A stretch of 64,000 nt of DNA. It comes from Paramecium tetraurelia. Taxonomy: Eukaryota. The DNA lies in the NCBI GenBank assembly GCA_000165425.1, contig CT867985.1:1-64000 (forward strand), read 5' to 3'. This document shows positions 1 to 64,000 of this stretch, in pieces; the first letter of the stretch is position 1, and the number at the start of each line of letters is the position of its first letter. Both the position numbers and the translations under genes were made by a program. The notes under the pieces are model-generated. The model was not told where the DNA came from. It worked only from the letters and a program-made list of their open reading frames with translations, and did no database searches.

Positions 1-1088
1 TAATTCCCTCTTAGTTCACAGAATTGGGTTCGTCCTGGAGTTCTGAGTCATTATTATTCAAAAAGCAATTATTCCTATTTACCCCTCATCAATATGAAAA
101 TTCAGAATAAGGGTTACTTTATACAGTTGCGGTTAGAGTTCCAATTATCTTGATAGATGTTATATTGGAAAATTGTATAAAGACCTTTTCAAAGTATACC
201 AAAAAATATTAGTTAATTTTAAGAAATTAATTTCTTAGAAGTTCAACTTTATTTAAAAAGGCAATCCTGTAGTTTAAACTTTAAATAAAAGTATTAAATC
301 TTTAATAATTGCTCTGAAAGTTTTATAATCTTGCTTAAAATTCTAAGTCTAATTTCTTGAATTTAAGTTTATGTTGTAAAAATAGAGAAATTGAAATTTT
401 TTTGAGGTTAAATTTTCTAGCCCCTTCAATACTTTTTTCTATAATTCATGGATTTTAATTCAAAAATTCAGTCACTTTCACCCATTTATTTTTTCCTTGA
501 TTAGATATAACTTTTTTTCTCATATCAAGCACAATTCTAATTTAAAGTAATCGATACCATTATATTTCAATTTTATTTCGTTTATAGATTAAATCTATAT
601 TTTTACCAGAATATATTATTTTCCAGTGTTTAAAGGATGATTTAAAAATATAAATGTCATAATCTTTTTATTAAAATAACCAACTTACACGTCCTCAATT
701 CAATTTATAAAATTAACCATTTTCCACACCTTCTTGGCCTCAGTCCAATTGAAAAGTCAAAATTAATAGAAAAAAAATTGTTAAAATTTGCAGGTAACAA
801 TAAGCATATTGTTAAAGTATAGATTAATGTGACTATTGAAGCTACTAATCTATTGCGTACTTCATTCGATCGCGTTAAATAAATCTATTCAATCCATTTT
901 TTTTTTTCAATCTCAACCTAAATATATCATTCTCTCTTCACTCTAAAACTTTACACTCTTCTTTTTGATCCTCTCCTTTTCTCTATCCAATTTCTTCAGT
1001 CTTAATTAAGTGCAGTTTTATTGGTCGACAGAATTTAAGTGAGGAAAGATGCATCAACTCCCCGTGCACATCACAACATTACCTCAAC

Positions 1089-1204
1089 GGCTGGCCAGAT
1101 GCTTAGGCTAGAAGACTGGGTAATCATCGGCTAAACAGAGGTCTAGGCTAGAAGATTGGGAACACACCAATGGCTGGACAGAGGTCTAAGCTAGGAAGAT
1201 TGGC
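1089..1204 (+). repeat. Three imperfect ~32-bp direct repeats (GGCTGGACAGAGGTCTAGGCTAGAAGATTGGG-like), period 40/43 nt; probable decayed coding minisatellite
   Basis: Copies start at 1089, 1129 and 1172. Each read in its own frame (code 6) gives GWPDAQARRLG / GQTEVQARRLG / GWTEVQAR. Confidence 0.8.
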
Positions 1205-2221
1205 TAAATACAATATAATTAGTATCCAAAACAATTTGCCTAGCAACAGCCACAAAGATCCAATTAAAAAATTTGCATTAACAAATTTTTCTAGTCAGCG
1301 AAATACAAAAAAAGTTATTTGGTGTAGAAAGTCTTAAGGAATTTGCCCCCATATTTAACCTTCGTATGGTATCTTAGGGATGGAAATTGCTACACTCTAT
1401 CAAAAATTATTTTTGAAACCTTTATTCCTTAAAGAAGGCAAAAAAATTCTACTAAGAAGGACATTTTTATAAATGACTTCATGATAAATTCTTAAATCTT
1501 TTAGATTATATAAAATTGTGTTGATATATTTTTGAATTGCTATCATATAGGTAGAATCTCTATTTAGTATCTTTGATACTAATATCATCTCTTCTATTAA
1601 GGCAATAGAGGCAATCAGTACAATTAACTGCTTTAGCTTTAGTTATGCGTGGAAAGGTATGGTAAGTTTTAATGTTTGAAAATAATTACATTTTGCTAAA
1701 ACTAATAGTCTTCAATAAGTCTCAACTAAATTTTCTGTAGAATTTAAAACGCAAGCTTGTAAGATTGTTTCGATTTATTTTATCCATATATTGCTATTGT
1801 GCTTGGTAGAAAGGAAGAGGAATTAATTTAAAGCATTTTAAGATAATTGTATTCTCTGACTAAGTTTCAATTGGTTGATAAATAATAATGGGTTTGAGAG
1901 AACCTTTATGTTGAAATCAAACCATAAAGATGAATATATGAGAGATATATGATTGCGTTATGTAGAATAGGCAACATTGGTACTACACATTTTGATTTGA
2001 AGATCATCTTAACAATATCGGCAAGTGATTTTTACTCCTTAAATAAATTAATTATGAGCTTTTCAAATTTTATTTAACTAAAAAATTAATGTGACTCTGA
2101 AATATTCGATAACACATTTGGGAATAGCCCTATCTTATTAATATACTTTACTATGGTTTAATAAAATGATAAACATTGAAATAATAAATTTATTGATATA
2201 TTTGATTTTTCTATTATATTA

Positions 2222-4210
2222 TCAGCCTATTACTGTAAATTCTCCAATTTTCTTCCCATTTGAATATTCTCCTTGAATAAATTTGATTTTAGTCCTAGAC
2301 ATTGATAAATTCCATTTACATGTTGAAATCATGTCTTATATCAATCCATAATCCGTGTTTTCTTCCCTACTCATTGTAATCTCCACCTCCTCTTAATATA
2401 TTATTAGAATTCTGATTTTATAAAATTTCCCAATTTCCCACTTTTATTCCATTTTTATATTCTCCTGCAAAAATGATCTTATTTAACCTTTGGTAATTAT
2501 ATATAGATAATCATATTACACCCAAAAATCGACACTTGGTTCAACCCAAAATCCATTTTTTAATTCATTTTCATCATATTCACCCCTTTAAATAAATAAG
2601 CATTCTACAAATTTTCAATAATTTATGGTAAATCATAATTCTAACATTAGTTATTCCAGCTTCCTACTTTCTTATTATTTATATACGTCCCTTTACATAA
2701 TAATTCGCTACTAAATAAATAAATTACTCGAAAAAAACATACCTGTTAAAATATTCTTAAAACTCTAACCATGTGCCGTACTTCATTCCATTTTCATCAT
2801 ACTTTCCTCCTCCACTAAATTAATTGTGTTAAAATTCATACATTGTCTCCTCTCCATAATAAATCCATTCACCATGTCTTTTTCCATCTGTGTAAGTTCC
2901 TGAAAAACAGATATACACTGGATCGAAATGAATTACTTCAATCCAGTCCCCTAATTTTTAACCAAAATTATCAAATTGTCCCCCTCCGCTAGAGTTTACA
3001 TGAGATAATACATAATATTTTACTCTTAGTCAATTATATCCCACTTTCCAACTTTTATTCCTTTTTCATATATTCCTACATTTATGGCTGGGCATTGCCT
3101 ATTATTAAGCTCAAATTCTACAAAAAATTATCATGAAGTTCAATCCATTTCCCAACTTTCAGCCCATCTTCATCATATACACCTCCAAAACTAAAATTAT
3201 TAACATAATTTAATAATTAAACATTTCTTCTTAAAAAAATTCTTCCCACATTTTGTAGTCATACTAAAGTTTAATTTACCATTCACCTTATCTCACATTT
3301 TCCTTGTAGTTGCCTGTTTAAATGATTCGGTTTTCACTAAAATAATTAAACAAATCAACCCAAATGAGAAATCATAGATATCCGACCATATTCCATTTTT
3401 TTATCCATTCATGTCATATGTTCCACTAATACTAAGTAATTATTTTTAAGATGTACGAAAGCTTCTCATCAAATTACATTTCCCAAATTCCAAATTTTCT
3501 TCCATTTTTATATTCTCCAATATTCACAATTTTTTATTTTTTATCGCTTAGAGAAGCTTAAAAGAAACTAAAACCATCGACAAATTCGATCCATTTTCCT
3601 TATTTAATTCCATAGTTATCATAGTAACCTCCTGCTTTGAAATGAAAAGTTTATTCTTTCTTTTTCGAGCTATATGAATAATAACAATATTCCCACTTTC
3701 CAATTCTCTTTCCTTTTTTGTATTCACCAAAAAAGTAGTATTATTCAAGACTAACAGATAAGTAAGGTTTTACTCTCGAAACATATTATAAGGTTCTTTC
3801 CAAAGTCCTATTTTGAAACCTCCTTCATCATAGTACCCTCCGGCATCTAATTTGTCACCATTCCAATAAGGAGTCCACTTTCCAATTTTTTTATTTTAGT
3901 TATCGTACTAACCATCCCATATCAAATATTTGAGAAAGTTAAAATCCTTGATTATCTCGTAATCTGAAAAATCTCCTTTTATCCAATCTCTAATATACAA
4001 ATTGATAATTAGAACCTTAACAAGATTTAACCATCTTTGAAATATTAAATACGATTGTTTTAATATTCTAATTAATACTCTATTTTTTCCTAAGAAATTT
4101 AAAAGTATTATTTTCCAACGATTCTTATTCTATTATTTTCATTAACTGTAATTGTATATATTTTTACTTTTAATTTATTTGGTTACTTTATCTTCTTATT
4201 CAAGATTCAT
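2222..4210 (-). CDS. Paramecium-type G-x-Y-x-N-G-x-K-x-G-x-W repeat protein (MORN-variant-like beta repeats), multi-intron
   Basis: Code-6 translation gives repeated units such as WDGQYDNQNKKIGKWTPYWNG, GGYYDEGGFKIGLWKE, GEYKKGKRIGKWE, GEYKNGIKVGNWE and GEYSNGKKIGEFTVIG-TGA. Short GT..AG introns. ATG at 4210 is provisional. Confidence 0.75.
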
Positions 4211-4640
4211 TTAATTTTTTAATGAATAAAAAAATTGATATCACAGAATTTGAACAGAAAATATTCAAATTTTTTAAAATTATGTTCCAAATATATTATG
4301 GTAATAAAATAATCTTTATTAAAATATTAATGTTCAAAATAAATCCAAAATATCCAAAGAAAAGATTATTTCAAATTTGGTATGTGTAAATATATTCATT
4401 AAAATATTGATAGAATCAATAATCACCAAATGTTATTTTTATGATAGTTCTTTATAATGAATTTAGTTGAAAAATTTCTATTAATTAATAAATGAATATA
4501 AATCTATTTTAATTGAATTTTTTTATTAAATGAGTCTAAATTGAATAGTCATTGAGGATACCAGTTCAATCTATCAGCCTAAATGTCTAAATTAACTATA
4601 AATAACAATATTTATTAAGTATTGAATTAAATTAAAAAAT

Positions 4641-5932
4641 ATGGAGAGAATTCAAGAAGCTTCTCTGTTTGAAAACTAAATCCATTTGATGAATAAACAC
4701 TTTAGATGAGAGCCAAATTTAATGAAAACTAATTTTAACATAAATGGTAAATTATAATAACATCGATAATTTCAGCTCGCTTATTGAAAAGCAGATTTAC
4801 TTCAATTTATGATCACATTTTTGAGAAATAATACTGAAATCAAAAATATATACGTCTTAAAAATGATTAGAACCTAATTAGCATGCATTCAAGATGGACC
4901 CTCGAACTATGTATACTTCTAATTATTAAGCATAAGTGGAATAGGAATTGAATGAATTCAATAATAAAATTGATGGGAAGTAAAGATTATAAAATAAACT
5001 GGATTCGGATGTTTAAGAAACCATTAGTGTTCAATAAAGCACGAGGAACTATTAAAAAATTTCTTCGGTTAAGTTCATTTTTAACTGTTAAGTAAGTATC
5101 CTAATACATTTTAATTTTTTAAATAACTATTTTTAATAGAAACTGGATTAAGTAGTAAGCTAGAAAAGAAATTATTTTAAAAATAACAGAATTCCAAAAT
5201 TTCAAATTTTTTGAGTAAAGTGTTCATACAATTGTATTTGTAATCTTCTTTTTACAAGATTTAATGCTAGGATTACTTGTTTTATGAACAAATTCTCCTC
5301 CATTCTTTTGAATTATACTGATATAAATTACATATGAGATTTTAATGGCTTGATAATGTAAACCTTGTTTTAATTATGAAAATTATATTAGCTTTAAAAA
5401 TACTAATTCAAACTTAAGTAAAGGTTCCATAATTGCGCTTAGAATATGAGATACTTATTTACTATAAGCAATTCCAAATTAAAAAAATTTATCGTTTTTA
5501 AAATAATTTCCATTCCAGAATAGCAAGTTATTTGAATTAATTTTGTATACTTATAAATTCTCAATTTTGATGAGTGTAAATTAGAAGAATTTTCAAATAG
5601 ATAATAATCGATTATTTAATTTAAAATATTTTACAAAAATCTTTTAGGCTTTATTAAATTAAATTTCAAAATAGAGATTTATGCAACTGTCAAGAAATTA
5701 TAAAATTTGATTTTTCATTTAAAAATTTAATACACTACGAAATATTTTGAGCAATTGTATAACATACTGAAATTAAAATTATCACAATTTAAAAAAATTG
5801 ATAATATTATACTCATTTCAATTTAATAGATAACATTCTGAAGTAGGAAAACAATATTAGTTAATAGAGTTAAGAGTTAAATTTGACAAATATAGTTTAA
5901 CTAAACTAATTTAGTTCTTCAGCATGTTCTTG
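4641..5932 (+). pseudogene. Degenerate coding-like region with no consistent long frame
   Basis: ATG 4641 reaches TGA after ~22 codons. There is an intron-like gtaaattataataacatcgataatttcag and a coding-like segment (AFKMDPRTMYTSNYQAQVEQELNEF...) bounded by in-frame TGAs. Boundaries are approximate. Confidence 0.25.
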
Positions 5933-6311
5933 AGAGATTTATAATTTAATTGCAACTAAGTATTGAATTAAAAAAATGTTAATGATAGCTCAAAAAAAAT
6001 GAGTTATTCTAAATACATGTAGAGAATTTGTAAAGGTAAATTAAAAATTATCATAAATTCTTGATGATATCATAAATGGAGCATTCTGAGGAAGTTCCTT
6101 CTGGGCCTGTTTCTTAGATGGATGAAAGGGGAAAGGCTTAGATGGGATGCATCGAAATCTAGAGAGGTCAAGAAATGAGAAGGGGAAAAAAGGTGAAGTT
6201 CAAGGAAAAATGAACCCCTGGAAACCGGTAGAGCCTAGATGCTCGGAGGAGGGTTGAATTAAATTAAATTGAAGTTAAATAAATTATATTATAAATTTCT
6301 AATTATATTTG

Positions 6312-8345
6312 TCAAATCTTTTCACGTAATTATTTTTGAGATCCTTGATTTTGTAGAAATCGCTCATAAATTAATGCTTTTCTATTTATTTGGAATTATT
6401 TTAATGAATCAGCTAATTTCTGAAAAAAGTACTAACTTTAATTTTAATAAAATTGAGGATCGATATTAATTTTTGATATAGCTTCCTCCCAATTTTTAAT
6501 AATATCCAAAAATCTTCCCTAATTTTCTAATGCTTTTTCTGAATAATATTTTTAATTATTACCTTTTTCAATGTAAAATTATAAGATTGAACCTTAAGTA
6601 TATCTGAAATTCGTTTGTGCTTATTAATTTTCTAATTACAAATGTAAAACTAAATCTATTAATTTATTACTTCTTTATTCTATTCCTTAATCTATGCATT
6701 CAATGGATTCTTAAAATTTATTCATTTTTTCTAAGGTTCTCACTTATAATCGTAATTTTATATTTTACTTTTGGCTTTGTAAAATGATAAATTCAACTAG
6801 TTTTTTCGAACTCCTTCATCCCAACAATCAAGAATTTCTAAATTTCTCCACTGCTTTTCTAATGCATTTGCTAAATTATTAGATTGAGTGCCATACCTTT
6901 TTAATAGTAATAATAAAAATTAGTCTCATTTTTTTTGATACAATAATCCCAGCATTCAATAATTTCCTGAAACCTATTTTATTTTTCTAGTGCATGACCT
7001 ATGACCATAAAGGATTTATTTTTACATTTTTCTAAACAGAATTAATATTAATTATATTAATTATAAAGATTGCTTTCAATTCCTAATTGCCAAATTAATA
7101 TGATTTCTTCAAATTTTGATATTTTTGCTAATGCATTTGCTTTAGTTAAACATTTTCTTACTTAATTTGACATAAAAATGATATTCGCTCTTTAAATAAT
7201 TATTATTTGAACCCCAATAATCTATGATTTCTTATTTTTTTCCTTAATTAACTAAAGCTAAAACTAAAATATCAATATTCATAACTCCTTTCCAAAACAG
7301 CCCATTAGACATTTCTATTATTTGATATGGCATGATCCCAACACGCAATGATCTCTTCATATCTTTACTGTTCTTCTAATGCCTTTGCTAAAATATGAGA
7401 GGATTCTACATTTTTCATAGTAGAATAATTTGTTATGTGGGTTTTATTCTATACCTTTTTACCAACAATCTAAAATTTATAATTTATAACCATATCTTTT
7501 TAATGCTGAAGCTAAAAATAGACACATTAATACCTTTATACAGATAAAAGTTAAGATTTGACAAATTTTATAAAATCCCTTGATCCCAACATTCTAAGAT
7601 TTCTTAAAATTTGCCTTATCTTTCTAATATTTAAGCTAAGAATTAGTATAATTGTACTTTTTTGTAAATAAAAATATAATTCGCTTTAATTTTATAATAT
7701 AAGAGTATCCCAATAATTAATAATTTCATTATCTTCACCTTACTTTTCTAAGAGTTTTGCTAGATACATTAAAAAGTAGATAATACATTTTTCTATGTAA
7801 TAACATTTTTAATTAGCATCGTATTGAATTGCTTGATCCCAATTATTTATGATTTCATTTAGTTTACTTTACTTTTCTAAAATTATTGCTAATTTAATTG
7901 CAAAAAATAGGAACCTTTTTATTAATAAAATTCGCATCTATTATAATTTCTTTCAATTCCTTAATTCAAACAATTTAAAGCCTCTTAATATTTTTATGTT
8001 TTTTCTAAAATAAGAGCTAAAATAAATAATGACAACAACACCTTTTTCCTTGTAAAAAGAAATTTTTGAAATATTGTTTTTTATTCCAATATCCCACAGT
8101 TCAATAATCTCAGAAATTTTATTTTAATTTTGTAGTATGAGTGCTAACAATATCAATCAATTTTACCAATTTCTTAGTAAAGGAGGATGTTATGTTTTTT
8201 AGAATTTATTATTGATTTTAACAATACTAATGCTTCTTCTTCTTTACCTTCTAGTTTTAGAGCGTTTGCTAAGTATAAAATATTTTGTACCTTTTACGAT
8301 ACATTTATGAGTAGAAAATTCTGAAATAATTTTTTTAGTTTTCAT
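6312..8345 (-). CDS. Tetratricopeptide-repeat (TPR-like) protein, ~15 phase-1 introns, one 34-aa repeat per exon
   Basis: Repeats of the form A-x-ALEK-x-x-R-F-x-EII-x-x-WD-x-GI...FY-x-x-K. Introns at 8269-8290, 8144-8166, 8017-8041, 7889-7914, 7760-7786, 7636-7657, 7512-7533, 7388-7409, 7258-7285 and further down. TGA at 6312-6314. Confidence 0.85.
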
Positions 8346-8714
8346 CAATTTGATAAGATTAATAAAAGAATTTAATAATAAATTATTAAAACTACTTTGT
8401 GATCAAATTTGATATATTTTGGATGAAATAATAACTATATATTAAAATTCATATCATTAAGCGATTAATATAACCGAAATATTTACAAGAATTATTTAAA
8501 AATTAGATTATATGTAGATTTAATTTGAAAATCTTGTAACAACAGTATCTAATTTTAATTGAAAAATATTGATCTCTCTTAAAAAATTCATATTTCTAAA
8601 ATAAAGAGATTATTTTGGTATTTTGAGTATGTTCTTAAGATAAATATAATTAAACATTTGTAATATAAATACAAAACAATAATTATTTTCATATTAATAA
8701 TTGATTGATAATAA

Positions 8715-9330
8715 TCAGAGGTTTTAATACTTTTTGTTTACAAATTCAAGGAGCTCTTTATAACATGTTTCAAAATTATCATTAACAATGAAATGATAAA
8801 ATTAAAAAGATTTAGCTTTTTCAATTTCAGTTTCTGCGTTCTTGATTCTCTTCTCCACAACATCAGATGTTTCAGTTTTTCTTCCAATTAATCTTTCTCT
8901 AAGAATGCTGATAGATGGTGGTAGTATAAATATGTTTACGCATTAGTTATTCAATTATCTATTTATTTTTTCAGCTCCTTAAACATCTATCTCTATAAGA
9001 GGTATTTTATTTTATTTAATGATATCGTTTATTTGATTTTTAGCAGTGCCATATAGATTTCCATGAACTTCACAAACCTCTAGAAACTCATTATTTTTGA
9101 TATTTTCCTCAAAGACATCTTTGTTTACAAAATGATAATTGACGCCATTCTACTCATTTGGTCTTGGTTTTCTAGTAGTCAGACTCACACTGTAAACAAA
9201 GCTTTGGCTATTTTATAGTAATCTGGTGACTAATGATCCCTTTAATAAAATAATTATGTACTTTGCCAACTCCACTCGGGCCAGAAACTATTAAAGGTTT
9301 AATTGTGGAAAATTTATAAATTGCTTTCAT
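8715..9330 (-). CDS. Guanylate kinase (197 aa), possibly mitochondrial
   Basis: P-loop [14 protein letters not shown] across a 22-nt intron (9240-9261), then [33 protein letters not shown] and [18 protein letters not shown]. Spliced length is 594 nt. Confidence 0.95.
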
Positions 9331-9547
9331 TAATATTTTATAATTAATATTACTATAATTTTGGCAAGCATTTCGAGAATTCTTAAGCCCAATATATTGA
9401 TTTCGTTGATTAATTTTGTATTAGTAATAGATAAAGCTTATAATATCACAAGTCATTGACACTTTTGAATTTCAATTTTTGAAACTATCCTATTTGTTTT
9501 TTTATATTGTAAAATAATATCTGATATTTATCAATATATATACTAAA

Positions 9548-10841
9548 TCAATTCCAATATTCATCTTTATTAAGATGATGATTAATCATTTCATATAGGA
9601 CTTATGGTTAATCAAAAACAGCAGCATGGCCTGCATTGTATATTGTTACCATAGTAAACTTCTCTGTTTTTTTGAAATTGCCGACTGTTCTTCCATTACT
9701 TTTAAAAATAGATTTTTATGCTGATTTCCATTAATAAATTTAATCTGACTTAAAGGTTGATAACCAATTTTGTGTTCCGGCTGGATTTATGCTTGCGTCC
9801 ATCTAACCATTATAGAAAAGGACTGTTCCTTTGTTTAGTAAGTCTTCAATAATTTTGGTCAAATCAAAAGAGAAATCAGGTTCCATCTGCTATTTTACTT
9901 ATTAATTACAAACTTAAGTAATAGTGTTTGTAATTCCAAACTAATCTTTATATTTACTCATAAAATTAATCCACTCATTTGATCTTATTTCTCCTTGTTT
10001 TAGTAAGATATTTGATACATCAGTTTTTGCAAAATTCTCTAATTTATTAAAGTAAGATGTAAATGCTGATCCAGCTAATTTATCCTACTACTTTAATATC
10101 ATCGATTATAATAGATATTCTTCTTTCTTTGTAATTTTCTTAAATTCATCGCTTATATACCCATTCACATATAAGTATGAAGATATTGATGAAGTTTAAT
10201 ATAACATACTTTATAATCCATTTCCAATTATAATTCCTTAATAATTGAACTTGATGTCACTATTAAGTAAACTATTGGAAAATAGAGGAGCAAAGTGACC
10301 TGTGTAACTGAATCCAGTAAGGTAAGTCTATGCTTATTAGAATTCGGGATGAACCTTGAAAAATTCAACCATAAATTCTACAAAATAACCTGAAGCTTGT
10401 AATGTTGAATTAATTTATATATCTCCTTAGCTAAATCCAGTTCCAAAGGGTTGATCAATGAATAAAATTGAAGCAAAATCATTCCAACTATTATCCTTTT
10501 TTTGAATTGTAAAGTCAGCATCAGATTTTTCAATATGGAATGGACCAATCAATTCATAAAATGCACTTTATGATGAACAACCAGGACCTCCTTAAAGCCA
10601 AATCAAGAATATGTTGTCTTTTGTGATTGTTTACTCGTTGAACCCTTTTTAGTAAACTAATTGATAAAACATATTATTCTTTTCTTTTAACAATCCTGTA
10701 GCTGATCCACTTTCAACATCAAAATCAATCGCTAAATACTTGTTATATAATTCTATGAGCTTGTAATTAATTTGGATTACCTTTTAAAGATTTCCTATTG
10801 ATAGCGGCATGTGCAAAATAAATAAGAATGCAAAAAATCAT
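9548..10841 (-). CDS. Serine carboxypeptidase (peptidase S10) with signal peptide
   Basis: FLIWLQGGPGCSS, ELIGPF, FIDQPFGTGFS, nucleophile motif GFSYTGH, YNGQMD and IYNAGHAAVFDQP. Hydrophobic N-terminus MIFCILIYFAHA. Confidence 0.93.
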
Positions 10842-11189
10842 TAAATAATTAATGAAATATTTACTAAAATAATTATATAAATGTTTGAATAACTTCCAAT
10901 TGTAAATTAAATTAATAAGCTATCTATTTATACACATTTGAAATTACATACCTCTATTGATAATAGTAGAATAAGAAATTGATAAAATAAAACCTATTCT
11001 TTGTGAATTTTGTTATTAAATTAATTCTCCACTTATATTTTTTCAATTTTGTAAAGGAAGAGAATATTTATTGATGTCAAATAAAAGTGGTACTGTCCTA
11101 AAGCGAATGTAACAGTGTTTTTACATTTTCAATAGATACGATTATTGATATTTAGGTTTAATTGATAAAAACGATATAAATAAAAATAA

Positions 11190-11487
11190 ATGGCAGATAA
11201 AGGCGGAGCCAAAGGAGGAGCAGGAGAAGAGGGAAAGGAAGGAGAAGATAAAGAGCCAGAGAAAGGATGTTGCGATAAATATGCTGAATGCTTAGTCGTG
11301 ACTGGTAAAGTAAATAATTGATTTCTATATTCAGGCTGTCTACTCTTGTTGCCTGGCTATTTGTACCTGTATAAGAGAATGTTTGGCATTTATTTGGTAC
11401 CCATGCAAAGAAAGATGTTGCGGTTGTCTTGATAATTGTGACAAGCATTACAATTAATGGAAGGATGAAGGATTTACAGATGTATGA
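11190..11487 (+). CDS. Small cysteine-rich protein (90 aa, 13 Cys)
   Basis: MADKGGAKGGAGEEGKEGEDKEPEKGCCDKYAECLVVTGK|AVYSCCLAICTCIRECLAFIWYPCKERCCGCLDNCDKHYNQWKDEGFTDV-TGA. 25-nt intron at 11310-11334. GC-rich compared with its flanks. Confidence 0.85.
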
Positions 11488-11721
11488 AATTGAGTACTGC
11501 AGATTTTGTTTTTATAATTAAATTTTCTCCATAAAGACCATTTTTGTTTTTCAGTTATTTACATAAAATCTAGATACAATTTCGAAAAAATAATGTAATT
11601 CTAAATAAAAGTCTGCAATATATTATAGAGATTTGTAAGTGTAAGATATAAGTATCTAGTTTCTAATGAAAATAAATTACTCAGACCATGGTCTTATATT
11701 TATAATACAAAATAATTAAAA

Positions 11722-14700
11722 TCAGAAAGTATTTTGACTGTCTTCTTGAATTTTAGCACTCTTTCCTTCTAAAAATGCATATTTCCTTAATTCTTTGGAT
11801 ACCCAATAAGGACAATCAGGAATGGCAGCTCCAAGGATATATTTAATAAGTAATAAAATATGTTCTATTGCTGCTAGTACTAAAGTTTGAAATAAGGGAT
11901 CGGTATCCCCAATCAATTTTTCAAATTCAGATTTATTTACGATCCCTATCACTATGCAATTCATGAAGGTAGAACAATAATTCATAATCTCAAAAATGGA
12001 TAGCCAAATTCCAATTGAATCAGCAGCTTAAGCTCTCTTTAGTAATGTAATATCTTACCTCTCGTTTTAGCACATTTTAGTAGTTGTAGATGGAAAATTG
12101 TAGGTTGATGTATTGATTTAACAGAAAGAAAAGTGGAGCAGCAGCGAAGGCAGGAGAAAACATAGTTGTATATCCAAATTGAATGGCTATACTAGTATAC
12201 TCATTATATAATTCCTTTTATGGTTACTTATTATGGCTATCCTCCATTATTTGCATAAATTTAATCTAATCTTGAAGGGGCAACTTGTCATTTACATACT
12301 ACAATTCACAAATTTTGAAATCTTTACAATAATCCTAAAATTTATCAAATTAACCCTCGAGACCCCATTTCAGATATTTATAGAATAAAAAAGGCATGCA
12401 ATTGCTGGTTAAATTGGAGATTAATCCTCTTGTAATAATTATGCTGGCTACTGATAAAGTTAATTGGGTCTGATCTGATTTAAATAATACAGCATAGACG
12501 ACAGAGATGTAGGAGATTAAGAATTCAAATAAAAACACTTTTAAAACATAAGAGTATTGCATTGCTAAATCAAATTTATGATTTTCCCAATTAACCACTG
12601 ATTTGCATAAGCGTTTATATAGGTCGCAAAAGACAGTCATGCCTACTCCATTAAGAGAATTAATTATTATTGGCATATAGATATTGTTTGGATCTTGGTT
12701 TGATTACCAAATGTTGAAGGCAAAGAAGCTCACTACTATAATAGATATCCCTAACAATATTACTGGGAATTCAACTATCAGCCTTCTTTTAAACGTTGTA
12801 AAATAATCATAGATTCCTATTTTATTTGTACATTGATTGATAACATATTCACCAGTATACATAACCCTTTAAGGCTCCTATTATTTGAATTTATGCATAT
12901 CCCAAATATATTTAAACTCAGATTCTCTATTTTTCCATTTCTCCATGAATAATGTTGCCCAAAGTGACATAAATAAAGCATAGGCTGGTAAAATGGAAGC
13001 ACTTAATTATACTGATTAAATTTTACTGAACTTTATCAGCAAACAGCTGATACAATTGAATAGCAGAACCAACTAGAGCTGGAATTATAAGCCAGCCTAC
13101 AATTTAAACGTTAAAAGAGATATACCAGGCAATCACAGGTCCATAATATGCTGCTATGGAATTTAATGGTCTTAATGAAAACTAGTGAGTTTCAAATCTG
13201 ATTGTGTCTCTGATGCAATTGTATTGGAGCTCTTTCCATAACTAATCAACTTTTTATTATTTTGAATTGTCTTCAAGGGGAAAATGAGATATCACTAAAC
13301 CCTCTAAAATAAATTTGTCTAAATCAAATTCTTCATTCAATGTATTAACAATAAGGGATTGTATCTGCAAAGGTTTAGGAAATTCGTAATGATCATAATC
13401 TCGATATTTAAATTTGGCTAGATGCTATGATTAAAAAAGATATTACTTTCTTAGTAAAATGATAGCATTCAATCTCATATTTATCCGCTAATTTATAAAT
13501 AGTATTTGCTGTTAGTTTCAACACGTAATAATGATGTTTCATCTTATTTTCTTATTAATTCCTAAGACAATTATAATTTGGAGTGTTGATTACTATGAAT
13601 TCAAAGTCCATATCATTTTATTAAAGAGATTATCTAATATTCTGTAATTGTAACATAACAATATCTTGATTAACATCTAAGGATCCCTTTGTCTAAAGAA
13701 CGTACATATATCCCATGAAATTAAAACTTTGTTCATTTTTTTTTAGATATTAATTCTCGTAAAATTTGACCATCTTAGTATCGAAGGTAAGTTCAAAAGG
13801 TTTTAAACATCTATGGTTTAAGACATCAACTGAAACCCCATTTTCCACTAAAATCTTCATGCATTCATAATTGTTGATTTCAATTGCTAAATGTAAGGCA
13901 TTCGAAGGATTCAAATCAGTCATCATATTGAAGGCATTATTCTAATAATCAATAACTCAATAATACTTTATTAAATATAACTTTGCTCTGCTGAGTTTTA
14001 GTCAATTCCTCTTCGGTAATATAAGGTTGTTTCTCCTTCAGTTCTTCTAGCTCTTTGTATTTATATTCATTCTCTAATATAAATCTTAGAATATTGTATT
14101 TCCCTTTGTTTGCTGCAATATGTAGACAATTAAATCCTTAATATTAAATTAGAAATGGATTACATCCCTTTTTTAAAAAGTATGTAAAAAATTCTATAGA
14201 CTCTATTCTTGTTGACCAAAATTATAATCTGCACTCAAACAATTACCTCTTATTTTAACTCTTTGTATAATGAAAGATGTAGTAAGGTTCATTATTAAAA
14301 GTTGTACTTTTTCTTTTGAATAATTTCTATCCTGGTTTCTTTAATGAGGGTTTCATCGATCTAAATTATTGAGCATCCTTCATCGACAATCTAAAATCCT
14401 CTTAGGATATTTGCATTTCTTGAGAAAGTTGCCTTCCAAACTAAGAAGGTGCACATGATTATTGGCATTATGATGGTTAATATCGAGATAATTCGGAGCG
14501 TGAATAAATATTATTTGATTTAAAGATACGAGGAATTTCTTCATCTGATTAAACCAGATTTTTTTATTGATTTCTTTCACTTTCCAAATCACTTTTAGAA
14601 TTGAGTATTTTATTTGATTAATCAAAATAATTTTTATGAGGATCAATAAATATTGTATTGGTTGGTTACATTATTTTAACAGTAGGAATTTTTTCTGCTT

Positions 14701-15705
14701 CTGGTTCATTAAGTTCTTATTAGGAATCATCAAATGGAATTTCATTGGGTATATTTTTATTTGGTAACTTTGTCATTCTCTCTTTGATTTACTTAAATTA
14801 TTAACTTAGTCTAGAAGTTAAGGAATCTCTTTTTTGAGACATAGTACATGTTTATCGAACCTTTGACATTAAGGTCATCGTAGTCAAACCTGCATGTAAA
14901 TAATTTTAGGTTCTTTCTTCAGATTCACTGTCAATTTCATTAGCAGGTTCTTTCAATTGCAATCTATCTCTACTATCATTGCCTTGCGACTTTAATGACT
15001 GAGATCTAAGAGTCATAGTCATTTAAGTATTGAGGTTTCGGAGATTTTTAAATTGGTGATTGTAGACTGTTTATGCATATTCCACAACTGTTGCAATAAA
15101 AATGCCTTTGTAGTTCCTCCTAAAATACATGAAATTTATAAAAATACTAATATTCCTAAGGTCTGTTTTCCAAGAATAAATAATCGACAGGATACATGCC
15201 AAATTAGTCGAATTGGTATTGTAAATCGGGGTAATTTGACAAGAGGAATTTAATTAACTCCGTGTTTCCATAATAATATGCCCAATGAAGTGGAGTAGCT
15301 CTTTAATATGGATTATCAAGTCGGACTACAGCCTTATTCTCGATTAACAGTTTGATTAGGCTAAATTAAATCAAGGAGTCTTGTTCTTTCATGAAGCTGC
15401 AAGTAATTAGAATATTGAATTTACCCTTTAATGCTCGCTAATTCTAAAGGAGTGTAATGATGCATATCGGTCTTATTAAGATCTATGTATTAAGAGTAGG
15501 ATTGTAGCCAATTTTCCACTAATTCCAATTATCCGAAATAGGCAGCCCAATGGACTACATTGCGTTTCTAGTTATCAATCATCTTGAAAAAGTGTTAAAG
15601 TCCTTGTTAATTGCCAGCTAGATTTTCACGAAAGTAAACTGCCAAAGTTTATGCGTTACCATCTTTGACCCATTCTAGTAATTGAGTTTGGGTTATCTTA
15701 TACAT
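11722..15705 (-). CDS. Ankyrin-repeat + anoctamin (TMEM16) family membrane protein
   Basis: N-terminal ankyrin repeats: RNVVHWAAYFGQLELV, TPLELASIKG, ATPLHWAYYYGNTELIKFLL, NCLHIAANKGKYNILRFIL, NALHLAIEINNYECMKILVENG. C-terminal anoctamin motifs: PLNSIAAYYGPVIAWY, VNWENHK, LKVFLFEF, EYTSIAIQFGYTTMF, SIGIW, EHILLLIKYILGAAIPDCPYWV. Confidence 0.9.
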
Positions 15706-15797
15706 TAATAATGAGAAAAAATAATAATTGATTAATTCATTTCTGAAATATCTAATACATATTAAGATACAACATAAGTATTATCGAATCTTAACGT

Positions 15798-16787
15798 ATG
15801 GATCTGAGCCATACATTTATGTAAGTTCGGAATCCTAATGACATTATAACAGATAATTAATTAATGAAAACATTGCATTTTCAAGATTAAACATTCATCC
15901 AACCTTATTATACTCCTAGAGGAGACTCATATAGATATGATTATCATAAATAATAAACGATGTAGCTTTTGAATAAGGTTAAGAGACATCTTCAAATATG
16001 TGACTCAACTAGATATCGATGTGAGAGGAGATCACCGGTTGATGTCAAATATTTAGATAATCAACTGCGAGATGAGGTTAAAGACGACTATGTAGAATAA
16101 AATGCAGACCAAGAATTCAAGATCTTAAATGGAACATGTTTAAAAGAAATGTTAGCATATAACAACATTCAAGATGTGCGTAAATCTGATGAAGAATATG
16201 AGTTTGCTTAAACAATGATGCCAAAGTAGAGAAGATTAAAGAAATTATAATCAACTATATTAGTTACTAAACTAGTAAGGGCCAAAGGTATAGATAAGAA
16301 GTCAATCCAGTAAATAGATAAAGAAAAATTGGAAGAATTCATGTAAAACCACAAGGATTAAATAAAAGCAGACAAAAAATCTAAATTACATAAACTGAAA
16401 CTTCCCAATATTCCAGAGGCATCTTCCAGAAGATTTTAGAGAGCAACTATAACTACCTTTAGAGAGTTTAAATAAAATTCATCTGAAGTCGATGGTTCGC
16501 CTTTAGTTTAAAGATAAACTTCATTGACATTAATATCAGATACCAAAATTCCAATAGTAAGGTAGGGACAGTCAAAAAAAACAATTGGTTTATTAATTGA
16601 TAGAATAAATGAAGAAAAAACAGCAATAATTGAATAAAAAAAGGACATAAAAACTTCAATAGCAAAAGTATAGAAACATTTTGATAAAATAGATATATTT
16701 GGTAAATTGGATCGACAAGAAAAATTTAATTATTTAAAATTTGAGCAAAGAATTTTTGGCAAAGGTAAACATAAGAGATACTTTTGA
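15798..16787 (+). CDS. Hypothetical protein (329 aa, intronless)
   Basis: A 990-nt code-6 ORF, MDLSHTFMQ...KHKRYF-TGA, divergent from the anoctamin gene across 92 nt. Confidence 0.75.
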
Positions 16788-16854
16788 AATAATTAATTTT
16801 TTTTGTTAAAAGCTTTTTTAAAATTCAATTCATGATTGTTAAAATATATATTTT

Positions 16855-17800
16855 ATGAATTAGTTATAAATAGAGTTATTAATAAAAGTATCCTTAAATG
16901 TGGTTTATGAAAATTCTATTTTTCAAAATAAGGAGATAACTTATATGCTAAATTTACTGCTCTGCTATTTATAATCTTGCTAACATGATTTCTAAAGGAT
17001 ATTATATTGGAATGCTGATAATATTTAGATATAATACTACTTTATGCTTATTTTGAAACAAATAATAATTCAACCATTTTGGAAATATAAATTGCATAAT
17101 AAGAATATGATTTTATGTTTCTTTTGTGTCATTTATTTGGTAAAAATATTATGTACAATATTAGATTTGAATGAAGTTCAATTTATAGTTAATGCCTTCA
17201 ATTTTTACTGGTCTATTGATATTTGAAGCTGATTTAAAAAACTAATTTAGATTTAGAAATATTACTAGTAATATTCTATGTTGCTTGTTTTATATGAAGA
17301 TTAAAGTATTTCCAATTTATTATTCTGATAGATTGTAAAGTTTAAATTTAACTAGTATCTGTATATTTATAATAATTTAAAAATTATAAAAGATCAAACC
17401 TATTTATGGTTGTTTTTAATGTATATTCAAATGGACTGAAACTGAACATACATTTGTGTCACCTTAAATTACTTGATTAATTGAGTAGTACAGCTTATTT
17501 GGTATAATTAGAGAAGATAGATTTTTTTCAAAATAAAGTTTACCAAAAGGATGAGAAGTAAATTTAGAGCATGCTTAATCTGATCCCATGATGATTGACT
17601 ACTAGTGTTATGAAGTATAGATTGCAACTAATCTCTTTTAGGCAGTAAATCCATAAAAATATCTATTAATAATTTTCAATTTCTATGTGATTGGATTTAC
17701 TCCATCACATCTTTTGCATGCCTTAGACTCTAAATCAATCAGACAGTTACATATAATGTACCAAGTACATAGATGCATGATGTAATTAAATAGAGGAATT
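16855..17800. other. Unresolved coding-like or decayed gene region
   Basis: Intron-like elements on + (e.g. gtaaaaatattatgtacaatattag) and partial ORFs on both strands. I could not build a consistent model. Confidence 0.2.
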
Positions 17801-17884
17801 ATGTGGACTGTAATTAAAAAAAAATAAAATAAAAATGTATGAAATCACATTAATTAATGTATTTACTCTCTTATTAATTTTGAC

Positions 17885-19798
17885 TCAATATTCATCTAAT
17901 TCTACTAAATTTGGATGTTCTTTTTTATTGATTCTATTAAACATACATCTATGTTTAAAGATTTATTTTTGATATTGAATATTAAGACTTTGTGATAAGT
18001 AAGCAACAGTAACAACAAAACTTAGGATTATTTGCTGGAGTGTTCTCCTGAATTAGAATTTAAATAGGAAATCAGATTATTTACGAGTTATTTGAGATCC
18101 CTTAAATCTTAGTTTGTATATATTTGTTTATTTTGAGTATAATTGATTAAATCTTTATGTAAAATAACCATAGTATTTATCTCAACTTTGCAATTCACAT
18201 GATTAGGAATAAGTTCCAATTAATTACTCAAAGCCTTTATTAGTTATTGAATTGAAGATTTGCCTTAAAATGGAGAGTGCTGTTGTTGATAGCCAAAGTT
18301 TCCACTTAAACTATTAGTTCTTTTAACTCTTTCAGTCTTTGGATTTCTAAACATGGTAAAATAATCAGAACCTTTGTTGTCATCTAATTAGAATTCTGAG
18401 ACTTTCACTAAATCTAAGTCATAGTTTTATTTATTCGAAGTATTTGTAGAATGTGATTACAAAGCACTTGGAGTTCTGCATGAGTCATTATTACTATTAA
18501 GTTTTTGTTGAACGTTATGGATTTTTTCCAAATAATTGTTTAGCTCTGATCTTTAAGTGGGAAATTTGGAGTTTTAAGAATTGCTTCTTTCTCTCTCTAC
18601 TTTCCCTTGAGTTTGCTTTAGTTTTTCTTTAAGATCCAAATAACTAGTAATCTATTTTTATTTTTCATTGATTGGTGTTTTATTTTCATATCGTTTTGCT
18701 CCATCATTAGTAAGAAAAGCGGTATTACTAAGACTTCTATTATGTTTGTTGATTTATTAACATAATGATTCAGTTCTTTATTTAATTCTAAGCATCTGTA
18801 TGGAGTATTTCGATTAATTGTAATTTTGATTTTCTCTTTGAGTTGAAATTTAAGTATCCTCTTTCACTGTTGAAGTGGGAGACTCCTATTGATTGTCAAT
18901 TGTTTTTAGATTGATGTTAACAGAATTGAATAGATCTTCCCAACTCCATCTTTTCTCCTCATTGATCTGGAGACAGCCTTTGATGAGTTTCTTTGTATTT
19001 TCTGAAACTTATGGGTGCACTGGAAAAGACAAGGGCTAATTGATTAAAATTAATAAAATTACTTTTGAATCCAATTTATTCATTAATTCGACTAGGTTTT
19101 GAGAATGCCAAGGAGTCATGCCATAAAGCATCTCATATAGGATTAGTCCTAGTGACCAAACATCACACTTGGAAGAGTATTTAGTTCGTTTTAAGATTTA
19201 AGGACTCATGTACAATGGAGTGCCAACCAAGGAATTCATGATGGTATCGAGATTGGCATCAATTTATTTGGCAAAGCCGAAATCAGTGATTTTGAATTGG
19301 TTGTCGTGAATGAGAATGTTGGCTGGTTTGATGTCTCTATGGATGATTCCAATTTTAAGTAGAGCTTTGATTCCTAATAACAAATCATTCATGATCTTGA
19401 GAGCTTCATCTTCTGGAATAACTCTAAATGTATGAATACAGTACTTTCGATTCTTGATAAATTCCCTTAGGTCTCCTCCATTGCAATACTCAGTTATGAT
19501 GTATGTATTATTGGCACTTTGTAGTACATCGAGGAGTTTAACAACATGCGAATCATTAATCTTCTTCATAATTTCAATTTCTGAGGCAATTAATTGATTG
19601 GCGTAATCGGTAAGTAGTAACTTTTTGTCAATCACTTTGAGTGCAACAATTTTGTCTATGGATTAGAAATGCAAGTATACTATCAAAGGTGTTTCTTCCT
19701 GCATAAACAGTGCCATAAGCACCTTTGCCCAATTTGGCTCTGAAACTGAACTGATAATTCTAAATTTTTTTATCGGGAGGGTAGCTGAGGTGTTACAT
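17885..19798 (-). CDS. Ser/Thr protein kinase, ULK/Atg1-like, with a long low-complexity C-terminal region
   Basis: LGKGAYGTVY, VALK, EYCNGGDL, IIHRDIKPANIL, ITDFGFAK, SLVGTPLYMSPQIL and KCDVWSLG. Introns include 19656-19680 and 19424-19444. Confidence 0.93.
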
Positions 19799-20006
19799 TT
19801 TATATTTTGAATTTGAAATATTTATTTAATGTTTAGAATTATGTTATAATTTAAAATTTATGGTGAAAATAGTTTGATTGAATTAACTCATAGTAAATGA
19901 CAAGAGTTAATTAATCATTTTCGTCAATTGTCTTGAAATACTTTCGCGAGATTACCAATATTAATGAGATACATAACATTTTTTTATTGATTTAATTATA
20001 TATATA

Positions 20007-21533
20007 ATGGTAAAGTATTTCGATAATATTTGGGAAAACATCCTTGTAGTTGCTTTGGGGGTTGCTCCTCTTCTATAGAATTTGGTTGGTTTGGCCTGGA
20101 AGAGGTAGAATAAAAGTAAGAACTCATGCATTTAAGGATAGACTACTAAGCTGCCAAGTTAAAATTTAAGGAAAAGAGAAGTATTTTCATTCTGAATTTA
20201 TGTTCAATTTACACAAAAATAGCAATCTTGAGTATGTTTACACTTTTGTCAATATTGCAAATAGTCATCAACACTTAATTTCATTCAGAGTATGTAGTGT
20301 GTTGTTAACTAGTTACGTTTTGATTATAATTATAGAATTTTGTTAGATAATTAATTACTTGTTGGCAGGATTGCAAGTATTTGAAGATGCAGATATATAC
20401 GGATAAACAACATTTGTTACTCAATTAAATCTCATAGTATTTTATGGAATATCTATATAGTTGCAATTTTTGTGTTTTTGTGGTTTTGCAATAATCCTCT
20501 TTACTTGGCAGATAAATAACAAAGATAGATTTGTGATCATGCATGAAGACACTAGTTGTTGGCTAATGTTCATCCTCAGAGGAATAGTCCTCATGCTCTT
20601 TTCAGTCTTCGTCTTCTTTATGCCATAGGATAAAAAGTTGCTCCAAACTATAGTCTCTGAGTACAAATACAAAAAATAACTGCTTGGTAATGATGAAGAG
20701 ACATAGATAAGGTAATAGCTATTGACAAATGAATCCACATTTACATTTTGTTAGCCAGACATCGAAAAGCAATCACAAGTAACCGATATTGAAGTGAAAT
20801 CCTTCCAAGACAATAAAGATCTTAATAGTTAACGAAAATACATCATTTATGAGATTACCTTCAAATATCAGAACAAACACAAAATAGTATTTCGATCTTT
20901 CAGTGACTTCCTAACATTCCACAGAGATTTAGCCTTGACATATCCATAGATCCAATTACCCCATTTCCCTTAAATGACAAAATACCTAACTCCATAGGAT
21001 ATTGAAAATCGAAGAGAACAACTAGGCGTATTTCTCTAAAGAATATCGAGTCAATTCAATGGTAACGACATACTCCTAGACTTTTTGAATGCTACTGGAA
21101 AGTGTTTCCAATATAAACCAAAAATACCTTTGCCACAACAATAATAGCAGAGACCCAAGAAGATTGCAACACAATAACAATATACCAAAGCAAAATCAAT
21201 CCAAAGTTTGATCCCAGAAACCATTTGGGAAGGACAGAATGATGAGGATGAGGAGAGCATTGAGGTTGATACAAGAAAAACAAAAAAGGCTTCGACTTAT
21301 GTAAAGATGCATTTTGGAGAGGAAGAACCTCAATATTAGAGATTTAATAGTGCTAACGATCTAGATGAGGATCAAAGAACTTTTGACTTTGAGAAACCTT
21401 CGGATGGTATTATTTGATATTTGAGTTATTTATAGATTAGATTGGGTATGATCAATTTTAGGATGATGATCATGATCACTCTTTTGAGGAGGAAGAAAAG
21501 CATTCGTCACAAAATATGATGATAATGTAATGA
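20007..21533 (+). CDS. Multi-pass transmembrane protein with a PX (phox homology) domain and acidic tail
   Basis: Several hydrophobic segments, then YIIYEITFKYQNKHKIVFRSFSDFLTFHRDLALTYPQIQLPHFP...IENRREQLGVFLQ...LLDFLN, matching the PX consensus RR(Y/F)S(D/E)F..L...LP..P...R...L..FL. 5' splice pattern is provisional. Confidence 0.8.
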
Positions 21534-21589
21534 GAATTATTTTGATTTATATACTATTTTATATAAATATATTTGAAATAAATAAAGAT

Positions 21590-22193
21590 ATGAGAGGCAA
21601 ACCCTAAGCTCAAGTAGCGTAAAAGCAATAACCTTAGAAGTAAGGGAATGCACGTAAACCTCAAGAGAGGTATGGATGATAATTTAGTGTTACTAGACCA
21701 GGATTGACTGATGATGAAATTGATGAAATCAGAGAAGCATTCAATCTTTTTGATACTGAGGGTACTGGGAGAGTGGATCCACGTGAATTGAAGGCAGCTA
21801 TGTAGAGTTTAGGATTCGATTAAAAGAATCCAACTATTTTTAATATGATTGCCGAACTTGAAAATGAGGGGTATTTAGTGCAAGATTAGAGATAGAACTG
21901 ATGTTGACTTTGATTAATTTTTAGATGCAATTACGTCTAAGTTGGGTAATAGGGAGAGCAAAGATGGAATCAATAAAATATTTGATTTATTCGATGATGA
22001 TGGCAGCAATAGTATCAACTTGAATAATTTGAAAAGAGTATAAAATCGAGAATTGATAAGTTAGGTATCCAAAGAATTGGGTGAGACCATGACTGCTGAA
22101 GAATTGGCTGAGATGTTGGAACGTGCAGCTTCGAATGGCAGAGAAATTACAAGAGAGGACTTCTACAACATCATGGTTAAGAGGGCATTTTGA
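21590..22193 (+). CDS. Centrin (EF-hand), Paramecium ICL1e-like infraciliary-lattice subfamily
   Basis: [64 protein letters not shown]...[22 protein letters not shown]...[10 protein letters not shown], with three short introns. Subfamily is assigned from recalled similarity to ICL1e. Confidence 0.93.
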
Positions 22194-22235
22194 TAACCTT
22201 CTAGACAATGCAATATATATATAATTAATAATAAA

Positions 22236-24478
22236 ATGATTAAATTAGAAGCTCACACATTTCATAACAAAAATGTATCTCAACCTATGTTGATATAAGA
22301 TAAATCTCCTATTGATATAGTAAGGCAAAAGAAAATTATTTTCAGGAGAGAATAGATCAATGATGATTCCAACTTCTTTATTCAAGTATATTAAACAATC
22401 TAATCCAACAGACTGAAGATTCATAAGAAATCATCTCTATCAAACCAGACAATCCAGATTTCGTTATGAATCATTTCACCAAGATAGCCCTTTCTGATGA
22501 CATCTCAGATTTCTAGGCTTTGGAATTCCATGACAGAGCTGCAAAATTATTAGAATTTTATACTTTAAATTAGTATTTCCTTATTATCACATAGAATATA
22601 AGTTTAATACACATCTGTTCTATTCTCCAAAATTAATTACGCTATTATGCTTAAGAGATACGCAGCTTATGAAGAATCCTTAGGTTTACTCTTAGAATGT
22701 GAACAGATTCTCAAAATTAAGGGCAAAACCTTAAAAAAAGGAACCTTTGATGCTATACAAATGGCTAAGATCATACAAAATAAACTACTTAGATTAAGAG
22801 TAATGTTTTAAATTACATTGTTATTTTCTGAAACCAAAAGGTATTCAATAAAATTTTTAGACAAGAAACAAGTAGGCTTTAGACATAGCAAAAGATGCAG
22901 TTAAAGTACTAAGGAGTATTCTTTAGTCTACAATCAAATTATGTTAACAAATAACTCTATTTAACAATGTGAATAAAAAATAAAGAGCAAATTCAGAAAT
23001 CAATTCTCCCAACTTCAAGAATTCTATATCACTGCAGTGTTAGCCTTAATAATAATCATAGCCTTAGAATTTGAGCTATCCATAAATAGTGGAAATTGTA
23101 TTTAAGGAGATTTTGAATTCAATAAGGAGTGTAATACCTTATGATGATAAGTCGAATGAAGGGGGTAGTTAAAATAACCTGCTAGTGCGAAATCATCAGA
23201 ATAGGAGTCAATCTCTATTTACAACTGAACAGATATTTCAGACTCAAGCGAATAATTAATAAAATAAATTATTCAGTGTTATTGATGATCAGCATCCTTT
23301 GTTATAAATGTAAATTTTGGGATTGATGCAATTAACATATGTAGATTTGGAAGAATTATTCCCCATCAATAGTTATGAAATGGTTATAGCGGAAGAAGTA
23401 ATCTTAGAGTTGGTACTTGATTCTAGAATATATTATAGATTATGTTAACTGGCTTAAGTTTTTATAGTATATCAACTGAATTAAGATTCCTGAATCTTCA
23501 ACAAAATAAAATGAACATTGAAATCTGGTTGGGAAAGGCCTTGGAGATATTTTATACATTTGTTCCTCATTCAAGTTCAATCTTCACTCAGATCTATTAG
23601 GTCTATCGAAAACTCTATGGTGTGGATAAGCAATCAATTGTATTTTATTAAACTCATTCACTTAGCCTGAAGATGAAGAAGTTGAGTATCACACCAAGTT
23701 GTTGAAGCCTCATGCCTTTAACAATAGGGCTACACTATCGAATCAGCTTGTAATCGTCGTCAAAGTCCCTATTTTACATAAGTCAACATAAGACCCACAT
23801 AAGATGCCACAACAGACAAATGCAACAATTACGAAACTGTAACAAACTCTGACAGCCAAAAAGCAAATACTCTATCCACAAAAGCATTCTGTCACTCAAT
23901 AGGAAGCTGAAAAGAAGTTTGAAACATAATAAGAGGAACTAGTGATCTCTCCCAAATAACAATAACAACTTTTTATTAAGAAGTATAAAATTCTATAACC
24001 TTAATTGGATATAAAACAAAGAGTAGATATACTAATGAATTAAATTTTAACTTAGTAGTCTAAACTCACTTAAGAAAAGTTAAAATAGAAACACACTCCT
24101 ATAACTACTCTAAAGTAGAAGTATCACGTCAGCACAAAGATTTATGATGAACCAAAATAAGTGACTCTCACGAATTCATAATAATTAAAAACTGCAATTC
24201 CAGTTAGTAGATCATTGTCTAATTCTCGTAAAGCTAGTTAAGTTCATCTCAAAGGTTAAAATAACAACAGTGCAAAGACTGCCTAATTAAGATATCGAAA
24301 TTAGATAAATACTCTGCCTGGTGATGAACCTTCAAAATAAATTGCTTAATAGATTTCTACTCAAGTTGCTAGTTTAAATCGACAATCCAATGTATTTTGT
24401 CTCTTTATTTAGAAATACTTCCTACTGAAACGGACTGATTCTGCCAAGAAATCAAAAATTCCATTTCAATAACGTTGA
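22236..24478 (+). CDS. Hypothetical protein with an alpha-helical N-terminal half and Q/S/K-rich C-terminal half
   Basis: Code-6 frame is kept across several 21-26-nt GT..AG introns, MIKLEAHTF...KSKIPFQQR-TGA. I did not verify every internal junction. Confidence 0.7.
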
Positions 24479-24502
24479 ATTACTTATAAATATATTTAAA
24501 AT

Positions 24503-24903
24503 ATGTCTACAGAAGCAGAAATAAAATATTATCTTATGAAGACAAACTTTTATTCTATGTTGGGAGTTCCAGAGAATGTTAAAGTTTAAGAACTGAAAAA
24601 AGCCTTTTATAGATTCGCTTTGCTTTTTCGCCATCGTTGTATGTTTTTAATCAATGAGTTAGATCTTACGATAGAAGTGCTTTGCTAGGAATGAATACAT
24701 AATGAAGGACGAAAGTTTTAAGAAGTATTATGAGGCTGAGATTGATAGAAAGTATATAAACATATTGGATCATTAAGGTATGGAGTCGAAAATGAAAAGT
24801 AGAGGTTGCTGTTTGAAGATTAGAATTCCTAGTTAGTTAATACTCAAGAAAACTTTTCAGAGATTTTTAAAATATGATTAGTTTGTGTACATTTATTTAT
24901 TGA
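24503..24903 (+). pseudogene. Degenerate J-domain (DnaJ-like) gene remnant
   Basis: NFYSMLGVPENVKVQELKKAFYRFALLFRHR resembles J helices I-II without HPD. It is followed by an in-frame TGA, then KFQEV, and after a frameshift YEAEIDRKY (helix III-IV-like). The 3' boundary is approximate. Confidence 0.45.
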
Positions 24904-24959
24904 TAACAAATAATTGAATGTTTATGAAGCAATTACTAATTATATAAAAAATACTAAAA

Positions 24960-27260
24960 TCAATTGGAGTTATGAGGGGTTTGAAATTATAATATTTATC
25001 GATCAGGTGATTCAATCTCTTATTAATCAAATTCACAATAACCAAAAAACATTTATTATTTTCCTAAAGGCGAACCCTAATCAAAACAAGGAGAATTAAA
25101 GAAATTAGGTGATTGATATTCATGAAAATAGTTTCTTTAAACAGGAGAAATCAAATCCTCTTATATAAAATTCTAGTATTTTATATCCTATTATTCTATT
25201 GCTTCTTAATTCGCTTGTTCTGCTCCGGTTAATGGTTCAAATTTTAAATTAATATCTTACTCCTCCTTCTAACTTTTTTGAGTATTTTACTCCTTCTTCT
25301 CTTCTTGTTTAATTGAATCCTCATCTAAAAATATATCATTTTCTATTTCAATTGCATTCGGATTGATTTTGTGATTTTAATTACATTATTCATCAAAATT
25401 GTCCTTCTCATCAATTATAATGCAATATTGATTTTGATCATATTACTATGGTATTTTTCTATTCACTATTGTATTTAAATGATTCAATTCAAGTTTATTG
25501 AATTCTTAGACAAGTTATTGGTCTAGTTATTTATTCTGCCTAGCTTTTAATAATTTATTTCTAAATTATACTAAACTCTCTAGACTTTAATACATATCAT
25601 TAATGTATGTCCTAATAAATCTTATTTTTTTGATTTCTTATCTATTAAAGGAACTAACCAAAGGTTAAATACTTTTTGATTAGAATACAGTAATACTTGT
25701 AAGGCAGTTATTGATTGTGTATTAATCTGGAAATTTGCGATTTACTAATTTCGATAACTTTTCTAAAGAAAATGGAGCAATTTCAAAATTCTTGTTATAT
25801 GGCAAAGTGGCTTATTTCTTATAACGATTACACAAAACATTTTCAAATTCGTGTTAATCCACAGATAGATTTAAAGATTAAAATTATAAAAATGCTTGTT
25901 TTTTCACCAAATCAATGGCATTACATTCGATTTGTCCAATTGTTAATGATTCCCAAATGCTGCAAATCACCTACTCAATTAATGTTTATTTATTTGTTTA
26001 GATACTATTATAACTAGATAGAATTTATTTTAGACGATTTTAATCTAATATAGGACATGGAAATCCTATCAATTATAAACTTAATTGCTGTTTTTCATAA
26101 ATTTCAATTTTCCTGGTTATATCATCAATATATTAACACGGGATAGCTAATTATTTGTGAATGTCAGTATCAATACCAAATTTATCTTACAGAAAAAGCT
26201 GATCCTCGCATTTTGATTCAGGATTTTAACTGTTTTCCTAACTAAGATTAGATTCTGAATCAATGTAATTCAAGAAAGTCGATGGGAAATAGCATTTTTC
26301 TGTTTGCTTTTGTTTCTTCTTTTGCTTTTTCGATCTGTAATCTAAGCTGCCTTGATTTATAGTTGTGAAGGTCTTAGCTGAAGTCTTGGTTTCTAAGTAA
26401 GATATTGAATTCTTCTCTGTCTGATTATCGACATCATTGTGATATCTTATTCTCTCCTCTTACTTTGAACTATATTTATCGCTTAACAATAGATCTATAT
26501 TTATTATTTTGTCTAGTTCTCCAGATAATTAATTAAAACTATCAATCACTTCAGTTACATTAAAGTAATCCCTTGACTCAATTACAATAAGTAGATTTCG
26601 AAATTCTTCTAATTTATCTATTATTGATTAGATGTATTTTCTTATCCTCCTCACATTTTTTAAATCAGTGATGTTACATAATTATTTAAAATCCTCCGTG
26701 GATTTTGCATCAAACACTTAACAAAAACAGGGGTGACGGAGACTTCTCAAAAACATAGGCATAGGACTTTCTAACAAAGCAAAGAAATTTGCATACTCAA
26801 ACTAAGTATAAGGTATTTTACTATAATAGGGATTACAATATCGGGATTCAAAAAGTGATTCGATTTCCTACTCCCATTCCTTGTTACTCCATTCTATTTT
26901 AATCCCTTTTATTGTCAGGAATTATTCTACCCTTCCTCTTATGGTTTATAACCTAGTCTCTTGATCTTCCATGCTGGTAACTTCTCCTATGAAGCTTATC
27001 AAGACTCTAATCATTCGTTTCTATTCAATTTCGTTTTACTCCATTATGCCATTGAGATAGGCAAATATTTGAGTACTATCTACTTGTATGGTTGGAAAAC
27101 CAAACAAACAAACTAGCTGTCGTTTTAATAAGTTCATATTGCACTTGTCCTTGATTCTTTCCAATTGTTGTTTCTCAGATTCTGGATACTCCACATCAAA
27201 TTCTTAGGAATACCAATTATGTTAACACTCTAAATCGAACATATCATCCTATTCAGACAT
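24960..27260 (-). CDS. Hypothetical protein (~766 aa, apparently intronless)
   Basis: Code-6 ORF MSEQDDMFDLEC...QTPHNSN-TGA spanning 2301 nt (multiple of 3). No recognisable domain. Confidence 0.7.
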
Positions 27261-27649
27261 CAATTTATTTATAAATTATATTAATTATTCTAACATCACT
27301 ATTTAAGAGACACTGTTACAAGCAACCTGATATCACTTCCTCCTCATACCAGTTTTCCTTACTTTCTGTATTTAAAATTCATTTGGTCTCTGAACGATAA
27401 TGGGAATAGTCGAATTCGATATTAATTAAAATTTGTGAAAATTCATGTTTTGTGTAAATATTGAATTCTTTCATCAATATATTCTTAATTTTATATAGTT
27501 TTACACTAGTCCCATTGATATCAATCATAAAATGATGCTCCTAATCATAATATGCTTGTTCTTCATAATGAGAATTTATTAGCCTCATTTATATTACAAA
27601 TAGTGATATGATGAAAATAATAGTCTATATTTTAAATTATACTTATATC

Positions 27650-29171
27650 TCATTTTTTTTAATCCTAAACCTTCGTCTGTTTACCCAGCTTGCTTTAGAA
27701 AAAGTTCTCCAAAATATCAAAGTATTAGGTTTATGGTTTGTTCTCAGATGATTAATTCATTAACTTCTCATCCTTTTCTTTGCTTTCAACTCCATTTTAA
27801 GAGTTATCATCATTTTGAGATAGTTACTTGGCAGGTTTAAAATATTCTAATAGAGTCTTTGATTTAAGAACTTTGATTTGAATAGTTTTCTTTTGTTGTA
27901 ATTGATCCTACATATTTACTTATCCATCCTAAGACTAATCGTTCTAATCGTTTTATTTTATGGATGATTTATCTAAAATAAGATCTTAACTAATTTCATC
28001 TTTTTATGTGTGCTTTTCTGTTGGTTAATTTGTGACATATTACAAAATTACTGGTTTGAGTTATAGTACCTTCATCTTATTCAAATAATATTCTACTGAT
28101 AGATCCTATAATTAGTTAGCTGTTAGATGTAATTCATCTCTGGTTTATCTTTATACTTGCAACTGTTAAATCTTATTTAATGCATTCATAATGCGACTTA
28201 AATATTCTCTTATCAATCTGACATTATGTAATTCATTTTCGTCCACTAGCTCTCTGATATCAATACTCTCTTTGGTTTATAATGGAAAGTTCTGGCAAAA
28301 TCGACATTGCATTTACATCTTACTCCATTTATTTATTTAAGTGAACAAATTCAAAGTTTCTAATATAATTTAGTATTTTTCTTTTCCTTCTAAATCTCTC
28401 CTCATATTCACATTTGGCATATAAAAGTATGGAATTTCAAACAAAGTGCTTTGAATTATTTTATCCCATCTCTCCTGTGTCCAATCAAGTTTGATTCCAC
28501 AATCTTCTAAATATTCCGTAATCTATTTTTAGATCATGACTTTTTTTGATTCTACATTTAATGTAACTTCATTATCACTCTCAACATATGCTTCACCTAT
28601 GGCTCCAATTAGCTTTGATATCACGCTTTCGTCATTCAATTTAATTTCATTTTGATATTACTTGATAAACTATTTTATTCTATCATAATGTAAATTTATT
28701 GTTGGAATTCCTATCTCTGTAAGTACTGTAAATTTAGCATTATAAAATTTTAGTTTTTGATTAATTTAGTCCTCCATCTATGTATCAATCCTTTCTTACT
28801 CCTTATCCTTGCTACTTTACCTTTTTTATTTAGTAGTTTGTTTATTTCTTTTTGATTTTTCATTAACTTTTGTATCTTGAGACTATTTTTATTTATCCTT
28901 CGTTTGAGATTCTTGAGGTTATTCAATTTTAGGTTGGATACTAATGTTTTTCTACTAATTTCTATTTCTCTATAGAGATTTCGTCTTAATTATTTTCACA
29001 GATTAAGTTGAATTATTACCAGCCATTTTTCTATCAATATTTAACAATCAATTACCTTTTCATATCATTTTAACCTTGCTATTTATTTGATCTTAGCCTC
29101 ATTCGCTTTATTTTCCTAGAGTTTCTTGATCCTAGAGTATTATTAGATTTTTGACCTCCATTTGATTTCAT
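27650..29171 (-). CDS. Hypothetical protein with K/Q-rich N-terminus
   Basis: MKSNGGQKSN..., intron gtaattgattgttaaatattgatag, central EYLEDCGIKLDWTQERWDKII. First in-frame TGA is at 27650, and the 3' end is uncertain because it sits in an A8 run. Confidence 0.6.
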
Positions 29172-29552
29172 TTTTGATTATAAAATTAATTAAATCCAAT
29201 TTTACGTATGATATCATAATTAATTGTTTAATTAAATAGTAAAATAAGAAAAATGTCAGTATATACTAAATGATAGAAACTTAAAGAATTTGGATTTTTT
29301 GAAATATTCTTGAATCCAATAAGATATAATCAATATAAATTTTTTACCTGGAATAGAGATTTAAATGTAAATGATTATCTGTAATGTATTAATTTAGTAA
29401 CTCTGAAGAAATAGGGAGTAATGATACTTAAAATTCTTATTATCTTGATTCCAATTGGAGGGTTCCAGATGTAAAAATATAAAGGAGATTGTATATTGGT
29501 TTTGAACATTATTTAGTACAATAATTATAATTATCAATATTATAAACAGTCA

Positions 29553-31636
29553 ATGTTCAGGAAGCAGGATTTCAAAAAATTGGAATTGTTAGGCTCAGGT
29601 AAGAAGCATACCAAGATCTATCGAGTGTAGCACATCCAAACAAATAAAGTATATGCTTTAAAGGAGATTGAAAGCAACTAATTTGGAGAAACTGAATGAA
29701 TACAAAGAGGAAGCAGTTTAACTTAGTAAGGTATAGAACTGTGGAAATGTGATTCGATTTTATGGATACTACTTTGCTGAAACTCTTTATAATACATTTC
29801 GGTTAGGAATCATAACGGAGTATTTATGCATATATTAATTTAGGTACATGGATCATAACATGAATTTGGAAAATCTATATAGGAAAAGAAAGAAACCTAA
29901 TTAGTTCTGGAAGGAAAATGAGTTAGTAACTATGTTGTTTAGCATAATATCGACATGCTCTTATTTGCAATAAAAAGGGATTTGCCATAGAGACATAAAA
30001 CCAGCTAACTTATTTATGATTCCTAATGGAGAATTGAAATTAATTGATTTTGGAGAAAGCAAGGATTACTTCTTTGACTTAGATAACGAGGCCAAAAATA
30101 CTTATACGATGGCAACTATTAGAGGCACACCTTAATATTTATCACCTATTTTATGGAAGGCTCATGTCATAGATGGAAATAGTAGATATGTAGAACATAA
30201 CATTTATAAATCAGATGTGTTTTCAACTGGATTGGTTATTCATTAGATGAGTGCAATGCAAGAAGTAACTGGGTTCAATAATACTTAATCAAATGAGGGG
30301 GAACAACTGATACTATAGAGTTTGGCTTAGTTAGAATAAAAGTATAGTCCTGCCTATGTGTCGATAATAAAATTGATGCTAATTTTCGAAGAGGCTCAAA
30401 GACCCTCATACGTTGAGATTGAACAATTGTTCTTAGAACATGAAGAGAAATACCAATCAGGAAAGATCTAAGAGAATGTAGCTATTAATGAATACATTTT
30501 GTTGTACAATTAGCATTACAATACCATGTTGAAACGAGGACCTCCTTATAGAACATCACAGGAGGCTGAAGTGTAATTTAAGAACGTGATCACATAACAT
30601 ATGAAAAATGCTGGTTCATCACCGATGATTGAACAATCTCAAAAGTCAAAGTAACCATTAAGGGAATAGCCATCATCCTAAAAATAGCAACAGATTACTT
30701 AATAATAATAATCATAACCAGTTTAAGTTATTAAGCAACCAGTTGTATCGCAATCTGCTTTTTATAGGGATTCAACCTTGATACTGAATGATTCTTGCTT
30801 ATGGTTTGAGTTTGGTGGTAAGACTATAAGTAAATTTTCAACGTCCAAATAAAAATGGCGTTAGATAGCCAAATTAGATGTGGAATTGGATAGATAGTTT
30901 ACAACTCTTTTTGTTCCTGATAAAAAAGCATTTTATTTAATAGGAGGATTCCAAGAGACTAACTTTAGAGTGTATCAAAATGATAAGTTGGAGTTGATGA
31001 AACACTAAATTCCCATGAATAGATTCTTCTGTTCTTGTCTTTATTATAATCATAAAATCTATTGCATAGGAGGGTATGATGAACAACATAAAATTCAACT
31101 ATCATCGGTGTTGTACTACGATCTTATTTCAGAGAAATGGGTTCAATTAGCTGATTTGAAATAACCAAAGAGTTAGGCTGCCCCTTGTAGAATCAATGAC
31201 AATGAAATAGTGCTGTTTGGAGGGTACAACAAAGAGGAAGGGACACTGGACACAATTGAACGATACTTAATAAATGAGAATAGGTGGGAGAAATGTAATT
31301 TGAAATTACCATTGCCTTTAAGAAGATTTATGGCAGTCAGAATCAAAAAGAATTTGGCCTTATTGATAGGAGGTCTAACGATGTATGCTAAGGAGAGTTA
31401 AAAGGTATTGAAGGTGGATTGGGAGAAGAAGGAAATCATCGAATGTGAACCTTTGGAAAAAGGTATTGGATGTGTATAAATAATGTTTAGGTGGAATTGT
31501 TGAAAGTGAGGTGCTTCTTGATACTGAAGGCAATTTACATATATTTCTTGAAAATGCAAATGGTACTTCGCCATATGCTCACATCAAATACTATTTTGAC
31601 CCGAATGCAACCAAATACGAGACTAAAGCTGATTGA
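29553..31636 (+). CDS. Protein kinase fused to a C-terminal kelch-repeat beta-propeller; one +1 frameshift near 29671-29699 as assembled
   Basis: Kinase: LLGSG, YALKEI, ICHRDIKPANL, LIDFGES, GTPQYLSP, KSDVFSTG. Kelch: FYLIGG, KIYCIGGYD..SVLYYDLISEKW, IVLFGGYN..TIERYLINENRW, ALLIGG. Two introns. Confidence 0.85.
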
Positions 31637-31665
31637 AAAATATTTAGTTAAAGAATTTTACACTA

Positions 31666-32379
31666 TCATTAATCTTACAAACTTTTCTTCAAGTATTGAT
31701 TTAAGATGCTTTGAGCAAATTCTTAATGATCACGATCATAGTTATGAGTGTTGGGTCGAATAGAGTATGAAATTATTTGCTTGCGATTAGGCTTTAAATC
31801 CTACAAATCTGTGTCACTGTTAAATCTTCTGTTGATCTTATTCTAAAATATCTGAGGTTTATTGCTATTTTAAAACTATCTCTTTCTTGTGGATTGTGCT
31901 GTTTGAGGGATCTTAATTTATGAATAATCAATAGAAATCTTTTGGCTTTCCTCTTTCTCCTTCTCTTTCTCTTTTTCCTTCTCCTTTTCTTTGAAATTAA
32001 ATTTCAACAAACTCAACTTTCTTTCTAAAAATTAACAATCCTTCTCATCTTCCTTTTTGAATACCTTTTTTATAATGGCGAATCTATTTTTTTATTCACT
32101 GCCTAATTTAAAAAAGGGTTTGAAACTATTTGTTTAATAGAATGTTGAGTTATGCTCTCTTATTTAATTACAATCACTAAACCAAGTGATTTCATTTTGT
32201 CTAGTACTACTTTTACTAGATTAGATTTTGGGAGATCGAAGAGGATATATCAAGTTGTTCGTTTAGATCTTCATTGGATAACGAAAATGCTTTATTAAAA
32301 TCCCTCTTCTTTTTGGAGATTTCGATGAGTCCTATTCTACAGTTCCTTCGACTGGATAATTAATTAATTGCAAAATCAT
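31666..32379 (-). CDS. Hypothetical protein (237 aa) with an EK-repeat stretch
   Basis: 714-nt code-6 span MILQLINYPVEG...EKEKEKEKEKEKEE...KSLQDQ-TGA. Confidence 0.6.
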
Positions 32380-32525
32380 AATAACAATAATTTCTACTAT
32401 AAAGGGAATTCATATAAGTATATGTATTATTAAATAAAATTTGATAAAAATCTCATTATGAATTTTATTTATTCTTTGAAATAATAAAGTTATTACTAAG
32501 ATGTATATTAATTTAATTAATATAA

Positions 32526-34461
32526 TCAATACTGTTTTTTAAGAAAGTACGGATGATTAAAAGCTTAATGTACATCTAATCGATCAACCTAATTGTAAGC
32601 TAAACACCCTCGAATAAACTCTTTGCACTCATTTGATATTACAGGTTTCTATGGGAAAGTGACTGTTTATGATTTTATAATAATCTATCATTTAATTGAT
32701 GTGATTACCTATTCTTTCAATATCTTCTCCTAACTCAATCCCTATCCAAACGGTTTTTATCCAAACAGCATTTCAAAGAAGATGACTCCAATGCTCCAAA
32801 TATCAACTTTGCTTGAAATGCTAGGAGGCTAATCGCCCATATGAAAACATTCCGGAGGCAAGTACCAATAGGTTCCAACGCCTTGGGATGTTAATTATAA
32901 TTTAGAATTGTCATCCTCTAAGACTTTGCACAACCCGAAATCTGAGATTTTCAAATCGTTTTAATGAAACAAGATATTCTATGGTTTCAGGTCATAATGT
33001 ATTATCTTGTTCTTGTGATTATTTAGGTATTTAATGGCTGAAATGATCTGAAATATCAATAACTTGGCTTCCTTCTCTGGAAATGATTTATATCTCTTAA
33101 TATAGTAAGATAAGTCTGGTCCATCACACAATTCCAAAACAGTGCAAAATGAAGTCTTATCTATTTCAACAGAATCATAGAGTTTAACGATATTTTAATG
33201 ATTAAGCTCTTTATGCACACCATTCTCTCTAATTGCATGTCGAATATAATTCTATTTAGCATGGTCAGACCAATTAGAATTCAATTAATGTATTTTACAT
33301 GCAACTTCTTTAAAGTCTTATAAATCGAATGCCTAATAAATTAACACTAGTTACTTTATAAACTTCGCTGAATCCGCCTTTACCTAATAATGACAATATT
33401 TAATATCTTGATCCAATTAATGGATAATCATTATTCTTGGTAAATCTGGCATGTTCCTCTTCATACAATCGTTTCATCTACTTGATGTGTAAGACCTTCT
33501 CAGTCTCCAACCTATCGATCTTTTCTTGTATCAATTGTTCTTCCTTTGCTATAAAATTCAATTTGACATTGATTGCCCTTATTTCAGCCTCGTCTTTATT
33601 CTTTGGATTTTTCTTTTTATTTTCTAAGTCCTACTTAGTATTTTCAAGGTTTTTGGCTTGTTCCCTTGCATCTTTGATCTCTTAGCCTTCAATCCAAACA
33701 TCAATAACGTTTATCTTCTCTCTTTAAAGATTGAACTCTCCCAATCTAAAGCGATTATTTTTAATTTGTATTTGTAATTATTGTTTTTTTAGTTTTTCAT
33801 TATCGATGGCTAATAATTTCAGTACTTCTTGCATTTTAGAATGTTGATCTGTGAGAGTCTTCATTTAAGTCTACAATAAATACAGAAATTGTCTCCTTTA
33901 ATTCACAATTCAATGTCTCCAGCTCTTTGATTCGTATCTCTTAGATGACAATTTTGTTCTGCTTTTCTTTGAGTTGCTATTCAATGGCATGGTCATTTGG
34001 TATAGTAGTCTTGTTCTTGAATGGAGAATCTTGTATTGTGTACTCAATGAGTTTCTGTTCGCCTTTTGTGACTTTTAATTATTTCTTTTATGCTTGCAAA
34101 TATTGAGTAATCTAATTATTTTTAATAAATTAACATCTTTTTATTGGGTTTCCTTAGTTTTTTTCTTTTTTTTCTACTAGGAATTCTTGCTCACATAATT
34201 GGTTTTCTTGTGAACTGGACTCATAACCTAAGAAATAACAATGTTGTCAGGTGAAATCTCACTCTAATTGGAACATTTCAAATCCTCTGGCTTTTTATTA
34301 GAATCGGTATTTGGTTGATTATTATCATTCTCATCATTTTATTTGTTTTTCTCGGTTTGCAGATATTATTCTTAGATGATCTCCTCCTTTGATTTCTTAT
34401 GTATTCTGGCTTCTAAACATATGAGTCTATCTAGTTATTCTGGCGGTAATTATTGATGCAT
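32526..34461 (-). CDS. TLK: Tousled-like kinase
   Basis: N-terminal LEAR motif and coiled coils with RLGEF. Kinase motifs [64 protein letters not shown] and [14 protein letters not shown] are TLK hallmarks. Confidence 0.95.
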
Positions 34462-34603
34462 AATTTATAATTATTAATATAAAATGAGCACCAAAAAATA
34501 TGAGACATCAAATAAAAAAGGATTGTAATAATTATAACAGTTAAAATATTCGAGATATTAAGTAATTTGATATAAAATAATAATTTTTTAATATTTAATA
34601 GAT

Positions 34604-35017
34604 TCAAGCAGTTGCATTTCCATTTTCTAAATAATGTTTTTTCTAAATCAATACTACTTCTTCTAAATGTTCCCTACAATAAATATCAAAGTATTACTAA
34701 TCAAAGAATTTGCCTGCATACATCAACACATCATCCGGTTTCTCCTCCAAAACTCTAAACAGGAAAATACTCAGCATAACTGATAATTCCGGATGCTTTC
34801 TTAAATAGATTTCATTTGCCATCCTGAATTGCACCTTCTTCTTCTCCAACTCAACTGCTTGACTTGTCACCAAGCCTGGTTAACCAGCAATATCATGTGG
34901 GTTAATGTATTTTTCTTTATCATACATATTTCGAATTTAGTAATCATAGAATTCATTAACGTGTTCCTTCTCTGATTGATTAGTGATATTGGTATCATTA
35001 AGATGATCAAATGACAT
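34604..35017 (-). CDS. RIIa dimerisation/docking-domain protein (RIIAD1-like)
   Basis: KKVQFRMANEIYLRKHPELSVMLSIFLFRVLEEKPDDVLMYAGKFFD matches the RIIAD1-type pattern NE.YLR.HPE...L...P.....A..FF. One 24-nt intron. Confidence 0.8.
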
Positions 35018-35802
35018 TAAAATTGAATAATTAATTTAATAATCAATTTTCATAAACTTATGTTTTTTTGGACAGCTAGGTTCCATTGATCCTTTTGATT
35101 ATAAGTATGACCCAACATCATTATGACTATCAAGAACACATTTATAACGACTAAGCATATGCGAACTCAAGTAGATAATTCGAATTTGAATCTAGTTTAT
35201 TTTGTTGACATAATAGATCACTACTCTAGGAGATATATAATCATAAAGTTATGGGTTACATTTCTTGTTGAAGATTTTAGTTTTTCTCAATTTTTGATCG
35301 GTCTTAGATGAAATTGTTGAATTGTCTTGGTAACATAAACATCCCCAGATTATAAAATGCTTGTGGAATTATTCTAATAATGGATGCATTATTTAGTAAT
35401 TTCTACTATTATTGGAGTGATCATCAATAAAAATGTTAAATTTGAAATAATCCAGTTTGTTTGCTATAGTCACTTTTACTAATCCTAAGATGTTTGAGGC
35501 AGTTCAAAGTCAGGCAACACCATAATTCATAAATACTTTTTGATATTGAGATTGAAGCATTAATTTCAACTGGTTGTTGATATCTTCTGGATAAAGAAAA
35601 TACAACATATATTTGGCCATCTTGTGCGATTGTTGTTACAGTATCTTTTATTTGGAGGATTACCTTAAAAATGAAATAAACAGAGACATCATCACTAGAA
35701 ACAACAATAGATGAGCCAAGGGCAGGTAAAAGAAAGATTGAAAATGCGTATTTTTTAATTTAAACTGTATTTTTTACAATATAATATAAAATAATTAAGG
35801 AA

Positions 35803-38259
35803 ATGAAATATAATCCAAATCTATATGCACCAATTGCAATGTAAATCGTATTATATATGAATCCTACAGATTGCTTGGAATATGCTTATTATTTAATAGA
35901 AAGAAAAACGAGACTACATAAGCCTATGTAGGTTATGCATGCATCATTGGAGGATTTAGGTACAACGTTATGTATATTGTTAGTTGGTTTGCTTACTCTT
36001 CAAAAGCCCTGCTCCTCATGATGGTAAGCAGCTATTTTATATATTTAGTATCAAAAATTTATTTAAGAAGAAGTTAATATCCAGATTCAATAATAAACTA
36101 AATCAATTTAGAAAAATTAATCAAAGAAAAAACAATAGAATAAGAACGAGAATCTCGTTAAGACTCCACCATAATAATAAACAACTTAAGAGCCTGAGAT
36201 GCCATAATAATCGAAGGAGAATGAAGTGCAGAAGGTAGTGGTCAAGAAAGGAAGCTAAAAGTTAGCAAATTAAGAAAAGTAGACTAAGCCAAAGGAGGAG
36301 GTAGCATAAAATAAAGTCAAAAATACAAATATTCCTTAAGCACAATCAGTAAAATATTCGAATAAATGTAGACCTAAGCAAAGAAAGAGAATAAATAATA
36401 GAAGATTAAATAACCATTATTAGTGCAATAAGATAATGATGATAATGACGATGAATGGGTTGAAGTTGGCAACAAAAAGAAATAGGTGATTAGACCATAA
36501 AAAAAGGAGGAGGAAGTACAAGTTTAATAATAAAGTAAATCATATACTCACATACTGTAGATCAACAACCTTAGAAGAATCAAGTAATTTAATAGTAACC
36601 AAGTAAGCCATCAGTCTAAACTAATAAATAAGATCCTCCTAAGGTTGAGTCTACTGAATCCAGTAAGAATTAGAGTAGAAAAGAAAAGAAATAGAAATAG
36701 AAGGTTGAAGAACCAGTTGAAGAAGATGATGATGAATGGGATACAGTTGAAAAGAAATAACCAAAGAAAAAGGATAGAGCTTAAGGTGATGAGCAAACTG
36801 ACTATAACAATTAATAGAATAGTAGAGGGTTGTTTACTAAGGACGAATATAGAAAATTGAAGGATTATTAAAAACAAATAGAGGAGGCATACAAGCAGAG
36901 AATACAATAAATAGATGACATCCATCATCTTAAAAAGATCTCTAAGTTGACACAATATGAGATTAAGAATGCTGATCAAGTCCTCAATACTTAGAATGTG
37001 GTCTCAATTCCAGAAATTGATTTGAAAATACCTGATGTTTAACCAAAACAGTATTCAAGAGAGGAAATCGACAAATTAGTGTAAGCTAAGATGCCTAAGC
37101 CTAAAAATGTTGTATCGAATGATGTATTCGTTGAGAAATCAGAGCCAATTCAAGTTTAACCAAAAAAAAGTTAATAAGCTGATCCCATAGTCTTGAAGTC
37201 AAAATTAACGCTGTTTAAACCATTACAATAGGAATAGAAATAGAAGGAATAATTAATATATACAGATCCCTCGATCAGTTTTATTGTTAATAAGGATAAA
37301 TAGAGACCATTCTTCTCTGGTCAAATAGAGTTACCTGCCAATACAACCGGAAAGGATTTGTTTGGGAGAGTCAAAAAATATAGAAGACCAACCTAGGTGA
37401 AGAAGTTGTCTGAGATAAAGCAGTCTAATTAATAATTTATAGCAGATGGCAACGATAACTTTGAGCCTATTCTTTAGGATCTAGGGAAAGCAGTCTTGCC
37501 TGGATACAAAACGCTGGATGAAGAAGGCAGAATAAAATTGATAAGGGATTCAGTGCAAGTTCAATATAGACAAGACGCTGAGAACCTTTTGGAGGAGGAA
37601 ACTGTGGAGTTAATTTTAAGAGGAAGCAGAGAAATCATCCATCAGGAATACATTTAACTTGTTAATAAGTTCAGAGAGCTTAGGAGAAAGAGTTTGCAGG
37701 AAAGAAAATACGAAGAATACATCAGTATAATCAAGGAGATGGATGAAGAGATCTATTAGTTATCGACGAGGGGGACTCACATTATCATGTAGTCTTTGAA
37801 TATTAGTGAGGAGGATTATCATAAGTCTTTCTTATTTTACTCTTAGCAACCAGAATTTGTTTCGCAGTTGGCATTCTTTGATTAGAATCTGAAGGAGATC
37901 CTGCCTGCTAAATTTGCACTCAATAAAAAATAGGGAATTGAATTGATTAGATTTAAGATTGATGTAATTGAGCATCACGAATCGAATCAACAATTCAATT
38001 CTGTGATGAAGATATTTCATAGTTAGGAGGATGGTGACAACAAGGAAATCATGGCGATCCTCTTGAATTCATTGATTGACGACATTATTTATCAGAAGTA
38101 TGGGTATGAGGAGGAGGACAAGATTCGATTTATGAGTACTTTTTGATTGCTAATTATCTTTTAGAGTAATTTGATAAGGATTCGGAGATCCAAGGACTGT
38201 AGATGAGGTTGGAGCACTTGGTGGAGAAGGTGTAAGGAGCCTAGCAAGTTGAGTATTGA
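35803..38259 (+). CDS. Hypothetical protein: hydrophobic N-terminus, long Q/K/E-rich region with two DDEW-x-x-V motifs, helical C-terminal domain
   Basis: Frame traced across several short introns to ...GAQQVEY-TGA. The 5' exon structure is provisional. Confidence 0.75.
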
Positions 38260-38321
38260 CAGATATATTAATCATTGATAATTTAATTGGAACTTGATTA
38301 TTAATAATATAAAAAATTATA

Positions 38322-41300
38322 ATGGACAGAGCGGGTTAAGGTTAAAACAAGCAACTCCTCCATTATGGATGTTTACTGTATTTGATATTCAAGGACGACA
38401 ATGGACAAGAGTAGAACTATTGTTTATGTCATTAGATATCTAGTTACAGCGGATGGGTACACGAAGAACAAGATCCTTTTGAAAAAGAAGGAGGATGTAT
38501 TGAAGTATTCATCGATTTCCTCGTGTTTATTCAAGATCTACCCCACCTTTTACAACAACGAGTATCAGAAGGCTCTGAAGGTGAAGGAGGAGAAGGGGAA
38601 GATAAAGAAATTTTCAATCATTGAAATGAGAAGTAAAGGGCATTGATAATATTTTAGATGCCTAATTGGAGATACCCAAAAACATAAAGGCCATGGAGGA
38701 TGAAACGACTTTGAATCACGAACAGTATGAAAAGTTTAAAGGTTCTCCAGTTGTCTTTGGTTAAACGATACAATTATTACATATCAACTCAAACAAATAC
38801 TTGTATTACGATTCGAATCACGTTTCAGAAATAGAGAGCAACAATCTGAAACTCAGTTTAATAGATGAACATTCTGATGAGACCTGTTACAGGATCACTC
38901 CTTGCTACACATTCTAATAGGAAGGATCAGGGAACATATACCACGAGGATATAGTTCACATAGTTTCCACAGTGGATTAGACAAAGAAGATTGGAGGTGA
39001 GCCCTATTTGCATGCTTCGAGACCCAAGATCTGTATTAAATTATATCATCAAAATAGTCGACACGAAGTCATCAGCCCAGAAGGAGAAGAGAGAAGTGAA
39101 TATTTCCACAGAAAAAAAGACGCCTTGGAAGGTGAATATATTTGCCGAGTATTTGGATGAGAGAGAAGGGTTCTTGAGCATTTAAGATACCGTATGGATC
39201 AACTATTCAGAACAGGATGTAATTCTATTGATTCTATTTACGATAGCTCAACCTCATTGCCATTAGAGATTAAATCAAGTAATAGGCACAACATCAGAAA
39301 TCGGAATTGCACATCTTTTTTGAGTAATGCACTCAATCTGCCAATTACACCAAATTTGTTGGTAACTCGAATGGTTTGTTTACAATTGAGAGTGAGTCCA
39401 TGTTTCAGGGAGGACTAGTCAAGTGGGATACTCCAATGATATCCTCCTCTTATCGACTCAGACATCTGACGACAAAGAAGTACTTGAAGGTAGTAGAGGA
39501 GAAGAAAGAGACAGAGGACAAGTCTAGATTCCTGTTAACAAGTGTGTCCGATTATTAAAAGGCTTCCTTGTTCCATTTCGAACTGATATTCTCAACATTG
39601 ACTACTTACAATAGAGAGAAGGCCCAGTTGTACTTACAGAAGGATAGTTATTTCAGAGCATCTACGTATGTTGGTTAGGATTAAGTGTGGTTGAGGACTG
39701 AGTCAATATAGAATGAGGAAGAGAATAAGGATATTTCCAAGGAGAAGAAAAAGAGTGTGCCTGCATTCAACAAAGTAAAGAAGGAGGAATATGTGTTCAA
39801 AATAGCCAAAGCCAATTTTAACGAAGTCAGAATGACCAACTTTCTCCTTTCTTGCTTGAAGACAATAAAAGGAGCCTAGCAATACATGGATGTGTCATTT
39901 CTATCGGCAGACATTAAAGATGAGAAGTTTCAGAAATCATATAAGGGTTTTGTGGCTCATATGCAAAGATTGAGTAAATGCTTATCCGAATTATAACTGT
40001 TTTGCCACAACAAGTTAATTGCCTATTTGTACATCGATTAGGAGTTCGGATAGATCAACCACTTCATACAGAATGTGTTGAGGGAATAATAATTTATAGA
40101 ATTACTGGTGAAGATTCTGTGCGTATCCTTTCCTGACGTATCGACATTGGACACTTTGAGATCCATAGAGAAATCAGAATCGATGGACAAGACTAAAAAG
40201 CGAGTGGTTGATGAAAGCAGCAAGAATAGAGACTCATAAATTAAGAAGGAGTATTACAATAGCAAAAAGAAGATTTGCTCCTTAATTTATCAATTGCTCG
40301 ATTGCATTTGCCAATAGAATATCATCAATTAAGAGTAGGCTTCCAGATACATTCCCATATTCGCATAGTAGAGTGTTTACATTGACGATGGCTTGAAGTG
40401 CATAGTGTAAATCATCAGAGATCATGAGGATTTGCTTTTGAAAATACACGAATAGGTGAATGAGGATGATGAAACACATTAGTTGCGTCAATTGGAACAG
40501 GAGATTGTTATGGCTAATCATTCGAATACCTTCTAGTAACAATTGACAATCGAGGACTATCGACGATTGTATGATCAAATCATCAAGAAGATTTTGAATG
40601 AGGATCACTTCTAATTGAGATCGAAATGGGATTTGTTGTAATTCTACACTAATTTGCTGAAAGAGAAAACCACCTCAGCAGAAAAGAAGAGAGACATCAT
40701 ATCCTTTTTGCAGTTCGCTTCTACTCACAGAGCGAAAGGGCTGAATGTAAATTAGGAGGGCATCTACAGATGTTTGATTGATGCTTACGATAGAGATAGA
40801 GTGTTTAAGGATGAGGTGCTAATAAAGTTTGAAAGACAATAGAAGATTATAAAGATATTTGTAAAAGGGGAAGAGAAGAACTTCGTGGAATTCTTCACTA
40901 AGACAGACAAGAAAAAACAGCATTTCCAGGAGGCTGATGGGGATGAGATTGGTAAATCTAAGCAGTTGAACAATTTCTTAAAAAAGCAGACAGTGAAGAC
41001 ACCTTCATAGGAACTGAAACCAAAATTGATACTGTCTTTGGTGACTGAACAGTTGGAATTCTATATCTCTATGTGCAATACTAGAAATAATACTTGGAAG
41101 AGATTCGTTGAGTAGTTTCTCCCCTTTGATGTGTTGATTGATCATCTGAAAATGGGGGATATAGGTTACGATATGAGATCCATTATTTGTAAGTTAATGA
41201 ACAAGGTTTATTTGGATCAGGAGCCCAGAAGAGAGATCATCTTCCCAGAGTTGTGTAAGGTGGTCATTACTGATTAAGATAATGTCCAAGGGATTTTGGA

Positions 41301-44300
41301 AGAGGAGGAAGGAGGATTGAAGATATATCAGGATTACAAAGACGGATTGTATCAGTTCATAAAGGAGTGTGGATTAAATGTCGATAAGATGTCATCCAAT
41401 TGGGACATCAAATTCGGGGAAGCCAAGTAGAGAGAGACTCTTAAGGAGATTTCTATTCAATGTCCAGAAACCTATAATAGATTAACATTGGAGATGATTA
41501 GATCACTTAAATTGCTCATTACATTTGGGCAGTATAGAATCTAGTTGTGCAATACTCCAGAAGAAACTACTTAGAAGAATGAGAACTTTTTCAGCATCAT
41601 CAAATACTTGTTTACCATTTTGGAGTTTGATCCCAAGTATCCAGAATCCAGGAAGATTCTGTAGATAAAGAGGGAGGAAGATAAGTCAAAGGGGGCTAAT
41701 TAGGGCACATAGTAAATATTTGGGAATGCATTGAGTCTCTTGGGGAAGATTGGTAGTCTGATCAATGTGTTTTCGTTGATTGAGGATAAGGACGGAGGGA
41801 AGGATAAAAAGAGGAAACAGAAGAATATATAATTTGAGAGTGGGCCTTTGAATATGAATGAGTCATTTTTGAAATAGGCTGATGTGCTCAAAAAGATATT
41901 GATTAAATTCTTGTAAGAGTCTTCCGAGGCGGATCAACAAATCAAATTAGAAATCTGCGATATTTTGAATCAATATTTGGATTAAAAAATGGATTATTGT
42001 TTGAATTAATTTAAGTAGAAGTTTAAGGACTACGTGACTAAGCACCTTAAAATAATGGCACGATTGGAGGAGGGATCTCTAAATTTGACAGTGGAAGCTG
42101 ATCGTAAGACTATTGAATAGGAATTCCAAAGAGCCATAAAAAATTAAATTAAAGCTTTGATTCCTTCCATTTTGAAAACAGGAACAGATGCTGATAAAAG
42201 AGGGTAGCCAAAGAGTGAGAATTTTAATTTGGGATTCGGTTTGGACTTGGCTCAATTGGCAGGAGGTGTGGAAGTGTTGGACCAATCTAAGGAAATAGAT
42301 GCAATAGATATATGTACAATATTGGGATTTGAAATATTCCCTACATTGATCAACCTATTTTGTATGAGTCAATCTCTGGACATGCAAACTAAGATTCTTA
42401 ACATTCTCACTAGATTCTACAATCAAAGAGAAGAATTTGCTGATCTTGTGTCCAAAATATTGTTATTGTTTGATAGTTAGAATATTAAGATATTTAGTGA
42501 TTTAAAGAAGAAAATGAGACAATTGGCTAAGAATATCGATGAATCTGAAACTTGGATCAAGGATCCCACCTTACCAGACAATGAAGATATCTTGACTCAA
42601 ACTATCAAGTATTTCGAATTCATCAATAATTTGTTGTATAAGGATTCCACTTTGGAAGATGACAATGTAAGTGTAACATAAAGAATTTTGATCGATGAAT
42701 TTAGATAGTCTATTATGAGGAATCTAAAGGTGCATGACATGTGTGTTCAATTAATAACTGATTGCATTGGAGTGACTGAAAGGTAATTCGAGGGAAGAAC
42801 ACGAAAATTAATCTACGAGTTATTTGGCAACATCTTCTTATTGTTAAAGAATTTCACCTTAAACAATTCAACCAATCAATTGTTATTGAGTGAACATCTC
42901 AATAAGTTGTAGATGAAAATGGAGTTGAATTTGGGACAATTGGATTTGATCAATGAAATCTTCAGAGATAATAAGAGAATATGCATTGAGAAACCAGGCA
43001 CAGTCATAGATAATATTAGAAAATTAATCAAGACAAATGGGAGACAATCGAGATTCTTAGAATTCTTCATTTTGATTCAAAAGGTAAAGAAGGAATTCAT
43101 ACTCTCCAATCAGAAGGGAGTTCTTAACATGCTTCTAGATCCAGCCTATAAGAGTAGTATATTTTGGTTGAAGGATAGACAAGCCCAAGTGAGTGATAAG
43201 AATCAAGCTCAAGCATCAATTAAACATGAGTTTGATTTTACTCCAGCTAAGAATGATAATCCCAATTACAGGGATGAACCATATTCGTATCATTGCACCT
43301 TGATTGAAGTTCTATACACTTGTGCAATAGGGAAGGAAGGAATGCTGTAGAATGAATCACGCTTAAGAACCATTATCTCATTGAAATATGCACTTGAAAT
43401 TTTATGTGCTCCTGACGGAATGACTGATGATGACATTCATGTTGTGAATCCCAGATATGACAAGTATTAGGTCTCTTAATTAAAAATTCCATTGTTAAAG
43501 TACATCTATTACACTTACTTGGAGAGTGAGAAGATTGCTGAAGAAATCTTCAAATGTATTAATGACATTCAGGATTACGTCAATGCAGAGAAGATTAGAA
43601 TAGAGAAGTTCACAAAATTGCCAGTGAGTGAACAATTCTAAGAGTACTTTTTTACTTACTACTTTATGTGCATAAATGGATTCCTGAGACTGTATCAGAA
43701 GGAACAAAACGATTAGAATCTTGTCCATTAAAATTAGGCTTAGGTCCATTAGGAGATTGAGAATTTATTTGCTTCAGTTAAAAAATTGAGAGATCTGGTG
43801 GAGAATCATGAGGAACTTAATAATTTGAAGTTGAGTCAATAGCAAATGGATTTAAGATTGTACTTCTTGTGTGACAACATTGTTGAGGAGGAAATACTAC
43901 AGAAATAGAAGAAGGAGGAAGAGGAGAAGCAATAAGCTTTAAAGTTAGAAGAACAAATCTAAGAGGAGAAGAGAAAGAATAAGAAGAAGTAAAAGACATT
44001 CAATCTTGGATTAAATTTAATTAATCTTGATTTCAACAAGCAGAAAAATAAACCAGCTGATTTTAGAACTGATGATGCTTGGAAATAATTGTGGTAGATC
44101 TTTATGCAAACTTTCTTAAATTCTAAGGAGTTGTTGGAAGAAATCAAAAAAGAACAAAAAATATTCTCTGAAGCCTTGGAAAAAGTGGAAAGCATTTATT
44201 CCAAAGATCCATTGATCTAGGATCACATCAATAAAACGGAAATCTTCAAGAAGTTGATCACTTTCTTAAGCAAAGGACACAACCAACCTGGATGTGAATA

Positions 44301-47225
44301 GACTATAAAGTAAGTGTTAAGAGCATTAAGCAATTATATCATTATCTCAGAAGATACTGAAACTACTGAACAAGATGAGGAGAAACAAGCAGAAATGAGA
44401 CAGCAGGTGAGAGAGGATAGGTAGAATTTTCTTAACAATAATAATGCCATGGCCACCATCCTAGTCATTTTGTCAGATTACAAAGACATTAATCGATATA
44501 ACCTATTGTACAATAATCTGTTGAGTTTTGGCATTGAAATGATGGAAGGAGGCAACAGAGAAGTCTAAAAGTCTGTTTACAATTTCTTTGTTAATTTTAC
44601 TTCTTCAGAAGTGTTCTTTCTAAGATTGCATGAGAGATTCGAAGATCAAAAGGCAGAATTGAAAAAGGAGGATGAAGATGAGGATGATATCAAATACAAT
44701 TTCTAGGATGAACCTGAGGAAACACAAAACACTTTGAGATTCTTACAATTATTGGTTGAAGGTCATTACACAGAATTGCAAAATTACATGAGATTCCAAT
44801 AGATGAATTATCACACTTATGACTTATTCACTGATGTCGTTGAGTTATTGGGAGAATACCTGAATGTTAAGAAAACCAAGTATTTCTATTGTATGATCCA
44901 ATGCTTTGACACCATTACTGAATATGTCCAAGGTCCTTGCTTTGAAAATCAGCAGGCTTTGTTTTAAGCTAACTTTTTGGATATGGCAACCAATTTGCTA
45001 GGATTTGATGAAAGAATAGAAGAGATTAATTTGAGGCAAAAAAAGAAAACCTTGGATGAATCTCAATTGGATCCCAACACTGAGAGAAAGAAAAATGAGG
45101 TATTCCCCAGATGGATGTATGCCAGATTGAAATATAAGTGTTCCATTACTTTGTTGTCTTTATTGGAAGGGAGAAAATCAAATGATGTTATTATTAGATT
45201 GGCAAAATCATTTAATCTAGAGATGTTGAAGGTCAATATTATAGACATCTATGACATGTATAAGAGTCTATATTAAGATCATTACACTGCTGAGATTTTC
45301 TCGCATTTCTCAATGGAGCCTGAAACAGAAAGCAAAGAAACCGAAGAAGGCAAGAAGAGTGCTGACATGGCTAGTTTTATTATTGAAACTGGATTCAACT
45401 TGTTCGTTCTTTACTCGACCTTCTTGGAGGTCAAGGATCCCACAGATGGAGGAGGTCAAAAAGAAGGCGAGAAAGGAGATGATATTATGGAGCAATTCAA
45501 GGCTAACATTGTTGGAGAGGTTGTGTTTTTAGCTATCAATATAGTGAGAGGAGTAAAAGATTTCTTTTTGAGTTTTGCTGAAAAATTGAATTAGGCTGTG
45601 AGAAGAGACACCAACGAAATAGATTATGATTAATTGAAGAAATAAATTTAAGATAGTAGAAGCAAATTATTTAAGGAAAGCATCAAGTTCTTCTCTAATA
45701 ATTCTGCTCACATTGAAGTGTTGAGAGAAGATAAGATGCTTGAAAAAACTTACTTTTATTTACTTCCCTATTGCAAGAGTCTTGATAAGCCAACAAAGAC
45801 TTAATTTAATTAAGAGGCTAAAAGAATCTCCGTTAAAGCAAAAGTAACTTCGTTACTATAAGAATCACCTGATTTAATAAAGAAGATGAAGTTAACTTAT
45901 CAAATTTAATCTTATTTAAATAAGATAAAGGTTTTAGCTTTGATTGTTTCTAAGATTCAATTGTATAGAGACATTACCTTTATTTTGGCATTGACTATCA
46001 ATGTTATGATTTTGTTTGTGTTCCATAAAGAAGTTAAGCAATGTGATCCAACATCGGATCCTGCTGAATATCAAGCATGTTTGGATGATTATGTGTATGA
46101 AGAAGATCTGTAGGATCAAGATTTGTAATTGCAGGGTGTCATACAGACCTTAGGAATCATTGTTATTGTGCTATCTATGTTGATTGTGCTCTTCTTTTTA
46201 GCATAGACAGCTCCATTGATTATAAAGAAGGCTTGGATGGGATGGGAAAACGATAACTTCAACATTATTATGTATATAAGAAGACTGCTAATGACAGTTG
46301 TCTACCTGGTAACTGACTTCTATGTGCTTTATTATCTGAGTTATGGATTTACAGCATTTTTGGGGACTCTCTACCACCCATTCTTTTTTGCATTTCATCT
46401 ATTTGATGTTTTGGTGAGGTACCCTGTGTTGTTGAATGTTGTAAAAGCAGTTTGGGAACCTAGAAAATCAATTCTGTTCACACTGTTTCTATTTATAGTG
46501 CTTATGTATGTGTTCTCATTGGTGGCTTATTACTGGCTGTATGAAAGTTACCCTGCAAACTTTTGTTATAGCACATTCTAATGTTTATTGACAGCAGTTG
46601 ATAGATCATTTAAGTCTGATGGTGGATTGGGAGGGTTCTTGACTCCTTCGACAGATGTTAAACCTAACGATGATGGGTATTTTTTCCTTAGATTCTTTTT
46701 CGATAACATTTACTTCATTTTGTTGATGATCATTATGATCAATATTGTGTCTGGTATTATTATTGATACCTTTGGTACTTTGAGAGAGGAATTGAATGTT
46801 TATTAATTGGATCTGTAGAATATTTGTTTCATCTGCGGATTCGATAAGGAAACCATTGAAAAATCTAGTAAAAATCAACTGGGATTCACCTATCATATTA
46901 AATAAGAACATTATATGTGGAATTATTTGTTTTATATTGCTTACCTGAAAGACAAGGATTCTACTGAGTACAGTGGTATAGAGAGTTATGTAATGGATAA
47001 GATCAAGAATGAAGACACGTCATGGTTCCCGACTTTTAAGTAATAATATTTTTGATTTGTAGGGCTTTATGCATGAATGATGACCAAGAAGGGCAAGAAT
47101 AAGGTCAAATGATGAATGAATTGAAACAAATCCAGGATGACTAAGAGAGATTACAAGAATTATTGGATAACATCAATCAACAGTTGGAAAAGATTGAGGA
47201 AGATTAGAAATAAGGAAATCAATGA
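38322..47225 (+). CDS. IP3 receptor / ryanodine receptor-type Ca2+ release channel (Paramecium CRC family), ~2925 aa
   Basis: MIR-like YRLRHLTTKKYL. RIH-associated LRFLQLLVEGHYTELQNYMRFQ and CFDTITEYVQGPCFENQQAL. HIEV, TM region with HPFFFAFHLFD, pore FKSDGGLGG, IIIDTFGTLRE, zinc motif CFICG..HIKQEHYMWNYL. Introns 38411-38435, 38633-38657, 39033-39057, 39219-39246 and 47040-47062 give 8778 coding nt. Confidence 0.96.
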
Positions 47226-47254
47226 TTTTTTAACGAATATTAATTAAAATTATT

Positions 47255-47793
47255 ATGTTCACTGGAGGAGCATTTATATAGAGTCTGCATGAAATCAAGG
47301 AAAGTTGTCCACCATTACAACACTTGAATTATAGTCATAAAAAGTCGTTCAAACAAAGTTTAGATTCAATCACACAGAAAATTCCAATTGTAAAATCCAT
47401 TCATAAACTTCGACAAGAGTAGGAGTAGAAGATATTCTAAAACATATAAAAAGTAAGGAGGATGAATTTAATGCATGAGATCAATAAAGTGAATCCAAAA
47501 TTGCATCATGAATTAAAATTGATCCCTTCTGAATTACTTACTATTAAATATGGTATAATATATAATATATTAAAGTCGAATTTAAATAGCAATCACAAGA
47601 AAATCACATTGAAGTGCAATCAGAAATTAGTTATAATAAATATGCATAATAATAATAACGATTCGAACATCTTGGATCTGGATACAAGATATTTCATTAA
47701 AAACCTTATATCAGGAACATCATGGATGATTATGAGGAAGAAGGTAGCAATCATAGTGATTCCTATATTAATAAATATTTGGATCTAAATTGA
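47255..47793 (+). CDS. Hypothetical protein (171 aa)
   Basis: MFTGGAFIQSLHEIKE..., one 23-nt intron (gtataatatataatatattaaag), ...NKYLDLN-TGA. Confidence 0.7.
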
Positions 47794-48253
47794 ATTATAG
47801 TTTTAATTAATAAATTTCAATTTTATAATTCTGAGAACTAAGTTCTACACTCTCTCATATTTCAGTAAAGTTAGTATCTGATAACCTGATATTTTAGATG
47901 AATAAAAATGGAAAAATAGATGAATCTAAGTCATATCCAAAAACTACTAGTCATATTTAGTCACAGCTGATTATTACAAATATAATTTTGAATACTGTTT
48001 GGATTTGCATTTATAAATCAAAATAACAATCAGATTGACATTAGTTTTTTAATGAATATATTAGATCTATGATTGAGGAAACTACATTTCACCATAACTT
48101 AGAATAGTTCTGCTATCCAAGAAATACTTACTTCAATCACAAAGATTTATTAATGACAAATATTTTAAAACACAGATTTTATTTCAAAATCCGCGACAAT
48201 TCACTTAAACATTAAAATGATTTTTTTGCTATAAATCTTTTCTTTATATATGC

Positions 48254-49600
48254 ATGTCATTATTTATCATGAATTCTGAAATATACCTAGTCAAGTAAAA
48301 TTAACTGTTCTGGCACAGTAAACTTTTATCCACCAATCCAGTGACATTGCAAATTCGTTCTGGAGTGCTCAATACAAATTGGGAAAAACCTGAAAATTTA
48401 CAAATTGAACTCAAAAAATATCATTCTCTCTAAGAAGGCATTCAAGATATTAGTGAAATGCTCAAACTTAAACTAAGATAAGGATATCATGAAATTAAAC
48501 CTTCAGAAATAGTCAAAACCTATGAATAGATAAGATTTCCAGAAGCTGAATATAAGTATGAATTAGATTTGAAATACAAGCAGTTTCAATAGCAAAAAGG
48601 GGAAATCGATGATAAGTAACTTACTAAAAAAGAATAAATTGTATAAAAAATTGAAAGAAAATAAAAATTAAGACAACCAGGATTAGGATTGCCAGATAAA
48701 TCATGTTGTGAACTGCTAGATGATGCTACCTAAGGTAGATTGGTCTCAGTATGGCCAAAGTATAAAATGAGACCTAACCTCGGCGAAAATTTGGGACTTG
48801 GCCCAACTTTTTCAAAGAGTTAGAGGATATCATGTTTATTAGCTTCTAATTGGGCTGTGTCAATAGACCCAAAAGGCTATTATATGAGTGAAAAACTAGA
48901 TGGAATGAGGATGATTTGGACAGGAATGGAGATGTTCACCAGAAATGGATACTCCTTAAAGTTCCCATCCTACTTTATTGAAGGATGGCCCACAACTTAT
49001 TTAGATGGGGAACTATGGATAAATCGAGGGACATTTAACAAGGTCTTAACATCTGTCAGAAAGCGAACAGCAGATCCGAATGCCTGGAAGATAATCAAAT
49101 ATATGGTGTTTGATGCTCCATTCCTTCAGGAACCATTTAGTGATAGATATGCAAAATTAAAGAAGGCAATTGAAAAAATAAAAAATCCTCATCTGGTTTA
49201 TGTTCCTCATAAAATTTGCAGAGGGAAAGAGCATTTAGCAGAGGAGTTGGCTGAAGTTTAGAATATTGGAGGAGAAGGTTTAATGTTAAGGGATCCTGAT
49301 GCTTTATATGATGGTATTAGATCAAAAAGTTTGTTGAAAGTGAAATCTTCTTTGGATGCAGAGGCTGTCATTATCGATTATGTGCAGGACACTCATATGA
49401 AGAAAGAGAATGTCTTAGGAGGGTTTTTGGTCCGGAATGATGAGGGATAGGAATTTGAAGTAGGGTTGGGACTGAAGATTGGGATCAAAAAGCAAAGACC
49501 TCCGATTGGTACAAAAATAACATATAAATATTGTGGTTTAGCAGAAAATGGATATCCTAAATTTCCAGAATTTGTACGAATATATCCTGAAGATATTTGA
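48254..49600 (+). CDS. Minimal ATP-dependent DNA ligase (bacterial LigE / viral / kinetoplast-ligase-like) with an N-terminal WGR-like domain
   Basis: Motif I YMSEKLDGMR, FTRNG, III LDGELW, IIIa YMVFDAP, IV GGEGLMLR, V SLLKVK, OB-fold end GYPKFPEFVRI. N-terminal LFWH..LQIRSG..KKYHS..LKLKLRQGYHE. The 1347-nt ORF is open; start is 48254 or 48269. Confidence 0.92.
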
Positions 49601-49726
49601 ATAAATTGTTATTTTAAAAATATATTGTTTATTTATTTATTGTTTCATCATCATCTATTTTATAATTTGATTTTATTAATTCTTAATTAATAATTTAAAC
49701 AAATTGTTCAAAATCATATATAATTT

Positions 49727-51281
49727 ATGTGCTTCGAATTAATATACTTTAATTTATAAACTATTAATTTATTCCTGTTATCTTAATAAAATAATTATTA
49801 GATTAAATCTAAAAGAAATGAGGTAATATTATTATTTTATTTAAATCATCTTAGATCCTAGCAAATCATCTAATAGGATTTAACTACTATCCAACATAAC
49901 AGTATCACAGAATTATAGAAACTCATCTTTTTCTTAATATTTACGAATATATATTTACTAATTTATCTGACGTATTTGATGTTTTAATACACCCATATGT
50001 AATTAATAATTTTTTATTACTGTTTCAATGCTATGGTGATGCTCTTTCTTATGATTTTGAAAATAAAGTAAATTTTAACCATTAACTTTAGATTTAAATT
50101 AGATGTAGGAAATTCAACGTTTGATATTCTTATTTCTACAATTATTAAAACCATAATTCTGATTCATTTTAGAGTCAGAGAATTAGAAATCCAATATCTA
50201 GGCTATGTCGTATTAGCTTACTATATATTAAGAGTATTTATTATAGTGCTTTAAAAAATTATACTTAATGTTTCTACGAACCGCTTCAGAATTGTATATT
50301 TTTATATTAAAATAGTATATTCAAGGCCTCAAAGTGCTATTGGCATTTTAATTGATGTTGATTACTATTAAGTGGAAGGAAATGGTGGATTGGAATTGGT
50401 TCGTAGTTTTTAGTGTCATTTGGAGTTTACTGGTTATATTTTTTATTTTCCATCTCATTCTAATTCTTTCAACAATAGAAACAACACATGAATATTTCGT
50501 ATAGAAGGCTTCAAAATCATAACTGATAGGAGGTGTGTGGCTGATTATATATTTTTGTGGTTTTAGTGGAATTCCCTCCTGGTTTTGTTACATCATATGT
50601 AACGATCAGGAGACTGTTGATTATCCCACCAAAGAAGCAAGCCTTACTCTTGGAATCCTAATAATTTTATAATCCTTTTTAGTTGTTATAATCTCAACTG
50701 TTTTTAAACAGCATATTAAGTATTAAGATATATCAATTTAGGAATTACATTCTGGATATAGGTTTTGAAGAAGAAAATCAATCCTTAAATGTGAAAGACG
50801 CAAAACAATAACCAAATATAAATATAATACAGAAACCTTCTTTACCGAAAAAATTGATTTAGGTATCATCAACCTACTTCGAATATTTCTAATCAGCATC
50901 TTAACAATCTAAATAAAATCAAAACATAACAAATAGCAACTACAGTATCATGAATTAAAGAGCTAAATTGAAAGCATTTGATTTTGTAGTCAGAAATGAC
51001 TAATTGCAATCTCCTGAAAAAGAATCAAACTAGATTTAATACGAGTAGAAATGTTAAGTCTGTTACACTCAAGAACCAATCATTGTCATGCTTCCTTGTA
51101 GACATGGTGGAATTTGCTATGAATGTTTAAGACAATGGCTATAAAAGTCACCAAACTGCTATATTTGTCGTTAAGTATTTATTTTCAATCATAAATTTAG
51201 AAAATCAATTAAATATGCAAGGTTCATAAAGATGATTCTGGGAACTTCACCGTAAAAGATATAACAGTGTGTTATTGGTGA
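49727..51281 (+). CDS. Multi-pass membrane protein with a C-terminal C3HC4 RING finger (probable E3 ligase)
   Basis: CQVCYTQEPIIVMLPCRHGGICYECLRQWLQKSPNCYICR near the C-terminus, preceded by several hydrophobic segments and short introns. Start is provisional. Confidence 0.85.
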
Positions 51282-51416
51282 CACACTCTTCCTCTACAAA
51301 TACTTAGTGTTGGTATTTAGATAGTTGTTATTCAATACAAATGTTAATTTTATGATTAATTGAATTAACAAATATATCTAGATAACCATTATTTAATAAT
51401 ACATAGCAATAATATT

Positions 51417-52007
51417 TCATGATTCTTTTTTCAATCTCAAAATTCTTTTAATCATGTTTACAGTGACTACAGTAATAATCATTGATAGACCCAGACATAG
51501 TAACCCAAATCCCATTTGCTTTTTCGAAATCGAACCTTACAATTTGGACATGTAATCAAATTTTTCAATCAAGAATGATCTCTCTCTTTTTATATCATCG
51601 AGCTATGTATTCAATTTATTAATGATTCCTCCCATTTAGTTTAAATCCTAGATTTTTGCTACTTTTCCCATGTTTGCTAATTCTGATCCAGTTTTATACG
51701 TAATATTAAACACGATGAAGTCATTGTCAAAATTTGTTAAACAGTATCTAATATGAGCAGTTGTTGAAGTTGATTAGTATTAGTAATTGTGCTCCCAAGA
51801 CCCCTTATTATCATACAAACTATCAATTGATTGAGAGTTGGCCTCGGCGATCTTCAAACCATAATTTGATGAATTGGCACTAATTTTAATGTCAAAGACA
51901 TCTTCTTTTGAGAAATTATCAGTAAAGCAGATCTATTGTCCTTTCTCTGCTTCATACCCAAATTGCAGACAATATACGGAGGTTATTACCAATAAAAGTG
52001 ATATCAT
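51417..52007 (-). CDS. p24/emp24/gp25L (GOLD domain) cargo-receptor family protein, 196 aa
   Basis: Signal peptide MISLLLVITSVYC, GOLD cysteines (QICFTD...RYCLTN), coiled coil, C-terminal TM helix and tail ending KKES (KKxx). Intronless, 591 nt. Confidence 0.85.
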
Positions 52008-52087
52008 AATATTTATTAAACAATTTGTTATAATTTACATTCAATATCATGAGCCCTCATATTTTGATAATTTAAATATATATATAT

Positions 52088-54214
52088 TCATAATTAGAGT
52101 TATTCTGATGCCATTTCCTCCACTAATTATTCAAATATTATGTCTCCAAGTTCCAATAAAAATTCGGTTCTATCGTCTTCAAATAAGTACCATCGGAATT
52201 CACTTTCTTTAATCTAAAATTATATTGAATATTAACATCTTAGATGAGCATTTTATATAATCTTTCGTCTCTAATCTAGGCAACATTGTCAAACATTTGT
52301 TGAGACAATTATGAATCAAACAACAATGGATTTTCTAATTAATGCAGTTATTGAATCATCATCTATTAGTTCTTTTCATCTAGAATCTCTTGTTTTTCCT
52401 CTGGTATTTACGAATCATCCTCTATAGGCAAGAATCCTCCGAGAGTGCCAGACCAATTTATCACTTTAGCTTCCATATTCTTCAAAATAATATCCAAGTC
52501 TTCACTTCTGATAACTAATTTCTCTTATTTATTTTCCCAAGGATATGGCAATCCAGAATCTACTATTTACAATATTCTCTTACTTAGAAAGTTTGGCCTT
52601 TCATAATTCAAAGCCTCATTACATGCATCAAACACGGCCTTGTTATGAATATGTTCAAGCTCCTTCATTCCAAATTAAGCATTATCACTAGGGTCATTCT
52701 CCAGTTGCAATCTATAAGACTCAAATTCTTAGAACAATCTTTCATCCAAAGGGAATGCTATTTAAGAATCATCTTCATTCTAATGGAACTCATCTTCTGC
52801 TTCTTCACCATCATTGTCATATCCATGTATAAGTTGCATTCTTTTAAAAGGAGTGAATCCATATGGTATGTTAAGATTTCTTATTAATTCCTCTTTGTGA
52901 TGCTCTAATACATATGAAAATAACTATTTAATGTATGCCTTAATATCTTTGATTGAAGTGGGCAATTAAGGAATTACAGATTGACTAATTAAATTTGAGA
53001 TTATAAACTCGAAATGATCTTTATTGAGCAACAATTCTAAAATTAATCAAGTTTTTTATACCTTCTGTCAAATTTTGCACTATTTCATCTAAGATATCAT
53101 TTGTTATTGCACTTAATGTCTAATAGATCTCTATTTACTTATCTGATTCTATTATGTTTTGTCTCATTAAGTTCCTCTGATCCAAATTCTCATTTTACAA
53201 ATCCTCAGAAAATGTCTCCGGCATCTCATCCAGATCATCATGCTATTCAACATCAAAATGATTAATAATTTTGATATCTGATCCTATTTATTTTTAGGAT
53301 TTTATGGTACTACTTTAGCAAAGTTATTCATCAACTTGTTTTTTTAGACTCTATAATTTTGGATTGTTTTCATCATATGTTTACACTACTTATAAATCCC
53401 TTTGTATTTTTTAAATTGCTTTAGCTTCTCTTTTTCTACTAATCTCAATCGCTTGTTTTGTGTTTCTCAAATCCTCCTTCTCTTTTTCCAGCCAATTCTC
53501 TAATTCTTGTTTCTTTATTGGATCTTCTTACATCTTCTTCAGTTCTGCCTTATATCTTAAATTGATAGCTTCTTCCCTCATATTTAATAATTCTGTTTCC
53601 TTCTTCATTAATTGAGATTGTAGTGACATTAATGAAGATCGATTGACATCGTTCTCCTTAGACGATAGCTATAATCGTTCATCACTGCACTCATGATTCT
53701 TTTATAATCTTTTGCGAGCATCATTAAAGGTTTTTTCATTATTAGCTTCTAGTTAACTTCTAATTCTCATATCAACTGATTATTCAGAATCCCTTCTTTC
53801 ATGTGTTTTAATTTCTTTCTGTTTTTTCATATGCTATGAAACAATATTTAATATTGTTTGTGACATTTATTATTTTACATTTGCAAATGCTTACTTTTCT
53901 GGACCTTATTTAATAATATTTTCAATCTGACTATTCCATAGTTCTAATTCTTATTAAATTTACTAAATTACAGAATGAGATAATGCACTTTTTTGATCTT
54001 CCTCACTTACTACAGAACTCTTGATATTCGAGTAATGAATTTGTTTTTCTAATGATTATTAAATATTTTATCCAAAAGGATTATAAAAATACATTTCCTA
54101 ATTAGCAGGACTATTTGGTTACTAAATAATTACTAGATCCTCTGTTTAATCAGATAAGTTTTTATCAAATCTATTTTTTATTTAGACTGGTAAATCTTTT
54201 TATTACTATTATTA

Positions 54215-54246
<32 letters not shown>

Positions 54247-55834
54247 GCTATTATAATTACTACTATTATTAAAGTTTCTACTATTACTGTTATTATAATT
54301 ACTATTACTTTTATTACTACTATTACTATTACTATTACTATTATTATTGTTATTATTATTATAACTGATATGGTTTTATTTTGTTTTATTATTAGACAAC
54401 TTCCTCTTGATTTATGAAATTTTATACTTAGATTTATTTTTTTTATTGCTGTTATTAATCTTTCATTTATTACTGCTATTAACCAACATTCTTATCATTT
54501 TTTATTAAGACTTTAGGTGGTATATATTCTGGCGTTTCTATCTCTTCATCAGGCTCTTCCTCTTGATCAGAAGCCTCATCATCATGTTATTACTCCAACA
54601 TTTCTTGTAATTCATGGAGTAATTACATTCTGATAGAGAAGCCTCTCCAAACACTTTATAATTTGGTCGCAGCCTCATTCATAAAATGATACTATAAAAC
54701 TAAATAATCTTGATCAGTGAGTTCATTCGGGTCTAAATCATTTTATGATTTAAGTATCTCTTGTATTTTTTCCAACAAAAATTTGGTTGGGGGTATTTTA
54801 GATAAAGTATCAACTATCATCTAAGTGAATTAATTTTCACTAATCTATGAGTATTAATCTTCCTATTCTTCATCCTCTATTTCTTCGATGTATTAATCAT
54901 TTCCACCTTGATTTGGCTCAGGATTTTTAAGTTGATGGTACCTTTAATTAAGATTGTCATATTGTTTCTTTAGTTGGTCTTTATTTTGGTGATTTTTGGG
55001 TTCTTACTTAGCTCTATTTTCTCTGCTTTTTGGCTACTATTTTCTTTATTCAATATCCATTGGGTCGTCATTTTTCTTTTTCTTCATCGTCACTTTAGGA
55101 GTTTGCGGTTGTGAGTTCTCCAAGGTTTTACACTTTTTGAAAATCTCTTTAACAGACTCATTCAACTTGGCCAGATTCTCCAATCTTGTTAATTGGATTG
55201 CCTTACTTTCTTTATTTTTCCAATAGAGATATCAATTATTGTTGCATGCTAGTTGTATTGTCAATCGCTTTCTTTTGTGTCATATAATGCTAAATCTCAT
55301 GATTTGGTTGGTAGATTTTCTTCTTCAACAATGGTTCCACTGTTTTCGTCTTTGATTTGATTTTTTCTAATTAAATTTGAATAATACTAATTCGTTGTTT
55401 GATTTATTTTTCATTAAGCTTACCCAAGCCTAATTCTTCTCTCCTTTGTTATTATGATGGTTTTATCACTTTGTGTTGCTTCTTCACATCGACTGTGTGA
55501 GCCTTCTTCTTTTTCGGGGAAACAGTTCGCTTGGTTGATTTCTTGACAGACATTGATTATTGCGCAGGTTTCTTATTCTATTGAGCCTATGGTTTTGGTT
55601 TGCCTTACAATCCCTATGTTAGCTTTTTCTTTTTTAAAGTCTTTGGTGGCTCTACTGTTTTCAAATTGACAAAATTATCCAAATGTGATTCAGGAGAGTG
55701 ATATTTTGGAGTTTGCTGATGTCTTTGATGCATTACTGCAATGTTTGGCTCTTGCATTCTTCTTCCCTGAACCTACGAGTCGAAGGACCTAAATATATCA
55801 AACGGTCATACTTAACAGAGCTGTATGTGTTCAT
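52088..55834 (-). CDS. Large low-complexity/coiled-coil protein with a polyQ tract and C-terminal DUF4378-like domain
   Basis: C-terminal HIHNKAVFDACNEALNYERP...GLPYPW...SEFRWYLFEDDRTEFLLELGDIIFEQLVEEM resembles DUF4378. 5' intron gtatgaccgtttgatatatttag. Internal junctions were not all verified. Confidence 0.75.
54200..54361 (-). repeat. Coding polyglutamine tract (49 Gln in 54 codons), mostly TAA/TAG
   Basis: The minus strand reads Q17-K-Q3-L-Q6-KL-Q5-L-Q18 in frame with flanking coding sequence (PYQL...KDLPVQ). Confidence 0.9.
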
Positions 55835-57021
55835 ATTGTATTATTTGAAAATTATACTAAAAATTATATTACACAATACTAATCCTATATATATTAAATA
55901 AATAACAACTATAATATTACCACCATTAATTATCACATTTGAAAAATCAATGGAATAACCTTTGTCATGTATTTTAAACAAATGTGTTTATTCAAAAATA
56001 ATTCTGGTTCATTCCACTATTAATTTGATATAAAAGAATCAAAAATAGCATATACCAATTATATATATAAATATAAACGTCATACATAGGTATAAATACA
56101 TCTGGAGGCATAAATTCCTGCATCACATTTTATGAGAGAATGCAAAGTTGTATCAATCGAGAAAACTTGCCAAATAAGCTCTGTGCCGTTGAAGGATTAG
56201 ATTTTTTGGAGTGCGTAAACCGTAGGAAATAGGTAAAATTAAATAATAATATCCCAAGTATGCTCTAAATTATAAAATTCAATAGGAATTGCATAAGAAT
56301 AGTATCTTAATATTACCAACATATGATGTTGAAAATGATAAATTTATATCAAAATATTAAAATGTCACAGAAGTATTTTAAAAAGCCCATTGAAAATATT
56401 TATCAGCAAATAATAATAATGATTATTCATGCATTATTTCAATTTGAGCAAAAGGCCTTAAGAATGCTTTATTTTAATAGATTTTAATTGTTAAAATTCA
56501 ATTGTAGATAAAATTAGATCAATTTTAATTAACTATTAGGAACAATTTAGCATGTTATTTCTATACTTTTAATAAAATTAAATTCTTAATATAGTTTTGA
56601 ATTCATTTCATTTATTATTTATTTTGTTATTCATATATATATATCTTTCTGCTGAAAGTTTCGTATAATAAGGTGAAAAAATATTATGCTTATTACACTC
56701 TCAAATGCATCGTTATAATACTTAAATATTTATGTATTTCTTCCTTTGAATAATTTGAAGATGTTTATAAAACTAGAGATTGAAATTTATTTTTTTTTGT
56801 AAACCAAAAGGTGTAATCATTTTAAATATAATTTAATACATTGAATAATATATTTTCAATTTATAAAAGAATTATTTGATAATAAGTTGAAGTAGGACTT
56901 CTTAATATTAAATTAAGTAAATTGGAATGATTACTTAAATCATATTGTCTCATTAAAGTTGCAATCTCTGAATTGATATTACTATATTAATTTGCATATT
57001 GAATATTATTAAATTTAGAAT

Positions 57022-58660
57022 ATGAATACTATATATTTGCCTAAACGAGTTAAATTACTATAAAGTCCAAAAACCAATAATGAGTCGTAACTTCAAACCA
57101 CGAGATCAGTTATTGTATTAAATTTTTCATCAAGCCTCAGTCCGCTAATTAAGATGTGCCTAAAGTTATAGTAAGATGTGAGGATTAAGATGGAGTACCA
57201 AAAGACATGCGACTGAAAAATTGGAATGATGTTTTTGGTGATTTTTTATCGGAATCATTATTGCGCAAAAAATAAACTGATATGAGAAGAAATACAATAG
57301 CTACAATAGATAGAGCATATCTCCACGAAGTTCCATTAAAAATTTATAATGCTCTTTTAAACAGTCCTTCTATCAGAAGCAATTTTACTAAATTTATATT
57401 GGGGGAAATATCTGCCTAAGAATTTGTTAAAAGAAAAAATCAGTACTAAAAATTAGATAAATTAATTCCTTCAGCCAACTAGAAACAAAAAAGACCAAAA
57501 ATTAATTTGTACATTCTATTATTTAATTATTAAGATCTTATAGGAGATCAGCAGTTACAGATGAAGGCAATCATGAGATTGGATTTTTAAAATTATTGAA
57601 TGAAAAAAATGAAGAAGAAAATAAGAAACAAAAAGCTCAATAAAGATTTGAGATGATAAGAAATGTTATAGTCGAGAAGATAGAGAAACGGGAAGAAGAA
57701 GATTTAGTAAAGAGGAGTAGAGATTTAAAAAATGTTGGAATGATAAAACAGATGTATGACATAAGTGACACTTACATTCAGGATTTATAAAAGAAAACTA
57801 TGGAGAAAGACATGCCACTTTCCAAAAGAAATGTTTTCAAAGGAAATTCGGTTAATATTATTTAACATCAAAATCCATATTAATTGGCTAATGCAAGAAG
57901 CCATGAAAATCCAAACAAAATAAAGTATGAACCACTCCCAGAAAAGAATGTTATTCGCCATTTGGTTGATAAAAGAGCCAAAGAATATATGGAGGAGTTG
58001 TAATTGAAGGATTATATCGAAAATGAAAAAACGAAAAAGAAGATTTACATGAATTGTTAGTATCAGTAGAATGTTTTAATAAAAAAAAAGAAGAACCAAT
58101 TTTCATCTCCTATTTCTTCTGATTAGAGTGATTCAAAGATAAAAATAGCTCATCCATCCAAATAAAAAGAATAGAAAAATAAGTAGGTTATTAAAAATAA
58201 TTTGATAAATAATGATCTAGAACTTATTAAGTATATAACTAATTATCCAAAATATGATCCCTTTAATGATAAGGAGTTTTAAGAGACAATATAAAAGGAA
58301 TTATTGTAAGCAGGAGGACTTGCTTCAGAAAAGAAAATAAGGATATTGAAAAAACCTTATTTAAAAAAAGCAAACTCAAAAAATGTAACAACTTAACAGA
58401 TGGATGGGAACACATTTGATTCCAGGTCTGAAAATGATGAGTCTTTCAATTCCATGTATGAGTTCAATGTGGACAATCTCTATGATTAAAGCATCAAATT
58501 ATAGAAGAAGCTCCTTGAAAAACAATATACTGATGGGTTTAGCAAAACCATAAGAGCTATTTAGAAAAGTCAATAACTAAAAAAGTATCGGTTTTATAAT
58601 TATCCTAGCGAAATTATCTAGAAGAACTTAAAAAAATTGGAAGGCTTACCACTTAAATGA
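57022..58660 (+). CDS. Hypothetical protein, K/E/Q-rich
   Basis: MNTIYLPKRVKLLQSPK..., short introns, ...LEGLPLK-TGA. No recognisable domain. Confidence 0.7.
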
Positions 58661-58863
58661 TTATAGCTTAATTCAATAATATGATTAAAACTAATACATA
58701 ATGATTTCAATGTTAATTTAATTTTTTGTTATAATTATAAATTTCCATATTCACTTCAATAATCTTTGATAAGGCTGTTTTAATATTAATATTTTGACTT
58801 AATTTGATAAAGCATTAACAACATCTTTTACAATTCTTAAGAAAATATTATTTTAGTTTGTAA

Positions 58864-61800
58864 ATGAATTAAAATAATAGGGAATAAACAATCGTAAAAT
58901 TGTAAGGACATCTCAAAGGAGCCACAATTACTGTTCATGGTATTTAGTATAAGTTATAAATAAGAAATTGAAGAACTACTCTTGAGCTAAGAACATATTA
59001 TATGGATGTAATAGAAGGAAATTGATGACTTAAAAAAAAGGCTAAAATAGTTGGAAAGTCTGGATATTTAGAATGAATAGATATTACATTTTTAAAACAT
59101 TAATGTTTAGTTGAAAACATAGATTGAATTCTTGAAAAGTCAATTGTAAGAGAAAGATGCATTAATTGCTTAATTCACTCTTAAACCTTTGTCAAGTCCA
59201 TCAACTGAGATGCTTGCTGCTTAATAGCAACTCATTCAATAAAATCTGGTTCTATAAAATATTATTGGGGATCTCTAAAACTAAATTCTTAATAAGGATG
59301 GAGTAATAAGTCAATTGAAAACTTAAGAAAGTTCATTAGATAATTTAATAGGGCAGTTGTCAGCTAATATTCAAATCAAAAGAAATTAAGTTGGATCAGC
59401 CCAAAAACAAAAGGATATCTAAAATGCATTAAACGAATTATAATCTTATCCAGAAGCTTTGTAAGAAGTAGTTTAGAGAATTATATAAGAATATAAAAGA
59501 ATATCGTTTCTGATGGACGAAAAAGATATAGAAATTAATAATCTGAGGGCTAGATTGTAAATGCAACAATAAAAGGCAAATGACTCAATATAAGAGATAA
59601 TTAAACGAAATCCATCATCTTTTGAAGAGAGCAGAGCAAATGAATTAATCTAATAGAATGCAACTATGGAAGATGCAATTAGTGATCTAGAAAGAAGATT
59701 AATTTCATAAGAAAGTCGAAAGAAAGAACTTCAATAAAAATTAATTGATGTAGGAACAGAAATATTATAATTGGAAGAATAGAAAGAAAAAGCAAATTAA
59801 TTTAATATTTTCGATGAATTTAATAAGAAACAATCTTCATAATAATAACCAAATTTAGCTGAAATAACATTTTAATAATAAACAAAAGATTAAACATTCC
59901 AACTCTAATGTGCTCCATCTGAGTAGTAAATAGATGAATTGGTAAATTAGAATTAACAACTAGATGATTTAATTGTAGAGTTATAAAGAAAGTTAGTTGA
60001 AAAATAGGATCATCAAGAGGAAATTTAATTGGAAATCGATAAAATAGATGTAATCTCATTGATGTAAGAGTTGCAGAAGTTAAACTAATAATGTGATTCT
60101 TTGAAAAAAGACATTGAGGAAAAAGGCAATTTGCTAAAGGATTTGGAAAAATAAAATATAGAACTATCCACAATTTCAGGTGAACTAAAATAATCAATTA
60201 AATTAAAATAAGATTGCATAGATTAACTCTAAAAAGAAGAGTAAGAAAAACTCGATCTGTAAGATTCTCTATTAAAAAATAAAGAATATTATGGAGAAAT
60301 TTAATAGAAATAATAATAAATTGAAGAACTAAAATTGTAAAAGGAGAACTTGCAAAATTAATTGAAAAATGCTTTGAATTCTATGGATGATTAAACTACT
60401 AAGGTTCAAAAGTAGAATTAGTTGTAGAATGAGAAAAATCAAAAAGCAGAATTAGCAGATGATATAGTGAAATAAATTTTGGAATTAGATGAATTGATAT
60501 AAAATTTAGAAGTGAAGCTTGAAGAAAAAAAAGAAAGCGAATCATAATTGTAAAAAGAATTAAAAGATATTAATGTGAAATTATAAGCAATCCAAGAATC
60601 AAATTTAAAAGCCTAAACACAAAGAAACTAATTAGAATAGGATTTCAATCAATAAAAATTAAGTGGAGAAAAGTTAATGGATAATATACATGAATTGTTG
60701 GTTGAGATAAAGAATAATTAGACAGAATTAGATAAATTAAAATAGCAAGAAACAGAACAGCAAAATATAATTAAAGAATTAAAGCTAAATATTTAAAAAT
60801 AATCTGAGGAAGAAAATCAATTAAGACAATGTTTGTAGAATTTTAATACTCAAAACAATTCAATTTAAATATTGGAACAAAATATAGAGGAGAATAAGAA
60901 AATTCTATTCAATTTAAAAGTTGAAAATAATTTATTATAACAGTCAGTAGACGAAGTTTAATAAGTACATTAGAAATTATTGAGTAAGAAAGAAAGCATG
61001 GAAAATGAGATTTCATAGTAAACAGTAATTTTGAACAATCTAGAATAACATTTAGAAACCTTACTATCAGAAATTAAAAGTCAAGAAGGTTTAAAATAAG
61101 AAAAAGAATAACAATTAAAACAATTAAAAGCATAGATTGAATCCATTATTATAGTAGATTAGGTAGTTTTATTGTAGGAGAAATTGGAAAGTTAGAGAGA
61201 ATAAAATGCATTAATTGAGGAAATTGAAAGACTGAAATAAAGATTTGAAAATATTAAATAGCAATAATAAAACATTGAGTTGTTGATAGATAATTAGATG
61301 AATTTAAATTAAGAGCTTTCTGATGATTTGCTCAAATTTAAATCAACTGGTAATCAATTAGAAAGTGAGTTACATTCTCTAACAGCATAATAAGAAGAAA
61401 TGAAATTTTAGATTAAAGAGAAGAGTTCATAGTTGGAGAATCTAAACGAACAATTTACAAAAATAGATGAAGAAGGACAAATGATGGAGGCTGTATTAAC
61501 ATTAAAATAAAAGGAATTAAAGTAGATTCAATAGAAAAAAGAGAACTTTACAAAAGAATTAGATTAAATCACTTAAGAAATCTTTGACTTAAAGAAAGAG
61601 ATAGCCCTCAGAAGGAAGTATCAATAATAATAGAATAGAGTTGACTTAAATTAAAATGAGGATGATTTAGAGGATGAAATATAAGGTAAACTAAATGTGT
61701 TAAATACAAAAAATAATGATTTAAAGGATGATCTCTAAAAATTAGTAGAACTCAGTCCTGTTCCTTAAGAATAAAAGCAAAATGATGACTCTGCATAAAT

Positions 61801-63245
61801 CAGCTAATTTAATGAATAATAAGCTCAGAAAGTATTAAAAGATAGAGATAAACGAATTGAAATCTTGGAGTTAACTATTCGAACATTACAATAATAAAAT
61901 ACTGAAAAGTATAGTATGTTCCCTTCTGGAGTTTCCAAAATTTCTTAACAATAGACCTTTTTTCTTGAGGATGATCCAACTTTAGTAGAATTATAAGAAA
62001 AATTCACAAGAGAAAGCTAATTATTACAAGATTTATAAAACAAATTAAAAAAAACAGCAGAAAGACATTATGATCTATCACTTAAATTGTAAGAATGGGC
62101 AGAAAAAGAAAATAGACTGGCTAATGAATTGGATGCAAGAACTTAAAGTGTTGAAAAGATGGAATAAGAATTGTAAAATGTATTTAATAAACAAACTGAT
62201 TTAGAATCAAAATAAATAACTATTATAGAAAGAATACTTATATTGGAGTCTACTAATTAATAACTTTTGGAATAAGAAGCAATGACAAAAAATAAATTAA
62301 AGGAAAAAAAAGATTATATATAGGTTTTATGTAAGAATTTAGTTGAGATGGATGAAAAATTGTTGTAACTTAGAAATAGAATGGCTTTATATTCATAAGA
62401 GGGTCGATAATTGGCAGAATTAGTAGGGAACTAAGAAAACGAAAGGGAAAATTAAATGAGTCATTTACAAGCGATTAAGGAAGAATTAGAATAAATAGAA
62501 TTAGAGAAGAAAGAAAAAATATCATTAATTTAATAGATAAAAAAAGAAATATCAGATAATTCTCAAGACAAGGAAAGACTTGAGTTAGAATTTATTACTA
62601 TTTATAGTAAGAATTCTTAACTTAAAGCTTAAATAGGATTCGAAGAAGTTTAGTATTAAAAATTGTTATAAGAATTTGAAATTCTGAAGAAGAAAGATTA
62701 GATTAAATATTAAAATCTTTACAGAGACGGAAGCACTTAAATTGAATATGAGTAAGATTAGTTTGAAAGTTTAATTAATGAAATGTAATTCTCCAAAATA
62801 ACAAAAGATGAAGTTTTATTTTTAAAGAAAAATTGTTAACAAAATCTTTAAATGTTAACTCAAAGTGATGGAAACCAATAATATTTTAATAATAATCATA
62901 TATTAAAAAAGATTTTGCATTTATAATAATTGCTAATAAAGTGTTAAGAAAATGAGAATTAGATTTTGATTGAACAAAATTCTAGGAGGTCTTCCATATT
63001 AGGTTTCAGAGATGAAGAATAAGCATAAAATTAAACATTTGTTTTAGAATAAGTAAGTGAACATTAATATATTTTAGATTGATTAATTCTAATGTAAGAC
63101 TACAATTGTGGAAATTCACATTAATGAATAATGTTTGATTATTGAGAGTAATAATAACAAGGAATAGTAAAAGTTTTTAATAATTATATAGAAAACATTT
63201 ATAATAAAAGATGGCTAGATAATGGATTTTAGATAAACAATTTGA
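58864..63245 (+). CDS. Very large coiled-coil protein (Q/E/K/L-rich)
   Basis: MNQNNREQTIVKLQGHL..., intron gtatttagtataagttataaataag, then kilobases of heptad-like Q/E/K/L sequence with abundant TAA/TAG Gln codons, ...MDFRQTI-TGA. Could be more than one gene; not every junction was checked. Confidence 0.7.
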
Positions 63246-63446
63246 TTCCAACAATGATTTATATCCTTTAGGCATTTTGCATATTGTTTTCAAAGTAGTT
63301 ATATTGCATAAATTTATAGGTTTCTATTTATCAAGTTATCAATATTGCATTGACTGGTTCAAAGGTTTTATAATTATATTAATTATTATTATGATAAATA
63401 ATATGAAGTGTTTAATATATAAATGAGATTAGATTAATTAAATATT

Positions 63447-64000
63447 TCAAATATCAAAATTGAAGTCTCCTATTGGCTAATTTAAATATGGCAAATTTTA
63501 GGGATTGTTAGTAGACATTTTGCTTATATTTGGTATTTGCATATCTTCATCTTGAGTTTTTAGAGAATCAGCTAACATCATATCATGGAATCTTTAAAAG
63601 TCTATTTTGTCTTAACTGTTTAGTCTGATTTCGTTAAACATAGTATCTACTTTCACTGTTGACAGTTATTTGCCCCTTCTCTAAAAGGCTCGTCTAACAT
63701 CGAGGCTTGTGATATAATTTTTGTTGTCAATATCAAATTATTTAAATAAACCCCACAATCTTTCTTCATTCAAATATTGCTATTAATTTAATAAGGCCAT
63801 CATAAACTCGGAATAATGGATGGTTAAATCTCCATATAAGTTACCATCGTTTTTATTTGAGAATTTCAATTTTTTAATTAATTCTGACATCTCTTTTTCA
63901 GTATCATTTAAGCCTAATTTTTTCATGATTTGAGTCATTTCTTTAACTGAGATAGTACCGCTATTGTCTTTGTCAAACTCTTCAAATTATTATCTTAGAG
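63447..64000 (-). CDS. C-terminal calmodulin-like EF-hand domain, probably of a calcium-dependent protein kinase (partial; 5' part outside the window)
   Basis: LRQQFEEFDKDNSGTISVKEM, IHYSEFMMALL, LNEERLWGLFKQFDIDNKNYITSLDV and IDFQRFHDMM match the CDPK regulatory-domain pattern. The kinase domain is not visible. Confidence 0.8.

Follow-up and report, generated by a model that had tools for sequence, protein, structure and literature searches.

A Paramecium tetraurelia gene that joins an ankyrin stack to an anoctamin with four of five main Ca2+-site acids replaced and the third Ca2+ site retained

Within the 64,000-nucleotide stretch of Paramecium tetraurelia DNA analyzed here (the window), a gene on the minus strand (11722-15705) joins an ankyrin stack in frame to a full anoctamin (TMEM16) domain whose main Ca2+ site retains one of its five acids, and the TM2 glutamate and TM10 aspartate of the third Ca2+ site are both present in the predicted protein. 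An ankyrin-TMEM16 fusion with a lost main Ca2+ site is apparently so far undescribed. We found no literature on ankyrin-anoctamin fusions in Paramecium, in oomycetes, or in general in a search by title and abstract start that most subscription papers fall outside of, and the word "ankyrin" does not occur in the main text, as available, of a survey of the superfamily (PMC5868767) or of a Stentor preprint.

The gene model consists of seven exons encoding 1277 aa under genetic code 6, from a start ATG at 15705 to a TGA stop ending at 11722. Removal of six GT..AG introns of 22-28 nt yields a single reading frame with zero inner stops, the predicted protein is identical letter for letter to a database protein (P0001) whose source is Paramecium tetraurelia, and a paralog (L046) has six introns in the same places, all with GT..AG ends. 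Introns 1 (15397-15424, 28 nt) and 2 (15120-15147, 28 nt) are placed by frame, GT..AG ends, and the paralog, and intron 6 (12037-12058, 22 nt) by frame and the paralog; removal of these three was not seen in RNA. Intron 3 (13942-13966, 25 nt) is spliced out in a contig of RNA run X8, and intron 5 (13002-13026, 25 nt) is spliced out in a contig of run X5 and retained in a contig of run X8. Intron 4 (13425-13446, 22 nt), supported by frame and the paralog, is seen in an RNA contig only as a 29-nt form with a frame-shifting acceptor. Sense coverage along the gene is low, and the joints were read from contigs, the raw reads being too shallow to show any joint. No gene-spanning RNA piece was found among the RNA contigs examined, and none of the indexed sequence sets containing the gene is recorded as RNA. 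RNA support for a single transcript is partial, extending to introns 3 and 5 and not to introns 1, 2, and 6 or to a gene-spanning piece. That the ankyrin part and the full anoctamin form one gene, as the original prediction held, is upheld by the single frame, the paralog introns, and the database protein. Two separate genes wrongly joined were ruled out by the open frame, the paralog introns, and the conservation of the protein in 13 proteins across the joint at intron 2, which connects the first part of the ankyrin stack to the rest. We found 13 full-length proteins with the same ankyrin and anoctamin make-up, and in further relatives the fusion is a single open frame on contigs that barely exceed the gene.

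From its N-terminus, the protein comprises a first part of the ankyrin stack (15062-15684; approximately residues 8-196, about five repeats), an S/Q/K-rich insertion (14285-15052; approximately residues 200-455), a second part of the stack (13750-14251; approximately residues 467-625, about four repeats), the TMEM16 cytosolic alpha/beta domain (13158-13728; approximately residues 633-815), and the anoctamin membrane domain (11782-13157; residues 816-1258), all on the minus strand. Pfam searches of P0001 returned the anoctamin family PF04547 over residues 816-1258 at 300.6 bits (cut-off 28, profile positions 1-459 of 460), which is the sole family named in the membrane part, and Ank_2 at 77.9 bits (cut-off 27.3); 19 residues lie beyond the Pfam domain at the chain end. 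The structural model of the whole ordered part, which covers residues 80 onward with the first two ankyrin repeats being read from the sequence, has a pTM of 0.76 despite 232 residues with pLDDT below 50, and the ankyrin stack in it is continuous; the model of a relative (P0100) reached a pTM of 0.82. The ankyrin fusion, originally described as two clusters separated by a long low-complexity linker, therefore stands as a fusion but not as separate clusters, since in the model the two clusters, about nine repeats in total, behave as a single stack from which a disordered insertion loops out. This insertion (pLDDT below 50) is fast evolving, with 15-18% identity to 8 proteins of a second subgroup versus 64-65% in the membrane domain, which is the most conserved part of the protein (80-82% and 64-65% identity).

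The predicted model has the TMEM16 fold of a cytosolic alpha/beta domain and a ten-helix membrane domain; TMEM16 proteins are homodimers formed through TM10. The nearest protein of known structure by both sequence and fold is TMEM16K or anoctamin-10, a human ER scramblase (PDB entries 5oc9 and 6r65). TMEM16K is the best match by sequence among solved structures (E 8.5e-17 and 5.9e-9), it occupied ranks 1-7 when Foldseek was run with the predicted model, and the model, which matches it from TMEM16K residue 14 on, aligned to 6r65 with a Z of 38.8 and an rmsd of 3.4 over 585 of 623 residues, with nhTMEM16 and TMEM16F falling within 1 Z of TMEM16K in the same comparison. Fold scores descend from TMEM16K (Z 36.9) through Ist2 (Z 25.8, rmsd 4.5, 488 aligned) and OSCA1.2 (22.3) to TMC-1 (20.4), and no closer kinship to OSCA/TMEM63 or TMC than to TMEM16 was found by profile or by fold. 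TMEM16K differs, however, in that it lacks ankyrin repeats and has the complete set of five main-site acids.

The TM6, TM7, and TM8 motifs from which the loss of the main Ca2+ site was originally predicted map to 12427-12392, 12202-12173, and 12121-12092 on the minus strand. HMMER alignment to TMEM16K (5oc9), with residue numbers counted off the printed alignment, pairs S1058 with E448, E1126 with D497, S1129 with E500, N1158 with E529, and S1162 with D533, and an independent MAFFT alignment agrees, its five columns being acidic in 53, 52, 52, 53, and 53 of 53 canonical rows. S1058 (12404-12406) thus stands where the TM6 glutamate was, TM7 (12191-12202) holds E1126 as the sole retained acid and S1129 in place of a lost one, and both TM8 acids are lost at N1158 and S1162 (12092-12106). 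The site therefore keeps one acid of five, the other four being Ser or Asn, and no basic residue occupies any of the five positions. A misaligned Ca2+ site was ruled out by the two aligners and by the absence of any D or E in TM6 (residues 1040-1066) and TM8 (1146-1170), because of which a register shift is unable to restore the site. An alignment placing acids at the main site, the outcome set beforehand as a refutation, came from neither HMMER nor MAFFT, and the claim that only the equivalent of E702 is kept holds. Across 13 Paramecium proteins that are 51-74% identical, S1058, N1158, and S1162 do not vary, and the loss of the main site is therefore not free decay; E1126 and N1055 are likewise invariant there, and one of these proteins (P0003) has a second main-site acid.

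The ankyrin-anoctamin fusion is an old subfamily that includes oomycetes. It was found in 17 of the 40 anoctamin genes examined in the P. tetraurelia genome, falling in three lineages, and in 46 of 53 matches to an oomycete query together with several further proteins; a third homolog search, with candidates restricted to proteins of 1265-3610 aa, gave 2 matches. The possibility of a Paramecium-only oddity was ruled out by these relatives elsewhere, oomycetes among them. No Tetrahymena, Stentor, or other ciliate genus was matched by name among 30 proteins looked up, a sample that cannot show absence. None of 73 scorable ankyrin-bearing proteins has more than three main-site acids, and of the 36 non-redundant clade rows that could be scored, 26 carry a net charge of 0 or -1 over the five positions, whereas 94 of 125 rows outside the clade carry -5. 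The neutralizing residues are Ser, Asn, Thr, or hydrophobic in ciliate-like rows and Arg or Lys in oomycetes, and the E1126 column is acidic in 7 of 38 clade rows. Erosion of the main site is not tied to the ankyrin fusion because it is also common in anoctamins without ankyrins, all five acids being scored in only 4 of 23 such genes in the P. tetraurelia genome. The presence of the fusion in oomycetes had been overlooked in the original prediction.

In the groove (12512-12649, minus strand), alignments to TMEM16F and its mutants place G977 at the position of F518, E1018 at Q559, and S1022 at Y563. We take Q559 and F518 to be the positions of TMEM16A K588 and L547, and the marks of TMEM16A/B channels, a basic TM5 pore residue and a bulky hydrophobic TM4 gate residue, are absent, with E1018 and G977 in their places. 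The polar TM4-TM6 groove residues N973, S974, N976, E1018, and R1050 show no variation among the 13 Paramecium proteins. Changing the gate residues F518 and Y563 of TMEM16F to Ala is reported to raise scrambling (PMC6478717). By column counts outside the clade, however, Ala/Gly is commonest at the F518 position and Ser at the Y563 position; small residues there are the family norm and therefore no mark of an open gate, and an open inner gate was given up as special evidence. A likeness to the TMEM16A Q649A mutant was also given up, Ile/Val being usual at that column.

We tentatively favor, at a little short of an even chance, a scramblase whose Ca2+ switch has been built out and which is positioned or tuned via an ankyrin partner. 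The protein would be a TMEM16K-like lipid scramblase, with an ion leak probable, lacking the TM6-TM8 switch. This reading is favored by the closeness to the scramblase TMEM16K and by the near-neutral charge that lineages of the clade reach through differing residues. The acidic pocket of TMEM16A, when empty, is described as an electrostatic gate that is released by Ca2+ or by mutations taking charge away (PMC6195346). With four acids replaced, the pocket would carry a charge of -1 instead of -5, as a normal pocket does once two Ca2+ are bound, and a pocket held at its bound-state charge would make the electrostatic part of activation permanent. The groove would be of the scramblase rather than the chloride-channel type, and activity would be basal and unswitched by Ca2+ spikes. 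The ankyrin stack, in rigid connection with the cytosolic domain, may offer a surface for protein binding that locates or tunes the protein via a partner, on the pattern of Ist2, in which scrambling is linked with a partner that transfers lipids.

Yeast Ist2 is already known as a TMEM16 that lacks the main site and is independent of Ca2+, a precedent absent from the original prediction; in it, Lys is reported to replace Ca2+ and scrambling proceeds without Ca2+ (PMC12618243). Ist2, a constitutive scramblase and ER-plasma-membrane tether (PDB entry 9hhe), likewise combines a degenerate main site with a large added cytosolic part. Its addition is a long disordered C-terminal tether with a basic end, whereas the P. 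tetraurelia protein has a folded N-terminal ankyrin stack and no such tail, and its basic pocket residues resemble the Arg/Lys of the oomycete members, whereas the P. tetraurelia protein has no Lys/Arg stand-in. The lack of such a tail and of a basic stand-in counts against the favored reading, as does the third Ca2+ site kept in every ankyrin-bearing gene of the P. tetraurelia genome. The likeness to Ist2 is probably convergence. Activation by Ca2+ defines the TMEM16 family, Ist2 being the exception described so far. The ankyrin-TMEM16 proteins form another group that departs from this definition, larger than Ist2 and apparently of greater age, in which the main site has been neutralized several times via different residues with the ankyrin stack and the third site kept. 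They are natural proteins for asking whether neutralizing the charge suffices to open the groove, whether gating can run on the third site by itself, and whether a TMEM16 can be gated via an ankyrin tether; Paramecium, with 17 such genes, is open to RNAi and electrophysiology.

The third-site ligands of the P. tetraurelia protein are E879 in TM2 (12941-12943, minus strand) and D1247 in TM10 (11815-11817, minus strand), which align with TMEM16K E259 and D615, reported to be direct ligands of the third Ca2+ (PMC7786149), and K882 is kept as well. Retention of this site had been overlooked in the original prediction. Because of it, the Ca2+-independence proposed there is not established: in the TMEM16A mutant Q645A/E701K/D734R, whose main sites are disabled at the positions of S1129 and S1162 and whose third site is intact, the third site alone is reported to give Ca2+-dependent currents with an EC50 of ~320-360 nM (PMC7786149). 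Ca2+ regulation might thus persist through the third (TM2/TM10) site alone, with the ankyrin stack merely positioning the protein, which we consider unlikely. All 17 ankyrin-bearing genes of the P. tetraurelia genome retain both ligands, versus 2 of 20 scorable ankyrin-less ones, the fourth position of the site is Asp in 8 of the 13 Paramecium group proteins, a sister lineage with zero main-site acids scored has four charged third-site residues, and a relative (P0021) carries an EF-hand pair within its membrane domain. However, among 34 scorable clade rows both ligands are absent in 6 and one in 2, and the residues, which 83 of 121 rows outside the clade also have, may serve a structural role. 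The TMEM16A effect, moreover, is described as potentiation of a current already opened by a further mutation, and that mutant is an engineered chloride channel, whereas the P. tetraurelia protein has Glu at the TMEM16F Q559 position. If the protein is instead a scramblase with its main switch built out, the third site would provide a modulating Ca2+ input at most.

The original prediction also proposed gating by ankyrin-tethered force, as in NOMPC. NOMPC and other ankyrin-bearing TRP channels do run an N-terminal ankyrin array into a membrane domain, a generic ankyrin likeness only, but the NOMPC spring has 29 repeats on an unrelated TRP pore, whereas the P. tetraurelia protein has far fewer, with an inner insertion, on a TMEM16 pore, and its fold is TMEM16K-like rather than OSCA- or TMC-like; the analogy is weak. 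Were the protein a channel or scramblase gated by force, its ankyrin stack would connect the cytosolic domain with the cortex and pull on TM6, supplanting the Ca2+ trigger, and an ancient subfamily of ciliates, oomycetes, and further protists would have exchanged Ca2+ for mechanical gating through a built-in tether, with this protein as a candidate Paramecium touch sensor; we regard both the mechanism and its extension to the subfamily as quite improbable. The continuity of the modeled stack and the fold held in common with OSCA and TMC speak for force. The ankyrin UNC-44 of C. elegans is a different and much larger one. A study of that worm nevertheless keeps the idea alive, in that touch currents of anoctamin-1 are reported to need CIB and to be absent in unc-44 ankyrin mutants (PMC11830769), so that an anoctamin there also depends on an ankyrin, and the fusion could be the worm touch complex in one chain. 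The ANOH-1/CIB/ankyrin complex differs in being made of separate proteins, with a giant ankyrin and an animal ANO1-type channel, and its expression in HEK cells, even when CIB and UNC-44 were included, reportedly produced no touch current (PMC11830769); neither a plasma-membrane location nor a cytoskeletal partner is indicated by the present analysis.

Loss of the main site can also mean a closed rather than an open protein, because TMEM16A E654Q, which removes the TM6 acid, is reported to be inactive by itself (PMC6195346) and most TMEM16F gate mutants, all save two Lys mutants, are silent once the Ca2+ site is broken (PMC6478717). The protein could then be a transport-dead scaffold or membrane tether, its groove shut without Ca2+ and its membrane part anchoring the ankyrin stack, and earlier results cited in the Ist2 paper describe the membrane part of Ist2 as largely dispensable (PMC12618243). 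We find this distinctly doubtful, since the strong conservation of the membrane domain and its invariant polar groove residues go beyond the needs of an anchor. Least probable by far is that Ca2+ activates this anoctamin in the ordinary way, through a main site of low affinity built from E1126 and polar side chains, or else that two genes have been wrongly joined: the invariance of E1126 and N1055 and the second acid of P0003 speak for the former and the unseen removal of intron 2 for the latter, but a single carboxylate stands where five hold two ions, E1126 is itself lost in most of the clade, and the conserved introns, the 13 full-length proteins, and the single open frames in relatives all indicate one gene.

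The ankyrin-anoctamin gene lies on the minus strand (15705 to 11722) in seven exons, with six GT..AG introns of 22-28 nt, and its 1277 codons yield a product identical to P0001, a database protein filed under Paramecium tetraurelia. The original prediction of an in-frame fusion is borne out by this single frame, by a paralog (L046) with all six introns at matching places, and by 13 full-length Paramecium proteins (five species names) that align over the entire length at 51-74% identity. That both parts share one transcript is supported in part by the 4 of 24 sequencing runs examined, two of them poly(A) read sets and two contig runs whose RNA nature was guessed. Sense-strand depth in the two poly(A) sets was low, mostly <4, and the reads of one (X23) cover the whole gene on the sense strand minus one bin. 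In contigs from runs of guessed RNA status, intron 3 is missing from a piece running 14496-13684, which covers the insertion, the second ankyrin part and the beginning of the TMEM16 domain; a piece running 13385-12499 likewise lacks intron 5. Neither a gene-spanning piece nor removal of introns 1, 2 or 6 was seen in these four runs, and the sole form lacking intron 4 uses an acceptor 7 nt downstream, causing a frameshift, in a contig that also retains intron 5.

Pfam detects two runs of ankyrin repeats and, at residues 816-1258, a full-length anoctamin domain. The AlphaFold model of residues 80-1277, from a 114-row alignment, is confident apart from residues ~222-450 (mean pLDDT 78.2, pTM 0.76). 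The two clusters and the linker described earlier are present, but ankyrin proteins with an unbroken array can be aligned through both clusters, which are therefore a single stack in the model, with the linker looped out as an insertion. Gankyrin aligns at 222 of 229 residues over model residues 1-554 (Z 15.1, rmsd 4.8); a model of the short-insert relative P0100 has the same architecture (pTM 0.82), and EHMT1 ankyrins align to its residues 1-375 at 260 of 268 (Z 18.7, rmsd 4.7). Seven repeats are modelled and two more were read from the sequence ahead of residue 80. The insertion region, measured between two anchor columns, spans 62-312 residues among 12 relatives, the second anchor being a Trp-containing motif common to ciliate, oomycete and some further members. 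The remainder of the model is nearest TMEM16K (Z 36.9), followed by TMEM16F (36.3), afTMEM16 (33.1), TMEM16A (28.8), Ist2 (25.8), OSCA1.2 (22.3) and TMC-1 (20.4).

Aligned to TMEM16K, the five main-site ligand positions read S1058, E1126, S1129, N1158 and S1162, so that E1126 alone remains acidic, as had been proposed. A separate MAFFT alignment, in which 52-53 of the 53 canonical rows have an acid in each of these columns, agrees, and TM6 and TM8 hold no acidic residue at all, so that realignment could bring none to the site. Across the 13 Paramecium proteins four of the five positions never vary, and 1129 is Ser, Asn or once Asp. The further claim of Ca2+ independence does not follow. The TMEM16K counterparts of E879 and D1247 are E259 and D615, which PMC7786149 gives as direct ligands of a third Ca2+; in that study a TMEM16A triple mutant whose main sites no longer work responds to Ca2+ via this site (EC50 ~320-360 nM), and main-site loss is therefore no proof of independence. 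Among own-genome loci, the third site is intact in 17/17 ankyrin genes vs 2/20 without ankyrins. In another ankyrin-anoctamin, P0021, which has two main-site acids only, an EF-hand pair (residues 975-1048) inserted between TM6 and TM7 is a possible added Ca2+ sensor.

The genome has 62 anoctamin matches, from which 43 distinct loci were read, 3 weak ones dropped and 40 scored. Ankyrins lie upstream in 17, with a 1.5 kb flank inspected for most loci; these 17 form three lineages (7, 6 and 4 genes), the smallest of them identified by weaker profile matches. The six-gene lineage (L031, L032, L034-L037) scored no main-site acids, some positions falling at intron joints; its third site reads E, K, E, D, and gating by that site could be examined most cleanly in this lineage. 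An excluded locus, L042 (G000:C191), has ankyrin profile matches preceding a weak anoctamin match (E 1.4e-6); it is either a fourth lineage or a channel of another type. Elsewhere, 9 of 45 proteins, picked mainly by length from the best 150 of 2253 representative matches, combine ankyrins and anoctamin: Saprolegnia parasitica SPRG_19704 and eight on contigs of 3.3-5.2 kb, barely exceeding the gene. A search with the Saprolegnia protein gave 53 matches, of which 46 carry ankyrin Pfam domains, the named ones coming from Saprolegnia, Achlya, Aphanomyces, Pythium, Globisporangium, Lagenidium, Phytophthora, Nothophytophthora and Albugo. In two oomycete members (P0074, P0221) the C-terminal tail is long and includes a Cys/His-rich stretch; there is a weak FYVE_2 match below cut-off (E 0.02). 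P0015, an entry of 2374 aa in which anoctamin stretches occur five times, is possibly tandem genes fused by the gene caller.

Among 73 ankyrin-bearing proteins scorable at all five positions, a set including many oomycete near-copies, a single acid is left in 21, two in 42 and three in 10, and no protein has more; all five occur in 97 of the 131 others. In oomycetes the first TM7 position is Lys, and TM6 carries Arg outside Saprolegniales. Summed over the five positions, net charge comes to 0 or -1 in 26/36 rows of the tree group described below and to -5 in 94/125 others (related rows, for which we claim no p-value); by arithmetic, a normal pocket with its two Ca2+ (PMC12618243) comes to -1. 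Own-genome anoctamins without ankyrins are also eroded, with five acids scored in 4/23 (TM6 poorly aligned in several) and each TM7 acid kept in 22/23. An expanded Paramecium group without ankyrins (L011, L013-L016, L019, L020, L023, L025, L029) keeps the TM7 acids, has Gln for the first TM8 acid and lacks an intact third site.

In a quick tree of the membrane domain minus the five site columns (167 of 239 rows kept after a 70% identity filter), all 28 ankyrin rows fall inside one 38-row group (SH-aLRT 99). Within the group, the ten rows in which no ankyrins were detected measure 419-825 aa; the five that were read start within the TMEM16 domain and look cut. Support is weaker in a careful tree built from 65 selected rows: 70/2 for the 27 group rows by themselves, and 94/97 once P0110, long-branched and ankyrin-less, is included. 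A single origin is likely on these trees, though long-branch attraction may play a part. Because five acids persist in two cut group rows, P0028 and P0159, the main site was probably present in the ancestor and lost separately by the lineages.

The protein is a TMEM16 family member outside the canonical Ca2+-activated kind. Databases carry domain labels for such proteins; literature searches by title and abstract opening, most subscription journals being outside their scope, found no description of the subfamily or its neutralised site, nor did term searches of the main texts of PMC5868767 and the Stentor preprint 10.64898/2026.07.23.740246. Nearest in working mode would be Ist2, reported to lack the main site and scramble without Ca2+, a Lys substituting for the ion (PMC12618243), although the protein is not Ist2-type. 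In TMEM16A, the empty acidic pocket is described as an electrostatic gate, although E654Q alone is inactive (PMC6195346); in TMEM16F, scrambling reportedly increases when F518 and Y563 are replaced by small residues, but a defective Ca2+ site silenced every mutant except two Lys mutants (PMC6478717). Here G977 and S1022 stand at F518/Y563, where small residues are usual across the family, and E1018 at Q559, a pattern that fits a scramblase-type groove, not a TMEM16A-type chloride pore. We tentatively favour a scramblase whose basal activity would be free of a Ca2+ switch and which an ankyrin partner would place or tune. Gating through the third site, consistent with the retained E879/D1247 and the TMEM16A triple mutant, seems rather unlikely. 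Doubtful, and slightly more so, is force gating; its one outside support is that worm anoctamin-1 touch currents require CIB and ankyrin, although they could not be reconstituted in HEK cells (PMC11830769). A transport-dead scaffold is doubtful to the same degree, and a main site of the usual kind but low affinity, or two genes falsely joined, is highly improbable.

Over the last exon, a 28-nt GT..AG stretch on the plus strand (11850-11877) is absent from an X8 contig that retains intron 6, and is probably the mark of a spliced antisense transcript. A small plus-strand gene with a cysteine-rich part (~11180-11500) adjoins the 3' end; its read depth is ~10x that of the anoctamin gene, and the piece tested has no Pfam match. 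Ordinary neighbours recognised by Pfam (8715-10810, 17845-21417, 29653-31503, 48254-49600) are of the kinds guanylate kinase, serine carboxypeptidase, protein kinase, PX-domain protein, kinase with Kelch repeats and ATP-dependent DNA ligase. The plus strand at 39400-47055 holds a 2551-aa frame for an IP3/ryanodine-receptor-type Ca2+ release channel, with Pfam MIR, RIH, RIH_assoc and Ion_trans.
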